Origin: an uncultured bacterium
Lineage (GTDB): Bacteria > Fidelibacterota > Marinisomatia > Marinisomatales > UBA1611
DNA length: 64,000 nt
Reading direction: 5' to 3'
Assembly: GCA_943788175.1 (NCBI GenBank)
Contig: CALSPG010000001.1
Span: 1 to 64,000 of the forward strand
The position numbers and the translations under genes are program-made. A model generated the notes under the pieces. It did no database searches. It was not told the origin of the DNA and saw nothing but the letters and a program-made list of their open reading frames with translations. The stretch's first letter is position 1; every line of letters starts with the position of its first letter. Positions 1-64,000 of the stretch are shown piece after piece.

Positions 1-921
1 CAAATTCTGCCCGAATTGAACAGAAATAATATTCATATTAAATACATTTTAAGTGAGACTGGAATCAATGGTAATCAACTAGCAAAAAAATATGGTATAA
101 ATTATAATACTACTAATATAAATGACATAATGAATGATAATGAGGTCGAGTCAGTTATCATTTCTAGCAGGCATGATAGCCATGCAAAATATTCAATAGA
201 ATCTATTAAAAATGGAAAAAAAGTATTTGTAGAAAAACCATTAGCAATAAATAACAAAGAATTAACAGAATTAATTGATGTAATCAATGGTAAGAAAGAT
301 GCAACATTAATGGTGGGATTCAATAGAAGATTCTCAAAACATTTAAAATATATTAGAAATAAAGTCGGCGATAGATTAATAAACATTTCAATTACTATGA
401 ATGCTGGATATATACCTTTAGATCATTGGGTGCATGACCCAATGATTGGGGGAGGAAGAGTAATCGGGGAGTGTTGTCACTTAATAGATGTTGCAGTTTA
501 TTTATCAGGTTCAATGGTTAAAAGTATATGCATGAATGGCATTGGAGATAAAAATCCTGTGAAAAATGACAATGTTAGTTTGTTGATAAAACATTTTAAT
601 GGTTCAAATACATCAATAAATTATTTTTCAAACGGTTCAAAAATTTATCCAAAAGAAAAAGTGGAGGTTTTTTGCTCTAATAAAATTTTTTACGTGGATA
701 ATTATAAAACTACTACTGTTTTTACCTCAAATAAGAAAAAAAATGTAATAAAAAAAGTCGACAAGGGGTGGGCTTCTCAGTTTTCAGAATATTCAAAATT
801 TATAAAAAATGGAGGCAAGCCATTAATTTCATTTGAACAGATTATTAATGTTAGTAGAGCTACTATTTCTGCAATTGAATCACTTAAAACAAAAAAATGG
901 ATTGACGTAGAACAACTTTAA
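1..921 (+). CDS. Gfo/Idh/MocA oxidoreductase domain, probably the C-terminal half of a bi-domain oxidoreductase of a polysaccharide cluster (5' truncated by window)
   Basis: VFVEKPLA, MVGFNRRFS and GGGRVIGECCHLID motifs; frame open from base 1. Confidence 0.85.
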   Translation, partial: QILPELNRNNIHIKYILSETGINGNQLAKKYGINYNTTNINDIMNDNEVESVIISSRHDSHAKYSIESIKNGKKVFVEKPLAINNKELTELIDVINGKKDATLMVGFNRRFSKHLKYIRNKVGDRLINISITMNAGYIPLDHWVHDPMIGGGRVIGECCHLIDVAVYLSGSMVKSICMNGIGDKNPVKNDNVSLLIKHFNGSNTSINYFSNGSKIYPKEKVEVFCSNKIFYVDNYKTTTVFTSNKKKNVIKKVDKGWASQFSEYSKFIKNGGKPLISFEQIINVSRATISAIESLKTKKWIDVEQL

Positions 922-936
922 AATAATTAATATTAA

Positions 937-1908
937 ATGGGAAGATTAAAGTACTGGAAGAGGATAATTCAATCATATTTACTAAATAATGTAAGCCAAC
1001 TTGATTTCTGGCATGGTGAACCGAAGAAGAATTTTGATACTGATATTAATAAATTAAGTCAGTATTATATGCTATTCCATAATAAGGCACTTTATGATGG
1101 TAATTTAGATTCAAATGGGATACCGATGCTAAACTATCATGGTCATATAGGTTTACAGTACAACCCAATAGCTATAAGCCAATGGGGTTTGGGTAACTAT
1201 AACTTATGGATTAAAAATAAACAAAAAGAAAATTACAATAAGTTTATAGCTTGTTCTGAATGGTTAGTAGATAATCTTGTTGAAAATGAACATGGATTAT
1301 GGGTCTGGATGCATGAATTTGATTGGGAGTACAAGGAAACATTAAAATCACCATGGTATTCTGGTTTAGCTCAAGGACAGGGCTTATCTGTTATTGTTAG
1401 AGCATGGGAAGAAACTAGAGATAATAAATATAGAATTGCTTGTGACAGAGTATATAAATCTTTTGAAACTAATATTACTGATGGTGGTGTCATGTATTTA
1501 GATGAAAAAAATCAAAAGTGGATCGAAGAATATATATTAGATGAGCCTACGCATATTTTAAATGGTTTCATTTGGTCTATTTGGGGCGTATATGATTATT
1601 ATTTATCATTTAATTCAGAAAATGTAAAGTGCTTGTTTGATGAATTTATTTCCACAATTGAAAATGAACTTGATAGTTATGATATTGGTTACTGGTCTTT
1701 ATATGAACTCTCTGAAAATAAAATAAAAATGATTTGTAGTAATTTTTATCATCAACTTCATATAGTACAATTAGATATTTTATATGATATTTCGAAAAAA
1801 AATAAGTTTAAAGAAACTTCCTTAAAGTGGGCTCGCTATTCGAAAAATAAATTAAAAAAATACTTTTCTCTTTTTCATAAAATAATATTTAAGGTTTTTT
1901 ACTATTAA
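937..1908 (+). CDS. D-glucuronyl C5-epimerase family protein
   Basis: YNPIAISQWGL, WYSGLAQGQGLS, HILNGFIW, GYWSLYEL and FYHQLHIVQL match the C5-epimerase C-terminal domain. Confidence 0.85.
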   Translation: MGRLKYWKRIIQSYLLNNVSQLDFWHGEPKKNFDTDINKLSQYYMLFHNKALYDGNLDSNGIPMLNYHGHIGLQYNPIAISQWGLGNYNLWIKNKQKENYNKFIACSEWLVDNLVENEHGLWVWMHEFDWEYKETLKSPWYSGLAQGQGLSVIVRAWEETRDNKYRIACDRVYKSFETNITDGGVMYLDEKNQKWIEEYILDEPTHILNGFIWSIWGVYDYYLSFNSENVKCLFDEFISTIENELDSYDIGYWSLYELSENKIKMICSNFYHQLHIVQLDILYDISKKNKFKETSLKWARYSKNKLKKYFSLFHKIIFKVFYY

Positions 1909-3121
1909 AATTTTATTTTTAACTGACTTCTTCCCTCCGGAAGTTAATGCACCGGCTACTAGAACATACGAGCATTGTAAACATTGGGTTGAAAAGGGTG
2001 CAAATGTTACAATAATTACGGGTGCCCCAAATTTTCCAGATGGGAACCTTTATGATGGTTATAAAAATATGATTTATCAAAAGGAAATTTTAGATGGAAT
2101 TAAAATAATAAGAGTATGGACATACATTGCAAAAAATAAGGGCTTTTTCAGGAGGTCAATCGATCAATTTAGCTATGCTTTTAATTCATTAATTGCAGGA
2201 ATTTTTCTGGACTTTGATATAATTATTGCTACATCGCCATCTTTTTTTACTACATGGTCTGCTTTTTTTTTAAGTAAAATTAAAAAAAAACCTTGGGTTT
2301 TTGAACTAAGAGATATTTGGCCAAAGTCTATAAATAGTTTGAAAGTAATGAAAAAAGGATTTCTTTTAAACCTGCTTGAAAATATTGAACTAATACTATA
2401 CAAAGATTGTGATTTAATAATACCTGTTACTTCGTCGTTTAAGACTTACTTAATAAAAAAAGGAATTGATGAGTCAAAAATTCATGTAGTGACTAATGGA
2501 GTTAATCATGATTTCTTTAAAGCTGGTAAGGCTGATCAAAAATTAGTAAAACAGCTTAACCTCACGGATAAAGTTATAATTGGTTACTTTGGAACAGTAG
2601 GTATGGCTCATTCAATAGATTTTGTAGTTAAAACAATTAGTAAGCTATCTTCAAAAAATATTTCTCTATTAATTGTTGGATCTGGAGCTATGAGAGATGA
2701 AATTGAGCATTTAATTAAATCTCAGGGTTTTAAAAACATTGTTATGCTACCATCTATGAAAAAAGATAAATTATTAAAATATATGAGTATTATTGACTTT
2801 GCAATCGTTCCATTAATTAAGTCTGAAGCTTTTAAAGAAGTTCTGCCCTCTAAAATTTTTGAAGCTGCTGCTTTGGAAAAACCAATAATTCTTGGTGTTG
2901 AAGGCGAGGCGAAAGAAATGATTTTAAAATATAATGCAGGAATTTGTTACATACCTGAAGATGAGAATAGTTTAACAACAGTAATTGATAAATTAGTTGA
3001 GAACAATAAATTAATTGTAGATTATAAAAGTGGTTGTAATAAATTATCCTCAGACTTTAATAGAAAAAAATTATCTCAACACATGTATAGTATCTTGTTA
3101 AAATTTTATACTGAAAATTAA
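1904..3121 (+). CDS. Glycosyltransferase family 4 (WbuB-like); real N-terminus lies upstream of the ORF-track start
   Basis: In-frame upstream sequence IKILFLTDFFPPEVNAPATRTYEH from ATT at 1904; ELRDIWP and LPSKIFE motifs. Confidence 0.85.
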   Translation: MKILFLTDFFPPEVNAPATRTYEHCKHWVEKGANVTIITGAPNFPDGNLYDGYKNMIYQKEILDGIKIIRVWTYIAKNKGFFRRSIDQFSYAFNSLIAGIFLDFDIIIATSPSFFTTWSAFFLSKIKKKPWVFELRDIWPKSINSLKVMKKGFLLNLLENIELILYKDCDLIIPVTSSFKTYLIKKGIDESKIHVVTNGVNHDFFKAGKADQKLVKQLNLTDKVIIGYFGTVGMAHSIDFVVKTISKLSSKNISLLIVGSGAMRDEIEHLIKSQGFKNIVMLPSMKKDKLLKYMSIIDFAIVPLIKSEAFKEVLPSKIFEAAALEKPIILGVEGEAKEMILKYNAGICYIPEDENSLTTVIDKLVENNKLIVDYKSGCNKLSSDFNRKKLSQHMYSILLKFYTEN

Positions 3122-3125
3122 TTTC

Positions 3126-3677
3126 ATGTTATCTAGAATAATAGCCTTGTTATTTATATTACTTTTATCTCCGTTATATCTTTTCATTTCAATAGTTATT
3201 TTTCTCGGTAACGGAAGACCTATTTTTATCACTCAAAATAGAACATTAATAGGAAAAAAAAATATTAGACTTTATAAATTTAGAACAATGAAGATCGGTA
3301 CTCCAGATAAAGCGTCCAGATTATTAAGTGGTCCAGAAAAATATATATTAAGCACTGGTAAAGTACTTAGACAGTGGAGTTTAGATGAATTACCACAATT
3401 GTTCAACGTTTTTAAAGGTGAAATGAATTTTATCGGTCCGAGACCATTGCTTGAAAATGAACGAGATGTATTTAAAATGAGAATTGATAAGAATATCATT
3501 GAAATTGAACCTGGTATTACTGGCTGGGCTCAAGTCAATGGCAGGGATAACATTACTAATGAAGAGCGAGTAGAATACGATTATTTTTACATGAAAAATA
3601 GAAGTATCATTTTTGATTTTAAAATTCTTGTCATGACATTTATCAAAACAATTCTGCGAAAGGATATTTCGCATTAA
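3126..3677 (+). CDS. Bacterial sugar transferase (undecaprenyl-phosphate phosphoglycosyltransferase)
   Basis: YKFRTM, SLDELPQLFNV, GPRP and PGITGWAQVNGR motifs. Confidence 0.92.
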   Translation: MLSRIIALLFILLLSPLYLFISIVIFLGNGRPIFITQNRTLIGKKNIRLYKFRTMKIGTPDKASRLLSGPEKYILSTGKVLRQWSLDELPQLFNVFKGEMNFIGPRPLLENERDVFKMRIDKNIIEIEPGITGWAQVNGRDNITNEERVEYDYFYMKNRSIIFDFKILVMTFIKTILRKDISH

Positions 3678-4738
3678 TTCTAATAAAATTATTTTCATTG
3701 TGGGAGCCAGGCCAAATTTTGTTAAAATAGCTCCAATTCTTAATGTATATAAAAAAAATAATTCAGACTTTGTACTAGTTCATACAGGTCAACATTATGA
3801 TAAAAATATGTCTGATGATTTTTTTACAGATTTAAGTATGCCGCAGCCTGATTACTTTTTAGGAGTTGGCTCAGGAACACATGCCTCTCAAACTGCTAAA
3901 GTAATGGTTAAGTTTGAAGAGATTTGCTTAAAAATTAGGCCAAAATTAGTTGTTGTTCCTGGCGATGTTAATTCAACTCTTGCATGTGCGATTGTATGTT
4001 CAAAGTTACATGTTCCAGTAGCACATGTCGAAGCTGGATTAAGATCTTTTGATAAAAAAATGCCAGAAGAAATTAATAGAATACTTACAGACAGGATAAG
4101 TGATATTTTATTTGTTACTGAAAAAAGTGGATTAATTAACCTTGAAAAGGAAGGAATCAGCTCAGATAAAATACACTTTGTAGGAAATACAATGATAGAT
4201 TCTTTAGTTAAGTATTTAGATAGAGCAATTAGTCTAAAAGAGTGGGAAAATTCTAGTTTGACAAAAAATAATTATTGTTTATTAACAATGCATAGGCCCT
4301 CAAATGTTGATGATGTTAAAAATATAGAAAAAGTATTTGACATAATTAAATTTTTCTCTGATAAAATCAATTTTATTTTGCCAGTACACCCAAGACTTAA
4401 AAAAACCATAACAAGTTTGGAAGCTTCACAGCCAAAAAACTTACTTGTAATTAATCCTTTACCATATATAAAATTTTTAAGTTTATTATACGGGGCTAAG
4501 ATTGTTGTAACAGATAGTGGTGGTGTTCAAGAAGAGTCAACATTCCTAAAAATACCATGTATTACTCTTAGAGAAAATACTGAAAGACCAGTAACTATTG
4601 AACATGGAACAAATTATCTTACGGGGTTAAATGTGAAATTAATTACTAAAACATTTGATAACATTTTTAAAAGGTAAATTAAAAACCTCTAAAGAAATTA
4701 AGTTTTGGGATGGAAATTCTTCCCAGAAAATTTTATGA
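3673..4738 (+). CDS. wecB: UDP-N-acetylglucosamine 2-epimerase (non-hydrolysing); frameshift near 3' end, end coordinate approximate
   Basis: VGARPNF, HTGQHYD, HVEAGLRS, TDSGGVQEE and ENTERP; conserved 'FWDGNSSQKI' tail continues in another frame after 4677. Confidence 0.88.
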
Positions 4739-4759
4739 AATATTAGAAGGATATCAAGC

Positions 4760-6170
4760 CTGAAGTTCATTTTACCTAGTTCTTTATTTTTTCATCATTA
4801 ATTATTGGACAGAGTTATTCTACAGATTTCTTTATCTACAATGACAATGAAAGTGACCTTGATCATGGTATAGGGTGGAGTAATAACTCCAGCTTTCCTC
4901 AGCTTAGACCGGAACATTTAAATAAAAAAAATAAACCTACAACTTATGACTCTTTAAACATAGATCTCAGCCTTGGAGCAATTTCTAATAACAAAGATAT
5001 TGGTTTATTATCTTATAGTAGTTTTTCATTTAAAAATGTTTATGCCTTTGCATACAATCGTATAGTAACAAATCCTTCATCATTTGACCGATTTTCTGGA
5101 AAAGCTAGAAAAGTTAGAAGGTTTGGATTCAATTCTTTTGAAACTGATCAATCTGGAATAGGTTATCAATAAAGATAATTATTTTATACAGTTTGGTAGA
5201 GGCCGACAAATTTGGGGAGTTGGTACTGATATGCAAATAAGCCTCAGTAAATATTCCAATCCTTACGATTATGGAATAATTTCTTTTTTATATAATAATT
5301 ATAGATTTGTTTATTTTCATGGCTATCTTGAAAATATTGAGGGTTGGAACAGGTATATTAATGGAAGAGGAATAGAGTTTAATAATTATAATAATTTTTT
5401 GATTAGCTTAAGTGAAATAATCATTTATAGTGGTAAAAATAGACCTTTTGATTTTGCCTACTTAAATCCAATTTTATTCCATTTTGAAATCGAGATGAAC
5501 GAAAGACAAAATAATCTAGAGCTAAGCGATGGAAGTGCAAATGCTGTTTGGCAATTTTCCATTTGATTATTTTTCTAAAAACCAAATTTAGAATTTCTTT
5601 TAATTTTATAATAGATGAACTTGTGATTGATAAAATTGAGAGAGAATCAAAGAAGGATAATGGATTAGGATACTCCTTAAAAATTTCTAAAAGTGTTTTA
5701 AATAAAGGAGAAAGAAATCTAAGTTTTTATGCCACTAGCATAGCAATTGGCACCCATACTTTTAGACATGATGTTGGTACCAATAATTTTGTTAATAGAG
5801 GGACGTCCCTCTAGGATGGCAGGGAGGTAGTGATTCAAAGCAAGGATCAATAGGTTTTATTTTTTAAGAATAAAAGCTCTTTAATAATAGATGGAGAAAT
5901 TATTAAATATACTTTTGGCAAAGAGTCTTTAATAAATAGCTCTTATTTACCTTACCAAGAATTTTCAGATTACCTTAAAACATCTTTTCCAAAGTGGTTT
6001 GATAAAAAACTAATTATATTACTAAATTAAGAATTCAATATATACATACCGAAAAATCTGAAGTATCAGTATCTCTAAAAATCGGTGATTATTCTGATCA
6101 AAAATAAATCTAAAAATGAACTTAAAATATTTTTTGCTTACTATTTTGATTTTATTTACTATAATAAATT
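4760..6170 (+). pseudogene. Multiply frameshifted outer-membrane capsule-assembly (Wzi-like) protein; boundaries approximate
   Basis: Fragments GRGRQIWG, PFDFAYLNP, IDELVID and LGWQGGSDS spread over several frames (ORFs 5231-5566, 5548-5814). Confidence 0.45.
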
Positions 6171-6244
6171 TTCATTAAGAAAATAATATTTTTTTAACAA
6201 CAACAAATAATAAACATCAACTCTATTTTAGCTAGTACCCGGTT

Positions 6245-6912
6245 CTATTCTAATTTTATAATTCGCAATATTATACTCCATCCGTCCTTTAGTTTTAATT
6301 TTTTACCCTCTTTTACACTTCTTCTTTTATAATGTATTAGTACTTGCTCAATTGATGCTTTTTTTAAAACAAGTTTAAGCCAAAGTTTCAGCCTCGATAC
6401 TAAAATTACGACTTTTTATTTTTAATGATTTAAATAGTTCCTTATCTAATATTCTAACACAACATAGAACATCCTTAAAATTAGATTTAAATAAAAAATT
6501 AAATATTCCATTGATTAGATAGTTTCCAAAAGAATTAATATTTGAAAAGATATGTTTATTATTTTCCCAACCTCATGCCTACAAGCACATCTTTATTACT
6601 TGACTCAAAATTTTTAATCAACTCTGGTATTTGATTTAGATGTATCTCTAAGTCCACCATCAATTAAGATAATATTTTTTTTTGTAGCTAGTTCGAGACC
6701 TTTAGTTATAGAAAACCCTTTGCCATCTATTTTTATTGTTGTGAATTATTTTAAATGAGTTTTGTTTCTCAAGCAAAGATTTTGTTTTATCAGTTACTTC
6801 CGTCATTTATTATTATGATTTCTATAATTCGAGAATATTTATCTAAAATTTTTAATAACCTATTTACCGCCTTTTCCTCATTATAAACTGGTATTATTAA
6901 TGAATATTTCAT
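6245..6912 (-). pseudogene. Frameshifted glycosyltransferase family 2 (DPM1-like)
   Basis: Reverse strand begins MKYSLIIPVYNEEK and ends KLKLKDGWSIILRIIKLE*; several internal indels. Confidence 0.7.
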
Positions 6913-6959
6913 TTCAAAGAAAAATAAAAATTTTATTTTTGCATGATAGTTAAGTTGAG

Positions 6960-8292
6960 CTAACCTTGACCTAATCTTCGAATATGCTTTCCATTTTTAC
7001 TTTTAAATATATTCCTAGTATCTAAAATTAATTGAGCATGATTATATACTAGTTCATAATCCACATTTGTATGATCGGTAACGATAACACATGCGTCGTA
7101 AGATTTTAATTTCTTTTTTTTCAGAATTTTTTGACTTTTTATTAAAATCTCGTCAAAGTCTAAAGCAGGTACGAAAGGATCAAAATAATCTATTCTTGCG
7201 CCTCCTTCGATGATGTAAAAGTTGTATTATATCTATGCGCAGGTGACTCTCGTAGTGTCATTTATATCTTTTTTATAGGCTACACCCAATAATTAAGTAT
7301 TTTTACTTCCATTTACTGGCCTTATGGATTTCTGTTTAGATGCCGCAGCTTATTAGCTCTCAACTACATGTTCGAGGCATTTGGGTATTGATTTCACCCG
7401 CTAGTTTTATAAACCGTGCATCGTAATCCAGATGTTTTTAACTTCCATGATAGGTAATAGTGAGGATCTATCGGTATGCAAATGTCCTCCTAGTCCGGGA
7501 CCTGGCGTAAAATTTTCATAAAACCGAATGGTTTTGTCGCTGCCGCATCTATTACTTCCCATGCATTGACTCCTAATTTTTCACACATGATTGCAACTTC
7601 ATTCGCTAGCCCAATGTTTATAGCTCGGAATGTGTTCTCTAGTAATTTTACCATTTCAGCAGTTTCAGGAGAGCTAACAATAATTACTTCATTTATAATC
7701 GTTGAATACAATTTTTTCCCAGTTTCAGAGCATTCTGGAGTTAAGCCGCCAATTATCTTTGGTGTGTTACTAGTATTATATGTTTTATTGCCAGGGTCTA
7801 TTCTTTCAGGACTAAAACATAAATAGATATTTTTACCAAGACTCAAATTATCATTTTCAATATAAGGAAGTATTAATTCTCTAGTACTTCCAGGGTATGT
7901 AGTACTTTCTAAAATAATTATCATATCAGGGTGAAGATAATCTTTTATTTTTTCCATTACTGAAACTATGAAAGAAATATCTGGGTTTTTTTCCTTATTT
8001 AATGGAGTCGGGACGCATATTGATATAGCATCAAGATTTTTAACTATACTAAAATCGTAGTTCCCTTTCAATAATCCTTTTTTAACAGCATTCTTTAAGT
8101 CTTTCATCATCTCACATCATTTATATAATTTTTTCCATCATTTAGAGCATTTATTTTATTTTGATCTATATCAATACCTGTCACTTGGTATCCAGCATTA
8201 ACAATTCCATTGCAAGAGGTAAGCCAACATAACCAAGGCCAATTACACCAACTTTAGCACTTCTAGTATCAATTTTTTCTAATTAAGTTCAT
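6960..8292 (-). pseudogene. Frameshifted nucleotide-sugar dehydrogenase (WbpA/WecC-like)
   Basis: GVIGLGYVGLPLA, ICVPTP, ESTTYPG, FSPERIDPG and KLLENTFR; C-terminus DTRNIFK...RRLGQG*; broken by indels. Confidence 0.85.
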
Positions 8293-8391
8293 TTATATTT
8301 TATTTAGTTTATTATTGTTTGTTGAAGGATGAAATTTATTCTAAAAATGTGACTAATACATGACTAAATTTTAGTAAAAAAAGTAGGTTTT

Positions 8392-8583
8392 ATGCTAAAA
8401 AATATTGATAAAAGAGTACGTTTAGCTGTTGGAATTCTCTTTATTATTGGTTCACTATTTGGTGGATTAGTTGGATATGATTTGAGGAGTGTTGGTCAAC
8501 AATATAATCATATTTGGGTTCTATCTATTATTGCGCTCTATGCTGGTTTTGACTGGATATCTAAAGCATTCGATGAAAACTAA
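8392..8583 (+). CDS. Small two-helix membrane protein
   Basis: 63-aa ORF with two hydrophobic segments, AGG upstream, overlaps start of next gene. Confidence 0.6.
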   Translation: MLKNIDKRVRLAVGILFIIGSLFGGLVGYDLRSVGQQYNHIWVLSIIALYAGFDWISKAFDEN

Positions 8584-9955
8584 GCAATTAAACTCAATAA
8601 ACCCGAAAAATACTTTAAAAATAAGATCTTGGAATGTCTTCTCCCAAAAGAAGATTGAAACTATCGTTAGAGACACTAGTGATGCTCAAATTATTTGGAA
8701 AACGATAAAACTAGATTCAAAGCTCAGCTTAATAAAAAAACTGAGCGTCACTTTAAAAGATAATATCAAAAATTTTAGTGCTTTAATGGCTGATGAAATG
8801 GGAAAACCATTAGCTCAAGGTGAAGCTGAAATAAATAAATGTATTTGGTTATGTACTTATTACTATAGATAATGCTGAAGCATTTCTATCATCTGAACAG
8901 ATTGAAACTGAATTTTATAAAAGCTATATATCTTTTCAACCTTTAGGGATTAGTATTTGGTATTATGCCATGGAATTTTCCTTTTTGGCAAGTATTTAGA
9001 TATGCAGTGCCCGCTCTAATAGTTGGAAATGGCGTTTTATTAAAACACGCTTCTAATGTTCAAGGGTGTGCCAATGCTATAGAAAAATGTTTTAATGATG
9101 CAGGTTTTCCTGAACATATATTTAAGAACTTACAGATTCCAAGCGAAATGGTTGCAGGAGTAATTGAAAATAATAAAGTTGCTGGGGTTGCTTTCACTGG
9201 TAGTACCTTAGCTGGGAGGGCCGTCGCAAAAAAAGCTGGTGAGTTTTTAAAAAAAACAATTTTAGAACTTGGAGGCAATGATCCATATATTATTTTAGAT
9301 GATGCTAATATTGATAAAGCTGTTGAAGCATGTATTCAAGGCAGGCTCTTAAATACAGGTCAAAGTTGTATTTCAGCAAAACGATTAATAGTAACTAATA
9401 AAAACATTTTTTCTTTTACTAACAAACTTATAGCTATTCTAAAATCCAAAGTGGTAGGAGACCCTTATGACGATGTTGATATTGGGCCATTAGTTTCACT
9501 AATTGCAAGAGAGGAGGTACATGAATTAGTGTCTGAAGTCTATTCAACTTGGTGCTAAAGTCAAATTAGGTGGACAGATGCCAAAAACAAAAGGAGCTTA
9601 TTACCCAATTACAGTTATGACGAATGTTAAACCGGGAATGCCGGCATTCGATGAAGAGATTTTCGGTCCTGTGTTTTCTATTATCGAAGCTGAGAATGAT
9701 GAAGAGGCTATTCGCCTGGCAAATAATAGTAAATATGGGTTGGGAGCTGCTGTTTTTACCGATGATATCAAGAAAGGTGAAATGATAGCAAATGAAAAAT
9801 TTGAGGCAGGATTATGTTTTGTAAATGATTATGTTAAATCAGATCCAAGGTTACCTTTTGGTGGCGTGAAGATGTCCGGTCATGGTCGAGAATTATCTAG
9901 CTATGGATTAAAAGAATTTGTTAATATTAAAACAGTTGTTGTAAAAAGTACATAA
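8573..9955 (+). pseudogene. NAD(P)-dependent succinate-semialdehyde dehydrogenase (Sad/GabD-like), split by frameshifts
   Basis: EMGKP, MPWNFPFWQ, LKHAS, FTGST, LELGGND, GQSCIS, EEIFGPV and PFGGVKMSG in three consecutive ORFs. Confidence 0.88.
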
Positions 9956-9969
9956 TAGTACGCTGTTAT

Positions 9970-10467
9970 ATGTTAAAAAGAATCTTTATAATATTAATTT
10001 CAATTTTTTACTATACGAATGCTCAAGAAAATCGTCTTTTCTGGGATGGCCGGGAGTGGAATAGTATAAGAAAACAAGTCAAATATGTTGATGAAATGGA
10101 ACATAAGATTAAAAGTACTTACATAAACGGAGTATTAGATGGGAGATTATATGGGTATTTGAAAACATGGTCAGAAAATGCGATGCTCGCAAATGATGTT
10201 TTTGGTGAACAAGTAGATTATCTAACAGTTAGGCAAGTGGTTAAAAACCTTAATCATTTTTATGAAGACCCTCTTAATAGTTACATACCTATACCTTCAG
10301 CTATAGTCATAGCCAACTTGTACGGAAAGCGCGTTCCTTTAGATATTATTGAAAAATATATTAAGGATTCAAGAGATTGGGTCAATAGTCTTACGATAGA
10401 ACTAGATACGTTAGACTATAGCAAGCTAATAGAAGAAAAATATCTAAAAACTAAAAAAAATAATTAA
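9970..10467 (+). CDS. Exported hypothetical protein
   Basis: Signal-peptide-like N-terminus, 165 aa. Confidence 0.65.
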   Translation: MLKRIFIILISIFYYTNAQENRLFWDGREWNSIRKQVKYVDEMEHKIKSTYINGVLDGRLYGYLKTWSENAMLANDVFGEQVDYLTVRQVVKNLNHFYEDPLNSYIPIPSAIVIANLYGKRVPLDIIEKYIKDSRDWVNSLTIELDTLDYSKLIEEKYLKTKKNN

Positions 10468-10877
10468 TCTATCCTGATAAATCCTATGTCGGGGTGCCAA
10501 GTAAAAACTCTTGACTCACCAATAAATCTAATTTTTGATATTAAAAAATTATATGTATTGGGTATTGTTTTCTTTGGCTTTTCAAACGAAATGCTTCTTG
10601 TTGTAGAAAAACCCTTTTGAAGGGGCGGTTCATATCCGTAAACCAAAACAATTCGTTTTTCATCAATTAAGTTTTTATCTGAGTCTTTTTCAATTACAAA
10701 GCCTTCAACATAATCTAACGGTTTATCCATTAAATTAGTAATCTGTATATTAACCATGGTTCTACTATCATTTACTAGCCTTGTTCTTATGTCTAATTCA
10801 AAAGGTCTATTATTTTGAGAGCTTACAAAGCTTATGAAAATGATTATACTGATTATAAATTTTTGAGCTTTAAACAT
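10464..10877 (-). CDS. Exported hypothetical protein
   Basis: Signal-peptide-like N-terminus, 137 aa. Confidence 0.6.
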   Translation of the reverse strand: MFKAQKFIISIIIFISFVSSQNNRPFELDIRTRLVNDSRTMVNIQITNLMDKPLDYVEGFVIEKDSDKNLIDEKRIVLVYGYEPPLQKGFSTTRSISFEKPKKTIPNTYNFLISKIRFIGESRVFTWHPDIGFIRID

Positions 10878-10902
10878 TATTATAAATTAATATAAAAATA
10901 TT

Positions 10903-13287
10903 TTGAAAAAAACGGTCACAAACATATTCATATTTATATCTTTTTTAATTTCAATTTCTATTTGTCAAGTGGGAATAGGCGACTGGAATGCTTTTACGAG
11001 TCCACTAAAAATAAATAGTATCACTACGATTGGTGATTCAATTATTTGTGCTACGAGCGGTGGTCTTTTGATTAAGCATGAAGAAGAAGTTAATACCCTT
11101 TCTAAAATAGATGGAATTAAAGGGGTTGATATAGTAGCAGTAGGAAAAGATGATTACCACAATATTTGGCTTGGTGGTAATTCACCAAATGGTTTTATCC
11201 AGATTTATAATTTTAATTATGGTAGTATTGATGTTTTTGATTTTGGTTTGACAAGTATAAGTCAATTTTGGATTAGTGATAGTTTAGCTTTTGCATCTTT
11301 TGTTGATGGCCAGGATGTAGGACTTATAAAATTTATTTATAAAAACAAAAAGTGGTCATATCGAGATATTTATAGAAATTTCCCTTTTTCAATTGAATCA
11401 ATTTTAGGTTTTGATATCTTAAATAATGAGATAGCAACAAAAATATTTTTAGGTACAAACGTAGGACTATTAGTCGCTGATATATCTAGCAATCTTAAAG
11501 ACCCTAACAACTGGAATAGGGAGTTTTGCTGCTTTAATGATGGTCCAATTAAAGCAATGTGCAATTATAAGGATGGATTCGCTTTCATTTATGAAGGTGA
11601 GAGTAGTGGTGTTCATTTCATTTATCCACAATTAGGAGAATTCGTTTCTGAAGAACTAAACATTCAACTTCCATCAGTTTTTGATAAAATGCTTTTTGAT
11701 AATGAAAACTTTTTAATCGGAATAAAAAGTAAAAATATTTATAGTCAAAAATTAGGATTTGAACCATTAAGTATAAATCAGAACCTAAATGAGCTCATAT
11801 TTGATAGAAATGATAACATATTAGTAGGTACTGATTTAGGCTTAAGAATTGTTAATAATACAACTTTTAATGTGGAATCTTTTTTACCTAATGCACCAGT
11901 TTCTGCAAAGTTTACAGCAATTGAGGTCTTAGATGATGGAAGGTTTGTAGGTGCTAATGCTAGAGGTATAAGTATAAAAGATTTTGATGGTTGGAGAAAT
12001 ATTCTAGAAGTGAGTACAAATGAACCTGAAAATATTAATACAACTTACGATTATAGCTCATTTATTGCGGATTTCATACCTTTTGATTTTGGTTACTCAG
12101 TGGCAGATATTGAACAAGGGCCTGATGGATTAGTCTATTTGGCTATAGATGGCACTTACCCTTCATTTTCAAATCCAGAAAGAAAGGGTGGTGGTATACT
12201 AGCTATTGATATTGATAACCCGTTAAATACTGTATCAGTTGATACTAGTGTTCTCTCTTATTACACTTCTAGCTCATCCAACAGGCCTTATATCGTAGTA
12301 AAAGATTTAGAATTTGATCTAAAAGGTAATTTATGGGTTGCTAATGCATTTTCTACTAATAAGAATGCACCAATACACGTTAAATCACCTAATGGTGATT
12401 GGAAATCCTATGGATCTTCTGAAACACAGTTTAAAATAAGTCAATCGCCAATATCTCTTAGTTTTGATAACTGGAACAGACCTTGGTTTGGAGCGTTTAA
12501 AGCAGAAGAGGCTAACCTAGGAACGTATCCTGATGGTGGAATCTTCGGTTTAACCTATGAAGGTGAACCATATCAACCAGAAAGTTTTTTGTGGGAGAGT
12601 GTTTTAGCGAATACGACTGTATGGTCAATAGCCTTCGGAAAAAACAACAGACTGTTTTACCTAACGCCTACCGGTCTTAATTATTATGATATTGTAATAG
12701 GTGGAAATAATTTTGGACAAAATTTATATTCATATTTTCCAAATATTTCATTTGGTGGCGGCTCAAAAATAGAAATTGACGAACAGGGTAATGTTTGGAC
12801 CCTTTCCACAACGCAAGGCATTCATGTTTTGCTTGAAAATACTACATATTGGCCAAATATTAATGGTCTAAGAGCAAGTAATAGCGCATTATTATCTGAT
12901 GAGATTTATGATATCGCATTTGATAAGGATAAAAAGTTGGCATACATAGCTACTAGTAAAGGTGTTAGTGTGTTAAGAATTCCATTTGGAAATAGCTATA
13001 ATGACTATAGTAGTATAAAAATTTTCCCAAGCCCGTTTTTAACTGAACAGCATGAATCTATGATAATTGATGGTGTGATGTTTAATTCATCGGCAAAAAT
13101 AATGACATTAGATGGTAAAGTTGTTCGAGATATCAAAAGTAATGGTCTATCGATTGATGGTGATCAAATAAAGTGGGATGGTAAATCGAATGATGGCACC
13201 ATCGCGTTAAGCGGAGTTTACTTAGTATCAGTTATTGGTACTAATGGCAAAAATAAATTTGAGAAAATAACAGTAATAAATAAGTAA
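10903..13287 (+). CDS. PorZ-like beta-propeller protein with C-terminal FlgD/T9SS-type sorting domain
   Basis: N-terminal QVGIGDW, repeated DxxGNLW propeller motifs, YIATSKG, C-terminal KIFPSPF...WDGK...SGVYLV. Confidence 0.7.
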   Translation: MKKTVTNIFIFISFLISISICQVGIGDWNAFTSPLKINSITTIGDSIICATSGGLLIKHEEEVNTLSKIDGIKGVDIVAVGKDDYHNIWLGGNSPNGFIQIYNFNYGSIDVFDFGLTSISQFWISDSLAFASFVDGQDVGLIKFIYKNKKWSYRDIYRNFPFSIESILGFDILNNEIATKIFLGTNVGLLVADISSNLKDPNNWNREFCCFNDGPIKAMCNYKDGFAFIYEGESSGVHFIYPQLGEFVSEELNIQLPSVFDKMLFDNENFLIGIKSKNIYSQKLGFEPLSINQNLNELIFDRNDNILVGTDLGLRIVNNTTFNVESFLPNAPVSAKFTAIEVLDDGRFVGANARGISIKDFDGWRNILEVSTNEPENINTTYDYSSFIADFIPFDFGYSVADIEQGPDGLVYLAIDGTYPSFSNPERKGGGILAIDIDNPLNTVSVDTSVLSYYTSSSSNRPYIVVKDLEFDLKGNLWVANAFSTNKNAPIHVKSPNGDWKSYGSSETQFKISQSPISLSFDNWNRPWFGAFKAEEANLGTYPDGGIFGLTYEGEPYQPESFLWESVLANTTVWSIAFGKNNRLFYLTPTGLNYYDIVIGGNNFGQNLYSYFPNISFGGGSKIEIDEQGNVWTLSTTQGIHVLLENTTYWPNINGLRASNSALLSDEIYDIAFDKDKKLAYIATSKGVSVLRIPFGNSYNDYSSIKIFPSPFLTEQHESMIIDGVMFNSSAKIMTLDGKVVRDIKSNGLSIDGDQIKWDGKSNDGTIALSGVYLVSVIGTNGKNKFEKITVINK

Positions 13288-13314
13288 ACTAAAATCTAAA
13301 TAGCGCCATAAAGT

Positions 13315-14388
13315 TTATTTAGCCAATGATTTACCAACAGAACCTAAATCAATAAAGGCTTCATCAAGCCTTTCAATCATACTCAGCTCTGCGCTTCTTA
13401 AAACTTTTCTAGGGTCATAAAGCTTTTTGTATGGAGTCCCATCTTCTGGATCCACTTGGTGCAAGAAAGCTTTTGGGCTTTCATTAACATAGTGACCAAT
13501 TGCTTTTGAAAAAGCAAATTGCGTATCAGTGTCTATATTCATTTTAAAAACGCCATAGCCTATTGCAGTGGATATTTTTTCTTTTTCAGATCCTGAACCA
13601 CCATGAAATACTAGATCCAATGGTCTGCTGCCTGTTTCGCAAGTTTTTTCAATTAAATCTTGAGAGTTTTTTAATATTTCTGGACGAAGTTTTACGTTAC
13701 CAGGTTTATAAACTCCATGCACATTCCCAAATGATGCAGCTAAGCTAAAATGCCCAATAGGTGAAAGCATTTCCCAGGCACGTAGGCAATCTTCAGGTTG
13801 AGTATAAAGTAGAGGATTATCTGCTCCGATATCATCATCCGATCCAACGCCATCTTCTTCACCACCAGTGACACCTAATTCGATTTCAAGGCTCATCCCA
13901 ATTTTTGACATTCTTTCAAGCAATCTTTTGCTTTCGGATAAATTAAAATCTATGTCCTCTCCAGATAGATCTAACATATGCGAGCTAAAAAGAGGCTTAC
14001 CATGAGATTTAAAATGATTTTCGCTGTGCTTTATTAATTCTTCTACCCAGGGTATTAAAGCTTTGTTTGCGTGGTCTGTGTGAAGCACAACACAGATACC
14101 ATATTTTTCGGCTAATAAATGAACGTGATGTGCTGCTGAAACTGTGCCTAAAACTTTTGCTTCAAAGCTGTCCTCTAATCCAAAACCAGCAAAAAATTGG
14201 CCACCACTATTTGAGAATTGGATAATGATATCCGATCCATTCTTAGCTGCTGATTCCATTGCTGCATTTACCGAATTTGTTCCTACTACATTTACAGCTG
14301 GTAAAGCGTAATGTCCTTGCTTTGCTCCATTAACTAATGTTTTATAATCTTCGCCTGTTACAACGCCTGGTTTTAGAGTACTTGACAT
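13315..14388 (-). CDS. fbaA: Class II fructose-bisphosphate aldolase
   Basis: LHTDH, SSHMLDLS, GNVHGVYKPG, VFHGGSGS, KMNIDTD and YDPR. Confidence 0.95.
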   Translation of the reverse strand: MSSTLKPGVVTGEDYKTLVNGAKQGHYALPAVNVVGTNSVNAAMESAAKNGSDIIIQFSNSGGQFFAGFGLEDSFEAKVLGTVSAAHHVHLLAEKYGICVVLHTDHANKALIPWVEELIKHSENHFKSHGKPLFSSHMLDLSGEDIDFNLSESKRLLERMSKIGMSLEIELGVTGGEEDGVGSDDDIGADNPLLYTQPEDCLRAWEMLSPIGHFSLAASFGNVHGVYKPGNVKLRPEILKNSQDLIEKTCETGSRPLDLVFHGGSGSEKEKISTAIGYGVFKMNIDTDTQFAFSKAIGHYVNESPKAFLHQVDPEDGTPYKKLYDPRKVLRSAELSMIERLDEAFIDLGSVGKSLAK

Positions 14389-14556
14389 ATATTTATCCTA
14401 AATTTGTTAAATTTTTAAAATTATAATACGGAATTTTAGCAATTTTTTTAGTTCAAGTGACATTATTTTTAAAAATAGTAATAATTAACGTTTGAGAAAT
14501 TAAAAATTGCCATTAATTTTTATAAAAGATAACCGTAATCATCTCAATAGTTAAGA

Positions 14557-14661
14557 ATGAATAAAAATATAAAATTTATTGATATCAAATTATTCTCAAA
14601 TGCATTTGAATCTGCGTTTAAAATTCTTATTCCATTTATTATGATTATAATTATCGCTTAG
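14557..14661 (+). CDS. Putative ilv leader peptide (34 aa, 10 Ile, ends ILIPFIMIIIIA*)
   Basis: Short ORF directly upstream of ilvD, with an Ile-codon cluster before the stop. Confidence 0.55.
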   Translation: MNKNIKFIDIKLFSNAFESAFKILIPFIMIIIIA

Positions 14662-14679
14662 CTGGCTGCTTAGATAAAA

Positions 14680-14737
14680 AATTAAAAGGTGGCCTTTAAA
14701 TTTGAGATTATATCTCTACAAACCCTCCTTTTTAATT
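14680..14737 (+). promoter_or_regulatory. Putative attenuator hairpins in the ilv leader
   Basis: AATTAAAAGG can pair with nearby CCTTT or with distal CCTTTTTAATT; internal GAGAT-TAT-ATCTC hairpin. Confidence 0.45.
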
Positions 14738-14779
14738 CTAAAACTAAGTTTCGTTTAATAACATAAGAAATTATTTAGT

Positions 14780-16453
14780 ATGAGATCAGACTTAATAAAA
14801 AAAGGTTTTGATAAGGCGCCACATAGGAGCCTTTTGAAAGCTACTGGACAAATCAAGAGTGATAGTGATTTTGAAAAACCATTTATTGGTATAGCAAATT
14901 CATATATAGATCTTATACCTGGCCATGTTCATTTGCAAAAGTTTGGTGCAACCGCAAAAGAAGCTGTCAGAGATGCTGGCGGTGTCCCTTTTGAATTCAA
15001 TACTATTGGTGTAGATGACGGAATTGCAATGGGACATATAGGGATGAGGTACTCATTGGCTAGTAGAGAGTTGATTGCAGACAGCGTTGAAACGGTAGCA
15101 GAAGCACATCGTTTGGATGGTTTAATTTGTATTTCTAATTGTGATAAAATTGTTCCTGGCATGTTGATGGCAGCAATGAGGATAAATATACCTACTATTT
15201 TTGTCTCTGGTGGCCCTATGAAAGCCGGAATAAATGAGAAAGGTGAAAAAATTGATTTAGTTTCAGTTTTTGAAGGGGTGGGTAAGTACAATAGTGGCGA
15301 TATGACAGAACATGAGCTTAAAGACCTCGAAGATAATGGCTGTCCGACTTGTGGGTCCTGTTCTGGAATGTTTACGGCTAACTCTATGAATTGTCTCATG
15401 GAAGTTTTGGGCTTAGCGCTTCCAGGAAATGGAACGATACTTGCAACAGATCCTTCAAGGTTAGATCTAGTTAAAAAAGCAGGAGAAATTATCATAGAGT
15501 TAATTGAAAAAGATCTCAAGCCCAGAGATATTGTGAACGAGGATACAATAGCAAATGCTTTCATTTTAGATATGGCAATGGGTGGCAGTTCGAATACTGT
15601 TCTACATACCATTGCAGCATCAATTGAAGGTGGTCTTGACTTTGATTTATCGATGTTAAATAATCTAAGTAAGAAAACACCTTATATCTGTAAAGTTAGT
15701 CCAGCTACGCCAAATGTACACATGGAAGATGTTTTAAATGCTGGCGGTATTTCAGCGATTTTAAGGGAACTCTCATTTAAAAGTGACCTTCTTAATCTAG
15801 ATAGACCAACTGTAACGGGTAAAACATTAGGCGAAACAATTAAGGGCGCAGAAAATTTAAATAATGATGTAATAAGAACAATAGAAAATGCATTTTCTGA
15901 TGAAGGTGGGCTAGCTGTTTTATATGGCAACATAGCACCCAAAGGTTCTATTGTTAAAACAGCTGCTGTTGATAAAAATATGACCCTGTTTAAAGGCCCT
16001 GCAAGGATTTATGAATCTCAAGATGATGCCCAGGAAGGTATACTAAAAGGTGAAGTCGAAGAAGGTGACGTCGTCGTTATAAGGTATGAGGGGCCTAAAG
16101 GCGGTCCTGGGATGCCAGAAATGCTTGCGCCAACTAGTGCAATTATGGGTATGGGTTTAGGTTCTAAAGTTGCACTTATAACGGATGGCAGATTTTCAGG
16201 AGGCACTAGAGGAGCATGTATAGGTCATATTTCTCCAGAAGCTGCTTCCGGAGGACCCATTGCAATAATTGAAGAAAAAGATCAAATAGAAATTGACATA
16301 AAAAATCGTACGATTAATTTAAAAATCGATAAAAGTACATTTGAGAATCGGATGAAAAATTTAAATGAGTTTGAACCAAAAATTACGACTGGATATTTAG
16401 GCAGATATGCTAGGATGGTTACTTCTGCTGATACCGGTGCTATTTTAAAATGA
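14780..16453 (+). CDS. ilvD: Dihydroxy-acid dehydratase
   Basis: [34 protein letters not shown] and TDGRFSGG. Confidence 0.97.
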
Positions 16454-16468
16454 TAAGATGAGAATATT

Positions 16469-18193
16469 ATGGGTAAAGTAAGATTAACCGGAGCTGAAAT
16501 AATCTGGGAGTGTTTAATTCGTGAAAGAGTCAATGTTGTATTCGGTTATCCTGGCGGTGCAATACTACCAACATATGATGCGCTTGGAAAGTATAGTGAT
16601 AAAGTTCATCATGTTTTAACTAGGCATGAACAGGGAGCTACACATATGGCAGATGGCTATGCTCGCTCATCAGGAAAAGTTGGAGTTGCAATGGCAACAT
16701 CAGGTCCTGGAGCCGCGAATATGGTTACTGGCCTTGCTACAGCAATGATGGATTCGATCCCAATTGTTTGTATTACAGGGCAGGTACCAAGACCAGCTAT
16801 CGGAAGCGATGCCTTTCAAGAAATGGATATTTCAGGAGCCGTGATACCTGTAACAAAACACAGCTATTTAGTAATGGAAATTGAGAATCTTGCAAGAACA
16901 ATTAAAGAAGCATTTGCTATCGCCAGATCAGGAAGGCCTGGTCCTGTTTTGGTTGACATTCCTAAAGACTTGCAAGCTGAAGAGTTTGACTTTATTTATC
17001 CAGAAGAGCCAATTCTTCTGCCTGGAGCGAATCTTGTGACTAGTGATATTGACTCGAATAGCCTTGAACAAGCGGCAAGTTTAATAGCTGAATCAAAAAG
17101 ACCCGTAATCTTGGCAGGTCATGGTATCTTATTATCAGGTGCATCAAGTGAAGTAATTGAATTATCTGAGAAAGGAAATATCCCTCTTAGTTGGACTCTT
17201 TTAGGTTCAGGTGCCGTTCCTGCAAGCCATCACTTAAATATGGGTATGATGGGAATGCATGGAGAGTTTGCTGCAAATAATGCTATTCAAAAAGCTGATT
17301 TACTTATTGCTTGTGGAATGAGATTCGATGACAGAGTTACAGGGAATACGAATACTTATTCACTCGAATCAAAAAAAATACATATTGAAATCGATCCTTC
17401 AGAAATTAATAAAAATGTTCCTGTTGACGTTGCTCTTGTTGGAGATCTTAAATCAATTCTTACAAAACTTATACCTCTTTTAAAAGAAGGGCAAAAGAGT
17501 TCTTGGACTGATAAGATTGAAGATTGGCGTAAAGAATCTCAATCGAGAGATATAATAAATATGAATACTGAAATGCTCTACGGGGCTCAAGTAATAAGTG
17601 ACATTTGGAAAGAAACAAATGGCGATGCTATTGTTGTTTCAGATGTAGGTCAACATCAAATGCTTGAAGCGCAGTATTACAAGCATGATGAACCAAACAC
17701 ACTGCTTACTTCAGGTGGTCTAGGAACTATGGGTTTTAGTTTGCCAGCTGCTATAGGTGCAAGTTTCTCTAATCGCGATAAAGATATTTGGGTTATTGTT
17801 GGCGATGGTAGTATTCAAATGACTATAACAGAACTTGCGACTGCAGTTCAAGAAAATACAAATATTAAAATTGCTATTATTAATAATGGCTATTTAGGAA
17901 TGGTCAGACAATGGCAGCAATTATTTTACGATTCGAGATATACTGAAACACCTATTAGTAGTCCTGATTATGTAAAATTATCAGAAGCTTATGGTATGAA
18001 GGGTTTCCGAGTTAAATCTCGTGCAGAAATTTCAGATACTATGAAAGAGGCACAAAATATCAAAGGGCCAGTTTTAATAGAGTTTGTTGTGGAGCAGCAC
18101 GATATGGTTTATCCTATGGTAGCAGCTGGTGCAGATCTTGATGAGATGATAAGTCGACCTGTCCACGAACAATTTAAAGACGCAGAAATGTAG
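16469..18193 (+). CDS. ilvB: Acetolactate synthase large subunit
   Basis: GYPGGAIL, RHEQGA, TSGPG, DVGQHQM, SGGLGTMG and GDGS...NNGYLGMVRQWQ. Confidence 0.96.
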   Translation: MGKVRLTGAEIIWECLIRERVNVVFGYPGGAILPTYDALGKYSDKVHHVLTRHEQGATHMADGYARSSGKVGVAMATSGPGAANMVTGLATAMMDSIPIVCITGQVPRPAIGSDAFQEMDISGAVIPVTKHSYLVMEIENLARTIKEAFAIARSGRPGPVLVDIPKDLQAEEFDFIYPEEPILLPGANLVTSDIDSNSLEQAASLIAESKRPVILAGHGILLSGASSEVIELSEKGNIPLSWTLLGSGAVPASHHLNMGMMGMHGEFAANNAIQKADLLIACGMRFDDRVTGNTNTYSLESKKIHIEIDPSEINKNVPVDVALVGDLKSILTKLIPLLKEGQKSSWTDKIEDWRKESQSRDIINMNTEMLYGAQVISDIWKETNGDAIVVSDVGQHQMLEAQYYKHDEPNTLLTSGGLGTMGFSLPAAIGASFSNRDKDIWVIVGDGSIQMTITELATAVQENTNIKIAIINNGYLGMVRQWQQLFYDSRYTETPISSPDYVKLSEAYGMKGFRVKSRAEISDTMKEAQNIKGPVLIEFVVEQHDMVYPMVAAGADLDEMISRPVHEQFKDAEM

Positions 18194-18204
18194 GGAGACT
18201 TTTT

Positions 18205-18726
18205 ATGAAACAAACATTAATTTTATTCATGCAAGATGAGCCAGGTGTTTTAAATCGTATAGCTAGTTTGGTTAGAAGAAGAAATTTTAATATAGATAGT
18301 ATTGTAGCTGGAAGAACTGAAAAAAATGGTATAACAAGAATGACCTTGGTTGTAAATGAACCAAATAAAGCTAAAAGAAAAACCATATATAATAATTTAA
18401 AAAAACTCGTTGATGTCTATGATGTTGTTGATGCTTCTAATGAAAACTGCCATATTCGTGAACATGCTTTAGTTAAGGTATCAATTAAGCCTGGTGATTT
18501 CAAAGAAATTGAAGACTTAGTTGCTAAAGGTAATTGTAGAATTTTAGATGATGAACCAGATTCAATGATATTAGAACTGTCCGGAAACGAAATTACAGTT
18601 GAAAAGAGTATAAGTTTTTTAAAGAAATTTAAAATTTTAGAACTTTTACGTTCAGGCAAAATGGCGATGATATCTGGCAATCAAAAAAAAAATAAGCCGG
18701 TTCTTGTAAAATCTGAACCCATATAA
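18205..18726 (+). CDS. ilvN: Acetolactate synthase small (regulatory ACT) subunit
   Basis: DEPGVLNRIASLVRRRNFNIDS, ELLRSG. Confidence 0.92.
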   Translation: MKQTLILFMQDEPGVLNRIASLVRRRNFNIDSIVAGRTEKNGITRMTLVVNEPNKAKRKTIYNNLKKLVDVYDVVDASNENCHIREHALVKVSIKPGDFKEIEDLVAKGNCRILDDEPDSMILELSGNEITVEKSISFLKKFKILELLRSGKMAMISGNQKKNKPVLVKSEPI

Positions 18727-18743
18727 AGAGGAAAATTTAAAAA

Positions 18744-19790
18744 ATGAAACAAATAGATATAAATGGATATAAAGAAGAAATTATAGAAAGGTCTGATTTT
18801 CCAATTGAAAAATGTAAAACTATTTTGAAAAATAAAGTAACTACCATCCTTGGTTATGGCCCGCAAGGGAGAGGCCAGGGATTAAATATGCGAGATCAAG
18901 GATTTAATGTGATTCTTGGATTAAGGAAAGGAGCTAGTTGGGTTAAAGCTTTGGAAGATGGTTGGGTTGCTGGTGAAAATTTATTTGAAATTGAAGAAGC
19001 CACAAAAAAAGGTAATATCATTCAGTTCTTATTATCGGATGCAGGCCAAATTCAAGCCTGGCCAACTGTTAAAAATAATCTTATTGAAGGTGACACCCTA
19101 TACTTTTCCCATGGTTTTGGTATTGTGTTTCATTCAGACACAAACATTATACCTCCGAAAAATGTAAATGTTGTTCTAGTTGCGCCAAAAGGAAGCGGTT
19201 TAACCGTCCGCAATCATTTTTTAGAGGGGAGAGGTATTAACTCATCTTACGCTGTGTTTCAAGATTATGATGGCTCAGCTAAAGAAATAGCAATTTCTAC
19301 CGCCTTTGCGATTGGTTCTGGGCATCTATTTGAAACAACATTTGAAAAGGAAGTCCACAGTGATTTAACAGGTGAGCGTTGCGTTCTAATGGGCTTAATT
19401 CAAGGTGCTTTTCTTGCCCAGTATGAAGTCCTTAGAGAAAATGGGCATTCACCATCAGAGGCATATAATGAAACTATTGAAGAAGCGCTCGAAAGTCTTT
19501 ATCCTCTCGTTTCAGAAAAAGGAATGGACTGGATGTATAGCAACTGTTCAACGACAGCTCAAAGGGGTGCGCTAGATTGGGCACCTAGGTTTAAAAATGT
19601 TCTAAAGCCTGTTATAAATGAATGCTATGAAAAGGTTGTTAGCGGAGAGGAAGCTAAAATATCTATCTCCTCAAACTCAAGAGATGACTACAGAGATCAA
19701 TTAAATAAAGAGCTTGATGAAATAAATAACCAAGAGATGTGGTTAGCCGGTAGAGAGTTAAGAGCCCTGAGGCCTGAAAATAATCAATAG
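18744..19790 (+). CDS. ilvC: Ketol-acid reductoisomerase (Bacteroidota/fungal-like form)
   Basis: GYGPQGRGQ, FSHGF, VAPKGSG, SDLTGER and CSTTAQRGALDW. Confidence 0.95.
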   Translation: MKQIDINGYKEEIIERSDFPIEKCKTILKNKVTTILGYGPQGRGQGLNMRDQGFNVILGLRKGASWVKALEDGWVAGENLFEIEEATKKGNIIQFLLSDAGQIQAWPTVKNNLIEGDTLYFSHGFGIVFHSDTNIIPPKNVNVVLVAPKGSGLTVRNHFLEGRGINSSYAVFQDYDGSAKEIAISTAFAIGSGHLFETTFEKEVHSDLTGERCVLMGLIQGAFLAQYEVLRENGHSPSEAYNETIEEALESLYPLVSEKGMDWMYSNCSTTAQRGALDWAPRFKNVLKPVINECYEKVVSGEEAKISISSNSRDDYRDQLNKELDEINNQEMWLAGRELRALRPENNQ

Positions 19791-19926
19791 ATAAAAAAAC
19801 TAAACTTATTCTTAGTATTAATAATTTGTTGAATGGTTACTCTTAATTATTTAGTTTTAGTATCTGTATTACATTAAAAATCAATGATTACTTAAGATTT
19901 TATTAACAAAACTAGAAGAGCAAAAA

Positions 19927-20949
19927 TTGAGCGATAAATCAAAAAAAATAAACATAGCCATCTTTGGATTTGGTAGAATAGGAAGAAATATTTTTCGACT
20001 TGCATATAATGATCCAAGATTTAACATTGTAGCGATAAGCGAGTTTGGTCATCCGGAGGCGTTACACTATTTACTTGTCAGGGATTCTGTTCATGGCAAA
20101 TTGAATGAGCCTATTGAGCTCGAAGGTAGCCACCTTGTTATAGGAGAACAAAGAGTTAGTGTTTTACCTGGTGCTACTCCTGGTATGATTCCTTGGTCCA
20201 CTATGGATGTCGATTTCGTAATTGATGCTACTGGTGCTTTTCTTAAAAAAGATGAACTCAACAAACATATCGAAGCTGGGGCGAAAAGAGTGATTGTCTC
20301 TAGAACGCCCAAAGATACGATTGACAGAATGGTGATTCATGGTATTAATGAAGACTCGATTGAAGAATCAGATCAAATTATATCTGCAACATCTTCTACT
20401 ACTCAAGCTTTTGGATTAATGTTAAGAATACTTGATGATCATTTTTCAGTTAAGAAAGCAATGATGACAACGGTACATGCTTACACTGCTGATCAACCGC
20501 TCACTGACGCTATAGGTATCGACTTGAGAAGAAGTCGGTCTGCAGTTGAAAATATTATTCCAAATACGACAAATGCCCCTAAAATAATTGAAAAATTAAT
20601 GCCTGAATTTAAAGGTAAGTTAGATGGTATAGCCTTTAATGTGCCGGTTCCAAACGGTTCTTGTGTTGATATGACAACAGAACTGGAAAAGGTACCATCT
20701 CCAGAAGAATTAAATGGTGTGTTAGAAGATGCTTCTAATAATAAATATAAGAATTTTATTGGCTATACCGATGACCCTATTGTTTCAAGCGATGTAATCG
20801 GTCGTGAAGAGACTATTGTCTTCGATGGTAAGGCTACAATGGTAACGGGTAATAATTTACTCAAAACTCTATGCTGGTATGATAATGGGTGGGGTTTTTC
20901 AAAACGTATTTTAGATACAATTAAAACTTATCACAAGGATGGAAGATAA
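19927..20949 (+). CDS. Type I GAPDH homologue lacking the catalytic cysteine
   Basis: GFGRIGR, TTVHAYT and WYDNGWG retained; ATSSTTQ replaces ASCTTN. Confidence 0.85.
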   Translation: MSDKSKKINIAIFGFGRIGRNIFRLAYNDPRFNIVAISEFGHPEALHYLLVRDSVHGKLNEPIELEGSHLVIGEQRVSVLPGATPGMIPWSTMDVDFVIDATGAFLKKDELNKHIEAGAKRVIVSRTPKDTIDRMVIHGINEDSIEESDQIISATSSTTQAFGLMLRILDDHFSVKKAMMTTVHAYTADQPLTDAIGIDLRRSRSAVENIIPNTTNAPKIIEKLMPEFKGKLDGIAFNVPVPNGSCVDMTTELEKVPSPEELNGVLEDASNNKYKNFIGYTDDPIVSSDVIGREETIVFDGKATMVTGNNLLKTLCWYDNGWGFSKRILDTIKTYHKDGR

Positions 20950-21957
20950 ATGAAAACACGAATTGGTATAAATGGTTTTGGTCGTATCGGAAGATCTGTC
21001 TTTAGAGTTTTAAACTCAAGAGATGATATTGAAATTGTAGCGATTAATGATATTTTTGATAAAGAAGCTTTAACCTACTTGCTAAAATACGATACCGTTA
21101 TGGGTCGTTTTCCTTCAAAAATTTCTCTTGATGGTGATATGCTACATGCTGGGAATCAAAATGTAAAACTTATCGCCGAAAGAGTGCCTTCTGAACTTCC
21201 CTGGGGTGAATTAGGTGTTGATATTGTAATCGAATCAACGGGTATTTTTAGAACAAAAGAACAATTAGAGCAACATTTAAATGCTGGTTGTAAAAAAGTT
21301 GTTTTGACTGTTCCAGCGAAGGATGAAATAGATTATACTGTAGTTTTAGGTGTCAATGATAAAGGTTTAAAACCAGAGCACAAAATAGTATCAAATGCTA
21401 GTTGTACTACTAACTGTCTGGCTCCTATGGCAAAGGTATTAAATGAAAATTTTGGTATCCATCTTGGTGTTATTAATACAATTCATGCATACACAAATGA
21501 TCAAAGGTTAGCCGACGTTCCTCACTCTGATTGGAGGAGGAGCCGTGCTGCAGCAGAAAATGTAATTCCTACAACCACAGGCGCTGCTAGAGCTGTTGGC
21601 GTTGTTTTACCTGAATTAAATGGGAAATTAGATGGAATCGCTATGCGTGTTCCTGTGCCGGATGGTTCTGTTGTTGATTTTAATGTTCAATTAGACACAA
21701 ATGTTACAGTTGATCAAATTAATGAAGCCGTAAGGGAAGCATCTATGAATGGTTCTCTTAAAGGAATCTTAGAATATTCTACTCTACCCGTTGTATCATC
21801 AGATATTATTGGTAATAGTCACTCTTCAATATTTGATGCACCGTTTACTAGAGTTATTGGCGGTAATTATGTCAAAACTCTAAACTGGTACGATAACGAA
21901 TGGGGTTATTCAAATAGAGTAGTCGATTTAGTCTCTCTGCTTGGAAGTATCGGTTAA
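20950..21957 (+). CDS. gap: Glyceraldehyde-3-phosphate dehydrogenase, type I
   Basis: GINGFGRIG, SNASCTTNCL, PTTTGAA and WYDNEWGYS. Confidence 0.96.
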   Translation: MKTRIGINGFGRIGRSVFRVLNSRDDIEIVAINDIFDKEALTYLLKYDTVMGRFPSKISLDGDMLHAGNQNVKLIAERVPSELPWGELGVDIVIESTGIFRTKEQLEQHLNAGCKKVVLTVPAKDEIDYTVVLGVNDKGLKPEHKIVSNASCTTNCLAPMAKVLNENFGIHLGVINTIHAYTNDQRLADVPHSDWRRSRAAAENVIPTTTGAARAVGVVLPELNGKLDGIAMRVPVPDGSVVDFNVQLDTNVTVDQINEAVREASMNGSLKGILEYSTLPVVSSDIIGNSHSSIFDAPFTRVIGGNYVKTLNWYDNEWGYSNRVVDLVSLLGSIG

Positions 21958-21963
21958 ATCCAT

Positions 21964-23367
21964 TTGATAAAAAATAAAACTAAAATTATTGCAACAGTAG
22001 GTCCCAGTTGTGCTGATTTAAAAGTTTTAAGTTCAATGATTGATAGTGGAGTTAATTGTTTTAGGGTCAATCTATCTCATGGTTCCCAAGAAGAAAAAAA
22101 ATCTTACTTCGATTTAATTAAGTCGTTATCCGATTCAAGTAATAAGACTAGGCCTGCTATTTTAGCTGATTTAGCTGGCCCGAAAGTAAGAGTTCGGAAT
22201 CTTAAACAGCCTATTGAATTAATTTCTGGACAGGTTGTGACGATTAGTAGCAGCGAAAAGAGTGATAGTGTAATTCCAATTTCTAAGGGATTAGTTTTTA
22301 AGGACTATGATTCGAATGCTAGAATAATGATTAATGATGGTAAAATTTCATTAGAAATCATTGAAAAAATTTCAAAATACTCATTCAAATGTAGAACAGT
22401 TATTCCTGGAAAAATAGAAAGTAAAAAAGGCGTTAATTTTTTAGGCGTATCAATTGATGTTCCTAGTTTGACACCTCAAGATGAAATTGATTTGTCTCTA
22501 GCTCTTGAAAATGGTGCTGATTGGATTGCCTTATCTTTTACTCGATCAAAAGAGGATTATGACTTGGTAAGAACAAAAATTAGCAATTTTGGTCATGATA
22601 CACCTGTAATGGCAAAAATTGAGAAGTGGGAAGCTGTCAAAAATCTAGATTCTATTGTACAAGCATTTGATGGTGTTATGGTAGCAAGGGGCGATTTAGG
22701 CGTTGAACTTCCACTCGAGCAAGTGCCCGTTATTCAAAAAAATATTATTAAAAAAGCAAAGCTTTATGGTAAACCAGTTGTAATCGCCACTCAAATGCTA
22801 GATTCAATGATTGATAATCTTGTTCCCACTCGCGCTGAGGTAAGTGATGTTGCAAACTCTATTCTTGATGGCGCAGATACACTAATGGTTACAGGTGAAA
22901 CAGCGATGGGAAATCATCCTATTGATGTCATAAATGTTTTATCAGATGTTATTAAAGAAACTGAGAAAACCGTAAAATATTATAGTCGAGCGATTGGTAA
23001 GGATACTGTCGATAGCACTGCTGGTGCTATTAGTCATGCCGCTTGTACAATTGCTAAAGATTTAGACATAAGATCGATTGTAACAATGACTCAAAGTGGC
23101 GGTACCGCCAGAATGGTTTCAAGTTTTAAACCATTAGCAAATATCTATGCAATGACAACGCTTAAAACTACCCTTCGTTCTTTATCCATTATATGGGGTG
23201 TTATTCCAGTTCTAATAGATAATTATAGCTCTTCTGATGAGATGCCAAAAATTGCAAAAAAGAATTTAATTGATTTAGGTGTAATAGATAAGAATGAAAA
23301 ATTTGTTATCACCGGTGGCGTTCCAGTAAATGTTCCTGGAACAACAAATTACATTTCCATTTTATAA
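21964..23367 (+). CDS. pyk: Pyruvate kinase
   Basis: TKIIATVGP, DLAGPK, AKIEK, MVARGDLGVE and ATQMLDSM. Confidence 0.96.
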   Translation: MIKNKTKIIATVGPSCADLKVLSSMIDSGVNCFRVNLSHGSQEEKKSYFDLIKSLSDSSNKTRPAILADLAGPKVRVRNLKQPIELISGQVVTISSSEKSDSVIPISKGLVFKDYDSNARIMINDGKISLEIIEKISKYSFKCRTVIPGKIESKKGVNFLGVSIDVPSLTPQDEIDLSLALENGADWIALSFTRSKEDYDLVRTKISNFGHDTPVMAKIEKWEAVKNLDSIVQAFDGVMVARGDLGVELPLEQVPVIQKNIIKKAKLYGKPVVIATQMLDSMIDNLVPTRAEVSDVANSILDGADTLMVTGETAMGNHPIDVINVLSDVIKETEKTVKYYSRAIGKDTVDSTAGAISHAACTIAKDLDIRSIVTMTQSGGTARMVSSFKPLANIYAMTTLKTTLRSLSIIWGVIPVLIDNYSSSDEMPKIAKKNLIDLGVIDKNEKFVITGGVPVNVPGTTNYISIL

Positions 23368-24612
23368 TACGACCCTTACATATATAAAAAGGGTGCCAAA
23401 CCCGATTAAGTAGAGTATTCCGCCTATCGCAAGATATTTTAACCAAGGTTGTGGTGTATTTTCCTCTTTAATATAAGATTTTGATACGAGTTTATAATTT
23501 GCAAAAGCAATAAGTGGAGCAATCATAAAAGATATTGTTGTGGCTAAATCAACGAGACTTTTTATACTAGAACCGAATTGAAATATGATTGCCATTGATC
23601 CTAAAATAATTGACCAGATTGTTACGTTGTAAAATGGAATAGTTTTATTGTTTTTAAATACTAGTCTAAAACATTCTTTTGCACTTCTTGAATAACCATC
23701 TAATACGGCTATGCATGTTCCAAACATTATGCTAAATCCTGATATAGATATTAGTAAATAACTCCATGATCCAATCGAATCAGTATATAAAGTAATGACT
23801 TGGTTTGCAAAAAGAGCGCTACTATCGGAAAAGTCATTATTTGTTTCAAACATTAAATATGCACCTAGTGTAAGAAAGCATATCGAAAGAAGAGCAGAGG
23901 AAATGTAACCTATATTAAATTCAAATAATGTTTGTGTAAGTGTTGGTTTAAAATTTGTTTGTTTTATGCGTTCTAATGTCCATAGGCTATTCCAAGAACT
24001 TAAATCTACAGCTGTGGGCATCCAGCCCATTAAAGCAATAATAAATAGAATATCTGTTTTTATAAAGTTTATTTTTGGAATGAGGTTTTGGCTTACTGGG
24101 CCTTTAAATAAGACTAATATGAAAGCAATGAGAGTCGATAATAATAAAACAGAACCGATAACTTTAATTAATGAATCTAAGATATTGTATTTCCCAATAG
24201 TAAGGATTAAACCACAAGTAAGAAATAATATTAAATGGTTCCAAAGCCCATAATGATCTGTTTGGAATAAATTTTGTAAAAAACCAGCGGTAACTGCTCC
24301 GACAGCGGAGGTAATAAAAAACATTGAGGTTAGCGTTATAATTAAATAAGACCACAATACCCATCTTCCAAGCAATTCGTATCCTTCAATGATGCTTTTA
24401 CCTGTAGAATTAGAATACCTAGATGCAAATTCAAAAAATGGATATTTAAATAAATTGGCAATTATAATAAAAATTAGTAAGCCAAAACCATAATTAGCAC
24501 CAGCTCTGGTAGATTGGACCAAATGCGAAACTCCAATCGCCGTAGAAGCAAATAATATTCCTGGGCCAAGAGTGTTTTTAAGCCATTCAAAATTACTTGA
24601 TCTATTTATCAA
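23362..24612 (-). CDS. NRAMP-like (APC superfamily) permease
   Basis: LGPGILFASTAIGVSHLVQSTRAGA, GWMPTAVD; many transmembrane segments. Confidence 0.75.
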   Translation of the reverse strand: MINRSSNFEWLKNTLGPGILFASTAIGVSHLVQSTRAGANYGFGLLIFIIIANLFKYPFFEFASRYSNSTGKSIIEGYELLGRWVLWSYLIITLTSMFFITSAVGAVTAGFLQNLFQTDHYGLWNHLILFLTCGLILTIGKYNILDSLIKVIGSVLLLSTLIAFILVLFKGPVSQNLIPKINFIKTDILFIIALMGWMPTAVDLSSWNSLWTLERIKQTNFKPTLTQTLFEFNIGYISSALLSICFLTLGAYLMFETNNDFSDSSALFANQVITLYTDSIGSWSYLLISISGFSIMFGTCIAVLDGYSRSAKECFRLVFKNNKTIPFYNVTIWSIILGSMAIIFQFGSSIKSLVDLATTISFMIAPLIAFANYKLVSKSYIKEENTPQPWLKYLAIGGILYLIGFGTLFIYVRVVL

Positions 24613-24800
24613 TATATTTTCTCCCTAATTGAAAAAGATTTTATCTAATTGTTTAATTATTATTAATAAATATATGGTAATTATTAGGTCTAAATTAATT
24701 AAATATAACTTATACTATTCTGTCAGTTCCATATACTGATTTTTTTGTATCATTTATGCTTAGTGTGCAATACATTGCTTGCTTAAAATAAGGAAAAATC

Positions 24801-25298
24801 ATGTCGAAAAGTAACATTGAAGTGAGAGTTGCAACATTACAAGATGCCGACCAAATAAGTTCAGTTCTCCTAGATTTTTATAATATGAAAAATATTGAAG
24901 AATCTAAAAACGCATTTTTATCTGAAATGAAAAAAGACTTTCATTATTTAGTTGCTAGTCTTGATGACTCTATAATTGGCATTGTAACCTGGTTGCCTCA
25001 CGGTCTACCAAAACACGGTTTATTTGAATTAGACCGTATTTGCATTTTATCTGAATCGAGAGGTCAGGGAGTTGGTAAATTATTAGTTGATGAATTAATA
25101 AAGCATGCAGACGCATGGTATAAGATGATGAAGTACGAAAAAAGAAAACTGTATATACTAACTCATGAGGATAATGTAGATGCTCATAGTTTTTATGAAA
25201 AAATAGGTTTTAGTCATGAAACGTCATTGAAAGATCATTATTATAAAAATCAAAATGAGCGTGTTTATTCAAAATTTTTTGAAATTGATGAGAATTAA
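24801..25298 (+). CDS. GNAT family acetyltransferase
   Basis: RGQGVGK motif A and FYEKIGF. Confidence 0.85.
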   Translation: MSKSNIEVRVATLQDADQISSVLLDFYNMKNIEESKNAFLSEMKKDFHYLVASLDDSIIGIVTWLPHGLPKHGLFELDRICILSESRGQGVGKLLVDELIKHADAWYKMMKYEKRKLYILTHEDNVDAHSFYEKIGFSHETSLKDHYYKNQNERVYSKFFEIDEN

Positions 25299-25300
25299 AA

Positions 25301-27145
25301 ATGTGTGGAATAGTTAGTTATATAGGGAATAAAGATCCTATACCAATTTTAATAAAGGGACTTAGAAGGCTTGAATATCGCGGATATGACTCTGCTGGTT
25401 TAGCCTTATTAGATGGTAAGATCTTAAAGAGTGTAAAAAAAGCTGGGAAAGTATCTGAATTATCAGATCAACTATCTGTTTCGCCACTCAAAGGAAATTG
25501 TGGAATTGCTCATACTAGGTGGGCAACGCACGGTGTTCCCAATGATATAAATGCACATCCTCATTTAGACAAGACCGGGAAAATAGCATTAGTTCATAAT
25601 GGAATAATTGAAAATTATGATTCAATAAAAAAGACATTAGAAAAAAGAGGTGTTGCTTTTTCTAGTGATACTGATTCAGAGGTTCTCGTTCAATTGATAT
25701 CTGAGATATATCACAATGATGAAGATCAATTAGATTTTAAAGATGCAGTAAAAGCTGCATTGCAAGAGGTTGTTGGTGCCTATGGAATTGTTGCTATGTG
25801 TTCCGATGAACCTGACTCACTTTTTGCAGCAAGAATGGGAAGCCCATTAGTTTTAGGTGTGGGTGAGAATGAGTTTTTATTTGCGAGTGATGCTTCGCCA
25901 ATTATTGAATACACAAGAAACGTAATCTATTTAGATGATGGTGAATTTGTTGAGGTAAAAAGTTCTGCCTATTCAATATCAAATATTTATACGGAAGAGA
26001 TTGTTTCAAAAACAATCACAAAGATAGATTTAACGATTGAAGAAATTGAGAAAGGTGAGTTTCCGCACTTTATGTTAAAAGAAATTCATGATCAAAAACA
26101 TTCTATAAGTGACACTCTTCGTGGTAGACTAAATTTAGAAGATGGAACCTCAATGTTAGGTGGTATTAATGATTATTTGCCAAATATTTTGGGAGCATCA
26201 AGAATATATATAACTGCTTGTGGAACTTCCTGGCATGCTGGTCTAATTGGTAAACATCTAATAGAAGAATATGCAAGAGTACCTGTACATGTAGAATATG
26301 CTTCAGAATTCAGATATCGTAATGCAATTATTGATGCAAATACTATTTTGATAGCCATTAGCCAATCTGGAGAAACTGCGGATACATTAGCTGCAATTAA
26401 AAAATCAAAAGAATTAGGTGCATTGACATTAGGAATATGCAATGTTGTTGGTAGTTCAATATCTAGAGAGACTGATGCGGGTATTTTTACTCATGCTGGG
26501 CCAGAAATAGGTGTAGCTTCTACAAAAGCCTTTACTGCGCAAGTTACAGTGCTAATTATGCTTGCGCTTAAAATAGGTAGGAAAAAAGGCGTATCCTTGC
26601 ATAGAGGAAAAGAATTAATAAGTTCATTAAAAAACATTGATATCAATGTTTCAAAAACATTAGAAACTATTAAATTAGTTAGACAAGTTGCAAAGGCAAC
26701 TCGCAAAGCAGATAATTATCTTTACTTAGGTAGAGGCGTTAATTTTCCGGTAGCATTAGAAGGTGCATTGAAATTAAAAGAAATATCTTATATACATGCT
26801 GAAGGTTATCCAGCTGCTGAGATGAAACATGGTCCAATTGCTTTAATTGATAAAGATATGCCAGTAGTTTTTCTTGCTCCTCAAGATGACACGTTTTTGA
26901 AAATTTTATCTAATATTGAAGAAGTAAAAGCTAGGGGTGGTATAATTATTACAGTAACAGATGAAGAGAATGATTCCTTGAACTCTTTATCAGACTATGT
27001 TTTAATTACACCAAAATCTCATCGCTATATTTTTCCAATAACGAGTTCTATTATATTACAAATGTTGGCTTATGAGTTAGCTCAATTTAGAGGCTGTGAA
27101 ATAGATCAGCCCAGAAATCTTGCGAAATCTGTAACAGTGGAATAG
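25301..27145 (+). CDS. glmS: Glutamine-fructose-6-phosphate aminotransferase
   Basis: MCGIV, LEYRGYDSAG, HTRWATHG, SQSGETAD and PRNLAKSVTVE*. Confidence 0.98.
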   Translation: MCGIVSYIGNKDPIPILIKGLRRLEYRGYDSAGLALLDGKILKSVKKAGKVSELSDQLSVSPLKGNCGIAHTRWATHGVPNDINAHPHLDKTGKIALVHNGIIENYDSIKKTLEKRGVAFSSDTDSEVLVQLISEIYHNDEDQLDFKDAVKAALQEVVGAYGIVAMCSDEPDSLFAARMGSPLVLGVGENEFLFASDASPIIEYTRNVIYLDDGEFVEVKSSAYSISNIYTEEIVSKTITKIDLTIEEIEKGEFPHFMLKEIHDQKHSISDTLRGRLNLEDGTSMLGGINDYLPNILGASRIYITACGTSWHAGLIGKHLIEEYARVPVHVEYASEFRYRNAIIDANTILIAISQSGETADTLAAIKKSKELGALTLGICNVVGSSISRETDAGIFTHAGPEIGVASTKAFTAQVTVLIMLALKIGRKKGVSLHRGKELISSLKNIDINVSKTLETIKLVRQVAKATRKADNYLYLGRGVNFPVALEGALKLKEISYIHAEGYPAAEMKHGPIALIDKDMPVVFLAPQDDTFLKILSNIEEVKARGGIIITVTDEENDSLNSLSDYVLITPKSHRYIFPITSSIILQMLAYELAQFRGCEIDQPRNLAKSVTVE

Positions 27146-27390
27146 CAGAAACAACCGGTTATCCTTACCCCTTAAAACTCATTGTAAGATTCTCATTTTC
27201 AGTTATTACCACTAAATTGTGGGATTCAAATTATAGTGAATATCAAGAGTATTTGTATAAACGTATTTGTCAATATAAAGAGGATTTTCTTACCCCTATC
27301 GGTTACAGAAAGATTTCTAAAATATTCAATGATGAGGGATTAAAAACCCCTCGAAATACAGAATTTGGTATTAGACCCATTCTGTGGTAG
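27142..27390 (+). pseudogene. Truncated recombinase-type HTH-like ORF
   Basis: LWDSNYSEYQEYLYKRI...IGYRKISKIFNDEGLKTPRNTEF; reads in the -1 frame through the glmS stop. Confidence 0.55.
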
Positions 27391-27466
27391 TGGTAATGTT
27401 GGAAAGGTATGTGATGTATTAGAACGAAACTTTGTTGGTTACGATTTGAATAACTATATAAGTTGA
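27365..27466 (+). pseudogene. C-terminal fragment of an N4/N6 DNA methyltransferase (beta-class, motif I)
   Basis: LVLDPFCGSG...LERNFVGYDL*. Confidence 0.7.
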
Positions 27467-27480
27467 AACATTTAATGTTT

Positions 27481-28473
27481 TTATTCAACTATCAAATTTT
27501 GATTGTTCACTACAAAATCAAAGGATAAATCTGATAAGCTATTTCCATTCACAGTGGCACCCCAAGGGCCATGACCTTTACCCTGTAATGGATAATAAAC
27601 AAAATCAATTTCATTTGTTTCCCATATAGTTTTTAAATCTTCAGCACTACTAAAAGGTACGGTGGTGTCTTCTGTTCCATGAGCTATAAACAATGATGGG
27701 TTATTTGAGTTAAACCTTTGGTATCCATAAACTAACTCCAGTATTTCTATAGATGCATTATTACCCCAAAAGTCTAAAATTGTTTGTACCTCATAGGTTT
27801 GAGAAAGATTAGTTGTTGATAAGGTACTATCTTCACTTAAACTTATTTCATCTTTATAGTCACCTAATTCTGATACACCGAGTCCTATAGAAGTAATTGC
27901 TCCTGCAGAACCACCACCAACAGTAATATAATCAGTATTAATGTGATAATTATCGGCATTAGCTATAATCCACCTTAAAGCAGCTTTGGCATCTCTGTGA
28001 GCAGGGTACATTGCATAAATTTGGTTGAGATTTGAAGGGGCACCACCAGAAGTGGCATTAATCCATTCTTGTGGAATCGTTCCCATTTGGTCTCTAAGTC
28101 TGTAGTCGATTGAAAATACAACAAAACCTCTTGATGCATAATAATTTGCCATATCCACAATGGCATCCTGTTGCTTGGAACCACCAACAAATGCACCGCC
28201 ATGAATTAACATTAGTAAAGGTCGATTTTGTGAATTATTTTCAGGAACATAAGAGTCCATATATAAAGGGAGTGCAGTTGTATTTGAACTGTTCCAATAA
28301 TCATGACTAAGTCCTTCAGCATAAATGATGTCTTCTGTTATATTAACATCATAGGTAGCATTCAACTTCACTGTTGGTGAAGAACTCTCATTTGTAACTA
28401 TGTTATCATCATCTTTTTCACATGAAATCAAAAAGACCATAATTAGTAAACTTGCAAAAATCTGTTTTATCAT
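27481..28473 (-). CDS. Alpha/beta hydrolase (HSL-like esterase) lipoprotein
   Basis: LISC lipobox, HGGAF, DYRL, GGSAG nucleophile elbow, HGTEDTTVP and GH. Confidence 0.88.
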   Translation of the reverse strand: MIKQIFASLLIMVFLISCEKDDDNIVTNESSSPTVKLNATYDVNITEDIIYAEGLSHDYWNSSNTTALPLYMDSYVPENNSQNRPLLMLIHGGAFVGGSKQQDAIVDMANYYASRGFVVFSIDYRLRDQMGTIPQEWINATSGGAPSNLNQIYAMYPAHRDAKAALRWIIANADNYHINTDYITVGGGSAGAITSIGLGVSELGDYKDEISLSEDSTLSTTNLSQTYEVQTILDFWGNNASIEILELVYGYQRFNSNNPSLFIAHGTEDTTVPFSSAEDLKTIWETNEIDFVYYPLQGKGHGPWGATVNGNSLSDLSFDFVVNNQNLIVE

Positions 28474-28651
28474 AATTTAATTTTTTAAATTTTCTTGTTA
28501 GACGCTTAAAATCATTTAAGGTTTAATTTAATTAACCCCAACCAAGAAACAATGGGATAAACCAAAACTCTCATCTTACATAAAACATATGAAATTAGAT
28601 GTGGGAAAGGATTAAGGGGTAAGGATAACCACCCCACAGAATTACCCCATC

Positions 28652-28663
28652 ACGGTTGAGTAG
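28652..28663 (+). repeat. Synonymous copy of glmS terminal codons (ACG GTT GAG TAG)
   Basis: Encodes TVE*; flanked by the ACCCCACA/TGTGGGGT inverted repeat (28631-28638 / 28668-28675). Confidence 0.7.
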
Positions 28664-28700
28664 ATAATGTGGGGTGAAGGGGTTGTCCAAAGGAATAATA

Positions 28701-29078
28701 TTAAAAACGTTTTTTAGAAATCAGTTTCCCTTTTTCATAAATTACTTCGGATATCTTGTTTCCATCATAATCCCATTCAGTACTTAAACCTTCTAGTTTC
28801 CCACGTTTGTAAGAAAATTCAAAACCCCTACTTCCATCTTCATACCACCCTCGATTTAATCCATGTTCTTTCCCATTTCTAAAATATAACTCAGATGACA
28901 TTACTCCATTAGAGTAATAGGTCTCTTTCTTTGTTTTAATTAACCCTCGAGATCCTTTTCTGTAATACTCTATGTAACGTATATAATCACCCGTAGAGTC
29001 TTTTTCAGTATGAATAATTTCTTGGGAATACATAACCGAACCAATTAATACTGATATAACAAATATATACTTTATCAT
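28701..29078 (-). CDS. Exported MORN-variant (YwqK-like) repeat protein
   Basis: YYSNG, NGKEHG..WYEDG and GKLEG..EWDYDG repeats; signal peptide; no Ala. Confidence 0.75.
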   Translation of the reverse strand: MIKYIFVISVLIGSVMYSQEIIHTEKDSTGDYIRYIEYYRKGSRGLIKTKKETYYSNGVMSSELYFRNGKEHGLNRGWYEDGSRGFEFSYKRGKLEGLSTEWDYDGNKISEVIYEKGKLISKKRF

Positions 29079-29212
29079 ATAAACTCCATTTCTAATCGTT
29101 AATACTACACAAAAGTATCCCCAAGAAATAAAGTAAAACTTGGGGTTTTATTTTTTATAAAGTTATTATTTGTAAATTAGGTGTGATATGAGAAAACCAA
29201 AATAGACATCAG

Positions 29213-29386
29213 ATGAATTATGTCACTCAATATGGTTGGGTATTCTGTGTTCTAATAACTATCCTTTTTTTGATAAAATTTATATTCAATATTACGGAAG
29301 GTGAATATGACTCTAAAAGTCTTTATGGAAATATAAGTTTAATTGGGCTTTCTTTAATTAGTTATTGGTCAAGAACTGATAAATGA
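29213..29386 (+). CDS. Small membrane protein (57 aa, no Ala)
   Basis: MNYVTQYGWVFCVLITILFLIKFIF...; two hydrophobic segments; below the ORF-track cutoff. Confidence 0.4.
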   Translation: MNYVTQYGWVFCVLITILFLIKFIFNITEGEYDSKSLYGNISLIGLSLISYWSRTDK

Positions 29387-29429
29387 ATCCCTTTATAATC
29401 ATATCTTTCCTTTTCAATTCCTTTAAGGT

Positions 29430-30851
29430 TGATTAAATGAAAAAACTCCTTCCATTATTATCTGTATTATTTTTGATTTACTGGAGTTGTGAAGATAAAA
29501 AAGAACCTCCGACTGAAGTAACCTTGTGGGGAGAAATTTATTCAGTGGAAGACACTGAACGTTTAGATTTTCATCGTAACGAACTTACAGGTCCAATCCC
29601 ATCAGAGATTTGGAATCTGACGAATTTAACATATTTAGATTTAAGTGAGAATCAATTCACCGGTTCTATCCCCTCAAAGATTGGTAATCTGACGAATCTG
29701 ACTGTTTTGGATTTAAGTCAGAATCAACTCACCGGTTCTATCCCCTCAAAGATTGGTAATCTGACGAATCTGACTGTTTTGGATTTAAGTCAGAATCAAC
29801 TCACCGGTTCTATCCCCTCAAAGATTGGTAATCTAACGAATCTGACTTATTTGTCATTAAGTGAAAATCTACTAACAGGTGAAATCCCATCAGAGATTTG
29901 GAATCTGACTAATCTGACTGAATTGAATTTATTCAATAATGACCTCACCGGTTCCATCTCTCCAGAGATAGGAAATCTGACCAATCTGACTTTATTGTTA
30001 TTAAGTGATAATCACCTCACTGGTTCTATCCCATCAGAGATTGGTAATCTAACGAATCTGACTGAACTGGGTATATACGGATCGGATATAGGGGTTAATC
30101 AATACCCAGGTTCTATTCCACCGGAAATAGGTAATTTGACCAACCTGACATATTTAAGTTTAGGTAATAAACAATTAACAGGTTCCATTCCACCAGAGAT
30201 AGGAAATCTGACGAATCTGACTTATTTGGATTTATATCGTAATGAACTCACAGGTTCTATTCCACCAGAGATAGGAAACCTGGTCAATCTAGAAAAGATA
30301 TTTTTACATCAAAATGAACTCACAGGTTCTATTCCATCAGAGATAGGTAATATGACCAATTTGATTAGTATCACTTCAGATAATAATCAACTATCAGGTT
30401 CTATTCCACCTGAGATAGGAAATCTGACGAAGCTGAGAGGATTGTATTTAAGTCGTAATGAACTCACCGGTTCCATACCACCTGAGATAGGAAACCTAGA
30501 CAGTTTGAGTCAATTTGATTTAAATAAAAATTACCTCACAGGTTCCATCCCACCAGAGATTGGTAATCTGACGAGACTTACTAATTTAGATTTCAGGGAT
30601 AATTACCTCACAGGTTCTATTCCATCAGAGTTAGGGGATTTGACCAATCTGTACAGATTGTATCTAGACTATAATCGACTGACAGGTTTAATACCAGAGA
30701 CAATATGTGATTTAAATATTAATTGGAGTAGTAGTTTCGCTGTTTCTCAAAACCAACTCTGTCCCCCATATCCATCTTGTATTGAAGATTATGTGGGGTA
30801 TCAGAGAACGAGTGGTTGTGATTAAATGAAAAAACTCCTTCCATTATTATC
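29430..30851 (+). repeat. 33-bp direct repeat TGATTAAATGAAAAAACTCCTTCCATTATTATC (29430-29462 / 30819-30851)
   Basis: Identical copies; the first contains the LRR gene start, the second its stop. Confidence 0.9.
29437..30825 (+). CDS. Leucine-rich-repeat lipoprotein (~15-16 plant-type 24-aa LRRs)
   Basis: WSC lipobox; LTGSIPPEIGNLTNLxxLxLxxN repeats; Cys-containing C-cap. Confidence 0.92.
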   Translation: MKKLLPLLSVLFLIYWSCEDKKEPPTEVTLWGEIYSVEDTERLDFHRNELTGPIPSEIWNLTNLTYLDLSENQFTGSIPSKIGNLTNLTVLDLSQNQLTGSIPSKIGNLTNLTVLDLSQNQLTGSIPSKIGNLTNLTYLSLSENLLTGEIPSEIWNLTNLTELNLFNNDLTGSISPEIGNLTNLTLLLLSDNHLTGSIPSEIGNLTNLTELGIYGSDIGVNQYPGSIPPEIGNLTNLTYLSLGNKQLTGSIPPEIGNLTNLTYLDLYRNELTGSIPPEIGNLVNLEKIFLHQNELTGSIPSEIGNMTNLISITSDNNQLSGSIPPEIGNLTKLRGLYLSRNELTGSIPPEIGNLDSLSQFDLNKNYLTGSIPPEIGNLTRLTNLDFRDNYLTGSIPSELGDLTNLYRLYLDYNRLTGLIPETICDLNINWSSSFAVSQNQLCPPYPSCIEDYVGYQRTSGCD

Positions 30852-30980
30852 AGTAAAAGACTTTTTCTTTTCATTATCTCTCTTCTTTATAAATAACATA
30901 CAATCCAAATACTCAAACCCATCTTTATGGATTGGGTGTATGTTTTTACAGGTTGGACATAAGGTAGGTTTCTTCTTCAT
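30822..30980 (-). CDS. Small CxxC-containing protein (52 aa)
   Basis: MKKKPTLCPTCKNIHPIHKDGFEYLDC; start overlaps the upstream ORF's stop (TAATG). Confidence 0.4.
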   Translation of the reverse strand: MKKKPTLCPTCKNIHPIHKDGFEYLDCMLFIKKRDNEKKKSFTDNNGRSFFI

Positions 30981-31312
30981 TAATGAACCTCTAACATTTT
31001 AACTCTGAAATTTCCAATACCATCTAGGATAGGTTGGGAGAAGAACTCATCTCTCTTTTTCATCTTCTTAATCATACTATCTACCGTAGTTCTACTCTTA
31101 CCAATTTTGTACCCATTCTTAACTAAATACTGGTGGATTTTTGTATAACCTAATCCTTGATTATGAAGTTCCCTAACTTTGTTATGTGTCTGTATTCTAC
31201 TATCTGATAATTGTTTTGTAAGATAGGGGGTAGGATTGAATTGATGAGATGTAATTACATAATCAAAAATGAGATGTGGGGTGATATCATCACTACCTAC
31301 AGAACTTACTCC
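30980..31312 (-). CDS. HTH-like protein, paralogue of 31321-31635; no canonical start before the conserved part
   Basis: TPHLIFDY...RELHNQGLGYTKIHQYLVKNGYKIGKSRTTVDSMIKKMKKRDEFFSQPI. Confidence 0.65.
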   Translation of the reverse strand, partial: GVSSVGSDDITPHLIFDYVITSHQFNPTPYLTKQLSDSRIQTHNKVRELHNQGLGYTKIHQYLVKNGYKIGKSRTTVDSMIKKMKKRDEFFSQPILDGIGNFRVKMLEVH

Positions 31313-31327
31313 ACCACCGTGGAGTAG
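31306..31327. repeat. Back-to-back TVE*/VVE* site with palindrome TACTCCAC-CACC-GTGGAGTA
   Basis: ACC GTG GAG TAG on + strand (31316-31327); GTG GTG GAG TAA on - strand. Confidence 0.75.
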
Positions 31328-31635
31328 AGTTTAGAAGTTCAACTCCATATTTAGTTTTTCAATTTTATACCAAAACTCACCACTTAAATAATACTTACTA
31401 CAACAACCCTGTTTCAGAGGAGAGAAAAGTTATTCAAGATGAAGTCATGAGACTTTATCATGAAGGTTGGGGTTACACAAAGATACATAAACACCTAATC
31501 AAAAATGGTTTCAAGATTGGTAAAAGTAGAACCTGTGTTGATAGTATCATTAAGAATAGATTGAAGAGGGAAGAGTTCTTAAATCAACCCATCATAAAAG
31601 AATATAGAAATTTTGATATTGAGTTTGTATATTAA
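31321..31635 (+). CDS. HTH-like protein; homology extends upstream of the ATG at 31447
   Basis: TPYLVFQF...RLYHEGWGYTKIHKHLIKNGFKIGKSRTCVDSIIKNRLKREEFLNQPI. Confidence 0.65.
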   Translation, partial: GVEFRSSTPYLVFQFYTKTHHLNNTYYNNPVSEERKVIQDEVMRLYHEGWGYTKIHKHLIKNGFKIGKSRTCVDSIIKNRLKREEFLNQPIIKEYRNFDIEFVY

Positions 31636-31655
31636 TCAAGATTAAAGGAGTCAGA

Positions 31656-32210
31656 ATGAAGAAAATTTTATTTATCTCAACATTTATATTTATAGTCGGT
31701 TGTGAAAAAGAACTTAAACTCCAAGAGGTTGGTCGGAATGTATATTATTTTAACAAGGATGGTGAGTTATTTATTGTTGATGATGAATTTCAAAAAAAAG
31801 TTGACACTCAGTTTTCTGTACCAATTGTAAAAAATAAATTTACCTTGGATAAAACTATTGGCTGGGACGGATTAGTTTTGGAATCCAAAGTAGTAGTTAA
31901 ATACATAGAGGGAGATTGTCACTTTAATGTAAAATTAAGTAAAAATAAATTAACTAGTAACTTTGAGAATACGAGTACTTACAAAAGAATTATGAATGAT
32001 TCCAATACTTTAGTGTCTATTCAATTAAAAGAAGAAGATAATTTTTTAATTAAAGAAATTGAAGTATCTCACTCAAAACATCTATTAAATAGATTTGTTG
32101 ATAGTACTTCTGTAACAGGATTTAATTATGGTGGAGTAGTCTCAATTTCAGAGAATTTATTTAAAAAAGTAAAAAGTATTGATCTAATGACTGTAATTGA
32201 CGATTTATAG
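31656..32210 (+). CDS. Hypothetical lipoprotein (no Ala)
   Basis: AAGGAG RBS, IVGC lipobox, 184 aa. Confidence 0.75.
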   Translation: MKKILFISTFIFIVGCEKELKLQEVGRNVYYFNKDGELFIVDDEFQKKVDTQFSVPIVKNKFTLDKTIGWDGLVLESKVVVKYIEGDCHFNVKLSKNKLTSNFENTSTYKRIMNDSNTLVSIQLKEEDNFLIKEIEVSHSKHLLNRFVDSTSVTGFNYGGVVSISENLFKKVKSIDLMTVIDDL

Positions 32211-32251
32211 TCATTTTCCATATTTCTGGAACTTCCAAACTACACTCATCT

Positions 32252-32263
32252 ACAGTCGAATAA
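32252..32263 (+). repeat. Synonymous copy of glmS terminal codons (ACA GTC GAA TAA), likely right island boundary
   Basis: 10/12 identity to the glmS end; followed by a GTTAACTTG/CAAGTTAAC hairpin. Confidence 0.7.
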
Positions 32264-32546
32264 TTTCAACTTTGTTGGTTAACTTGTAGTCTCAGACACC
32301 AAGTTAACGTCGACAAAACCATAACTATAAAACTTACAGAAAAACACTATAATGGATTCTCATTATCTCATTATGAGGTTTTGTTTATTTTTGTTACAGT
32401 TTTTTCAAATTATTAAGCCTTTTCACAAATTTTTTCTACTATTAAACCTAATCTATAGGTAATTATTGGCCCGGCGGCCTTTCAAGCAAGAATGTTTTTC
32501 CTCAAAAAATGCTTGTTGATTACATGCGGGTTTATAAGCTTTACGC

Positions 32547-34196
32547 TTGATTTTTATGCTAAAAATAATATTAATTAGCTTATCCATTTTTTCTATCGGA
32601 TGCGAAACAAAAAAAGAGCGAAAAGAGGAGCGGGCACTTACTATTTATCAAGAAAATACCGCGTCTTGGGTTAGGAACTTTAATCCACTTTCAACATCGG
32701 GAACTGCTAGGTGGCCTACATCATGTGGAATATATGAACCTCTTTTTATTTATAATTCAATGCAGGGTGAATATATACCTTGGCTTTGCACTGACTATAA
32801 ATGGGAAGATAATAATAAGACGTTAATAATGTACGTTAGAGAAAATGTGTTGTGGTCAGATAAAACCCCTTTTTCATCGGAAGATATTGCTTTTACATTT
32901 AACTTGAAAAAGAAACATAAAGGCCTAGATACTAGAGACTCTTGGAGCTATTTAAAAAGCGTAAAAGCATTAAATAAAACAACTGTTGAGTTCAAGTTTA
33001 GTCGAATTTATGTTCCGGGTTTTGACGCAATCGTTGGGCAACCAATTGTAGCTAAACATATATGGGAAAAAATTAAAGATCCAATACGTTTTTCAAATCC
33101 AAACCCTGTTGGGACAGGACCTTTTACTGAAATTCTACGTTTTGACAATCAAGTTTGGGAGCTTGGCAAGAATCCAAACTATTGGCAACCTAATAAACCA
33201 GAAGTGAAAAAACTGAAGTTCCCTGCATTTCCAAGCAATGAACAAGTCACGCTTGCTCTAATTAGTGGAGATTTAGATTGGGCCGGAGCATTTATCCCCG
33301 CAATTGATAGAGTTTATGCAAAAAAAAACCCAGAATTTCATAAGTACTGGTTCTCCGAAACGGGGCACACAACATTTTTTTATACAAACACAATGAACAA
33401 AGTTTTAAAAGATTCAAAAATTCGGAAAGCTATTAGCTATGCAATTGATAGAAGTTTAGTCGTAAAAGTAGGTATGTATAACTACACGGAACCTGCTCAT
33501 GTAACTGGTATATCCGGTAAAATGGCAAAATGGCATCCAAAAGATATAGAAACAAAAGAAAACTGGGTTAAATATAATCCAATACTATCTAATCAGATTT
33601 TTGATGATGCGGGGTATTATAAAAATAAAAATGGTTTTCGTGAAGATAAAAATGGGGACCCATTATCCTTTGATATAATTGTTGTCTCCGGTTGGAGTGA
33701 TTGGATTAGATCTGCCCAAGTTATATCGCAGAATCTTAAAAAAGTTGGTATAAAAGCAAAAGTGAAAACATATGACTTTGGCGCCTGGATGAGCAGAATG
33801 CAAAAAGGTGAGTTTGATATGGCTATAGGTTGGGCAGAAAAGGGGACAAACCCTTTTCCTTTATATAGAGGCATGATGTCATCTAGGTATATAAAACCCA
33901 TAGGGAAAGATGCTGACGCAAATTGGCATAGGTTTTCAACTGCTGAAGTCGATTCTTTATTATTACAATTTGAAAAAACATCAGACAAATATGTGATTAA
34001 AGATATTTTACATAAACTGCAAAATATATTCATTGATTATGCTCCTGCTATACCTCTATTTGCAGAGGTGTCATGGGGAGAATGCAATACGACTTATTTT
34101 ACTAACTTCCCGAGTAAAAAAAACCCCTATGCGCCTTTGTCACCAAACTCCCAGCTAGAAAATTTAATGGTATTAGTTAATGTGAAGGTACGATGA
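32547..34196 (+). CDS. Family-5 ABC substrate-binding lipoprotein, oligosaccharide (cellobiose/chitobiose-type) subgroup
   Basis: SIGC lipobox; NFNPL, YEPLF, NPVGTGPF and GWSDW. Confidence 0.85.
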   Translation: MIFMLKIILISLSIFSIGCETKKERKEERALTIYQENTASWVRNFNPLSTSGTARWPTSCGIYEPLFIYNSMQGEYIPWLCTDYKWEDNNKTLIMYVRENVLWSDKTPFSSEDIAFTFNLKKKHKGLDTRDSWSYLKSVKALNKTTVEFKFSRIYVPGFDAIVGQPIVAKHIWEKIKDPIRFSNPNPVGTGPFTEILRFDNQVWELGKNPNYWQPNKPEVKKLKFPAFPSNEQVTLALISGDLDWAGAFIPAIDRVYAKKNPEFHKYWFSETGHTTFFYTNTMNKVLKDSKIRKAISYAIDRSLVVKVGMYNYTEPAHVTGISGKMAKWHPKDIETKENWVKYNPILSNQIFDDAGYYKNKNGFREDKNGDPLSFDIIVVSGWSDWIRSAQVISQNLKKVGIKAKVKTYDFGAWMSRMQKGEFDMAIGWAEKGTNPFPLYRGMMSSRYIKPIGKDADANWHRFSTAEVDSLLLQFEKTSDKYVIKDILHKLQNIFIDYAPAIPLFAEVSWGECNTTYFTNFPSKKNPYAPLSPNSQLENLMVLVNVKVR

Positions 34197-35179
34197 GTAA
34201 CTCTATACGATACCTTACCAGAAGGCTTGGCTTTTATTCTATTGCAGCGTGGGCAGCACTTACTCTTAATTTCTTTATACCAAGACTAATGCCTGGAGAT
34301 CCAGCTGCAATTATCTTTGCAAGATTTAGAGGGAAATTAACACCAGAGGCAATGGTTGCACTTAGAGAAACTTTTGGTCTCACAGATGGCCCGCTACTTA
34401 TACAATATTTCTCTTATATCAAAAGCATGTTTAAAGGGGACTTAGGAGTTTCTATTGCATACTTTCCAGAGCCTGTTGCTAATATTATTTCTACCGGATT
34501 ATTGTGGACAATATTTCTTGCGGGCACCTCTCTTGTTATTTCATTTATTATCGGTACTTTGCTGGGTGCAATAATTTCTTGGAAAAGAGGTGGTCGACTT
34601 GACTCTTTTCTTCCTCCATTTTTGGCTTTTATTGGTGCTTTTCCATACTTTTGGTTAGCAATGTTATCGCTATATATTTTTGGCTTTAAACTTGAGTGGT
34701 TCCCACTTCGGCATGCCTATAGTGATGATGTTACTGTTGGTCTGAATATCCCATTTATTTTTAGCTCCATTTATCATGCTATACTACCAGCAACTACAAT
34801 GGTTCTGGTAAGTCTTGGAGGGTGGATGCTCTCTATGAGAAATACGATGATTACCACGTTAGGATCTGATTATATAACTCTTGCTAGAGCAAAAGGCCTG
34901 TCATCTTGGATTGTAATGTTAAAATATGCAGCCAGAAATGCAATCCTACCAAACTTTACAGGATTTGGAATGGCGCTTGGGTTTGTGCTTAGTGGTGCCT
35001 TATTAACTGAAATTATTTTTTCTTATCCAGGACAAGGTTATTTGCTTCTACAAGCAGTAAGATCCCAAGACTTTCCTTTAATGCAAGGGCTATTCATGAC
35101 AATCACGCTCGCAGTTTTAGCTGCCAATTGGTTTGTGGATATAGCCATTTTATTTCTAGATCCAAGGACACGAAAATAA
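34193..35179 (+). CDS. ABC permease (DppB/OppB-like)
   Basis: PRLMPGDP, ARAKGL, FSYPGQG and LDPR. Confidence 0.92.
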   Translation: MSNSIRYLTRRLGFYSIAAWAALTLNFFIPRLMPGDPAAIIFARFRGKLTPEAMVALRETFGLTDGPLLIQYFSYIKSMFKGDLGVSIAYFPEPVANIISTGLLWTIFLAGTSLVISFIIGTLLGAIISWKRGGRLDSFLPPFLAFIGAFPYFWLAMLSLYIFGFKLEWFPLRHAYSDDVTVGLNIPFIFSSIYHAILPATTMVLVSLGGWMLSMRNTMITTLGSDYITLARAKGLSSWIVMLKYAARNAILPNFTGFGMALGFVLSGALLTEIIFSYPGQGYLLLQAVRSQDFPLMQGLFMTITLAVLAANWFVDIAILFLDPRTRK

Positions 35180-35180
35180 A

Positions 35181-36104
35181 ATGAATAAGAACAGTATCCT
35201 TAAACGATGGGGTAGGGGAATCATAAAAAACAAAAAAGCTTCTTTTGGTATTTACTTTGTTTCCTCACTTATTGGACTATCAATTTTTGGTCCTTTATTT
35301 ACTCTTGATCCTACTGCTTTCTTAGGTACCCCTCTTTCGCCACCTTCGCTGGAACATTTTTTTGGTACAAATGGTCAAGGACAAGATGTTCTATCTCAAA
35401 CAATCGCAGGTGCAAGACAAACTCTTCTAGTTGCATTTACGACAGGATTCTTTGTTGTTCTTGTTGGAGCATTCATTGGCGGAGCAGCTGGATATTATGG
35501 AGGTAAAATCGATGATTTTTTATCTCTAATTATTAATGTTTTTTTAGTAATGCCCGGTTTGCCTTTAATGGTAATTTTAGCTAGTTGGTTACCACCTGGC
35601 CCTTTAACGCTTGCTGGTGTCTTAATTCTAACTGGGTGGGCTTGGAATGCTCGAGTAATCCGATCTCAAATGATGTCTTTGAAAGGAAGAGATTTTGTAC
35701 TAGCTGCAATTATAAGCGGAGAGAGTAATACTCGAATTATATTTGTAGAGATTATGCCTAGAATGCTATCATTGTTAGCTTCTTCATTTATTGGAGCATC
35801 GATATACGCAATTGGAGCCCAGGTGGGACTAGAGTTTTTAGGTCTTGGTGATGTTAGTACTGTTTCATGGGGTACAAATTTATACTGGGCATCTAACGAC
35901 TTAGCTTTACTAACTGGATCTTGGTGGACATTTGTTCCTACTGGATTAAGTATAGCGCTAATAAGTTTTTCGCTTACTCTTATAAACTTTGGCATAGATG
36001 AAGTAACAAACCCTCGTTTAATTTCAGAGAGAAATTGGAAAAAACAATTACCTGATAACACACTGAACAACGGTGTAACACCAGTAGTAAGAAAAAATGG
36101 CTAA
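35181..36104 (+). CDS. ABC permease (DppC/OppC-like)
   Basis: PPSLEHFFGT, LEFLGLG and DEVTNPRL. Confidence 0.92.
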   Translation: MNKNSILKRWGRGIIKNKKASFGIYFVSSLIGLSIFGPLFTLDPTAFLGTPLSPPSLEHFFGTNGQGQDVLSQTIAGARQTLLVAFTTGFFVVLVGAFIGGAAGYYGGKIDDFLSLIINVFLVMPGLPLMVILASWLPPGPLTLAGVLILTGWAWNARVIRSQMMSLKGRDFVLAAIISGESNTRIIFVEIMPRMLSLLASSFIGASIYAIGAQVGLEFLGLGDVSTVSWGTNLYWASNDLALLTGSWWTFVPTGLSIALISFSLTLINFGIDEVTNPRLISERNWKKQLPDNTLNNGVTPVVRKNG

Positions 36105-37743
36105 AAATTTAATATCAATAAAAAATTTAGATGTTAAATACATCACAAATAAAAAGCCTATTCATGCTGTAAAAAACGTCTCTTTTGATATTAAAAAAGG
36201 TGAGATATTTGGCCTTGTGGGTGAATCTGGTTGTGGTAAAAGCACTGTTGTACAATCAATAATAAGGACATTGAATCCACCAGCAATCATAACTAATGGT
36301 TATATAAAATATGACAATAAAGATATCCTCTCATTATCTGTAAGCGAAGTAAGAAAATTAAGATGGAGTCAAATTTCAATTGTTATGCAGAGTGCACTTA
36401 ATGCTTTGAACCCTGTTCTAACAATCAAAGAACAAATAATTGATGTATTTATAACACATAAAGGAATGTCAAAATTTGAAGCAGTTGAAAAATCTAAGGT
36501 GTTATTAGAACTTGTTGATATAAATAATGATAGGTTAGAAAGCTACGCTCATGAATTGTCTGGTGGTATGAGACAGAGAGTTGTTTTAGCAATAGCCCTT
36601 GCTCTTACACCTCCATTAATTATTATGGACGAACCAACAACGGCTTTAGATGTAATTATAGAAAGAGAAATTTTACTCAAAATATTGGAACTTAGAAAAA
36701 GTCTCAACTTCACAATCTTATTTATTACTCATGACCTTAACTTACTACTTGAGTTCGCTGATAAAATAGGTGTCATGAAAGAGGGTGAGCTTATTGAGGT
36801 TGGTATAACAGAAAAAATTAAACTAGGCGGCCAAAAAGAATATACAAAAAAATTAATTTCTTCTATACCATCTGCGTCAGGTAAAAGAGGAGTAGAGTTT
36901 TTCCCAGAACCCAATCTTTCGATTAAAACTGGTGCACCAATGTTGGAAATGAAAAATATAAATAAAGAATACTTAATTGGCGGCTTTTTTAATAAAAAAA
37001 CTCTTCATGCTGTAAAAGATTTTTCTTTAAGAATATTTAAAGGTGAAATTATTGGACTAGTCGGTGAATCGGGTAGCGGTAAAAGTACAATAGCTCAGCT
37101 TATTACGAGATTAGAAACTCAAACATCGGGTTCAATTTTATTGAATGGGACTGATTTAAAAAGAAATAGATCAAAAAATGTATCTCTTGGTTATCGTAAA
37201 AAAGTTCAAATGATATTTCAAGATCCATTTGGATCCTTGAATAACATACACAATGTATACCATCACCTTTCCAGGCCTATTATTAGACATAATATTGTTC
37301 CTAAAAGAAAGTTAGAAAAATATATCTATAAACTATTAGAATCTGTTGAATTAAGCCCAGGGAAACTCTTTGCGAAAAAATTTCCACATGAAATGTCTGG
37401 TGGCGAGCGTCAGAGAGTTGCGATAGCTAGAGCGTTAAGCGTTAAGCCGGACTTAGTTATTGCCGATGAGCCAACCTCGATGCTTGATGTCTCCATACGA
37501 ATGGATATACTTAGAATATTAGCTAAATTACGTAATGAGCACAATGTTGCGATATTATTCATAACTCATGATTTAGCCTCAGCAAGATACCTGGCTGATA
37601 GAATTATTGTATTACAAAACGGTAAAAAAATTGAGCAAGGTATTTCCGAAGATTTAATACAATCTCCAAAGGAGTTATACACTAAACAATTAATTGCAGC
37701 CGCCTCACCCGGTTGGCTGAAAAATGCCATACTTGAGCAATAA
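36097..37743 (+). CDS. Fused double ABC ATPase (DppD/F-like)
   Basis: Two GESGxGKS Walker A motifs, two SGG signatures and two DEPT motifs. Confidence 0.93.
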
Positions 37744-37746
37744 AAA

Positions 37747-37839
37747 ATGGATATGAAAAACAAATCATTTATAAAAGATTTTACTTATAGTGTCGCAACC
37801 TCCGTCTATCATGAGTGTCTACATAATATTGATGCGTGA
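37747..37839 (+). pseudogene. N-terminal remnant of a GH1 beta-glucosidase
   Basis: FIKDFTYSVATSVYH resembles the GH1 N-terminal signature FPxxFxWGxATSAYQ; directly follows the ABC operon. Confidence 0.5.
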
Positions 37840-37855
37840 GGTCAGGTTTTAAAAT

Positions 37856-38275
37856 ATGAATGAAAAAATAAAAGATGGGTTACATACTGAGTGGCATGAA
37901 AATGGAAAGAAAAAATTTGAAGGAACTTTCAAGGATGGAAAACCAGTTGGATTACTAACAAATTGGTTTGATAATGGACAAAAGAAAGAAGAAATGAATT
38001 TTAAAAATGGAAGATTAAATGGTTTAGGAACCACATGGTATAAAAACGGACAAAAAGAATTGGAAGGATATCTTAAAAACGATAAAAAAGATGGACTAAG
38101 CACTTCGTGGTATGAAAATGGAAATAAACAATTAGAAACGAACAACAAAGATGGGGAACTCGATGGACTAAGTACTATGTGGTTTGATAATGGTCAGAAA
38201 AAAGTAGAAGTAACATTTAAAAAAGGTAAAATACTTTCTGAAAAAAAATGGAACGCGGATGGATCATCCAATTAG
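37856..38275 (+). CDS. MORN-variant (YwqK-like) repeat protein
   Basis: Repeated GLxTxW(Y/F)xNGQK units. Confidence 0.8.
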   Translation: MNEKIKDGLHTEWHENGKKKFEGTFKDGKPVGLLTNWFDNGQKKEEMNFKNGRLNGLGTTWYKNGQKELEGYLKNDKKDGLSTSWYENGNKQLETNNKDGELDGLSTMWFDNGQKKVEVTFKKGKILSEKKWNADGSSN

Positions 38276-38347
38276 AACTAAATCTAAAGGTGCATATAAG
38301 ATTTTTATCTTCAATAAAAGAATTATGAAAGATCAAGCAAAAATAGA

Positions 38348-38773
38348 CTAAGTATCAGATGAATTAATTTTCCGACGATCTTTCTTCTTTAAACTATGAG
38401 CACGTTTATTCTTCAATCTTTTTTCAATACTACTTCTTTTGGGGTAGGTGGACTTCCTGTTTTTGGGCTTTTTAGATGCCTCTCTTAATAAATAAATTAA
38501 CTTATCATGTGCATTTTTACGGTTACGTATTTGTGACTTGTGTTTACTAGAAGTAATAATTAAATCACCGTTTCCTTTTAATTTTGATCCTGCCATATTT
38601 TTCAATCGCGAAAGCATATTATTGCTGATTTGTATGGACTTAATTACGTTAAAACGAAGTTGTACTTGAGTTGAAACTTTATTTACATGTTGTCCGCCTG
38701 GTCCAGAAGATCTTACAAAAGTTTCTTTAATATCACTTTTGTTAACATATAAATTATTTGATATTTTTATCAT
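38348..38773 (-). CDS. arfB: Alternative ribosome-rescue peptidyl-tRNA hydrolase
   Basis: RSSGPGGQHVNKV, SQIRNR and basic C-terminal tail. Confidence 0.93.
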   Translation of the reverse strand: MIKISNNLYVNKSDIKETFVRSSGPGGQHVNKVSTQVQLRFNVIKSIQISNNMLSRLKNMAGSKLKGNGDLIITSSKHKSQIRNRKNAHDKLIYLLREASKKPKNRKSTYPKRSSIEKRLKNKRAHSLKKKDRRKINSSDT

Positions 38774-39288
38774 ATATCCTCAATAAAAATAATTATATAA
38801 TGATTTTCTTATATTAAAATTGTAAATGAATGTATTATAAAGTATAGACAATGAAAGTTTTTTTTAGCATAAATTTTTTATCGATTATAAAATTAATTTA
38901 CGTTAATGGAATACTCTTATTTATATGCTACTAAAATACTGCTTAAGTTGTAAATGTGATTTTAATCTGAGTGTGTTTATTTTTTAATGTCTCATCAAAT
39001 TTGAGGACCCAGATGCCATTAATTGTTATTTGATGAGATTAAATGAAAAAGAAGGACAACAAACATTAAAAGAAAATTAATATATATTGAGTTGGTTTTA
39101 ATATCTATACTACTTTTATTATATGTAACAAAAAATCTAACACTGCCTATAGTGGTAATAATTTCAATATTATATTTTATATGTTTTGTTATGTGGTTTC
39201 GATTAAATAATCATAATGAAAAATAGTAATAGATTTAAGAAAGTAATAATATATTTATATTTCGAAGTAAAATAATTATTCTATTGAT

Positions 39289-39786
39289 ATGAATAAATAT
39301 AGCATAGAGAGTGCCACCAAAAGCGACATGGATTTTATTTTGAAGTTAAACCAAAATAATATGCCTGCTGTGAGCATACTTTCTAGTAATCTTTTTTTAA
39401 AGTTTTTAAATATATCAGATTACTTTAAAATCATTAAATATGATGACGAATCTGTTGGTTTTTTAATCGCATTAATTCCCAATAAACTTTATAATAGTAT
39501 TAATTATCAATGGTTTAATAACCATTACAACTCTTTTATCTACGTTGATCGAATCGTTGTTTCAAACAGTAATCAAAATAAAGGAATTGGTAGTTACTTT
39601 TATAATGACATCAAGTCAAAGTACATAAATAAAGTAAGTCATTTAGCATGCGAGGTAAATATCAAGCCATTAAATCAGCAGTCAATTAATTTTCACAAAA
39701 AGTTCGGATTCAAGGAAGTTGGCCAGCAATTTTCAGAAGAAAATAAAAAACTCGTATCGTTACAAGTATTTAAGCTTAAAAATTAA
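39289..39786 (+). CDS. GNAT family acetyltransferase
   Basis: YVDRIVV, NKGIG, CEVN and FHKKFGFKEVG. Confidence 0.85.
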   Translation: MNKYSIESATKSDMDFILKLNQNNMPAVSILSSNLFLKFLNISDYFKIIKYDDESVGFLIALIPNKLYNSINYQWFNNHYNSFIYVDRIVVSNSNQNKGIGSYFYNDIKSKYINKVSHLACEVNIKPLNQQSINFHKKFGFKEVGQQFSEENKKLVSLQVFKLKN

Positions 39787-39804
39787 TTATAATTTTTTAA
39801 GCTA

Positions 39805-40206
39805 TTATTTTTTAGTTATTACTGCCACATAGAGTGTATAAGCTGTTAAAATAATCCATAAAGCAACCGCTGGTTGAGGCGTTGCAATCATAGGCTCTGT
39901 TGGAAATTTTTCGTATGCAGACAAATTTGATGCAATAATTACAGCGTCCGCTATTGCCATAATACTTCCTACGCCGAGCAGTATTCTTTTTGCTTTTTTA
40001 CCCTCGATATCTCGAAGCATAAAAAAAGTATATGAAATCATCATAGAAAGCGTGCCACCAATATAACCCATCACTCTAGCCATGAACTGACCCTTTTCGC
40101 TCTCAACTAAAGCTTCTACACCTGTTGGGTTTAATACCCAGAAAATAAAAATATGAAAAGCAAACCAAGCTGCTAGTACTGTGAATACCATTTTAGGTTT
40201 TAACAT
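39805..40206 (-). CDS. Four-TM hypothetical membrane protein
   Basis: Hydrophobic ORF with AAGG RBS; resembles 55255-55635. Confidence 0.7.
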   Translation of the reverse strand: MLKPKMVFTVLAAWFAFHIFIFWVLNPTGVEALVESEKGQFMARVMGYIGGTLSMMISYTFFMLRDIEGKKAKRILLGVGSIMAIADAVIIASNLSAYEKFPTEPMIATPQPAVALWIILTAYTLYVAVITKK

Positions 40207-40373
40207 ATTATTAACCTTTCTTAAATGAAGTTATAAATTATTATCAGATTAAATTTAACTTTTTATTTAATGTATTTAAAAAATTTAATATTTGTAAAAA
40301 ATTGAAATCAATTTTAACAGGGTTATTTAAATTCGGTATCTGGAAAGTCAATTAAAAAATAAAAGAGAAATCA

Positions 40374-40829
40374 ATGAGCAAAAATATCCAAAGAATTAAG
40401 AAAAATTTAAATATCGTACTAAGCGCAGAAGGTAATAATGATATATCATTATTAATTCTTCGGGTTACGACAGGTTTATTAATGTTTTTTGGTCATGGAC
40501 TCAATAAGCTAACTGCTGGCACAGCAAGGTGGGAAAAGTTGGGGCATGCCTTTACCGATTTAATAGGCCTAGATTCATTTCACATATTTTTTGGTTTCTT
40601 AGCTTCCTTATCTGAATCAATAGGGGCTTTGTTAGTAGCTTTTGGCCTTGTTACTCGTTTTTCTTCATTCTTCTTATTTTTTACAATGGCAATAGCATCG
40701 CTAAAGCATTTATTAAAAGATGATTTTTCAGAATTAGCATTAATTTATGCTTTGATATGTCTAGTTATAATGATTTCGGGATCAGGTAAATACAGTTTGG
40801 ATTATTATTTGTTTAAAAAAAATGATTAA
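40374..40829 (+). CDS. DoxX family membrane protein
   Basis: LILRV..G..F.GHG..KL, GLVTR and GSGKYSLD. Confidence 0.88.
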   Translation: MSKNIQRIKKNLNIVLSAEGNNDISLLILRVTTGLLMFFGHGLNKLTAGTARWEKLGHAFTDLIGLDSFHIFFGFLASLSESIGALLVAFGLVTRFSSFFLFFTMAIASLKHLLKDDFSELALIYALICLVIMISGSGKYSLDYYLFKKND

Positions 40830-41220
40830 AATTTTGAATTTTATAAAGTCAACTTTCTCCATTACAATGTTTAGAAATCTATCAATGCTTTTCACGATAA
40901 TGTTTTGTCTTATAAAGGGTCAAAACGAACTGGATGGCAAGTGGTATAAGGATAGAACAAATTGGCAAATTTATATAAAAATCAATACATCGAATGATGG
41001 TCAAATGTTAGAAGAATATATAAAAGTGGCTGATAAACAAAATTTAATATATTCGAGAAAAGTTCATAAAAAGTGGCTTGGAAAACCCTACACATTAACT
41101 AAGTACAAGGGTAAATCATATAAAACTGAATTGAAACTCATTGATGATAAAACTATATTGTATGGGAATGATTTATATAAAAAGTATGATTTGCCGAGAG
41201 GTTTTTTAAAAGGTAGCTAA
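40822..41220 (+). CDS. Exported hypothetical protein (start possibly 40867)
   Basis: 132-aa ORF in operon context. Confidence 0.55.
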   Translation: MIKILNFIKSTFSITMFRNLSMLFTIMFCLIKGQNELDGKWYKDRTNWQIYIKINTSNDGQMLEEYIKVADKQNLIYSRKVHKKWLGKPYTLTKYKGKSYKTELKLIDDKTILYGNDLYKKYDLPRGFLKGS

Positions 41221-41226
41221 CATTTT

Positions 41227-42351
41227 ATGAAATATTTAAAATATTATATTTCTACCATTACAATTTTGAGCGCTGGGTACATATGCACATTGGGAAAATT
41301 CTTTCCATTGGTGTTTTTCATTTCTTTCTCTTTATTTATAATATTTGGAGATTTGATTTTAAAAGGCGATGATAAAAAACATAATTATAAATATAATTTA
41401 TTCCTAAATCTCCCTATTTATTTGAATCTGCCATTACTAATATTATTTTTGATGACTGTAGTATTCATCCTTGGAAATTCTGATGAAAATGTATACTCAA
41501 TATTTTTTCTAGATATTTTAAATATAGACTTATTACATTTGAGAGAGTCCATTTATTTTTCTGATAAAATAGCACTTATTGCCTTAACAAGCTTATTTAT
41601 CGGCATCATGGGTACAGTTCCAGGACATGAATTAAGTCATCGGATTAAGGAAAAATTTGATTTATTTGTTGGAAATTGGCTTTTATCTTTATCTTGGGAT
41701 TGTGCATTTGCGATAGAACACGTTTATGGACATCATAAAAATGTGGGATTACTTAAAGACCCTGCAACTGCAAAGCGCGGAGAGAATGTGTATAAATTTG
41801 TGTTTACCGCTATCATTAAAGAACAAATTGATGCTTGGAAGATCGAGATTGAGAGATTAAAGCATAAATCATTATTTATTTTCGGTTTTCAAAACAAATT
41901 AATGATAGGGTATTCTAGGAGCGCCCTCATTGCGGTTTTAGCCTTTTATATTGGTGGAATAAAGGGATTATTCATTTTTCTATTATGCGCTTTTACTGCG
42001 AAATCACTTTTAGAGGTTATTAATTATATTGAACATTATGGCTTAATAAGAGTGGCAGGTGAAAAAGTTATGCCAAGACATTCGTGGAATTCTAATAGTG
42101 TAATGAGTAGTATTTATCTCTACAATGTAACTCGACATTCTGCTCATCATGAAAAACCCTATCTTAAGTTTTGGGAGTTGGATGCATACCATAAGGCCCC
42201 TATGATGCCTTATGGATATTTAGCCATGTTATATATGACTATTTTTACTCCTTTTTATTTTCAAAAAATAATGTCTAAAAAGTTAGCAGAATGGGATAAA
42301 CTTTTTGCGTCAGATGAAGAAAGAAAAATAATAAAAGCACAATTTTTATAA
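41227..42351 (+). CDS. alkB: Alkane 1-monooxygenase-like membrane diiron enzyme
   Basis: His boxes HELSH, EHVYGHH, NYIEHYG and RHSAHH; DPATAKRGE. Confidence 0.88.
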   Translation: MKYLKYYISTITILSAGYICTLGKFFPLVFFISFSLFIIFGDLILKGDDKKHNYKYNLFLNLPIYLNLPLLILFLMTVVFILGNSDENVYSIFFLDILNIDLLHLRESIYFSDKIALIALTSLFIGIMGTVPGHELSHRIKEKFDLFVGNWLLSLSWDCAFAIEHVYGHHKNVGLLKDPATAKRGENVYKFVFTAIIKEQIDAWKIEIERLKHKSLFIFGFQNKLMIGYSRSALIAVLAFYIGGIKGLFIFLLCAFTAKSLLEVINYIEHYGLIRVAGEKVMPRHSWNSNSVMSSIYLYNVTRHSAHHEKPYLKFWELDAYHKAPMMPYGYLAMLYMTIFTPFYFQKIMSKKLAEWDKLFASDEERKIIKAQFL

Positions 42352-42422
42352 AGCTGTATTCAAGCTTTTTTAACATTAGATTAATGGATTGTGGTTTTAC
42401 TAACAAAAAAAAGGAGCTAAAA

Positions 42423-42842
42423 ATGGATATTAAAAAAATAGGTATTACTGGCGCAGTCGGCTTTGTCGTAATGGGAATAATTGGTGGCATAACCACTGTA
42501 TTGTTCTATGAAGGTCATATGACCTTATTATCTGAGAAATTTCCTGGAGTGGTACAATTCCCGCCTGATATGGCGCCTGCCATGATTGGAGGCCTTGTTT
42601 ATGTTTTTGTAATGGCTATCATTTATGATAAAATGGGTGTTTTGGGCGTAATTAATGGAGCAATCACTGGAGCATGGTTTGGCGGAACAAAATGGTTCTT
42701 TATGAATATGCAAATGGCAGGCCTGATGCCTAATGTATGGGGTGATATGACTTACATAGTGATTGATGTTTTTATTACTGGAATAATGTACGGTATTTCT
42801 GGAGCCGCAATGGGATGGGCGTTAGAGAAATTTAAAAAATAG
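42423..42842 (+). CDS. Hypothetical membrane protein
   Basis: AAGGAG RBS before MDIKK; four Gly-rich TM segments. Confidence 0.7.
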   Translation: MDIKKIGITGAVGFVVMGIIGGITTVLFYEGHMTLLSEKFPGVVQFPPDMAPAMIGGLVYVFVMAIIYDKMGVLGVINGAITGAWFGGTKWFFMNMQMAGLMPNVWGDMTYIVIDVFITGIMYGISGAAMGWALEKFKK

Positions 42843-42937
42843 ACTTTATCTAATAACGATGTCCTCATTGTTACTATTGGGGACCTCGTATGATTAGTTT
42901 TGATTATTATTTATTATTTATTTTGTAACTTAAACTC

Positions 42938-43345
42938 ATGAAGAAGTGTCCATATTGCGCCGAAAATATTAAAATCGAGGCTATTAAATGTCGTTTTTGC
43001 GGGGAATTTTTTGAAGAAGAATTTACGGATAAAGCTGAAAAGCCTAAGGTTGAAATCAAGGAAGTCTACGTAAACGATACTGACACTGCACAGTTAGATG
43101 AAAAGCCAAAAGAAATAAAAAGGCGAAGGCGAAGACTTTTAAGAATAAAAAATATTTTTAGTTTTGATGCGCCTTCATTTCTAATTGTTTCTACCATTAT
43201 TGGAGGTTTCGGCCTTTACCTGGATACATATTCTTCAGAAGAGCTTGAGTGGCTTGCTGTTATGTTACAAATGGTTGGTGGAATGTTGTTCCTTTATGCA
43301 TGCATAACTTTTGGCAAAAAAGATAGGCAAAATATTCTAGACTAA
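42938..43345 (+). CDS. Zinc-ribbon membrane protein
   Basis: CPYCAE...KCRFCGE plus two C-terminal TM helices. Confidence 0.75.
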   Translation: MKKCPYCAENIKIEAIKCRFCGEFFEEEFTDKAEKPKVEIKEVYVNDTDTAQLDEKPKEIKRRRRRLLRIKNIFSFDAPSFLIVSTIIGGFGLYLDTYSSEELEWLAVMLQMVGGMLFLYACITFGKKDRQNILD

Positions 43346-43394
43346 TTCAATGCCGCTAAATAAGCAGCATTAATCCAACATTTTAATTCTAAAC

Positions 43395-44510
43395 ATGAAA
43401 ATTTTAAAAATTATGTCTTATATAATTACCGTCCCGTTTACACTAATTTTACTATTTGTAAACCTCAGTCCCCAGTTTGGATCAAATCCAAAAAAACTAG
43501 AAAAGGAATATTATTCCGCTTATAGTAATTACGATGAAGGTGAATTTAAAAATAAAGAAGCAACGGCTCTTTTTACAGATGAAATGAGTTTCTGGGATTT
43601 TTTTAAAACAGAAATAAATAGAGTGCCTATAAAAGAATTGATTCCCCTAGACCTTGATATAAATTCATTTATTTCTAACAATTCAAATGAAATAAAATTG
43701 GTCTGGTTAGGTCACTCCGCTTTTATTATTAATATCAATGGTGTCATTGTCCTGCTCGATCCAATGCTCGGTAATCATGCAGCTCCGGTTCCTTTGCCAT
43801 CGTTAAAACGTTATAGCTCACAATTAGCTTTTGATATTGATGAATTAGAAAAAATTGATTTTGTTATTTACTCACATGACCACTATGACCATTTAGATTA
43901 TCCAACTATAAAGAAAATCAAAGATAAAGTTGGTCTATTTATAGTACCACTAGGCATCGGAAATCATCTAGAGGGATGGGGTGTAAATAAAAACTCTATT
44001 AAAGAACTTAATTGGGATGAATCTTACAAACATAACGAAATTGATTTTGTATGTTTACCTGCTAGACATTTTTCTGGAAGAGGCCCTTTAAATAGGAATA
44101 GTACTCTTTGGAGCTCTTGGGCTATTAAAAGCCCTTTCGGAAAAATATATTTTAGTGGAGATAGTGGGTATGGTTCTCATTTTGAGGAGATAGGATTAAA
44201 CCATGGTCCCTTTGATATCTCCTTAATAGATTGCGGTCAATATAATAAGGCTTGGAAATTTTCACATATGTTTCCGGAACAATCTATTAAAGCTGCAAAA
44301 GATTTAAAAAGTGAATATTTAATTCCAATACACTGGGGTGCCTTTACATTGGCCTCACACAGTTGGGTTGAACCACCTGAAATTGTTTCCAGAGAAGCGG
44401 TAAAGTTGCAGCAGAAATATCTTCTGCCTGAAATAGGGCAAGTACTTAAACTCGGTTCGAATCATAATACAACAAAAAAGTGGTGGAGAGAATTTAGTCA
44501 GGCCAATTAG
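43395..44510 (+). CDS. MBL-fold metallo-hydrolase (RomA/NAPE-PLD-like)
   Basis: WLGHS, SHDHYDHLD, PARHFSGR, FSGDSGY and PIHWG. Confidence 0.9.
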   Translation: MKILKIMSYIITVPFTLILLFVNLSPQFGSNPKKLEKEYYSAYSNYDEGEFKNKEATALFTDEMSFWDFFKTEINRVPIKELIPLDLDINSFISNNSNEIKLVWLGHSAFIININGVIVLLDPMLGNHAAPVPLPSLKRYSSQLAFDIDELEKIDFVIYSHDHYDHLDYPTIKKIKDKVGLFIVPLGIGNHLEGWGVNKNSIKELNWDESYKHNEIDFVCLPARHFSGRGPLNRNSTLWSSWAIKSPFGKIYFSGDSGYGSHFEEIGLNHGPFDISLIDCGQYNKAWKFSHMFPEQSIKAAKDLKSEYLIPIHWGAFTLASHSWVEPPEIVSREAVKLQQKYLLPEIGQVLKLGSNHNTTKKWWREFSQAN

Positions 44511-45516
44511 ATATTATGTTTTTTGCAAGCTTTCCTGCCGCCGTTAAATCTGATTCTTGCCATTGACCTAAAACGCTCGCACCTGGAACAACAATTGACC
44601 ATTCTTCTTCTTTATCATTTACTGACCAATTCACATGGCTAACTTTATTCAAATGGCACCAACTCATCCATTTATTTACTTCTAAATCAATTATACTATA
44701 TCCTATAGAGCCCCATTCAGAAATAAATATCGCAATTCCGCTATCTAAAGCAGCTGTTGCTCTTTCTCTAAGCCAATCTTGGTGATATACCGTGTAAAAA
44801 TGTAACGTGTAAGCAATATTTGCGAAGGTAGTAATTGGATCTTGAGCTGCAAGGTCTATTCTTTGCGACCATTCTGGAGACCCCACAATAATTAAGTTGT
44901 CTGGATCGATAGACCTAATTACTTCTATGACTTCTAGAGCATATGGTTTAACTACTTCAGACCAAGAAACATCAAGAGGCTCATTATAAATTTCATAAAT
45001 AATGTTTTCATATTCTCCATAATCCTGTGCCATTTCTTGAAAAAATATTTTTGCTTCTTCAATATGATTTTCAGCATGGTGTGAGTGCCAATCAATTATA
45101 ACATAAATGCCTTCATCTATGGCCGACTCAACTATAGTTCTTATTCTTAGCTTGTTTGCCTGCTGATTCTCCAAATAACCACCTGAATCCTCAACGCCCA
45201 TTGCTGCTCGAACAATTTTCGTATTCCAATCTCTCTTGAGCCACTTAACAGTAGAAGCGTTGTAAAATTTTTCTCCACCCCAGTTATCATTGCTCCAGAA
45301 AAAACTATTGCCGGCGAAACTCACAGGCTTATTATTTTTATTTACTATTTTATTTCCAGACACAGTTAACAAACCATTCAACTTCACAACTGAACTATCT
45401 ATTTCTTCAGGAATAATATTTGAGCTTTGTGTACTATCATTATCACAAGATATGATAAAAATATGAAGAAAGATAAAAGATGAGAGTAGAATAGTTTTAG
45501 TTGATTTATTGCACAT
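44494..45516 (-). CDS. Glycoside hydrolase family 5 endoglucanase-like lipoprotein
   Basis: VRAAMG, IIDWHSH, YEIYNEP, YTLHFY, FISEWG and NWS. Confidence 0.9.
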   Translation of the reverse strand: MCNKSTKTILLSSFIFLHIFIISCDNDSTQSSNIIPEEIDSSVVKLNGLLTVSGNKIVNKNNKPVSFAGNSFFWSNDNWGGEKFYNASTVKWLKRDWNTKIVRAAMGVEDSGGYLENQQANKLRIRTIVESAIDEGIYVIIDWHSHHAENHIEEAKIFFQEMAQDYGEYENIIYEIYNEPLDVSWSEVVKPYALEVIEVIRSIDPDNLIIVGSPEWSQRIDLAAQDPITTFANIAYTLHFYTVYHQDWLRERATAALDSGIAIFISEWGSIGYSIIDLEVNKWMSWCHLNKVSHVNWSVNDKEEEWSIVVPGASVLGQWQESDLTAAGKLAKNIISNWPD

Positions 45517-45710
45517 AAAAAAGAATCAGTTCCTTTTCTTAATTGATTTTTTAATTTAAAACATATTTAAAATTATTATTATTTGGATATTATTATCTCA
45601 TCATGGGCTTACACGTAAATTACCAATCAAAATACAATAGATGGTTTCATAAATCTTGTTTTTTATTAACTATCAATATAAAAATCTTAACAAAGGTTTA
45701 GATTTTTATA

Positions 45711-45740
45711 TTGACAATTTATATTCTCATTTAATAATTT
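45711..45740 (+). promoter_or_regulatory. Putative sigma-70 promoter for proteorhodopsin
   Basis: Perfect TTGACA followed 16-18 bp later by an AATAAT/TAATTT-like hexamer. Confidence 0.4.
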
Positions 45741-45823
45741 AAGAAATTAATTGGGTATTAATGCGTTAAATACCTGATGCGTTTAAGTAGCTTAAGCGTC
45801 AAAACAAGAAAAAAGGAGTAAAA

Positions 45824-46525
45824 ATGATAGCTTCAATAACTTTGTTAGCCGAAAACGATTACGTTGGCATGACTTTTTGGTTAGCCACTGCGATAATGTT
45901 GGCATCTACAGTATTTTTCTTTGTAGAGAGGTCTGATGTTAGTGCAAAATGGAGGACATCGATGACCGTTGCAGGATTAGTAACGGGTTTAGCGTTCTGG
46001 CATTATTTATACATGAGAGAAGCTCACCTGCAAGGCGAAGTAACTACTGTCTTTCGTTATATAGACTGGCTTATTACTGTGCCGCTTCAGATAGTTGAGT
46101 TTTATTTAATTCTTGCGGCTGTTACGGCAGTATCAAGTGTTCTGTTCTGGCGACTATTGGGTGCTTCATTAGTCATGCTCATTTTTGGTTTTCTTGGAGA
46201 AGCAGGTATTATGAATGCCACAATAGGCTTTGTAATTGGAATGGCCGGTTGGATATACATTATCTATGAAATTTTTGCTGGGGAAGCTGCAAAGCTTAGT
46301 GAGAACAGTAAAAATGCAGGTGGTCAATTTGCTTTTAATACCTTGAGATTAATTGTGACAGTTGGTTGGGCAATTTACCCTATTGGTTATTTTCTAGGTT
46401 ATTTATCTGGCGGTGAACCGAATTTTGATACGATAAATATCGTATATAATGTTGCAGATTTAGTAAATAAAACTGCATTTGGTTTGGCTATCTGGGTAGG
46501 TGCAACGATGGATAACTCTAAATAG
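45824..46525 (+). CDS. Proteorhodopsin (DTE proton pump, Gln at tuning site = blue type)
   Basis: FWHYLYM, RYIDWLITVPLQIVEF, GWAIYP and ADLVNK retinal lysine. Confidence 0.95.
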   Translation: MIASITLLAENDYVGMTFWLATAIMLASTVFFFVERSDVSAKWRTSMTVAGLVTGLAFWHYLYMREAHLQGEVTTVFRYIDWLITVPLQIVEFYLILAAVTAVSSVLFWRLLGASLVMLIFGFLGEAGIMNATIGFVIGMAGWIYIIYEIFAGEAAKLSENSKNAGGQFAFNTLRLIVTVGWAIYPIGYFLGYLSGGEPNFDTINIVYNVADLVNKTAFGLAIWVGATMDNSK

Positions 46526-46537
46526 TACAAACGTTCG

Positions 46538-46578
46538 TTAAAAAGTCAGGCAGCTTTGTTAAACTGCCTGACTTTTAA
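46538..46578. terminator. Bidirectional intrinsic terminator
   Basis: AAAAGTCAGGCAG...CTGCCTGACTTTT between convergent genes. Confidence 0.85.
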
Positions 46579-46592
46579 TTTAAAGTTGTAGT

Positions 46593-47258
46593 TCAATTAT
46601 ATCTTATGTTATCCACAATCTTTACTTGATCTGAAATTTTAGTGCTCAAATCTAATTTCTTTAAATTTGAGTGATTATGCACAAGTAATAGTTCTCTCTT
46701 CAAAACTTCGTATTTACTTCGCCCCAAGTCTTCTAAAGCTAAATAATTAAGGCTAAGTGAGTGCATCACTTGGTTGTATTTTTCAAAGAGAAAAGTTGAA
46801 TTGAAATTCAGCTTGTCTGTTTCAAAGCTTTTATAATCTAAGTCGATTATCTCCGTTTCAAAACCAGCACCATAACCATAGTTTAATTTTATTAAAAAAT
46901 ATTCAATATTGATCTTTCCAAATGGGATGGTAATATCTTTATCTTGATGGTCAATATCATCGAGATTAGATCTGAAAAATGTGTATCCATCATCATAATA
47001 ATTATCATTTTCAAAAGATGAAACTTGTAATTCTAAACTTTCATCTATAATTGGCAAAATATTTCGATAAATATTTTTAGTAGTATTGATTTTTTGTTTC
47101 TCGATGTCATTTAATAAACTGATTTGAGGTACTGAAGTTTTTTGTAATTTAGATATTTCACTTGAAGAAAGTTTTTCTAAAACTACTTCAATCAAATTGC
47201 CTCTTATTTGTATGTTTACCATATAAAGAATTAAACTATATTTAACTAAAATTTTCAA
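46593..47258 (-). CDS. Hypothetical protein (start possibly 47222)
   Basis: 221-aa ORF filling the gap between genes. Confidence 0.6.
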   Translation of the reverse strand: MKILVKYSLILYMVNIQIRGNLIEVVLEKLSSSEISKLQKTSVPQISLLNDIEKQKINTTKNIYRNILPIIDESLELQVSSFENDNYYDDGYTFFRSNLDDIDHQDKDITIPFGKINIEYFLIKLNYGYGAGFETEIIDLDYKSFETDKLNFNSTFLFEKYNQVMHSLSLNYLALEDLGRSKYEVLKRELLLVHNHSNLKKLDLSTKISDQVKIVDNIRYN

Positions 47259-47270
47259 ATAATTTAATAT

Positions 47271-48545
47271 ATGTCCATAAGTTTTAACGAAATAAAAAAG
47301 CTAGATCAATCTGATCCAATTTCAAATTTCAGAAATGAGTTTCATTTCCAAAAAAAAGATCTTTTATACCTAGATGGAAACTCTCTTGGGCGTTTGCCAA
47401 AAAAAACAATTCATGATTTAAATTCATTTATTACAGAAGAGTGGGGCAATCAATTAGTTGAAGGTTGGGAAAACTGGATAAATGAAGCTCAAGTTAGCGG
47501 TGATTTATTAGCAGAAAATGTTCTAGGTGCGAATTCAGGTGAGGTTTTAGTGTGTGATACAACTTCCGTCAATTTTTTTCAAATTTGCTTAGCTGTAGTG
47601 AAAGCAGCTTCAAATCGTAAAACTATTATAACTGATGCTGCTAATTTTCCAACAGATAGATATATATTAGAAGGTATCGCAAAAGATTTTGGTTTAAAAC
47701 TTATTATTATTGATAATGAAAAAACTGACGTTGATGAATATGAGCGTATTACGCCTACTATATTAAAACCTCATCTTAATGAAGATGTCGCACTAGTAAC
47801 TTTTCAAGTATTACAGTATAGGTCTGGTGCTCTTAACCCTGTGAAAGAAATTACAGAATTAGTAAGAGAATATGGTGCTTTGACTGTTTGGGATGCTAGT
47901 CACGCTGCCGGCTCAGTTCATCTTGAATTCTCAAAAAATGAAATTGATTTAGCCGTGGGATGTACATATAAATATCTATCATCTGGCCCTGGGTCGCCTG
48001 CGTATTTATATGTTAAAAAAAATCTTCAAGAAAAGCTCCAAGTTCCAATTCAAGGATGGTTTGCTCAGAAAGACCAGTTTGAAATGGGACCTAACTTTAT
48101 CAAAAGCCCCGATATTCGAGGCTTTCAAATTGCAAGTCCCTCGATACTGGGAATAAGATGCGTGAACGTAGCAATTGATATGATAAATAGAGCTGGAATG
48201 AAAAATGTAGTTCTAAAGGCTCAAGAAGGTACTGAAGTCATGATTAAACTATATGATACATATCTAAAGAATTTAGGCTTTAGACTAATGACTCCAAGAG
48301 ATAAAACTAAAAGGGGAGGTCACCTCTCTCTTATGCATGATAAAGCTAGAAACATTAGTATCGCTTTACGTAAATATGAAAATGTCATTGTCGATTACAG
48401 GAAACCTAACCAGATAAGGATCGCTATCTCTCCCTTAGCGATGAGCTATTCTGAGGTATATTTTGGTATGATGAAAATTAAGGAACTAACTGAAAGAAAA
48501 TCTTACGAAAAAATAAAAGATTTTGATGGAAAAAAAATATACTAA
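47271..48545 (+). CDS. kynU: Kynureninase
   Basis: YLDGNSLG, NFPTDRY, WDASH, GCTYKYL.SGPG and RGGH. Confidence 0.92.
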   Translation: MSISFNEIKKLDQSDPISNFRNEFHFQKKDLLYLDGNSLGRLPKKTIHDLNSFITEEWGNQLVEGWENWINEAQVSGDLLAENVLGANSGEVLVCDTTSVNFFQICLAVVKAASNRKTIITDAANFPTDRYILEGIAKDFGLKLIIIDNEKTDVDEYERITPTILKPHLNEDVALVTFQVLQYRSGALNPVKEITELVREYGALTVWDASHAAGSVHLEFSKNEIDLAVGCTYKYLSSGPGSPAYLYVKKNLQEKLQVPIQGWFAQKDQFEMGPNFIKSPDIRGFQIASPSILGIRCVNVAIDMINRAGMKNVVLKAQEGTEVMIKLYDTYLKNLGFRLMTPRDKTKRGGHLSLMHDKARNISIALRKYENVIVDYRKPNQIRIAISPLAMSYSEVYFGMMKIKELTERKSYEKIKDFDGKKIY

Positions 48546-48646
48546 ATCTGAAATAAGTAGATTATGTAACCTATCAGTAAGCCGCCGATGATTGCAATTA
48601 ATCTAAATAATGAAGGATTATCTTCAATTAAATCGTTTATGTCCAT
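48542..48646 (-). CDS. Putative 34-aa single-TM small protein
   Basis: MDINDLIEDNPSLFRLIAIIGGLLIGYIIYLFQI*. Confidence 0.4.
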   Translation of the reverse strand: MDINDLIEDNPSLFRLIAIIGGLLIGYIIYLFQI

Positions 48647-48700
48647 AGTATAATTTATGGGAACAATTACTATTCAATCAACATAACATTAGGGTCATTT

Positions 48701-49126
48701 ATGTTTAATTTAAATTTCCTTATCGATATTCATTTTTTATCAACTTCAATTATGGTGGGTGTGATATGGGTTATTCAGATTTTGCATTATCCTTCGTTTC
48801 ATTTCATTCAAAAGTCTGATTATCCAAAATTTCAACAATTTCATATGAGTCGAATTTCCCTTATCGTCATTCCTGCGATGATAATTGAATTTATTACGGG
48901 CATCATGATGCTCCAATTTGGATTTAGTTCAAACTTTTTATTTATTTCTTCATTATTTATATTGTTAATTATCTGGGGAATAACTTTAGTTTTTTTCACA
49001 AAAATGCACCAAGGTCTAACTAGTGGCTATAATGAAATAATTGTAAATAGGTTAATTTCAATAAATTGGTCCAGAACTCTATTATGGTCTCTAAGACTTC
49101 TTGTTTTATGTTATATCCGATTATAA
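48701..49126 (+). CDS. Four-TM membrane protein
   Basis: GVIWVIQILHYP and NWSRTLLWSLR. Confidence 0.75.
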   Translation: MFNLNFLIDIHFLSTSIMVGVIWVIQILHYPSFHFIQKSDYPKFQQFHMSRISLIVIPAMIIEFITGIMMLQFGFSSNFLFISSLFILLIIWGITLVFFTKMHQGLTSGYNEIIVNRLISINWSRTLLWSLRLLVLCYIRL

Positions 49127-49256
49127 AAAGATAGTTACCTCAAATTGATTAAAAATTCTTGATAAATAGTCTATTTGTTATATCTATTGTGTAAAAGTAT
49201 AGGATGCTAATTTTATAAACTATCATTTAATGTTTAAGATGAAAAAAGGAGTCTTC

Positions 49257-49592
49257 ATGAACAATTATAAAAATTGGACAGAATTAGAGTTTAAAGCATA
49301 TTTATGTTTATACGCGGCTGACTCAAATTTTGAATACAATGCTGATGAAAGAAAATTGATAGAATCAAAATTTGATGCAAAAACAATTGAAAAGGTTAAA
49401 TCAGAATCTGATAATCTGAATGATCATCAACGATCATCAATTATTAATCAATATGTTAGTTTAAAGAAATATAACCAAAAACAAATTGATGCGCTGCTTT
49501 CTGAGGTGAAAGAAGTCTACTTAGCTGATGGTAATTTTGACAAATATGAACAATCCATTTTTAAGATGCTTAAAAAAATAATGAAAGCATAA
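49257..49592 (+). CDS. TerB-like protein
   Basis: YAADSNF...ADGNFDKYE; AAGGAG RBS before MNNY. Confidence 0.55.
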   Translation: MNNYKNWTELEFKAYLCLYAADSNFEYNADERKLIESKFDAKTIEKVKSESDNLNDHQRSSIINQYVSLKKYNQKQIDALLSEVKEVYLADGNFDKYEQSIFKMLKKIMKA

Positions 49593-49601
49593 TAAAAATA
49601 A

Positions 49602-50375
49602 ATGCTTGGAAATGATGAACGCATAACGAGAGATATAGAATATATTATGAGAATTTATAAAAATAAACTTACCAGCCACCCTAGAGGTGATATTTCTAAT
49701 AAAAAAAATAGAGGAATTATTGTTGGAGCAACTGGAGCTACTGGGTCAAAACTTGTTAAATTATTATTGGAAAGTGATAAATGGGAAAAAATAACGACAG
49801 TTAGCCGCAAACCAGTTTTTGAGGGTAATAGTCATAAAAAGCTGAATGAGGTAATTATCAACTCCTTCGACAAACTCGATCAGACATTTAATCACTGGAA
49901 AGGACATGATTCATTTTTTAATTGTATTGGAACAACAAGAAAAATTGCTGGAGGTGCTAAACAATTTGTCGATATCGAATATGGTATATCTCTAAAGTCT
50001 GCTGAGTTAGCAAATAAAGCCGAAATACCTAATGCGTCAGTTATATCTGCAAGTGGTGCTAATCCAGATGGTTTTTCAGTTGATTGGATTCATCCTCTCT
50101 TATACACAAAGACGATAGGCTTGAAAGAAGAGACACTAAGTAGAAAATACAATTTTAATAATGTTTCAATATTTAGACCAGGAATGCTAATAAGATATTA
50201 TGATAAGACTTCATCCTTACAACAATTTTTCAATAATTCTTGTCTAGGGTTGCCTGTTAATTCACTTGCCTCAGCTATGAAACGTGATGCAGAATCAATT
50301 CAAACACAAGCAAGTAAAACTGAACCGATCGTATACATCGGTAATAAATGTATAAAATCTTCGATAACACTTTGA
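49602..50375 (+). CDS. Atypical SDR / NAD(P)H-binding protein (TIP30/HTATIP2-like)
   Basis: VGATGATG, CIGTTR, LYTKT and IFRPGML. Confidence 0.8.
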   Translation: MLGNDERITRDIEYIMRIYKNKLTSHPRGDISNKKNRGIIVGATGATGSKLVKLLLESDKWEKITTVSRKPVFEGNSHKKLNEVIINSFDKLDQTFNHWKGHDSFFNCIGTTRKIAGGAKQFVDIEYGISLKSAELANKAEIPNASVISASGANPDGFSVDWIHPLLYTKTIGLKEETLSRKYNFNNVSIFRPGMLIRYYDKTSSLQQFFNNSCLGLPVNSLASAMKRDAESIQTQASKTEPIVYIGNKCIKSSITL

Positions 50376-50529
50376 TAATTTGAACACAAAACTATTGAGG
50401 TATCGTTTTTTGATAAATTAATAAATTAAATTATTTTTTGGTTTTTTAGTATTTTGTCATTTTTTTATGATAAAGAATGGTTTTCAGTAATAATTGTTAT
50501 TAATGTTCTAAACGAAAGAGAAGAGGTTA

Positions 50530-52287
50530 ATGAAATTTTTTTATAATTTATTTGTGTGTTCCTTTGTACTCTTTAACTCATTACTTTCACAAGATGGTAA
50601 TACACCTACAAATTTTCAGGTAGACGCTGCATCAATAGGTGGGGTTCAATTATCATGGGAAACTCCCGAAAATTTTAGACGACAGTGGATTAGCCATTCA
50701 AACCTTCAATATTTTGGAGGAATAGGGGCCGGTAGCACTCCTGCTTTTTATTGTCATAAATTTCCTGATTCTCTTCTAACTGATTACCATGGGATGCTTG
50801 TAAAAGATATCGCTTTTGTTCCCTCAGCAGATTCTGATTCTGCATCTTTTCAACCGCTTGTTTTTGAAACCGATTCGTCTGGTATAATACCTGATATTGT
50901 TGGCCGGACAAATCTAGTTTTAAGCGCTCCAAAAGTATCTTTTTCAGAGAATACTGCTTTTGAAAATGAATGGAATACAATTCAACTAAAAAATCATGTG
51001 CCAGGACAATCCATTGAAAATGATGTAATACCATCAACATATGAAATAGATAGTACCAAAACATTATGGTTTGGTTACTGGCTTTATGATTACGTTAATT
51101 TTCCCGCTGGTGCCGATATCGGACCGGCCAATGAATCTCTGGGTAATGTTATCATTTGGTGTCCCGTAGGCGGTTGTTTTGAGTCTACGCTTAATCTTTC
51201 TGCTCAAGATGGGTCTTCTCTTAATTTTGATTGGCTTTTATCTGTAAGCCTTTTACCTGGTAATAATTCGGAAGATACAAGGGAAGTAATATTGTCAAAT
51301 TCAAATGATAACATGATATCTAACAGTTCTATGAATAACTATAGTATGGAAAATGTTAAAATAGATATTGGACCTATAAAAGATAATATATGGATGGAGC
51401 CAATTAATTTAAATGGAAGAGATATATCTAATTATTTTGTATTTGAAAATGGCGTTGTGGCGGATGTTGTTCAACCAGATTATGTTAATTTTAACACTAC
51501 AACTAGAGAGAGTTCGATGCTCGGTCCGAGAAACCCAGGCGTTTACAGTTATTATGTAAGAGCGCAAACAGCAGATGGGTTATCTGATTCTTCAAATGTA
51601 GTTTCTGTAGAACTTGTGAATACTTTACCCGGGAGTTTTGATATGATTGCTCCTGAAAATGGAATAAATATTTCAGTTACTTCATCAAATATTAATAATC
51701 CAAATATGTTCATTTGGACAAACTCAGTAGATACAGATGGTCAAGAATTAACATACTCCTTTGAGATGTGTTCTGTTTCAGATAATGTTGTCTGTTTTGA
51801 CACATCAATGACTGAAAGAATACTTCAATTAACTAATCAATCTATTATTGAAAATTTAAATTTAACAAATGGCAATCATGACCTTTCGTGGACTGTAGAT
51901 GTATCGGATGGAATTGACATTACTACGATTGGAAGTAATGGCGCAGATAGTATTCGGTATTTAACATTTGCAGTAGACCAACTAGAACTAGATATCATTG
52001 AACTTCCAAATAGGTACAGCTTGAGTCAAAATTATCCAAACCCATTTAATCCCTCTACAACTATCTCTTATCAAGTCGAAAAAAGTGAATTTGTTAGTCT
52101 TTCCATATTTGATTTGAATGGTAATCTGATTAAAAATATTTTGCATCAGCATGTTAAGGCTGGGCCAGGGACTGTGGATTGGGACGGTAAAAATAATTAT
52201 GGACAAAACGTAAGTGGAGGTATTTATCTATATTCACTTGAGTCACCTACTTTTTCAAAAACAAAAAAGATGATTTTATTAAAATAA
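50530..52287 (+). CDS. Secreted protein with C-terminal FlgD/T9SS-type sorting domain
   Basis: Signal peptide; LSQNYPNPFNPSTTI...WDGKN..G..VSGGIYLY...KKMILLK. Confidence 0.8.
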   Translation: MKFFYNLFVCSFVLFNSLLSQDGNTPTNFQVDAASIGGVQLSWETPENFRRQWISHSNLQYFGGIGAGSTPAFYCHKFPDSLLTDYHGMLVKDIAFVPSADSDSASFQPLVFETDSSGIIPDIVGRTNLVLSAPKVSFSENTAFENEWNTIQLKNHVPGQSIENDVIPSTYEIDSTKTLWFGYWLYDYVNFPAGADIGPANESLGNVIIWCPVGGCFESTLNLSAQDGSSLNFDWLLSVSLLPGNNSEDTREVILSNSNDNMISNSSMNNYSMENVKIDIGPIKDNIWMEPINLNGRDISNYFVFENGVVADVVQPDYVNFNTTTRESSMLGPRNPGVYSYYVRAQTADGLSDSSNVVSVELVNTLPGSFDMIAPENGINISVTSSNINNPNMFIWTNSVDTDGQELTYSFEMCSVSDNVVCFDTSMTERILQLTNQSIIENLNLTNGNHDLSWTVDVSDGIDITTIGSNGADSIRYLTFAVDQLELDIIELPNRYSLSQNYPNPFNPSTTISYQVEKSEFVSLSIFDLNGNLIKNILHQHVKAGPGTVDWDGKNNYGQNVSGGIYLYSLESPTFSKTKKMILLK

Positions 52288-52386
52288 ACTTTTTAGTTTT
52301 TATCTTTTAAATATCTGAAACCTAGATATTGTTTAGTTTTTATTTTAGTCCACCTTTATTAGATTTATTATGATTATGGAGTATTT

Positions 52387-52851
52387 ATGAAGAAAATTTT
52401 TATTTTTTCAATGTTAGTTTTTATTGGGTGTTCTAAGACACCCGTTGATATGGATGAAAAGCTGTTTGATCGAGGTGGTAGATATATAACAAGACCTGAT
52501 TTCAGTTCAATGTGGTTCTACAATCTAAAAGTTTATAATGGACCTGCTTTTAGCATGCATAAAAATGGTGAGCGTAAAGAAAAGGGCGATATTGTTAATG
52601 GTGCTAAATCAGGCTCTTGGTCAGGATGGGATGAAAAAGGAAATTTAAAATATAAAGGTGATTATCTAGATAATAAGGAAGATGGGAAATGGATGGGATA
52701 TCATGTGAACGGTAAGACTAAATATGAAGGGTTGTATAAAGACGGTAAACAGATAGGTAAATGGAAATATTTTAATAAAAGAGGTAAACTAGCCACAGAG
52801 GAAGAATATAATTCTGATGGCATAGTGGTAAAGTCAAAGAACTTTAAATAG
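52387..52851 (+). CDS. MORN-variant repeat lipoprotein
   Basis: FIGC lipobox; GxWxxxxxxG repeats. Confidence 0.75.
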   Translation: MKKIFIFSMLVFIGCSKTPVDMDEKLFDRGGRYITRPDFSSMWFYNLKVYNGPAFSMHKNGERKEKGDIVNGAKSGSWSGWDEKGNLKYKGDYLDNKEDGKWMGYHVNGKTKYEGLYKDGKQIGKWKYFNKRGKLATEEEYNSDGIVVKSKNFK

Positions 52852-52854
52852 CTT

Positions 52855-53391
52855 CTAGTCTTTTGATTTTTGATGTTCTTTATGAATCTTAGCAAGTTTT
52901 ACATACTTGCTCGCCCAATCTATATTTTGATTTAAAACTGTTTCAGGTAGTTTTTTTACAACTTTTCCTGGAACGCCTACTACAAGCTCGCATGGTTTTA
53001 CAATCATATTCTCTTTTACAACAGCGCCTGCTCCGATAACAGCTCCAGAACCAATAACTGCACCGTTCATAATTATGGCTCCCATTCCGATAAGTGCACC
53101 ATCTTTAATATTACATCCATGTATGATAGCATTGTGGCCAATAGTTACATCTTTACCAATAATGACACCTTGATTATTCTCTAAATGTATAACTGAATTA
53201 TCTTGAATGTTTGACCTTGCGCCAACAATAATTTGGTTAATATCACCTCTTGCAACAGTGTTATACCAGATTGAGGAATCTTTATGCAATATCACATCTC
53301 CAATTATTCTAGCCCCCTCGGCAATGAATGCAGAATCATGTATTGAGGGTTCTTTAATTTTTATATTATCTCTTAATTCTGTTTTTTCCAT
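52855..53391 (-). CDS. Gamma carbonic anhydrase family (YrdA-like)
   Basis: RGDIN, SNIQDNSVIH, TIGHNAIIHGC and LIGMGA. Confidence 0.9.
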   Translation of the reverse strand: MEKTELRDNIKIKEPSIHDSAFIAEGARIIGDVILHKDSSIWYNTVARGDINQIIVGARSNIQDNSVIHLENNQGVIIGKDVTIGHNAIIHGCNIKDGALIGMGAIIMNGAVIGSGAVIGAGAVVKENMIVKPCELVVGVPGKVVKKLPETVLNQNIDWASKYVKLAKIHKEHQKSKD

Positions 53392-53472
53392 AAGTAAATA
53401 CTAATTCATTTATTGAAAAACTCAAAATCATAAATCTTTTATTGAATTAATACATATTAATTTTTATTTGTT

Positions 53473-55147
53473 ATGTTGATTCAATTTCAAAAAGTTAAAT
53501 ATTTAATTGTTTATTACCCGCATTCTCTTTTATTTACTTTATGCTTTTTATATTTGCTACCGTCATTAACAATATTTTTCATCCCCGATGATGTAAGGTT
53601 TGCCGTTTTTTACAATAATTATGGATTTTTAGAAAACCTTAAAAATATTTGGTTGTCCCCGAACGATCTTTATAATAAAAGTTATTCATTTAAGCCTATC
53701 CTAGATTCAATTACTTTAATTGAATCTTCAATATGGGGAATAAATCCATTTTGGTTTCATTTAACTAATGTCTCTTTTCATATTTTTAATGTTATTCTTT
53801 TTTATCAGTTTTCATTTGCATTGCTAAAGCGTAGAGAATTATCATTTATCTGCGCAGTAATATTTATTATCCACCCTATTATGACCAATTCTACATTTTG
53901 GGTTTATAGTAGGACCGAGCTAGTTGCATGTAGTTTTTATTTATTATCATTGATAACATTATTCCGATACTTTGCTAAAGAGCAGTTAATTTTTTTGATA
54001 TTATCCCAACTTCTTTTCTTTTTCGCCTTATTATCTAAAGATGCAAGTATTACTTTACCCTTTGCTCAGTATTGGTTGGTTGTTTGGAAAAAAAATGAAT
54101 TAGTAGAAAAAGGTAGAAGTCGTAGGATTTTATTGAAACTACTTACAGGTAATATTTTAACTGTTTTGATCTTTTTATCTTTTTTGATCATCCTATGTAA
54201 CCAAAATCGATTTTCAATAATTAATAATTATAATTTTAGTGAGTTATTTCAATTTTTAACCAGTCCAATAAATAGTGGTTTGGCAATACTTTTTCCTTTT
54301 CGTTATAATTGGTTTGAAACTATACTTTTTGAAAGGAAATATTATTTGATAGTATTAATAATCCCATTTTTTATTAAGTCGCTTTTTTTCATTTATTCAA
54401 ATAATAAAAAATATTATAAATACATCATGTTGTTTATGCTATTTCTTATATCAATTCTTTATACTAGTAGTTCTTTAAAAACAGGGACTCTGTACCTGCC
54501 ATCATGTTTTTTTGCAATATTTGTGGGTACAATCATTTACAGATCTTACCGGAAGTCAAAAATCATCTTTTTAGTTTTAATATTTTATGCATCAACTCTA
54601 TTTTTTGGAAGTATCAATAATTATAAAGTTTGGGTAGATAACACACTAATTAATAAGCTCGCTTGTAAATGAACTTGAAAATGAATTGACAGAGAACCAT
54701 AGTCTTAATACGTATGTGATTTTAAACTTCCCATCAAAAATTAATCATGCGCCAACTTTAACATTAGACTTGGAACCTTTTATGAATTTAAAAACAAGTT
54801 CTAATCGAAGAATTGTAAATCCAGTTTTTATTGCACATAATAATGGTATTAAGCCAACAGCTATTCATCATTCAAAAGAGGGCATTATTTTAAATGCTTG
54901 CGAAGAAAGTTCATATTTTGTTTTGGAAAAAAAATCATTTAGTCCAGGAGAAGTTCTCGACATTAAAAATGGAAAGATAATAATTCAAAAAATAAATAAA
55001 AAGGGTAAAGCAATTAGAATAATTCTAAAATTAAAAAATGACACATCAGATTCAAATATTTGTTACTTGTATTTTGATGAAAATAGCTTGCAATATAAAG
55101 TTTTCGATTTCTTAGATAGTGCCAATAAGCCTAAAGTATCACTTTAG
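53473..55147 (+). pseudogene. GT-C/TMTC-like polytopic glycosyltransferase, apparently one gene with a frameshift near 54660
   Basis: PDD, FKP, FHLTNVSFH, IHP, SRTEL and LSKD; the second ORF frame is open upstream (LVNELENELTENH). Confidence 0.6.
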
Positions 55148-55254
55148 TTAAAATTTAATAAATGCACATATATTGTTAATATTATCTTTTAAAACAATTT
55201 ATTTGGAATTGTAAAATATATTATTAATTTTAGTTAAAACTACAAGGAGTTTGT

Positions 55255-55635
55255 ATGAGTCCTCAATTAGTTTTAACAATCATTGGTGCGATAAATGTGT
55301 TGATGGGTATTGCCATTTATGTTGGCGCAGAGGGTATTGTAAGTGGTGGCGCTTTTAGTCAACATTTGATAAATGCCACATCTATAACAGTAGGCACATA
55401 CATGCATGAAGCAGTGGCATCTTTTATGATTGCCTTTGGATTTGTTGCATTACTTTGCAGAGATATGGAAAATAAATCTGCAAAAAAGCTTCTTTTCGCG
55501 ATTGGTGTAGCATACATTATAAACCTAGCTAGCGTACTGCTGCATGTCATAAACCCAGAAGTCCATCCTCCTATTCCTGCCGTTATTATAATGTTAGTTT
55601 TAACAGGTGTAGCCTTCTATAGCTCAAAAACTTAA
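55255..55635 (+). CDS. Four-TM hypothetical membrane protein
   Basis: AAGGAG RBS; resembles 39805-40206. Confidence 0.7.
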   Translation: MSPQLVLTIIGAINVLMGIAIYVGAEGIVSGGAFSQHLINATSITVGTYMHEAVASFMIAFGFVALLCRDMENKSAKKLLFAIGVAYIINLASVLLHVINPEVHPPIPAVIIMLVLTGVAFYSSKT

Positions 55636-55686
55636 AAGTAAGAAAGTGCCAAATAAAATAGATAATCAATAAATAAAGGAGATCCG

Positions 55687-56079
55687 ATGCGTTTTATTAT
55701 AAAAATTAGTTCAGTGTTTTTGATATATAATGTTTTTCTTTCAGCTCAAATAATGGTTATTTCTCAAAACAAAGTTGTTTTTAGTAAAATGAAAGAATAT
55801 CAAGATTTAATGGAGAAGCATTGGAATCCAGTTTTTGATAAATTAGTCGACGAAGGCAAACTGAATGAAGTTGGCTCGTTGAGCCATAGCTGGGGAGATG
55901 AATGGAATATTGTTGGTTATTATAAGGCAAAAGATCTTGCTTCTTTTGAAAAAGCATGGTCTGAAGGGTATAAAAAATTTGCGGATAATACCCCACAGAA
56001 TGTTCGAAATAGGATAACTGCGATGATTATTGAGCATAAAGATAATATTTATCAAATAAAACACTCATATTCAAAATAA
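55687..56079 (+). CDS. Exported hypothetical protein
   Basis: AAGGAG RBS, signal peptide, HSWGDEWN and HKDNIY. Confidence 0.7.
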   Translation: MRFIIKISSVFLIYNVFLSAQIMVISQNKVVFSKMKEYQDLMEKHWNPVFDKLVDEGKLNEVGSLSHSWGDEWNIVGYYKAKDLASFEKAWSEGYKKFADNTPQNVRNRITAMIIEHKDNIYQIKHSYSK

Positions 56080-56100
56080 GAATTTCATTCTTCTAATTTA

Positions 56101-56128
56101 AAAGCTCGTTTCTAACGGGCTTTTTTTT
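56101..56128 (+). terminator. Intrinsic terminator
   Basis: AAAGCTCGTT-TCT-AACGGGCTTT followed by a T-run. Confidence 0.8.
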
Positions 56129-56169
56129 AATTTTTTTTTTGCATTAGTTAAATGATTGTGGTTAAGTTT

Positions 56170-56188
56170 AATGAGATTAAGTCTCAAT
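56170..56188. promoter_or_regulatory. Fur-like box upstream of the iron-uptake operon
   Basis: AATGAGATTAAGTCTCAAT, a 19-bp dyad. Confidence 0.55.
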
Positions 56189-56324
56189 AAAGATAACATT
56201 ATATAGAAATACAAACAAACTTAGCAATTTAGGCCTGACCTCTCTTTGAATTATAAGTCTACACTCCAAGAGCATGTTCCAACTCAGAGTCTGGGCCTAA
56301 TTGCTAGAAACAGAAAAAAATAAA

Positions 56325-57269
56325 ATGGCAGAATTAATAATTGTATTTAGGGAAGTTCTAGAGGGCTCTCTTATAGTAGGTATCCTTTATACTTATTTAA
56401 AAAAAACAAATCAGTCTGATGCTATTATTCGATTATGGCAGGGTGTTGCAGCCGCATTAGTTGCTAGTATAATTGGCTCATTCCTCTTTCAAATATTTGC
56501 GAATGGATTTGAAGGGAAGTCAGCGAAATTATTTGAAGGGGTTGTAATGATAATTGCAGCTGCTATCTTAGGGTCAATGATTGTCTGGATGGCAAAAAAC
56601 AGGAATATAGCAGGTGATCTTAAAGAAAAAGCGGATAATGCGTTATCGAGCGATAAGGTCGGGTATAGTATTTTTGCTTTATCTTTTATTTCGGTTTTTA
56701 GAGAAGGTATAGAAACAATTCTCTTTTTATATGGAATCATTATAAAAGAAGGTGGTTTAAATATTGTTTTGTCGCTCATTGGCGCTGCTCTCGGCATTGG
56801 ATTGTCATTTATGATTTTTATACAAGGTCGCAAAGTTCCTTTGAAAACTTTTTTTAACGTGACCTCAGGTGTCTTGGTGTTTGTTGCCGCTGGTATGTTC
56901 ACATATGGAGTTCATGAGCTTGAGTCTGCAAATATAATTCCTTATTACGGTGGTGCAATTAAAACAGATAACAATAATATAATTGCGACAAGAATAAATG
57001 GAGATATAAAAGTATTTACTTTCGAAGATAGTAAAAATAATCGGGCAACAGTGGTCAATAAAGCAAGTAAGTGGGCCTCTCGAATTTGGGATTTAAACCC
57101 GCCAAAAAATGAAGACGGTACTTACCCTGTCATGCATGATAAAGGAGCTGTAGGGGGCTTAATGAAAGGCTTATTTGGTTACAATGGTGATCCTAGCATG
57201 ATCGAAGTAATTGCCTGGGTTCTCGTTGTTCTAGGTCTTGGCTTTACATGGAGAAAGGCAGCAGCATGA
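56325..57269 (+). CDS. FTR1/EfeU family iron permease
   Basis: Two RExxE motifs (FREVLEG, FREGIET); LFGYN. Confidence 0.9.
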   Translation: MAELIIVFREVLEGSLIVGILYTYLKKTNQSDAIIRLWQGVAAALVASIIGSFLFQIFANGFEGKSAKLFEGVVMIIAAAILGSMIVWMAKNRNIAGDLKEKADNALSSDKVGYSIFALSFISVFREGIETILFLYGIIIKEGGLNIVLSLIGAALGIGLSFMIFIQGRKVPLKTFFNVTSGVLVFVAAGMFTYGVHELESANIIPYYGGAIKTDNNNIIATRINGDIKVFTFEDSKNNRATVVNKASKWASRIWDLNPPKNEDGTYPVMHDKGAVGGLMKGLFGYNGDPSMIEVIAWVLVVLGLGFTWRKAAA

Positions 57270-57463
57270 TAAAAACAGTATTAAGGATTCCTTCCTTTTT
57301 TATGACAACTTCACTTTTTTTAATTCTATTTCTTGGTTGTGAGGATGATGCAATCCTTGAGCCTCAAACTGATACGGGTTCAGATGGTGGTAGTTATGGC
57401 TTTTTAATGCTAGAGAATGATACTGAAGTAGATGAGTTTGAAGAAAACCCTGAAATATTTTAG
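57266..57463 (+). CDS. Small acidic lipoprotein
   Basis: ATGA overlap with FTR1; FLGC lipobox; Asp/Glu-rich. Confidence 0.55.
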   Translation: MIKTVLRIPSFFMTTSLFLILFLGCEDDAILEPQTDTGSDGGSYGFLMLENDTEVDEFEENPEIF

Positions 57464-57472
57464 AAAATATAG

Positions 57473-59953
57473 ATGAATAAAATATTGCTCAAAAGCATGA
57501 TTGTTTATTTAGGCCTTCTTTTTTCTTCGTTTTTATTTGCTGACGACGATCAAAATAGTGTTAAAGGCTCAGTAATAAATAACAGCCAAGGAATACCTCT
57601 GCAAGGAGCAAATGTTGAGCTTATGGGTGATAACAGTCAAAAATATGGAGTAACCACTGATAAAGAGGGAAAATTTAATATTGATGATATAGAAGATGGC
57701 AAATATAAGATTAGTATAAGTTTCATTGGTTTTGAAGATTACAGAGAAGATGTCGCTATAGAGTCTGGCAAATCTTACAAAATTGATGCTGTTCTTGAAA
57801 TTCAGCCAATTGCTATGAGTCGTTTAGAGATTATAAGTGATGCAACCGCACCTTATCAGAAATTACCTGGCGCTGCAACTGTTATGGGTATGCAAACAAT
57901 AAAACTTGTTAATCCTTTAGGAACGCAAGAAATGTTAGAACACATACCAGGTATTAATGGCTTTTCCGATGATGGAATTGGAAACTCTCGAATTAGTATT
58001 GGTATTAGAGGTTTGAATCCAAGACGTAGTTCAAGAGTATTAATTTTAGAAGATGGAGTGCCAATTCAGCCAGCGTTATATGTTTACCCTAACATGTATT
58101 ATAACCCTCCGGCAGAACGAATTGACCGATTAGAAGTGATCAAAGGCAGTGGTGCTATTAATTTTGGACCTCAAACTATGGGGGGAGTAATAAATTATTT
58201 CACTCGCAGACCAAGAAATGATTTTGGAGGTACTTTCAAAATAACTACTGGAGAGAATGGTTTTGCTAGTATTTTTTCTGAAATTGGTGGTTCTAAAAAT
58301 GAAAAACTAAAACCAGAATTGCAACTTGTATACAAGAAAGGAGATGGATTTAGGCAAAATAATGAATTTGAACAAATTAATGCAACCTTGAAAATTAATT
58401 ATTTGCCTTCATTAAATAAGAATGTTTATCTCAAATCAAATATCAATTATGAAAATTCAAACGCTACTTACACTGGATTAACAGAATGGTCATTTGAAAA
58501 CGATCCTAAATTCAATCCAAAAGAGAATGATAACTTCAAGATTTTTAGAGCTTCTATCGATTTAATACAATCAGAACGCTTGAGTTCAGTTTTATCAAAA
58601 AATACAACTGCTTTTACAAGTTATTTTGATAGGCGGTGGTGGAGAGAAAATGACGTTTTCATACTAGCGTCTGATCTTGGCACAGAAAGCCCAAGCGCAG
58701 CAAATTATTACGATCCGTATGATTTAGTCAGAGTAGGCAACGGGCAAGACAATTTTGGGATACTTAGAACTTTTTATGTCGCTGGCTACGAGCAGTCATA
58801 TCGTTTAAAGCATTTGCTTTTTGAAAATAAATCCACCTTGGAAATTGGTGCTCGAATATATTGGGAGCGCTTTATCGATGATAAGAAACAAGGCGATAGT
58901 CCAAATAGTCGTGACGGCATTTATTTTATACCAGCTACATCTGAAGACGAGGCTCCAACAATAGTTGGTCAAAGCCATCATTATGAGACAATGGCTTTCA
59001 GTGGTTTCTTAACCGAATCAATAGAGTTTGGCTCTTTTGATGTTCGACCAGGTGTTCGCATTGAGGTTTTTGAACAGGAGAGGATTGATCGCCTTGCTGG
59101 TTCAACTTATTTAGACAAAACAACATCTGCTATTTTACCAGGGGTTGGTTTTATCAGCGAACTTCAAGGTTTTAACTTTTTTGGAGGTGTCCATAGAGGT
59201 TTTACTCCGCCATCAAGTGGTGCTTTGAAGATATTAAATTTTGGGGACAGTGTTTCAGATGGTGGGTTAGATCTTAAATCAGAAAAAAGTTGGAATAAAG
59301 AAATTGGAATTAGAGGAAATATTTCATTTATACAGTTTGAATATTCAGGTTATCATGTTGCAATAGAAGATTTAGTTGCCGCTGGAAGAGGAACTGCTTT
59401 TAAAAATTTAGGTAAGGCTAATACGATGGGTGTAGAAACAAAAACCATCTTTAACTTTAGTGATTTAAACAAACTATTCCCAAGCGTTGATGTTTCTTAT
59501 TCTTTTTTAAAAACAGAAGTTATAGAGGGCGAAATAATATCGAATGTTGCTGGTTCAGTCGGGAATCAAATAGATATTAGTGGAAAAGAGCTGCCATATG
59601 CGCCTTCTCATACCTTAATGGCTGGTATTTATAATGATTTTGGTGAAAAACTATCTCTTAGGGTAGATTTTAAATATGTAAGTAAAGTCTATACAGATTT
59701 TGAAAACATAGAAAAGACTAAAAATCTCGGTATTCAAGGGTCCGTTCCTGAGTATGCTACTATAAATTTAAGCGCTAATTTTCATCACAGCGAAAAATTA
59801 AGAATATATTTATCCGGAAAAAATATTACCGATGAAAGTTATATTGGATCAAGGCTTCATTCTAATCCAGGTCAGAAAGAAGCGGGTCTAAGTTCAGGAA
59901 TAATCATAGGCCCAAGAAGACAGATTAATCTTGGGTTAGAATATACTTTCTAG
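57473..59953 (+). CDS. TonB-dependent receptor (FecA-like) with N-terminal carboxypeptidase-regulatory-like domain
   Basis: IGIRGLNPRRS, LEDGVP, EVIKGSG..FGP..MGGVIN and C-terminal LEYTF. Confidence 0.92.
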   Translation: MNKILLKSMIVYLGLLFSSFLFADDDQNSVKGSVINNSQGIPLQGANVELMGDNSQKYGVTTDKEGKFNIDDIEDGKYKISISFIGFEDYREDVAIESGKSYKIDAVLEIQPIAMSRLEIISDATAPYQKLPGAATVMGMQTIKLVNPLGTQEMLEHIPGINGFSDDGIGNSRISIGIRGLNPRRSSRVLILEDGVPIQPALYVYPNMYYNPPAERIDRLEVIKGSGAINFGPQTMGGVINYFTRRPRNDFGGTFKITTGENGFASIFSEIGGSKNEKLKPELQLVYKKGDGFRQNNEFEQINATLKINYLPSLNKNVYLKSNINYENSNATYTGLTEWSFENDPKFNPKENDNFKIFRASIDLIQSERLSSVLSKNTTAFTSYFDRRWWRENDVFILASDLGTESPSAANYYDPYDLVRVGNGQDNFGILRTFYVAGYEQSYRLKHLLFENKSTLEIGARIYWERFIDDKKQGDSPNSRDGIYFIPATSEDEAPTIVGQSHHYETMAFSGFLTESIEFGSFDVRPGVRIEVFEQERIDRLAGSTYLDKTTSAILPGVGFISELQGFNFFGGVHRGFTPPSSGALKILNFGDSVSDGGLDLKSEKSWNKEIGIRGNISFIQFEYSGYHVAIEDLVAAGRGTAFKNLGKANTMGVETKTIFNFSDLNKLFPSVDVSYSFLKTEVIEGEIISNVAGSVGNQIDISGKELPYAPSHTLMAGIYNDFGEKLSLRVDFKYVSKVYTDFENIEKTKNLGIQGSVPEYATINLSANFHHSEKLRIYLSGKNITDESYIGSRLHSNPGQKEAGLSSGIIIGPRRQINLGLEYTF

Positions 59954-60010
59954 ACCAATATAGACTAAAATCTTATAATAATAATTGATAGCATAATCTT
60001 TTTAATAAAT

Positions 60011-60029
60011 AATGATAATAAGACTCAAT
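60011..60029. promoter_or_regulatory. Second Fur-like box
   Basis: AATGATAATAAGACTCAAT, similar to 56170-56188. Confidence 0.5.
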
Positions 60030-60050
60030 AACATAATAGGAGAAAACAAA

Positions 60051-61349
60051 ATGAAACTAAACAATAGTTTAATGTTTCTTTCATCACTATTGCTTTTTGT
60101 CTTCATTGGGTGTGAATCCAGTGACGATAATGACGATGATGGAGCTGCATTGATTGATACGCCGACTGAATACTCATTTGAGAGCAGGTTTAATAGCGGA
60201 GAAAACAGCGTCTCTTATTCTGGGCAAGTAGTAAGAAACTTACTGATCAATGACATCAAAACTCAGATAGGTACTGATGCTGCTTCTGGTAACCCGGCTA
60301 CGTTAGTTAGTATGATGGCAAATGACAATGCTAATCAAGCTATTCTATCATCTGCTGGTGATATGTCGACCGTACAGGCAAAGTACCATGATATCTCGTC
60401 GAGTCATTTAAATGATAGGCTAACAGCAGTAGATAGCTATGTAATACCTGGATATGGAGCTAATGCTGGTACTTTGGTTAATGGATGGGTTCAAGAAAGT
60501 GTTGTGAACGGTTTAACCAGAACAACTGGTAATAATGCTGGGATTCGTTTAGATCAAATTACTCAAAAGACTTTGTGGGGTGCTGTTTCATACTGGCAAG
60601 GAACTTCAAAGTATATGAGTAAAATTCCAACAGATGACAACTCAGTAGCTAGTGGCGATGCAAATTATACAGCGATGGAACATCACTGGGATGAATCATT
60701 TGGTTACTTTGGTGCTGCGGTTGATTACAACACTGGGTATACAGATGATGTTGATAGAAAATCAAGTCCATACAATGATTCAAATAGTGATGGCTCTATT
60801 GATTTTAAATCTGAATACAACGTTGGCTGGGCGATCACAGCTGCAAAAAGAGATGAATGTAGCGCTTGTGATGTTAACTACGATTTCACAAAAAAAATAT
60901 TCGATGCTTATCTAGAAGGAAGGACACTTATTACTAACCAAGCTGACCTTGCTGATATTTTAGTTCAAAGAGATATTGTGATGAATAACTGGGAAAAAGT
61001 AGTTGCTGCTGTTTCTATTCATTATGTAAATGATGTGGCAGCTGATATTGCTGGATTAATTGCTGCTGCTGATACTGCTATCGTAGCGGGTTCTGACGCA
61101 ACCGCTGATTATGAAAATCATTGGGGTGAAATGAGAGGTTATGCAAATGGTCTTCTTTATAATGATTTCAAAGTCATTACGGATGCAAACCTTGATCGTA
61201 TTTTGACCGTCATGGGTACAGCGCCTGTTTATCCATCAAACGGAAATTTTGATGCGATGCAAGCATATCATACTTCTCTAGTGGGTGAAGTTAGAGCTAT
61301 CTTTAAAGCGTCTTATGGTTTTTCCGATGCTAATGTAGCTGGTTGGTAG
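60051..61349 (+). CDS. DUF4856-like lipoprotein (iron-uptake associated)
   Basis: AGGAG RBS before MKLNN; FIGC lipobox; VSYSGQ and MEHHWDESFGYFG. Confidence 0.75.
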   Translation: MKLNNSLMFLSSLLLFVFIGCESSDDNDDDGAALIDTPTEYSFESRFNSGENSVSYSGQVVRNLLINDIKTQIGTDAASGNPATLVSMMANDNANQAILSSAGDMSTVQAKYHDISSSHLNDRLTAVDSYVIPGYGANAGTLVNGWVQESVVNGLTRTTGNNAGIRLDQITQKTLWGAVSYWQGTSKYMSKIPTDDNSVASGDANYTAMEHHWDESFGYFGAAVDYNTGYTDDVDRKSSPYNDSNSDGSIDFKSEYNVGWAITAAKRDECSACDVNYDFTKKIFDAYLEGRTLITNQADLADILVQRDIVMNNWEKVVAAVSIHYVNDVAADIAGLIAAADTAIVAGSDATADYENHWGEMRGYANGLLYNDFKVITDANLDRILTVMGTAPVYPSNGNFDAMQAYHTSLVGEVRAIFKASYGFSDANVAGW

Positions 61350-61372
61350 ATAAAGGTTAAATAATAGTTAAG

Positions 61373-61409
61373 AGAACAGGGAACCATATTTGGTTCCCTG
61401 TTTTTTTTT
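61373..61409 (+). terminator. Intrinsic terminator
   Basis: AACAGGGAACCA-TATT-TGGTTCCCTGTT followed by a T-run. Confidence 0.9.
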
Positions 61410-61427
61410 GTATAGTTTCTCCTCCAA

Positions 61428-62843
61428 ATGTTTAAACGTAATAATAGTTTATTAATCTTTTTATTTTTGATTTGTTTACTCTCAAGAGCTTTAACTAGTA
61501 TTTATTATATTGAAGATATTGATAGTCTAAGGTTTGCTCTCAGTATTAAAGATTACGACATAACAAAACTACAGCCTCATTTTCCAGGCTATATTATTTT
61601 CTGCTTTTTAATTAAAACTCTTTATCTATTTGTCGGTAATATGGGTTTATCCTTCTCAATAGTAGGCGGTTGTTCCATTTTTTTTATTATATACTACTTA
61701 CTAAGAATATTCAACACTAGTCTTAAGTCTTATGAAGGCAGGTATATAGCTTTTATTATATTTCTCAATCCTCTTTTTTGGCTAATGAGTAATAGATATA
61801 TGCCTGATTTAATGGGCTTAGCGATTTCAGTGAGTGCTATTTACTATCTAATTTATGCAAAAATTCAAGGGAGCCACCTTGAAAAAGGATTTTTTATCTC
61901 GGGTCTACTTGCTGGCGTGAGGCTATCATATTTACCATTAATAATTTTTCCTTTGATGAAAATATTTGTTTTAAGCAACCGTAAACAAAGTTTAACTAAA
62001 TCGTTTTTAATTGGTGTCTTTATTTGGCTTGTACCAATGGTTTTATTGACTGGTTCAAGTGACTTAATCATGATGGCTAAAAAGCAAACCTCTGGCCATT
62101 TTATGGACTTCGGTGGTACTATACTCACAGAACAAGGACTCTTTGATCGCTTTATACTGCTTATTAAATCTGTATGGGCTGATGGTTTTGGGGGTTATTG
62201 GTCTTCTAGGGGTGTGACTTCTATTTTTCTATCGACTATTCTTTTGATTCAATTTATAATTAGTTTGAAAGATGTTTCAAAAAAATGGATGTCTGAAAAT
62301 AAAATAAAGCCAATAATTATATGTATGGGTATCTATTTCGTATGGATATTATTATTTCAGAACGTTGTTTACAAAAGTAGGCATGTACTCCCAATAATAC
62401 TTTTTGTATGTATTTTGCTTATTGAGGGACAGGAAAAATACAGGGGCAAACTATTTTCTGGAATTGTTTATACATATTTTGCCATATTATTATTTCATAA
62501 CGCTAATTTAATTAATCAACATGTAAACTTTACTGCTGTTAAAAAATTGAAAGATTATATATCTGCCGACAATGGTTTTGATACGATAATTAGTATTCCT
62601 TTAATGAATTTTTACTTTAAGAGCCACCAAATAAAAGCTGATTTTATAAATGTAGAAAATGATGAGGACATTAAAAAAGTCCTATTTGATAGTTCGGGCA
62701 GGAAAAAAGTCTTAATGGTTGGTGACTATAGACACCTTTTTAATGATAAAAATTCAAGTTTTAATAGAGATACTGTCTTTTACCATAATCCATATATGAA
62801 CCAAATGTGGTCAAAAATAACAACATTTAAGATGATAAAATAA
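61428..62843 (+). CDS. Polytopic membrane protein, GT-C-like
   Basis: EDIDSLRFA, QPHFPGY and GVR; many TM segments. Confidence 0.6.
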   Translation: MFKRNNSLLIFLFLICLLSRALTSIYYIEDIDSLRFALSIKDYDITKLQPHFPGYIIFCFLIKTLYLFVGNMGLSFSIVGGCSIFFIIYYLLRIFNTSLKSYEGRYIAFIIFLNPLFWLMSNRYMPDLMGLAISVSAIYYLIYAKIQGSHLEKGFFISGLLAGVRLSYLPLIIFPLMKIFVLSNRKQSLTKSFLIGVFIWLVPMVLLTGSSDLIMMAKKQTSGHFMDFGGTILTEQGLFDRFILLIKSVWADGFGGYWSSRGVTSIFLSTILLIQFIISLKDVSKKWMSENKIKPIIICMGIYFVWILLFQNVVYKSRHVLPIILFVCILLIEGQEKYRGKLFSGIVYTYFAILLFHNANLINQHVNFTAVKKLKDYISADNGFDTIISIPLMNFYFKSHQIKADFINVENDEDIKKVLFDSSGRKKVLMVGDYRHLFNDKNSSFNRDTVFYHNPYMNQMWSKITTFKMIK

Positions 62844-62851
62844 TTTTCCAA

Positions 62852-64000
62852 ATGAAAAATCAAAATAATATAGATATTGTTGGTGGTGGCCCGGCCGGAT
62901 TAAGTGTCGGCTATTTTGCAAAGAAAGTAGGTATCCAAGCAAAGATCCACGAAGCATCAAGCACAATTGGTGGTAACTGTAAAACAATAATTGACGGAGA
63001 ATTTAAGTATGACACAGGCGCGCATAGGCTGCATGATAAGAGTGAGTATGTTACTAGTGAGATAAAACTATTGCTTGGAAATAAATTAAAGCGTGTAACA
63101 TCGCCTAGTAAAATTTATTATAGAGGTAAGTTCTTTAATTTTCCAATATCAATATCAGATTTAGTATATAATCTAGATTTGAGTTCATTAGTTAAAATAA
63201 TATATGAAAATATTCTAACTAGATTAAGAAAAAGACCTCTTCCAGAATCCTTTAAACAACTTGCTTATCAGAGTTATGGTAAAACTATTTCAAAAATGTT
63301 TTTAATATCATATACTGAAAAATTGTGGGGAGAGGACGCTGATAACCTTGATCCAACAATATCAGGCGGTAGACTAAAGGTTCTAAATCTAAGGTCACTA
63401 ATTAAGGATTTATTTTTGATAAAAAAAACTAATTCTGATCATCTAGAGGGTGCCTTTTATTATCCTGAGCAGGGTTTTGGCGAAATATTCAAATCTTTAG
63501 GAGCTAAAATTGGCCCAGAAAATATTTTTTTAAATAAAAAAGTTTGTAACGTATATCATGATAATAATAAGATTTTATCGATTACCGATAACAACGGTGA
63601 AAATAATTTTATAAGTAATTTAGTCTACACTGCTCCAATTGATGAGCTAGTAAGGTCTTTAATTCCTGCTCCTCCAAAACATGTTTTAGATAAACTAAAA
63701 TTCATAAAATACCGAGAATTGATGATCTGTGTTTTATACTTAGACCTAAAATCATTTTCGCGAAATGCTTCAATATATTTTCCAGATTTAGAATGCCCCT
63801 TTACAAGAATTTACGAGCCAAAAAACAGGAGTGCTAAAATGTCTCCTATTGAAAAAACATGTATTGTTATTGAGGTCCCAATGGGAGAAAGAAATGTAAA
63901 AATTGATTCAACAAAAGAAGTGGTTTATCATAAAATTCTTAGTTATTTAGAAAATAAAAACTTAGTAAAATCTGAAAAGATTATTGATTATAAACTTGTT
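62852..64000 (+). CDS. FAD-dependent oxidoreductase (protoporphyrinogen-oxidase/UGM-like family), 3' truncated by window
   Basis: IVGGGPAGLS, E...IGG, DTGAH, YTEKLWG, FYYPEQGFG and RIYEPKN. Confidence 0.85.
   Translation, partial: MKNQNNIDIVGGGPAGLSVGYFAKKVGIQAKIHEASSTIGGNCKTIIDGEFKYDTGAHRLHDKSEYVTSEIKLLLGNKLKRVTSPSKIYYRGKFFNFPISISDLVYNLDLSSLVKIIYENILTRLRKRPLPESFKQLAYQSYGKTISKMFLISYTEKLWGEDADNLDPTISGGRLKVLNLRSLIKDLFLIKKTNSDHLEGAFYYPEQGFGEIFKSLGAKIGPENIFLNKKVCNVYHDNNKILSITDNNGENNFISNLVYTAPIDELVRSLIPAPPKHVLDKLKFIKYRELMICVLYLDLKSFSRNASIYFPDLECPFTRIYEPKNRSAKMSPIEKTCIVIEVPMGERNVKIDSTKEVVYHKILSYLENKNLVKSEKIIDYKLV

Follow-up and report, generated by a model that had tools for sequence, protein, structure and literature searches.

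The four copies of a T-V-E-stop gene end found at and behind glmS are very probably the attachment-site cores of integrative elements, each with its own large serine recombinase (LSR), whose target is formed by the last glmS codons and which here were stacked and then decayed. The window, the whole stretch of 64,000 nucleotides of assembly G000 that was analysed, contains three cargo-bearing modules bounded by these four cores together with debris of LSR genes.

Synonymous copies of the glmS end

glmS is an essential gene and the target gene at this locus, its product ending ...NLAKSVTVE-stop. A pattern search of the whole window with ACNGTNGARTAR gives four matches, all on the plus strand (Table 1), confirming the copies and the common orientation reported by an earlier reading of the DNA from its letters alone (the sequence-only reading). 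Shuffled windows contain 0.28 matches on average, and at least four matches are reached in none of 100 shuffles. Assembly-wide the pattern occurs 14 times (2,265,538 bases, both strands) and only 10 times outside the cluster, a rate from which ∼0.011 copies are expected per 5.1 kb of single strand as against the three extra copies observed; the expected value is our own arithmetic from the assembly-wide count, with the 10 other matches distributed over 4.5 Mb of strand. None of copies 2 to 4 is the end of an ORF listed for the window. A near-copy which truly ends another gene is present at 27481-27492 on the minus strand, where the esterase C-terminus reads I-V-E-stop.

The inverted near-copy that the sequence-only reading had noticed is real (GTGGTGGAGTAA, minus strand, 31317-31306) and overlaps copy 3 by just the two bases AC/GT, so that the two together form an imperfect palindrome with copy 3 as its right half. 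The dyad score of copy 3 is 13/22 with AC as central dinucleotide, the best among 50 centres tried. Contigs of four other public runs, from four studies, span copy 1, copy 2 and copies 3 and 4 together, with copy 2 spanned by contigs from three other runs. Thus, the array is seen across its junctions in other runs and is no artefact of this assembly. Comparable arrays occur in relatives, with five same-strand copies in the 5 kb below glmS in G180, three in G181 and three to four in each of the loci L124, L128, L133 and L135.

Table 1. Features of the glmS locus in window coordinates.
Feature	Position	Strand	Basis or remark
glmS (glutamine-fructose-6-phosphate aminotransferase)	25301..27145	+	Pfam SIS 3.4e-65, GATase_6 3.3e-21; orthologues in relatives
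Copy 1	27134..27145	+	ACAGTGGAATAG; glmS stop; glmS/module 1 junction (host left arm, element right arm)
Piece A, start of 'A-type' LSR C-terminal segment (putative)	27148..27387	+	open frame; cut short after 80 codons
Inverted repeat, perfect 19 bp, left arm	27157..27175		partner 28612-28630
N6/N4 DNA methyltransferase C-terminal fragment (debris)	27344..27463	+	Pfam N6_N4_Mtase 7.7e-5, profile positions 189-214 of 221
Cargo, secreted alpha/beta-hydrolase (BD-FAE / carboxylesterase-like) lipoprotein	27481..28473	-	Pfam BD-FAE 1.8e-27
Short 'type II' LSR reading-frame fragment across copy 2	28598..28720	-	contains ..NPFTPHYLLNRDGVILWGGYPYPL..; BLASTP
Copy 2	28652..28663	+	ACGGTTGAGTAG; module 1/module 2 junction
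Cargo, small MORN-like repeat lipoprotein	28701..29078	-	ORF; weak MORN_2 match
Cargo, leucine-rich-repeat (LRR) lipoprotein	29437..30825	+	Pfam LRR_1 4.9e-58; 13 units of 72 nt
Piece B, 'type II' LSR C-terminal segment	30983..31330	-	opposite to glmS; no start codon
Piece C, 'type I' LSR C-terminal segment	31285..31632	+	same direction as glmS
Imperfect palindrome TTACTCCACC-AC-CGTGGAGTAG	31306..31327		centre = AC of Thr codon
Copy 3	31316..31327	+	ACCGTGGAGTAG; right half of imperfect palindrome
Cargo, 184-aa lipoprotein	31656..32210	+	ORF
Copy 4	32252..32263	+	ACAGTCGAATAA; distal end of recognisable array

Recombinase debris and cargo in the window

The window contains three C-terminal LSR pieces (A, B and C), and a short LSR fragment runs across copy 2. 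The serine-recombinase catalytic domain (PF00239) is absent both from the window and from the whole G000 assembly (92% complete), so that nothing found here could act in cis on the sites. The sequence-only statement that no recombinase is encoded therefore holds for a catalytic domain in the assembly and fails for the gene debris.

Piece C crosses copy 3 in the -1 frame, where the core is read H-R-G-V-E-F, and is 70% identical to residues 528-641 of P0003 (E 3e-55); its DNA is 93.7% identical to the stretch directly after glmS in G007. Piece B, which matches residues 570-685 of P0001, opens with the codons T-L-L-H-G, within which the reverse complement of copy 3 reads L-L-H-G. The fragment across copy 2 matches, on both sides of the core, residues 241-264 of P0004 (E 3e-6) and 535-567 of P0006 (E 4e-6). 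Piece A is co-oriented with glmS, and its relatives lie directly after glmS in G024 and G148. It is probably LSR-derived, the tie running solely through intermediates and one 726-aa protein with Resolvase, Recombinase and Zn_ribbon_recom domains, of which the A-type profile matches residues 625-711 (E 3.1e-5); compared directly with pieces B and C the profile match is weak (probability 2.4%), and the search for longer relatives of piece A found none. Each arm of the 19-bp inverted repeat encodes G-Y-P-Y-P-L and belongs to the start of a C-terminal piece, the two starts facing inward.

The modules measure 0.9-2.7 kb and carry one or two surface or secreted-protein genes each, with site sequence at both ends: an esterase in the first, MORN-like and LRR lipoproteins in the second and a small lipoprotein in the third. 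The MORN-like lipoprotein has many paralogues in the same genome, the start of the LRR gene is repeated as a 37-nt copy after that gene (30819-30855), and the 184-aa lipoprotein has no family match in Pfam.

Occupied and empty sites in relatives

One intact element, 13.8 kb long, is present at glmS in G071, the only element found with both ends on one contig. Its 552-aa LSR converges on glmS, the last 13 codons overlapping the glmS end, and a second T-V-E-stop, 13.8 kb away, adjoins a C-terminal piece in the same frame. The 643-aa protein P0005 is exactly the G071 body plus this piece, joined between ..SNSHSTVTD and CLLEGEERS... The glmS-proximal 12-mer ACGGTAGAATGA and the distal ACAGTTGAATAA differ at three wobble or stop positions, and the distal copy with 69 of 70 flanking bases matches the glmS end of G099, which is uninterrupted; the uninterrupted site of G069 shares this 12-mer and has a near-identical flank. 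By these alignments the T-V-E-stop that now ends glmS in G071 is element-derived, with the host's original end and flank at the far end.

In G007, of the same genus as the window, glmS is joined directly to module 3 with the breakpoint exactly at the 12-mer, and the similarity of G003 and G006 to the window ends at 27144/27145. A direct core repeat around an element and the empty site in relatives are thus both observed (G071 against G099 and G069, and G007 against G000). These comparisons bear out the sequence-only proposals that recombination takes place inside the last glmS codons, that each unit brings a synonymous replacement end and that units stack behind glmS. By analogy with G071, copy 4 is possibly the host's original glmS end. 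Its site is kept in G007 (L095 935-975, corresponding to window 32229-32269, 88%), and G007 and G000 diverge again past it, so that the island may in truth extend beyond copy 4.

The sequence-only reading had the recombinase acting in trans or lost; in relatives it is carried by the elements themselves. All six LSR bodies found beside glmS converge on it, either overlapping its end or lying within 22 nt.

The attachment site within the LSR gene

Unsplit LSRs of 640-690 aa are present in metagenomes. Profile A3, built from 18 pieces, finds 12 longer proteins of 359-698 aa; 11 of these 12 contain LSR domains (PF07508, with PF00239 and/or PF13408) and are matched at their C-termini. For the remaining one, P0004, there is no precomputed domain. 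The architecture of Resolvase, Recombinase and zinc-ribbon domains is found in P0001, P0003, P0005, P0126 and the LSRs of G024 and G071. The ∼110-aa C-terminal domain matches no Pfam family and gives no significant fold match.

The exact T-V-E-stop 12-mer lies at most 130 nt from the 5' end in 18 of 24 assessable C-terminal pieces from genomes of the order and in 29 of 31 from metagenome contigs. L123 has an unsplit LSR gene whose ORF contains the 12-mer in reverse complement, read as L-L-N-G. Dyad symmetry, with 50 centres tried, is best with the central AC of the Thr codon in L122 (17/22) and L123 (15/22), and hybrid sites score lower, as expected. The LSR of L122 has a frameshift just upstream of the core. 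Thus, attP is located within the integrase ORF, the arrangement that defines a self-splitting integrase.

A model of insertion, stacking and decay

The attP of each element holds a synonymous N-GTN-GAR-stop, and exchange would occur at the centre of the site, probably at the invariant AC of the Thr codon. glmS would thereby gain an element-derived end that encodes an identical protein, while the host's original end would pass to the far side of the element. As the attP core lies in the LSR reading frame, where it separates the zinc-ribbon/coiled-coil part from the extra ∼110-aa C-terminal domain, insertion cuts the C-terminal segment from the LSR body. The body remains at one element end with a short new tail, and the C-terminal piece, lacking a start codon, at the other. 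Two LSR lineages carry the core in opposite orientations within the gene, and their C-terminal pieces accordingly run in the glmS direction (type I) or in the reverse one (type II). Repeated insertion beside glmS followed by internal deletion, in which each LSR body would be lost and both sites survive, then probably left three cargo-bearing remnants bounded by four cores. To our knowledge, an attL-like site that is already occupied is not a partner of attP in recombination by typical LSRs, a point against the stacking step of this model.

More tentatively, and with the balance of probability against it, the split may be a built-in switch and the stacks a platform of cassettes on which passing elements act in trans. 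The free element would then make a full-length LSR, and the additional C-terminal domain of this LSR would bind DNA and be required for insertion at the glmS end or guide it there; insertion would remove this domain and so change or silence the LSR, and only a newly incoming element, or a tandem junction rebuilding the full gene, would act on the resident sites.

Alternative explanations

It is improbable, though not negligibly so, that the locus is an integron-like platform, in which self-contained cassettes are captured and reshuffled at T-V-E-stop sites by a recombinase in trans, e.g. an incoming full-length LSR, the modules being mobilisable units and not dead remnants. Their small size, few surface or secreted-protein genes and paired sites would suit such units, as would the very short modules (0.6-1.4 kb) with both cores in G206, G178, L127 and L128. 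One X1 contig follows the end of module 1 with a different arm and core (loose end 28630), and contig depth over module 3, 3.4-7.5 as against 16-27 in the flanks in four runs, suggests presence/absence polymorphism, although contig depth does not equal the share of cells. The LSR debris at module ends (pieces A, B and C and the copy 2 fragment) fits whole elements that have shrunk, and what remains of an LSR body in G178 is decayed and contains stop codons. None of the 10 joints listed from contigs of other runs has its ends at the 12-mers and many loose contig ends lie away from cores (27353-27477, 28457-28489, 32325); at the contig level there is thus no sign of the excision or module-order variants for which the sequence-only reading had suggested looking. 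Its description of the array as integron-like is not upheld, as no integron integrase or attI is present at the locus and no attC-like structure was seen; the tyrosine recombinases (PF00589) of G000 are on other contigs (C2, C6, C8 and C10). Given LSR pieces without a catalytic domain and the G007 join at the 12-mer, the locus is a stack of decayed elements and not an integron. The modules resemble elements shortened by the loss of internal sequence and not purpose-built cassettes.

Chance, or a conservation unrelated to recombination such as other genes that end T-V-E, could be entertained because the motif is short and degenerate and the esterase does end I-V-E-stop. This reading is refuted to the point of a vanishing probability by the shuffles, the genome-wide rate, the ORF list and the repeated finding, in independent cases, of the same 12-mer where LSR C-terminal pieces have their 5' end. 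Insertion of Tn7-like or CRISPR-associated transposons at attTn7 downstream of glmS, a textbook Tn7 target, is just as remote: similarity among relatives breaks at or inside the terminal codons instead of ∼25 bp downstream, the flanking repeat is a 12-22-nt gene end instead of a 5-bp duplication, the array ORFs scanned against Pfam contain no transposase-family match and the recombinase in relatives is an LSR.

Comparison with known systems

Tn7-like elements at attTn7 are recognised by insertion downstream of the stop, a 5-bp duplication and TnsABCD, a combination that differs from breakpoints at or in the last codons. Integrons share with the glmS locus a stack of small gene units that starts from a fixed point and has a recombination site at the boundary of each unit. 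Here, in contrast, there is no IntI-type integrase at the locus, neither attI nor folded attC sites were seen, and recombination sites take the form of 12-nt cores embedded in LSR coding sequence; the units also contain remains of the recombinase gene that belonged to them.

Successive integration leaving accreted att-flanked remnants, marine streamlined hosts and assembly breaks at the island are features in common with tycheposons. In the tycheposon islands of Prochlorococcus, newcomers at the same site push older elements further in, and fragmented integrases and repeated partial target copies occur throughout; these islands are at tRNA genes and mostly use tyrosine recombinases (910/937; bioRxiv 10.1101/2020.12.28.424599). 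The repeat unit at glmS is instead the synonymous last three codons plus stop, and the enzyme a self-splitting LSR. Integration-dependent immunity of mycobacteriophages (BPs; Clusters G, N and P) is likewise bacterial with attP inside a coding gene, and integration alters the C-terminus of that protein while the common core rebuilds the host gene (PMC9262239). There, a repressor is cut by way of a tyrosine integrase and a tRNA gene target, whereas here the integrase itself is cut and the target is the end of a protein-coding gene.

LSR elements (phiC31, Bxb1, A118, SCC at rlmH) resemble those at glmS in the Resolvase/Recombinase/zinc-ribbon domain order, in a short attP with dyad symmetry around a central dinucleotide and in insertion into a conserved gene, with one target common to different LSR lineages. 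The glmS stack resembles composite SCC at rlmH, in which elements are stacked at the 3' end of a housekeeping gene. It differs in that the target is the last glmS codons, for which no paper reporting LSR insertion was found, and in that attP lies inside the LSR frame, insertion removing the ∼110-aa C-terminal domain. The sharing of one target by different LSR lineages has been described for other genes (Durrant et al.; PMC10083194).

The site within its own integrase gene is shared with the SSV-type 'suicidal' integrases of archaeal viruses and plasmids (SSV1, pTN3, pT26-2), whose gene is split in two upon integration (PMC8371274; PMC7253208), a trait that a 2021 review calls exclusively archaeal (PMC8371274). 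We found this layout described only for archaeal integrases; among recombinases that are bacterial or of the serine type, no paper was found on any that splits its gene in this way. SSV-type integrases have a tyrosine-recombinase fold and archaeal hosts, unlike the serine recombinase and the bacterial host, identified as such by the tmRNA gene in G000, seen here; the LSRs are therefore analogues and not members of that group. Only the extra C-terminal domain is removed in our case, and since the cut falls after the Resolvase, Recombinase and zinc-ribbon matches, the split LSR may stay active. If the split does act as a switch, no earlier self-splitting integrase would be known from outside Archaea or from the serine family.

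Results

Copies of the glmS terminus

The glmS gene (ORF 25301-27145, encoding SIS and GATase domains) ends in the 12-mer T-V-E-stop, and copies of this end behind the gene, first proposed in the sequence-only reading, are confirmed. The pattern ACNGTNGARTAR is detected four times in the 64-kb window, always on the plus strand, at 27134 (the glmS end), 28652, 31316 and 32252, while none of 100 shuffles of the window yields four matches (shuffle mean 0.28). Both strands of the complete assembly, 2,265,538 bases in 12 contigs with 33% G+C, contain 14 matches, 10 of them outside the cluster, a rate from which arithmetic gives ∼0.011 matches per 5.1 kb of one strand. Three extra copies are present, and the motif is thus commoner near glmS than genome-wide. 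The tmRNA gene in the assembly identifies the host as a bacterium.

An inverted near-copy of the 12-mer on the minus strand, 31317-31306, shares the two bases AC/GT with copy 3, which therefore constitutes one half of an imperfect palindrome at 31306-31327. No further degenerate copies were found near the array by a one-mismatch search (9 matches versus 12 expected). The esterase gene ends I-V-E-stop (ATAGTTGAATAA, minus strand 27481-27492), inverted and one mismatch from T-V-E-stop, an end which, given these search numbers, may reflect chance.

For window 26600-32700, 18 runs of marine metagenomes, drawn from eight studies, contain 60% or more of the words sampled. In four runs, each from a different study, contigs span copy 1, copy 2 and copies 3+4, which rules out mis-assembly of the array. 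Module 3 contig depth is much lower than that of the flanks in all four runs, depth not being equivalent to the share of cells. Among the 10 joints listed, no contig joint or circular junction in the contigs of metagenome runs falls at a core, the T-V-E-stop at the centre of an attachment site, and many loose ends occur elsewhere. Combined with the caveat on depth, this leads us to claim no evidence for ongoing recombination. Summed contig depth over the esterase region (27416-28435) is ∼46 to 970 in four marine runs, compared with ∼16-27 for the single contigs flanking the array, and a number of loose ends fall immediately beyond the gene (27477, 28457-28489). Many further contexts or organisms seem to carry the gene or a relative sharing ≥90% identity with it.

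Recombinase C-terminal pieces

Each array interval holds one or two genes for exported proteins, and three open frames, pieces A, B and C, are also present.

Features of the array downstream of glmS
Feature	Coordinates	Strand	Basis or position
BD-FAE/carboxylesterase-like hydrolase	27481-28473	-	Pfam
MORN-like lipoprotein	28701-29078	-	ORF, Pfam scan
LRR lipoprotein, 462 aa	29437-30825	+	ORF, Pfam
Lipoprotein, 184 aa	31656-32210	+	ORF
Piece A	27148-27387	+	open frame without start codon, directly 3' of copy 1
Piece B	30983-31330	-	open frame without start codon, head to head with piece C at copy 3
Piece C	31285-31632	+	open frame without start codon, head to head with piece B at copy 3

Over ∼113 residues, piece B shares 44% identity with piece C, and none of the three pieces matches a Pfam or PHROG family. 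A profile of the pieces matched 39 of 233 genomes from the host's order, with many of the matches located where a contig ends. In those genomes the exact 12-mer (with TAA, TAG or TGA) lies within 130 nt of the 5' end of 18 of the 24 assessable pieces, on the opposite strand in 15 and on the same strand in 3; the six pieces lacking it are mostly decayed copies. In metagenome contigs (31 loci) it lies near 29 of 31 assessable pieces, on the opposite strand in every case. An ATG ahead of the conserved part is absent in all of the roughly 25 pieces listed.

Searching longer proteins with A3, a profile of 18 pieces, gave 12 matches of 359-698 aa, 11 of which carry large serine recombinase (LSR) domains (PF07508, with PF00239 and/or PF13408) and are matched at the C-terminus; domains were re-checked for three of them. 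Piece C shares 70% identity with protein P0003 (residues 528-641; E 3e-55), and the minus strand at 28598-28720 aligns over the core with both of the proteins P0004 and P0006 (E about 3e-6). Pieces A, B and C and the 28598-28720 fragment belong to LSR genes, so the earlier statement that no recombinase is encoded is not supported. Derivation of the pieces from the LSR 'Recombinase' domain was considered and is rejected, as they map to the far C-terminus of LSRs.

No longer relatives of the A-type piece were found by search, and its profile-profile similarity to pieces B and C is weak. Two scans of viral contigs, with the piece alignment and with the piece of the related genome G024, detected no relative; genome contigs searched with a piece gave 5 loci and, with the recombinase P0001, nothing. 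Contig G024:C34 (L033) encodes, at 955-5561 after glmS and an A-type piece, proteins of 223 and 644 aa without a significant Pfam or PHROG match, and this stretch may be part of a mobile element of no known kind.

The AlphaFold model of the C-terminal domain, built from 18 sequences and of good confidence (pLDDT 85.3), consists of a long strand, three to four helices and a second long strand. Foldseek detected no match in the PDB at E ≤ 0.001, and the weak matches are helix-turn-helix DNA-binding domains, suggesting that the predicted fold may be helix-turn-helix-like.

Integration splits the recombinase gene

In the related genome G071, a 552-aa ORF that encodes Resolvase and Recombinase domains is convergent with glmS, the final 13 codons overlapping the glmS end (..SNSHSTVTDFARFLG-stop). 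A second T-V-E-stop is located ∼13.8 kb away, adjoining a piece that, in the same frame, continues across the site as ..LPYSTVTDCLLEGEERS... Protein P0005 (643 aa) corresponds to the G071 body plus the G071 piece, joined exactly at the site, and metagenome locus L123 contains an unsplit LSR ORF of 714 codons, stop to stop, inside which the reverse complement of the 12-mer is read L-L-N-G. Combined, these results indicate that attP, the site of the element, lies inside the LSR reading frame and that the gene is cut on integration. Since the cut falls beyond the matches to Resolvase, Recombinase and zinc ribbon, all that is lost is an additional domain.

The two G071 sites have AATCTGTCAC in common, followed by wobble differences. 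The distal site, ACAGTTGAATAA, together with 69 of the next 70 bases, is the uninterrupted glmS end of genome G099, to which that of G069 is near-identical, and glmS of G071 itself now ends ACGGTAGAATGA, followed by the inverted-repeat arm of the element. Comparison of this filled glmS end with the empty ends of G099 and G069 directly shows that the element supplies a new glmS end and that the old end has moved to its far side.

The intact G071 element also encodes a serine recombinase of 228 aa, in which the catalytic domain is accompanied solely by a partial Recombinase domain (L086 12087-12773), double-zinc-ribbon proteins and many ORFs without a family. At locus L122, the reading frame of the LSR gene (95% identical to P0001) changes by one base within an A/G run (∼2780-2800) shortly before the core is reached; this could be a sequencing error or a real frameshift.

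Lineages, site symmetry and codon constraints

In the type II lineage (P0001, P0002, G071) the LSR is antisense to glmS and the core is read L-L-N/H-G/S or, in another frame, Y-S-T-V. The type I lineage (P0003, piece C) is co-oriented with glmS and reads the core in the -1 frame as H-R-R/G-V-E. Val codon GTT is excluded in type I because it would create TGA in the -1 frame, and all type I sites seen have GTG or GTA. A third, related lineage encodes an unsplit 632-aa LSR with the 12-mer ∼40 nt after the stop codon (G024:C37; L124): the LSR occupies 1495-3393 and the 12-mer 3433-3444 in L106 (G024:C37), with 918-2570 and 2605-2616, respectively, in L124, a gap of 35-40 nt. This lineage retains its C-terminal domain and has the classical layout, the site being just outside the gene. 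The wobble positions of the core are therefore under three constraints: GlmS, the attachment site and the recombinase frame.

The crossover dinucleotide of an LSR is the centre of symmetry of its site. The best dyad centre of 50 in the unsplit genes is the AC of the Thr codon (17/22 in L122, 15/22 in L123), and copy 3 of the window scores 13/22 at the same centre. Judged by this symmetry, crossover in these elements would occur at the AC of the Thr codon. The attP arms of L122 and L123 hold the repeats AGAACTATCAA / TTGATAGTTCT.

Structure of the modules

Module 1 (27146-28651) starts with piece A and finishes with the initial 18 codons of an inward-facing type II piece, an arrangement which accounts for its perfect 19-bp inverted repeat (27157-27175 / 28612-28630). 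It looks like two neighbouring elements joined by a deletion. Module 2 (28664-31315) retains ∼17 codons of a type II body on the left and piece B on the right: it is a type II element whose middle was lost but whose cargo was kept. Module 3 (31328-32251) begins with type I piece C and closes with a conserved arm and copy 4. No serine-recombinase catalytic domain was detected in the assembly, and until an element arrives the array is therefore probably inert.

Overlapping the end of piece A are the remains of a further cargo gene, 40 codons from the C-terminus of an N6/N4 DNA methyltransferase (27344-27463). In module 2, the initial 37 nt of the LRR lipoprotein gene (29430-29466), comprising the ribosome site and signal peptide MKKLLPLLSV, recur directly after its stop codon (30819-30855) and open a 58-codon ORF (30826-31002) resembling what is left of a second lipoprotein gene; downstream of glmS in genome G006, this signal-peptide stretch recurs at 92% identity. 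The LRR gene contains 13 in-register units of 72 nt (29496-30746), and length variants occur in contigs, joints skipping 515-761 nt within the repeats.

Breakpoints and arrays in relatives

In G007, of the same genus, the end of glmS continues at the 12-mer into sequence 93.7% identical to window 31316-31633, the left part of module 3, and the distal site is retained (window 32229-32269, 88%). Modules 1 and 2 are therefore missing from G007, and the breakpoints coincide with T-V-E-stop copies. Similarity of G003 and G006 to the window ends at 27144/27145. Beyond copy 4 (32264-32546), G007 and the window's assembly differ again; the next similar stretch in G007 corresponds to window 41226-42137 (70%), and contigs branch at 32325-32354. 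It may be that the variable region continues beyond copy 4, or that G007 lacks the peptide-transporter genes from 32547 onward.

Among 20 downstream stretches chosen without regard to content, at least 4 of them too short to judge, a second same-strand copy occurs within 2.5 kb in 3, no further copy in 16, and solely an opposite-strand copy in one (G010). Loci chosen because a piece is present have five same-strand copies within 5 kb below glmS (G180), three plus a further piece (G181) or two each (G204, G178, G206, G007). Metagenome contigs L124, L128, L133 and L135 contain 3-4 copies, L135 also having glmS. LSR bodies lie beside glmS in six genomes (G121, G209, G014, G211, G017, G071), all six converging on glmS and overlapping its end or approaching within 22 nt. 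The body remnant in G178 contains stop codons, which fits decay by deletion. On a contig whose record is titled Flavobacteriales the arrangement recurs, with glmS followed by a core, 2.1 kb, a decayed piece and another core; one related record is titled Candidatus Neomarinimicrobiota. By our count, about 14 of 32 relatives with a near-full glmS have it on a contig that either cuts the gene or stops no more than 750 nt from its 3' end.

Discussion

G071, G007 and the array copies support the central proposal of the sequence-only reading, recombination within the last glmS codons by stackable modules carrying replacement ends; its description of the array as integron-like is not supported. The system is a kind of LSR integrative element combined with island accretion, its unusual feature being the location of attP inside the recombinase gene. 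This explains a hypervariable island in abundant marine bacteria, accounts for the frequent breaking of assemblies near the glmS end, and shows how an essential gene can be safely targeted, the element carrying a synonymous replacement of the last codons. The terminal codons of glmS are constrained at once by GlmS, the recombinase site and the recombinase reading frame on either strand. We hypothesize that the C-terminal domain functions in site binding or direction control, and whether it controls reaction direction becomes testable. Several LSR lineages with small, defined attP/attB pairs are also the kind of material used for genome-engineering tools.

In the openly readable literature searched, we found no LSR described as inserting at the end of glmS. 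Distant LSRs with one common target gene are described by Durrant et al. (PMC10083194), whose main text does not mention glmS and whose supplementary target-gene tables might list it. For the Prochlorococcus tycheposons, successive integration is described as building islands that contain integrase fragments and repeated partial copies of the target (preprint 10.1101/2020.12.28.424599), and mycobacteriophages with attP in the repressor gene trim the repressor on integration (PMC9262239). The same openly readable literature yielded no recombinase, bacterial or of the serine family, whose attP lies within its own coding sequence. Splitting of the integrase gene itself is described for the SSV-type tyrosine integrases, and a 2021 review regards the trait as exclusive to Archaea (PMC8371274). 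Those are archaeal tyrosine enzymes whereas the enzymes at glmS are bacterial serine recombinases, and self-cutting integrases are thus extended from the former to the latter.

What the first reader, a model, noticed from the sequence alone, without database searches (positions are those of the whole stretch)
27147..32416. Extreme GpC depletion producing alanine-free proteins
Seen: by manual scan there is no GpC in 27148-27480 and only four in 28506-32416 (about 29347, 30432, 30739, 31861). Base composition predicts on the order of 100. CpG, GG and CC remain common, so this is not just low GC. The 125-aa, 184-aa, 57-aa and HTH proteins there have no Ala, and the 462-aa LRR has one. Flanking host genes and the embedded esterase use GCN codons normally. 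Inference: this DNA spent a long time in a gene pool where GpC was mutated away (e.g. a GpC cytosine methyltransferase of M.CviPI type plus deamination) or strongly counter-selected (a GC-targeting nuclease or modification). The pressure was strong enough to nearly remove an amino acid.
Basis: partly seen in the sequence, partly recalled or inferred. Interest (0 to 1): 0.85.

Follow-up and report, generated by a model that had tools for sequence, protein, structure and literature searches.

The report
GpC-free mobile DNA with alanine-free proteins
This island is a worn-down copy of a family of small mobile DNA circles of the marine SAR406 bacteria that have purged the two-letter word GC from their whole sequence, and with it the amino acid alanine from all their proteins, most likely to stay invisible to DNA-cutting defences.

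Summary
Window 28506-32416 holds 4 GpC where about 101 are expected. 27146-27480 holds none. It is the only such block in the 2.27-Mb genome.

The island is not a local oddity. It is a recombinase-less remnant, lodged after glmS, of a large family of integrative elements of Marinimicrobia (SAR406). Assemblies closing as 8-14 kb circles carry 0-4 GpC where 190-346 are expected. The few GpC left lie in att segments copied from host tRNA genes. All their proteins lack alanine, including serine and tyrosine recombinases and a Type I restriction system. These genes are under purifying selection.

The deamination reading fails:
- Lost GpC is replaced evenly by all neighbouring dinucleotides.
- Conserved Ala becomes mostly Gly or Ser, not Val or Thr.

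The same elements also purge other 4-bp G/C palindromes, in patterns that differ between elements. One lineage tolerates GpC only as AGC/GCT, on both strands. This points to selection on double-stranded DNA by restriction-like enzymes with a GC core.

The enzyme itself was not found. I found no report of this in the papers searched.

The parts
25301..27145 (+). glmS, a normal host gene (50 Ala, 75 GpC). Its 3' end is the left border of the island and a recurrent insertion point.
   Evidence: In two other genomes of the genus, glmS is also followed at once by GpC-free DNA with different cargo: G006:C27 and G007:C171.
27146..27480 (.). Left GpC-free patch (0 GpC).
27157..27175 (.). Left arm of a perfect 19-nt inverted repeat. 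The partner is at 28612-28630.
   Evidence: The repeat is unique in the genome.
27217..27466 (+). Frameshifted C-terminal remnant of an N6/N4 DNA methyltransferase. It is Ala-free and carries the motif VLDPFCGSG.
   Evidence: PF01555 match at 27302-27460: 34.5 bits against a cut-off of 26.7, profile positions 170-215, one stop inside. Frames shown.
27481..28473 (-). Esterase lipoprotein (BD-FAE/alpha-beta hydrolase). It has normal GpC (27) and Ala (23), so it is a foreign cassette inside the island and not part of the GpC-free pool.
   Evidence: Not found in 25 relatives at E<=1e-20. Contigs of other runs leave the window at 27477 and 28489.
28506..32416 (.). Main GpC-free block (4 GpC, about 101 expected).
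28612..28630 (.). Right arm of the 19-nt inverted repeat.
   Evidence: Contigs of two runs diverge exactly after 28630.
28701..29078 (-). 125-aa secreted MORN-variant repeat protein, Ala-free.
   Evidence: Weak PF07661 hit. Belongs to a cluster of 9 Ala-poor relatives in other GpC-free islands. dN/dS 0.15 against the G001 copy.
29213..29386 (+). 57-aa hydrophobic ORF, Ala-free, containing one GpC across codons.
29437..30825 (+). 462-aa LRR lipoprotein with 24-residue repeats, 1 Ala and 2 GpC.
   Evidence: LRR families; 72-nt repeats. Its relatives in other islands are Ala-free. The GpC at 30432 is absent from the 95%-identical copy in G001; the one at 30739 is shared.
30826..31002 (+). 58-aa ORF that starts with a second copy of the 26-nt lipoprotein gene start (MKKLLPLLS). 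Probably a truncated cassette.
   Evidence: 37-nt direct repeat at 29430 and 30819. The motif recurs at the start of island genes in other genomes.
30822..30980 (-). 52-aa Cys-rich small protein, a conserved companion gene of the elements.
   Evidence: Homologues lie beside the recombinase in L053, and the family forms cluster C21 of the pool.
30983..31330 (-). Element-family HTH protein, copy 1 (116-aa open frame, Ala-free).
   Evidence: Family searched.
31285..31635 (+). Element-family HTH protein, copy 2, divergent from and overlapping copy 1 (Ala-free).
   Evidence: 94% DNA identity to G007:C171. 112 of the 120 listed homologues of a full-length member have no Ala.
31656..32210 (+). 184-aa lipoprotein of unknown family, Ala-free, 1 GpC.

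Best explanation
The island is a decayed, immobile remnant of a GpC-free integrative mobile element, lodged in the variable spot downstream of glmS. It has no recombinase left. It keeps a methyltransferase pseudogene, two element-type HTH genes, a small Cys-rich gene and lipoprotein cargo.

Such elements form a large, old family in Marinimicrobia (SAR406). They are 8-14 kb where the assembly closes as a circle (one 17.8-kb contig did not close) and integrate into tRNA genes by serine and tyrosine recombinases. They carry surface lipoproteins and often a Type I restriction system.

Their DNA is kept free of GpC by continuing selection on the double-stranded DNA sequence, not by a mutation bias. 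Alanine is lost only because all its codons (GCN) contain GpC.

Inferred step: the selecting agent is one or more restriction-type enzymes whose recognition core is GC, met when the element enters a new cell or when a phage degrades host DNA. An element without the word cannot be cut or marked.

Once stranded in a chromosome, the constraint lapses and GpC slowly returns (4 in this island).

The confidence given is for the shown parts: a remnant of a GpC-free element family, kept so by selection on DNA. That the agent is a GC-core restriction-type enzyme I put at about 0.45.
For: A separate gene pool:
- GpC-free stretches related to the island occur in sister genomes and in single-cell and metagenome-assembled Marinimicrobia records.
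- G041:C3 has 8,601 bp without a GpC, ending 170 bp from tRNA-Phe, and encodes an Ala-free serine recombinase.

The element family:
- Of 80 metagenome loci holding relatives of that recombinase, 57 have contig-wide GpC o/e <=0.10 and 28 have no GpC at all (91,170 bp).
- L067, L073 and L095 have terminal overlaps of 123-141 nt and L089 one of 1.9 kb, so they assemble as circles.
- Their few GpC sit in 42-88-nt stretches that are 95-100% identical to tRNA genes of this genome.

Old and maintained:
- 70 of 76 recombinase genes (42-100% identical) have 0 GpC.
- The 6 exceptions are five separate branches (four single tips and one pair) on a quick, unfinished tree; more distant recombinases (26-34% identical, viral contigs) have normal GpC.
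- dN/dS is 0.06-0.19 while dS exceeds 1.
- 103 of 120 listed recombinase homologues and 112 of 120 listed HTH homologues have no Ala.

Selection rather than deamination:
- Even compensation among dinucleotides.
- Conserved Ala becomes Gly or Ser.
- No Val or Thr excess.

Double-stranded-DNA, restriction-like targeting:
- The pooled GpC-free DNA also avoids CATG, ACGT, GATC, GTAC, CTAG and TCGA (o/e 0.20-0.34, against 0.68-1.05 in the host).
- Patterns differ between elements: L089 has 13/211 overall, L067 spares only CATG, L094 spares GATC.
- The circles hold 5-8 of the 56 G/C-containing 6-bp palindromes, against a mean of 37.9 in host chunks of like size.
- In L124 all 61 GpC are in AGCN/NGCT contexts and none in BGCV (about 26 expected). 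Both AGC and GCT occur on coding strands, and Ala returns as GCT only.

Remnant status:
- No recombinase lies in 27146-32416, and the methyltransferase is frameshifted.
- One of the four GpC is a new change relative to the G001 copy.
Against: - No enzyme that recognises GpC was identified in the host, the elements or any phage.
- This genome has no C5 methylase hit and only one degenerate-looking PF01555 protein. C5 methylases occur in only 13 of 54 genomes of the family.
- A cutter of every GpC should also make the 3-6 GpC of the att segments costly, yet they are kept.
- Because GpC is its own reverse complement, strand tests cannot exclude an RNA-level target in most lineages. The L124 argument rests on one contig.
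- In the window's own island the other palindromes are only mildly low (34 observed, 59 expected).
- The pooled statistics come from segments chosen for lacking GpC, so their GpC and Ala counts of zero are by construction.
- The elements' means of transfer is unknown. No phage structural or conjugation genes were recognised.
Confidence: 0.75

Rival explanations
1. Mutational decay. GpC cytosines were methylated (M.CviPI-type enzyme) and lost by deamination to GpT/ApC, as CpG is lost in organisms with CpG methylases.
For: - GT and AC are higher in the island and pool than in the host (0.98 and 1.02 against 0.80 and 0.79).
- The DEAH box of the Ala-free HsdR reads DEVH.
- C5 methylases of unknown specificity exist in 13 of 54 genomes of the family.
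Against: - GA, TC, GG and CC rise just as much as GT and AC.
- Conserved Ala becomes Gly 29 and Ser 24, against Val 7 and Thr 7.
- Val falls by 0.6 points and Thr rises by only 0.5 points in composition.
- The depletion is absolute (0 of 190-262 expected in whole circles). By general knowledge, no methylation-driven depletion reaches that level in coding DNA.
- The state persists through saturated synonymous change under purifying selection.
- The host chromosome around integrated copies is unaffected, and the own genome has no PF00145 hit.
Confidence: 0.05
2. Avoidance of a GpC-directed DNA deaminase or other hypermutator (bacterial analogue of APOBEC footprints). Copies with GpC are mutated to death, so only GpC-free ones persist.
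For: - It gives the same selection-type pattern: any replacement is allowed, and depletion is absolute.
- Double-strand DNA deaminase toxins with context preference are known from the literature. This is recalled knowledge, not checked here.
Against: - It does not explain the joint, element-specific purge of unrelated 4-bp palindromes.
- No deaminase was seen in the elements or the neighbourhood.
- A symmetric flank rule (no BGCV in L124) is more typical of a dimeric enzyme reading a palindrome.
Confidence: 0.1
3. No GpC-specific factor exists. The purge is the sum of selection by many different restriction systems whose sites contain GC (AGCT, GGCC, TGCA, GCGC, CGCG, RGCY and longer sites), acting over long times in very large populations.
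For: - The elements clearly purge many other short palindromes, in patterns that differ between elements.
- Partly relaxed lineages show context-specific GpC patterns: L124 has only AGCN; L088 has mostly RGCA and few palindromic contexts (7 observed, 22 expected).
Against: - In the host, 73% of GpC lie in non-palindromic NGCN contexts, and these are also purged to zero in most elements.
- Removing every conserved alanine must be costly, so each single GpC must carry a sizeable penalty. Rare long sites would not supply that penalty.
Confidence: 0.15
4. RNA-level target. A GC-cleaving endoribonuclease (toxin of MqsR type, which cuts GCU) is active when the element's genes must be expressed, so transcripts without GC survive.
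For: - Genes free of a toxin's cut site are a known way to escape such RNases. This is recalled knowledge, not checked here.
- GpC in the non-coding att segments is tolerated.
- Because GpC is self-complementary, the depletion looks the same on both strands.
Against: - Intergenic DNA is as GpC-free as genes.
- Avoidance of palindromic 4-mers is a double-stranded-DNA signature.
- In L124 the tolerated word occurs as both AGC and GCT on coding strands (26 and 40 of 47 coding-strand GpC), as expected for DNA and not for RNA recognition.
Confidence: 0.05

Closest known systems
Restriction-site (short palindrome) avoidance in phages and broad-host-range plasmids
   Same: - Short self-complementary words are under-represented in the mobile DNA but not in the host chromosome.
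- The set of avoided words differs from element to element.
   Different: - The avoided word is only two bases long and the avoidance is absolute over whole replicons.
- It reaches into protein sequence and removes one of the twenty amino acids.
- I know of no described case of this, and four literature searches found none.
Chlorella-virus frequent cutters and methylases (R.CviJI RGCY, M.CviPI GpC, and enzymes for CATG, GTAC, GATC, TCGA); named from memory, not from a tool call
   Same: These enzymes have 2-4 bp specificities with a GC core, and the list of 4-bp sites is much like the words avoided here. They show that such short specificities can exist.
   Different: - They come from eukaryotic algal viruses.
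- No homologue was sought or found here.
- In those viruses the DNA is protected by methylation, not by lacking the sites.
CpG depletion driven by methylation or by CpG-sensing defence (Mollicutes with CpG methylases; ZAP and RNA viruses); recalled
   Same: A self-complementary dinucleotide is depleted in a genome because a cellular system acts on it.
   Different: - Those depletions are partial (o/e about 0.2-0.5) and, for methylation, carry a TpG/CpA excess.
- Here o/e is 0.00-0.01 without a product excess.
tRNA-targeting integrative elements and phage satellites (PICI-like); Tn7 as the classic glmS-downstream inserter
   Same: - Small size, a serine or tyrosine recombinase plus an Xis-like HTH, and an att site copying a tRNA gene end.
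- Defence cargo, and assemblies that close as circles.
- Insertion just after glmS in three genomes of the genus.
   Different: - No capsid, packaging, relaxase or Tns genes were recognised.
- Closest recombinases in annotated plasmids and phages are under 35% identical.
- None was found in the viral contig collection closer than 34%.

Membership tests
Restriction-site avoidance by a mobile element | Short palindromic words far below expectation in the element | tested here: met
   - GpC 0-4 against 190-420 expected in whole contigs.
- Seven other 4-bp palindromes: 13/211 in L089 and 10/217 in L095.
- 5-8 of the 56 G/C-containing 6-bp palindromes are present.
Restriction-site avoidance by a mobile element | Host chromosome not depleted in the same words | tested here: met
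   Host GpC o/e is 1.18. Host 4-bp palindromes total 0.87.
Restriction-site avoidance by a mobile element | Recognition is of double-stranded DNA (strand-symmetric) | tested here: met
   In L124 all 61 GpC are in AGCN/NGCT contexts, and both AGC and GCT occur on coding strands. This rests on one lineage only.
Restriction-site avoidance by a mobile element | A cognate enzyme with that specificity exists in the hosts or their phages | not testable with these tools
   Specificity cannot be read from sequence. C5 methylases occur in 13 of 54 family genomes, with unknown sites.
Methylation-deamination decay (M.CviPI type) | Excess of the deamination products GpT and ApC over other replacements | tested here: not met
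   All six alternative dinucleotides rise by 0.18-0.28.
Methylation-deamination decay (M.CviPI type) | Ala replaced mainly by Val or Thr | tested here: not met
   Gly 29, Ser 24, Cys 8, Val 7, Thr 7 at 23 conserved Ala columns of HsdR. Val and Thr are not enriched.
Methylation-deamination decay (M.CviPI type) | A GpC C5 methylase in the host or the element | tested here: inconclusive
   No PF00145 hit in the own genome, which is 92% complete. None was seen among the element proteins scanned. It is sporadic in the family.
Integrative element with a serine recombinase | Resolvase-type catalytic domain with conserved Arg/Ser | tested here: met
   The related elements carry PF00239 and PF07508, with R7 and S9 invariant in 30 sequences. 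This is not met in the window itself, where no recombinase gene remains.
Integrative element with a serine recombinase | att site identical to part of a host tRNA gene; assembly closing as a circle | tested here: met
   for the related elements. The window island has no tRNA nearby and lies after glmS.
Phage satellite (PICI-like) | Packaging or capsid-redirecting genes and a helper phage | tested here: inconclusive
   No such Pfam or PHROG hits among 20 proteins of three elements. Ala-free proteins may score poorly against profiles.
N6/N4 DNA methyltransferase (PF01555), window 27217-27466 | Full catalytic and AdoMet-binding domains in one open frame | tested here: not met
   Only profile positions 170-215 match, with a stop inside and a frameshift. 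It is a pseudogene remnant.

The most novel reading that the evidence does not exclude
SAR406 cells or their viruses possess a DNA-targeting system with a two-base (GpC) specificity. It could be a nuclease or nickase used in defence, or by a phage to shred host DNA. An entire lineage of mobile elements has answered it by rewriting its genome without GpC.

The result would be the first natural proteomes built from 19 amino acids, stable over more than one substitution per synonymous site. A bolder variant is that the elements or a helper phage themselves encode the GpC-cutter and are immune simply by lacking the word, which would be restriction without modification.
Probability: 0.35. Interest if true: 0.95.

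Novelty: new variant of a known kind. Interest (0 to 1): 0.88.

Why it matters
- It shows that selection on a two-letter DNA word can be strong and lasting enough to delete an amino acid from every protein of a replicon. Recombinases, a helicase-nuclease and methyltransferases still evolve under purifying selection without alanine. That is a natural experiment on reduced amino-acid alphabets.
- It predicts an undiscovered GC-directed nucleic-acid enzyme in one of the most abundant uncultured groups of ocean bacteria or in their viruses.
- It gives a trivial sequence signature (kilobases without GC) with which these elements and their remnants can be found in any marine data set.
- It offers a clock for how long a remnant has been stranded, from the number of GpC regained.

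Tried and rejected
- Viral contig scans found nothing close. The recombinase protein gave no relative. The recombinase alignment gave only 5 hits at 26-34% identity, all with normal GpC. The tyrosine integrase alignment gave none.
- tblastn against annotated plasmids and phages gave only hits under 35% identity.
- Pfam and PHROGs on 20 proteins of elements L094, L067 and L073 named only a GNAT, SEC-C motifs, integrases and a resolvase-like domain. No nuclease, deaminase, replication, capsid or transfer gene was recognised.
- ESM Atlas on two conserved unknown proteins gave no usable lead.
- L094 circularity is not shown. The N- and C-terminal halves of hsdM lie at its two ends, but joining the ends directly gives no single open frame and there is no terminal overlap.
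- The host's PF01555 protein next to an endonuclease-I-like gene was considered as a GpC system and set aside, because its motifs look degenerate by eye. This was not tested.
- Laid contigs of two RNA libraries cover parts of the island. The tool warns that this does not show transcription, so I draw nothing from it.
- A tRNA-Ala or alanine-supply explanation was rejected. The host's NGC codons (22 per 1000 codons) and G|C codon junctions (25 per 1000) are purged as fully as GCN codons (54 per 1000), and so is intergenic DNA.
- A sequencing or assembly artefact was rejected. The same state recurs in single-cell genomes, MAGs and metagenomes from several sources, with intact, conserved reading frames.
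- Supplementary files of papers were not consulted, and no paper text was read beyond search listings.

Full report
**1. The observation**

A direct count finds no GpC in 27148-27480, where 8 are expected from base composition. It finds four in 28506-32416, where 101 are expected (o/e 0.04). The esterase gene in between (27481-28505) has 28 of 29 expected. Both flanks of the window have o/e 1.27-1.28.

The chance of four or fewer is 6e-38. In the whole genome (2.27 Mb, 12 contigs, GpC o/e 1.18), the only block among 11,274 one-kb windows with o/e under 0.35 is this one. The five longest GpC-free runs of the genome all lie in it.

All island ORFs lack alanine except the LRR protein, which has 1 of 462. 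By contrast, glmS, the esterase and the ABC binding protein have 5.5-8.1%.

**2. What is in the island**

- *Left patch.* It holds a frameshifted C-terminal remnant of an N6/N4 DNA methyltransferase. The PF01555 match is above the cut-off, with one stop inside and the motif VLDPFCGSG.
- *Esterase.* It has normal GpC and Ala. It was not found in 25 relatives, and contigs from other data sets leave the window at its two ends. It is a separate foreign cassette. A perfect 19-nt inverted repeat (27157-27175 and 28612-28630) brackets it together with the methyltransferase remnant.
- *Main block.* It encodes:
  - a MORN-variant repeat protein;
  - an LRR lipoprotein;
  - a second, truncated copy of the same gene start;
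  - a small Cys-rich protein;
  - two divergent, overlapping copies of a ~116-aa HTH protein;
  - a 184-aa lipoprotein.
- *What is missing.* There is no recombinase and no tRNA gene.

**3. The same kind of DNA elsewhere**

Island DNA finds relatives in 21 of 41 related genomes, counting this one. The fetched places contain stretches of 0.75-4.4 kb with 0-2 GpC inside otherwise normal contigs, often at contig ends.

The 26-nt start of the LRR gene (MKKLLPLLS) was searched as a degenerate pattern. It hits 12 stretches in the species-representative genome collection. Most are titled Candidatus Marinimicrobia or Neomarinimicrobiota, that is SAR406; the remaining titles name no taxon. All 12 lie in or beside GpC-free DNA.

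One of them, G041:C3, has 8,601 bp without a single GpC. It ends 170 bp from a tRNA-Phe gene and encodes a 230-aa serine recombinase, an Xis-like HTH, LRR/Big_7 and MORN-type proteins, all without alanine.

In two other genomes of the window's genus, glmS is likewise followed at once by GpC-free DNA with different cargo. The spot after glmS is therefore a recurrent landing site.

**4. The element family**

*Recombinase homologues.* The recombinase has 139 homologues at E<=1e-3. Of the 120 listed (50-96% identical), 103 have no alanine.

*Metagenome loci.* A metagenome scan returned 80 loci:
- 57 have contig-wide GpC o/e <=0.10;
- 28 have none at all, 91 kb in total.

*Circles.* Four contigs assemble as circles: L073 (8.1 kb, 0 GpC), L067 (10.7 kb, 0), L089 (13.0 kb, 4) and L095 (13.7 kb, 4). 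Their terminal overlaps are 123-141 nt, or 1.9 kb for L089. L094 (17.8 kb, 4 GpC) has the two halves of hsdM at its ends, but it did not close in frame.

*Remaining GpC.* The few GpC left cluster in 42-88-nt segments that are 95-100% identical to tRNA genes of this very genome. These are att sites, where identity to the host is compulsory.

*Cargo.* It includes a complete Type I restriction system (HsdR of 1004 aa, HsdS, HsdM), tyrosine integrases, a GNAT, SEC-C-motif proteins, lipoproteins and many unknowns.

*The window's HTH protein.* It belongs to a family that occurs in these elements. 112 of the 120 listed homologues are Ala-free, and one carries a SAR406 name.

*Spread.* Intact recombinases with GpC-free flanks were also found in other families of the order and class. 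None was found in the 43 genomes of the window's own family that were sampled, where only remnants were seen.

*Not in reference collections.* Nothing close exists in the viral contig collection or in annotated phages and plasmids.

**5. Old and actively maintained**

Of 76 recombinase genes (42-100% identical), 70 contain no GpC. The six that do form five separate branches (four single tips and one pair) on a quick maximum-likelihood tree; the careful search did not finish. More distant recombinases (26-34% identical, from viral contigs) have normal GpC and 7-13 Ala.

Between subclades dN/dS is 0.06-0.19, while dS is 0.8 to above 1.7. Synonymous sites have therefore turned over completely without one GpC arising, in genes that are clearly functional.

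In the window, the GpC at 30432 is a new change relative to the 95%-identical copy in a sister genome. This fits a constraint that has lapsed in a stranded copy.

**6. Mutation or selection**

The deamination model predicts GpT/ApC excess and Ala-to-Val/Thr changes. Neither is seen.

- *Dinucleotides.* I pooled 193 kb of non-redundant GpC-free DNA. The segments were chosen for lacking GpC, so only the other dinucleotides are informative. All six alternatives (AC, CC, TC, GA, GG, GT) rise by 0.18-0.28.
- *Composition.* Val and Thr are not enriched in 55,498 residues. Lys, Glu and Arg are.
- *Conserved positions.* The Ala-free HsdR has normal homologues at 55-61% identity with 4% Ala. At 23 columns where at least half of 88 normal homologues have Ala, four Ala-free proteins have Gly 29, Ser 24, Cys 8, Val 7, Thr 7. 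These are the chemically closest residues, not the mutationally nearest.
- *Not an alanine-level effect.* The host has 54 GCN, 22 NGC and 25 G|C junctions per 1000 codons. All three classes and the intergenic DNA are purged, so the target is the dinucleotide, not alanine or its tRNA.

**7. What kind of selection**

*Other palindromes.* The pooled DNA is also strongly depleted in every other G/C-containing 4-bp palindrome. Markov o/e values are CATG 0.20, ACGT 0.22, GATC 0.22, GTAC 0.26, CTAG 0.32 and TCGA 0.34, against 0.68-1.05 in the host.

*Element-specific patterns*:
- L089 and L095 have 13/211 and 10/217 of the seven words.
- L067 lacks six of them entirely but keeps CATG (30/41).
- L094 keeps GATC (127/114).

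*Six-base palindromes.* The circles contain only 5-8 of the 56 G/C-containing 6-bp palindromes, against 26-48 in host chunks of the same size. This is the classical signature of restriction avoidance, taken to an extreme.

*A partly relaxed lineage.* L124 has 61 GpC in 8.3 kb. All 61 are in AGCN/NGCT contexts and none in BGCV, where about 26 are expected (P about 3e-15). Both AGC and GCT occur on coding strands, and alanine has come back, encoded by GCT only. Three conclusions follow:
- the constraint reads flanking bases symmetrically, as a dimeric enzyme on double-stranded DNA would;
- it is not an RNA-level constraint;
- alanine loss is purely a by-product.

**8. What remains unknown**

I did not find the agent. 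This genome has no C5 methylase hit. Such genes occur in 13 of 54 genomes of the family, always in normal-GpC DNA.

Several possibilities stay open:
- The purge may reflect one enzyme with a bare GC specificity, or several with GC cores and different flanks.
- The enzyme may belong to hosts, to phages that shred host DNA, or to the elements themselves.

The tolerated att-site GpC shows that a handful of sites is survivable when the benefit is large.

The way the elements move between cells is also unknown. No structural, packaging or conjugation genes were recognised, but Ala-free proteins may escape profile searches.

**9. Comparison and novelty**

The nearest known phenomenon is restriction-site avoidance in phages and promiscuous plasmids. 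This case differs in three ways: word length (two bases), completeness (zero in whole replicons), and consequence (a 19-amino-acid proteome).

Four full-text searches returned nothing on the subject. They covered GpC depletion in bacteria, alanine-free proteins, GpC-free or GpC-depleted DNA, and SAR406 mobile elements. I saw search listings only.

I file it as a new variant of a known kind. The bolder reading, a two-base-specific DNA-targeting system, is stated separately.

Noticed in passing
window 27157-27175 and 28612-28630: A perfect 19-nt inverted repeat, unique in the genome, brackets the methyltransferase remnant plus the normal-GpC esterase gene. Contigs of two other runs diverge exactly after 28630. 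This may be an inversion or cassette boundary.
   Followed up: partly
window 27481-28473: Contigs at least 90% alike to the esterase gene pile up to 10-30 times the depth of the neighbouring DNA in four marine runs. The gene (or a close copy) therefore also sits in more abundant organisms. Its CpG o/e is only 0.27.
   Followed up: partly
window 29437-29462 and 30826-30851; L010, L013, L019, L023, L040: A nearly invariant 26-nt gene start (MKKLLPLLS signal peptide) heads many different lipoprotein genes of GpC-free islands in different species. In this genome it occurs only in the island. It may serve as a recombination handle for swapping cargo cassettes.
   Followed up: partly
G000:C7:254664-256542 (L029 258-2136): A PF01555 methyltransferase-like gene with degenerate-looking motifs (EPPK; DPFMKNGD) lies back to back with a secreted endonuclease-I-like gene.
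   Followed up: no
L124 (whole 8.3-kb contig): This element lineage tolerates GpC only when it is preceded by A or followed by T. Alanine has returned there using GCT alone.
   Followed up: yes
L067 and L094: Single 4-bp palindromes are spared in otherwise purged elements: CATG in L067 and GATC in L094. It looks as if each lineage faces a different set of enzymes or is protected at that site.
   Followed up: partly
L127 2810-3976: A 389-aa Ala-free cargo protein whose N-terminus resembles PD-(D/E)XK-type defence nucleases. This was judged by eye only and not searched.
   Followed up: no
window 30983-31635: The two HTH gene copies face away from each other, and their open frames overlap by 46 nt (31285-31330), like a head-to-head duplication.
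   Followed up: no

Follow-up and report, generated by a model that had tools for sequence, protein, structure and literature searches.

The question raised by this locus is what the open reading frames (ORFs) are that follow the end of glmS, or copies of that end, have no start codon of their own and keep a fixed register to the site. The window, that is, the whole stretch of DNA that was analysed, comprises 64,000 nt (positions 1–64,000 of contig CALSPG010000001.1 of assembly GCA_943788175.1, a genome of 2.27 Mb that is 92% complete). An earlier note on this DNA had taken these ORFs for genes that are expressed by −1 frameshift or coupled initiation from the gene upstream. We propose, with a probability of almost nine in ten, that the start-less ORFs are instead the 3′ pieces of large serine recombinase (LSR) genes which have an internal attP and are split by integration at the glmS end. 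The gene and the sites concerned are the following:

25301–27145, + strand: glmS, 614 aa, ending in ...SVTVE-stop according to the ORF list; its last codons are the proposed bacterial attachment site
27134–27145, + strand: core 1, ACAGTGGAATAG, the genuine glmS end
28652–28663, + strand: core 2, ACGGTTGAGTAG; a near-identical core with its right flank is found in the loci L039 and L044
31316–31327, + strand: core 3, ACCGTGGAGTAG, within a palindrome (31307–31326) and common to two divergent fragments
32252–32263, + strand: core 4, ACAGTCGAATAA, the final copy ahead of a conserved oligopeptide-transporter operon that begins at 32547

The core ACNGTNGARTAR, which encodes T-V-E-stop, is present four times in the 64 kb and on the + strand only (starting at 27134, 28652, 31316 and 32252), against 0.28 copies expected, and none of 100 shuffles reached four. 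The copies are directly oriented and spread over 5.1 kb 3′ of glmS. The glmS orthologs of related genomes are 64–97% identical and show the same junctions.

Two of the ORFs diverge from core 3 and a third one follows glmS itself. The divergent pair consists of:

30980–31330, − strand: the − copy, a putative recombinase C-terminal fragment of the inverted type, which reads core 3 in antisense and codon-aligned (L-L-H-G-G) and has no start codon
31285–31635, + strand: the + copy, a putative recombinase C-terminal fragment of the direct type, which crosses core 3 in −1 register (R-G-V-E-F)

Both are stop-to-stop frames of 116 codons apiece, they share 50% identity over ~70 residues (E 3e-20) and no further copy of the pair is found in the 2.27-Mb genome. 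In agreement with the earlier note, an ATG, GTG or TTG ahead of the conserved N-terminal part is missing in all three window ORFs; the ATG of the + copy at 31447, which gives a 62-aa ORF, and the TTG of the third copy at 27217 both fall within the conserved region. The AlphaFold model of the + copy predicts three helices, with pLDDT values of 88–97 for residues 21–70 and low values for the first ~20. The − and + copies had no match to PF07508 in Pfam at E ≤ 10, the small ORFs gave sub-threshold matches alone (HTH_SB, E 0.026, and PF07508, E 0.15, the latter for the third copy) and the ~95-aa helix-turn-helix (HTH) tail has no Pfam match. With the tail as query, Foldseek returned zero matches against the PDB at E ≤ 0.001, and a wide structure search with VIA-align found generic HTH domains with Z ≤ 7.5, headed by a small-terminase HTH (Z 7.5) and including the Tn3 resolvase HTH (Z 5.8) and a serine-integrase recombinase domain (Z 5.7, rmsd 7.0).

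The origin of the tails is indicated by longer proteins that contain them. We have found unsplit LSRs in metagenomes (P0142, of 665 aa, P0144, P0174, P0175, and P0176) whose last ~95 residues are the tail ORF; P0142 and P0144 came from an exhaustive profile search, and P0174, P0175, and P0176 from a search limited to longer proteins. In these proteins the junction coincides exactly with the core-encoded residues (...LLNGGG..., ...LLNSHE..., ...NHRRVEF...). The + copy aligns with residues 528–641 of P0174 at 70% identity over 114 aa (E 1e-47), an alignment that spans the junction, and the − copy aligns with the C-terminus of P0175 (residues 251–356) at 54.5% identity over 110 aa (E 1.4e-35). 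Pfam was run on P0142, P0174, P0176, and the body of an intact element in the genome G089, described below. All four matched the N-terminal resolvase catalytic domain PF00239 and all four matched PF07508, P0174 and the G089 N-part also matched the zinc ribbon PF13408, and the domains found were those of serine recombinases only, with no match to the tyrosine recombinase fold PF16795. The catalytic motif YCRVST / YIRCST is visible in the LSR proteins and absent from the window itself. Judging from these alignments, the window ORFs are most probably the contiguous, in-frame ends of LSR genes. The earlier proposals that they form part of large-serine-recombinase biology and that they are meant as the continuation of an upstream ORF have been borne out.

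Two elements retain both parts of the gene. One of these intact integrated elements lies in G089, a genome of the window's order (locus L038), where the features are:

17035–18885, − strand: glmS
15416–17074, + strand: LSR body of 552 aa, which converges on the glmS end and overlaps it
3268–3600, + strand: C-part, which begins at a second core 13.8 kb off, on the same strand as the body

Joining the G089 sequence in silico from core to core gave a 653-aa ORF without stops, with 47.7% identity to P0142 over 640 aa (query 5–641, subject 23–651). The same layout was found over 6.5 kb in a Crocinitomicaceae MAG record (G233, locus L079), in which the body runs two codons beyond the core and then ends; joining its parts in silico gave a 665-aa product without stops and with 43.8% identity to P0142 over 650 aa. 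Split architecture, in-frame reconstitution, and unsplit genes were all observed in these data. The attP reconstructed for G089 includes inverted arms of 13 nt, and the dyad axis that scores best falls on the A|C bond within the Thr codon, with 19 of 30 positions complementary versus 13 for the next best; this axis is in the top three at three of the four sites tested, where it is ambiguous. For 10 ORFs of the G089 element, PHROGs identified nothing but the two serine recombinases and one family without known function, and a search of viral contigs with P0142 gave no relative. Besides the split large recombinase, the 13.8-kb element (on G089:C3) thus has a second, small one of 228 aa at 4587–5273 (PF00239, E 2e-34).

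On this basis the attP would lie ~95 codons before the LSR stop, in the linker between the canonical body and the extra C-terminal HTH domain, and since it lies inside the LSR gene, integration at the glmS end would detach that domain. The elements would insert at the final glmS codons, Thr-Val-Glu-stop, which the element half-site would re-supply. The crossover may take place at the AC of the Thr codon, as the dyad symmetry suggests, in which case the element would supply the third base of Thr together with Val, Glu, and the stop, leaving glmS intact. Because the element must re-supply the glmS end codons, the cores would be alike in amino acids and different at wobble positions; the two cores of G033, GTTACGGTTGAATAA and GTCACCGTGGAATAG, have four wobble differences and both encode VTVE-stop. 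At one junction the body (~550–560 aa, with all catalytic and DNA-binding domains) would be truncated a few codons beyond the core, and at the opposite junction the HTH tail would be left with neither promoter nor start codon. The LSR frame would have to cross a site that bears a stop in the glmS frame, which would explain both the −1 register and the antisense reading: subfamilies oriented like glmS would use the −1 frame and the commoner, oppositely oriented ones would read the antisense strand. The window would then contain an array of such elements minus their recombinase bodies.

The distribution of the tails was surveyed to a wider extent. Homologs were present in 12 of 61 related genomes, in 28 of the 233 genomes of the window's order and in 90 marine metagenome protein clusters, and the named records that bear a tail belong to two phyla, Marinimicrobia/Neomarinimicrobiota and, with several marine families, Bacteroidota. 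From 45 unique copies, 39 could be analysed for the spacing between the core and the GWGY motif used as anchor:

reverse-complement core in frame 0, reading L-L/F-N/H/Y-x-x: 26 of 39 copies, exactly 156, 159, 168 or 171 nt from GWGY
direct core in the −1 frame: 3 of 39 copies (the window + copy, G007, and G196), 146 nt from GWGY
inverted core in another frame: 2 of 39 copies
core absent: 8 of 39 copies

The spacing is constant inside each subfamily, so the linkage of the ORFs to T-V-E-stop sites with fixed spacing and frame, as the earlier note had it, holds class by class across the 39 copies. The accompanying statement that the tails follow T-V-E-stop in the −1 frame applies to the three direct copies and fails for the 26 with an antisense core. 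Instead of the ordinary starts and variable spacing that the same note had set against its own proposal, 23 of the 39 copies have no ATG, GTG or TTG before the conserved part, and start positions vary among the other 16. Conservation also precedes the ATG, as expected by that note: in the 12 full copies the frame is open well 5′ of the HTH, similarity reaches ~35 codons 5′ of the + copy ATG, and the position of this ATG is Met in six of the 12 and V, I, R or W in the rest.

These data bear directly on the proposal that the tail is a separate HTH gene, translated from glmS by −1 frameshift or non-canonical initiation and acting as a position-sensing directionality factor. Six start-less tails (the window + and third copies, G007, G196, G024, and G164) are indeed co-oriented with glmS and located right after it in the −1 frame, as this proposal requires, but the 26 copies with an antisense core are preceded by unrelated flank, often a divergent gene start, and glmS is present in 12 of the 31 named loci, where the tail converges on it in 10 and is co-directional in only two. 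Such a mixture is what integration of elements of both gene polarities predicts. Moreover, the same ORF forms the in-frame end of LSR genes, and reading the last glmS codons revealed no X XXY YYZ slippery heptamer. We therefore consider translation from glmS very improbable; the upstream partner would be the recombinase body, to which the tail is joined in DNA by site-specific recombination.

The divergent pair surrounds the palindrome TACTCCAC-CACC-GTGGAGTA at 31307–31326, which had been described as a double site. The palindrome itself is present; its minus-strand reading, VVE-stop, departs from the T-V-E-stop pattern of the cores, and a single + strand core (31316–31327) appears from the comparison with relatives to serve both divergent ORFs. 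As both tails use this core, the palindrome would be one site with two tails of opposite polarity, where a relic of the inverted type meets, with its far end, the near end of one of the direct type. The same layout could be read as a shufflon-like switch, with the head-to-head paralogs as alternative C-terminal cassettes that are joined to a constant N-part by inversion at the palindrome. Two diverged cassettes do face away from a single core, and LSRs are able to invert DNA between inverted sites. However, the four cores of the island are all direct rather than inverted, an N-part is absent from both island and genome, and two abutting elements of opposite polarity give the same arrangement, each polarity being seen alone elsewhere. 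A shufflon is thus scarcely credible here, and we regard the pair as the tails of two split recombinase genes.

The remaining fragments at cores 1 and 2 are:

27146–27390, + strand: a third putative C-terminal recombinase fragment, directly oriented and in −1 register with glmS, of another subfamily and 3′-truncated; it contains a 19-bp arm motif at 27157–27175
28619–28690, − strand: putative relic of an unsplit junction, 24 codons, composed of the tail end of an N-part, the antisense core and the first C-part codons

The third frame (27100–27390) reads across the glmS stop in the −1 frame, as the earlier note had stated, but the relationship to the pair that it had seen is weak (hhalign probability of 5.8% over 23 in-register columns, besides the sub-threshold PF07508 match) and the tail belongs to a different subfamily. 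Its homologs in G024 and G164 likewise come right after the glmS T-V-E-stop, share the −1 frame and run on into a complete HTH tail, and on these alignments the third tail is most likely a genuine, 3′-truncated C-terminal piece from a separate subfamily. No partner recombinase was found for this subfamily. One candidate pair, the recombinase of G024:C37 and the third-subfamily tail of G024:C34, was rejected because the recombinase is complete and joining the two in silico gives a frame riddled with stops. That recombinase (locus L039, 4689–6611) shows 25% identity to P0142, has a C-terminal HTH-like tail of its own and ends 40 nt short of a T-V-E-stop core (6651–6662) without reading through it, a layout that may represent an intermediate arrangement. 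Abutting the truncated third tail, a 40-codon frame at 27344–27466 (+ strand; ...DPFCGSGN...FVGYD...) resembles, by eye, the motif at the C-terminus of a DNA methyltransferase. A perfect 19-bp inverted repeat (27157–27175 and 28612–28630) encodes the first tail residues at both of its sites, and its second arm forms part of the junction relic on the − strand, which was detected by tblastn with P0175 residues 241–264 (50% identity, E 0.002). The cores at 28652 and 32252 had been reported to lack an ORF of this kind; this is correct for the + strand, and on the − strand 28619–28690 holds the junction relic.

The region between glmS and the transporter operon can be described as an island with the following contents:

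27146–32263: island, a proposed array of at least three decayed elements between glmS and the transporter operon
27481–28473, − strand: esterase (Pfam), island cargo
28701–29078, − strand: ORF of 125 aa, island cargo
29437–30825, + strand: leucine-rich-repeat (LRR) protein (Pfam), island cargo
31656–32210, + strand: ORF of 184 aa, island cargo, lipoprotein-like by eye

Of the recombinase genes, the island retains three tails as well as one or two short remnants from the 3′ end of the body. Neither the island nor the 92%-complete genome as a whole gave a match to an LSR body or N-part, and a sensitive tblastn search of the island for body remnants gave nothing except the 24-codon relic at core 2; a candidate relic of an N-part tail 5′ of core 4 (NFQT, in register with P0174) was not significant, being equalled in 176 of 2000 shuffles. 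Given the absence of the recombinase body and that about nine orphan tails elsewhere have stops or 3′ truncations (L011, L013, L071, L072, L066, L070, L075, L077, and L078), we infer that the window tails are non-functional relics. Some retained function is nevertheless conceivable, as both window copies of the pair have full-length open frames and the damaged orphans are a minority. Short elements without a body that keep both junctions (G033, of 1.2 kb, G196, of 2.9 kb, and the window) are also not obviously predicted by simple decay.

A retained function could be that of a stand-alone DNA-binding protein (a repressor, an exclusion factor or an excision helper at the att arms) made from the orphan C-part through an internal or non-canonical start, a possibility that is compatible with the split-gene origin. 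The frames are intact in most orphans, orphan tails are greatly more numerous than recombinase bodies, the HTH core is predicted with confidence in the structural model, and the 62-aa ORF that starts at the + copy ATG appears among the predicted proteins of many metagenomes (P0014, which has this type of ORF, is found on 93 contigs). However, the internal Met is present in only half of the full copies, conservation and the open frame extend ~35 codons 5′ of it, a start before the conserved part is missing in most copies, about nine orphans are truncated or interrupted, and recent arrival may account for the intact frames. An independent product of the C-part is therefore rather unlikely.

The closest architectural parallel to a split LSR gene is found in the SSV-type suicidal tyrosine integrases of SSV1, pTN3, and pT26-2, in which, according to the accounts we draw on, the integrase ORF contains the attachment site and the integrated element carries int(N) at one of its ends and int(C), which has no start, at the opposite one; excision restores the gene (PMC8371274, PMC7253208). 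A 2021 review describes these integrases as exclusive to Archaea (PMC8371274). They are like the LSRs described here in having the site within the recombinase gene, which is split on integration, and they differ in being tyrosine recombinases (PF16795) of Archaea that target tRNA genes and have their catalytic domain split off. In our case a serine enzyme of Bacteria would target a protein gene at its end and lose nothing but an accessory HTH at the C-terminus, the catalytic body staying whole. The nearest precedent for a split used as a switch is the integration-dependent immunity of mycobacteriophage BPs and its relatives, in which the attP lies inside a phage gene and integration changes the protein made (PMC4557955). 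In those phages a tyrosine recombinase acts as the integrase and it is the repressor gene that is interrupted, with an effect that has been shown experimentally, in contrast to the putative switch considered here.

Among serine recombinases, phiC31, Bxb1, SprA of SPbeta, and the staphylococcal CcrAB share with the LSRs described here the Resolvase, Recombinase, and Zn-ribbon domains, and known LSRs likewise have short pseudo-palindromic att sites and target the 3′ end of a housekeeping gene, which is re-supplied. The directly repeated cores 3′ of the target may be comparable to the SCC composite islands at rlmH. To our knowledge, characterised LSR systems have their attP outside the recombinase gene; unlike them, the LSRs described here would combine an ORF-internal attP with an extra ~95-aa HTH tail. 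The literature searched contained no serine recombinase with an ORF-internal attP, nor one that targets glmS in this way, and a large LSR survey mentions neither ORF-internal attP nor glmS in the passages covered (PMC10083194). In the sources covered we found no published bacterial or serine-recombinase precedent for self-splitting, a design that they describe so far only for archaeal tyrosine integrases.

The glmS landmark itself is shared with Tn7 and Tn7-like elements. The 3′ end of glmS is recognised by this transposon as a safe insertion site (attTn7), and Tn7 transposes 3′ of glmS with a transposase complex and without duplicating the T-V-E-stop codons. The repeated coding ends together with the LSR genes point to conservative site-specific recombination in the present elements.

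If the reading proposed here is correct, self-splitting recombinases, presented in the 2021 review as a peculiarity of archaeal tyrosine integrases (PMC8371274), would now include a bacterial, serine type. The split would also explain the "hypothetical" proteins of 62 to 160 aa that are called in marine metagenomes, the assembly breaks right after glmS, and the origin of a flexible Marinimicrobia gene island. It has a bearing on how the direction of LSRs is controlled: as only an accessory DNA-binding domain is removed, these enzymes would offer a clean test of whether an extra domain can set LSR direction without a separate directionality factor. In an altered form, the position sensing suggested earlier is a possibility, since the protein made could differ between the integrated and the excised states. 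More tentatively, and with the odds against it, these could be a self-splitting LSR family of marine Marinimicrobia and Bacteroidota in which the tail-less prophage enzyme works as an RDF-independent switch of direction or immunity and the glmS end is a dock for cassettes. The free element would then make the full enzyme with the HTH, and after integration the tail would be silent at the other junction. Short units without a body that retain the two junctions, consisting of a tail and one or two secreted-protein genes, could be movable in trans and would build up the flexible glmS island.

Finally, we have looked at the island in natural populations using Logan contigs of four runs from four studies, in which contig depth is a coarse measure. 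In all four runs, the contigs over 30928–32354 had a depth of 3.4–7.5, versus 15.8–27.4 for the glmS and transporter flanks; contigs covering both tails and the 184-aa ORF (30937–32354) were 3- to 5-fold shallower than the flanks. This hints that the segment is carried by only part of the population. None of the metagenome contigs over the island in these runs links core directly to core, that is, neither excision nor an empty site was seen; one contig of flank-like depth from run X1 jumps from 29496 to 32325 with unknown sequence between.

Other parts of the island also behaved unevenly. The esterase segment (27363–28542) had a contig depth of ~50–260 with 0–1 differing letters, versus 16–27 at the glmS flank in the four runs; it is single-copy in this genome and was not found in 232 other genomes of the order, so near-identical copies must be carried by further genomes or strains that have not been sampled. 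The LRR gene and the 58-aa ORF next to it (both within 29437–31002) have their starts in a 37-nt repeat with 97% identity (29430–29466 and 30819–30855). Contigs connect 29490 to 30859, and one returns from 30797 to 29429, suggesting that the number of LRR genes varies within the population. In the drafts G002, G003, G007, G016, and G022, contigs very often end inside glmS or a few hundred bases past its stop, and such breaks fit a variable, repeat-bounded island that disrupts assembly.
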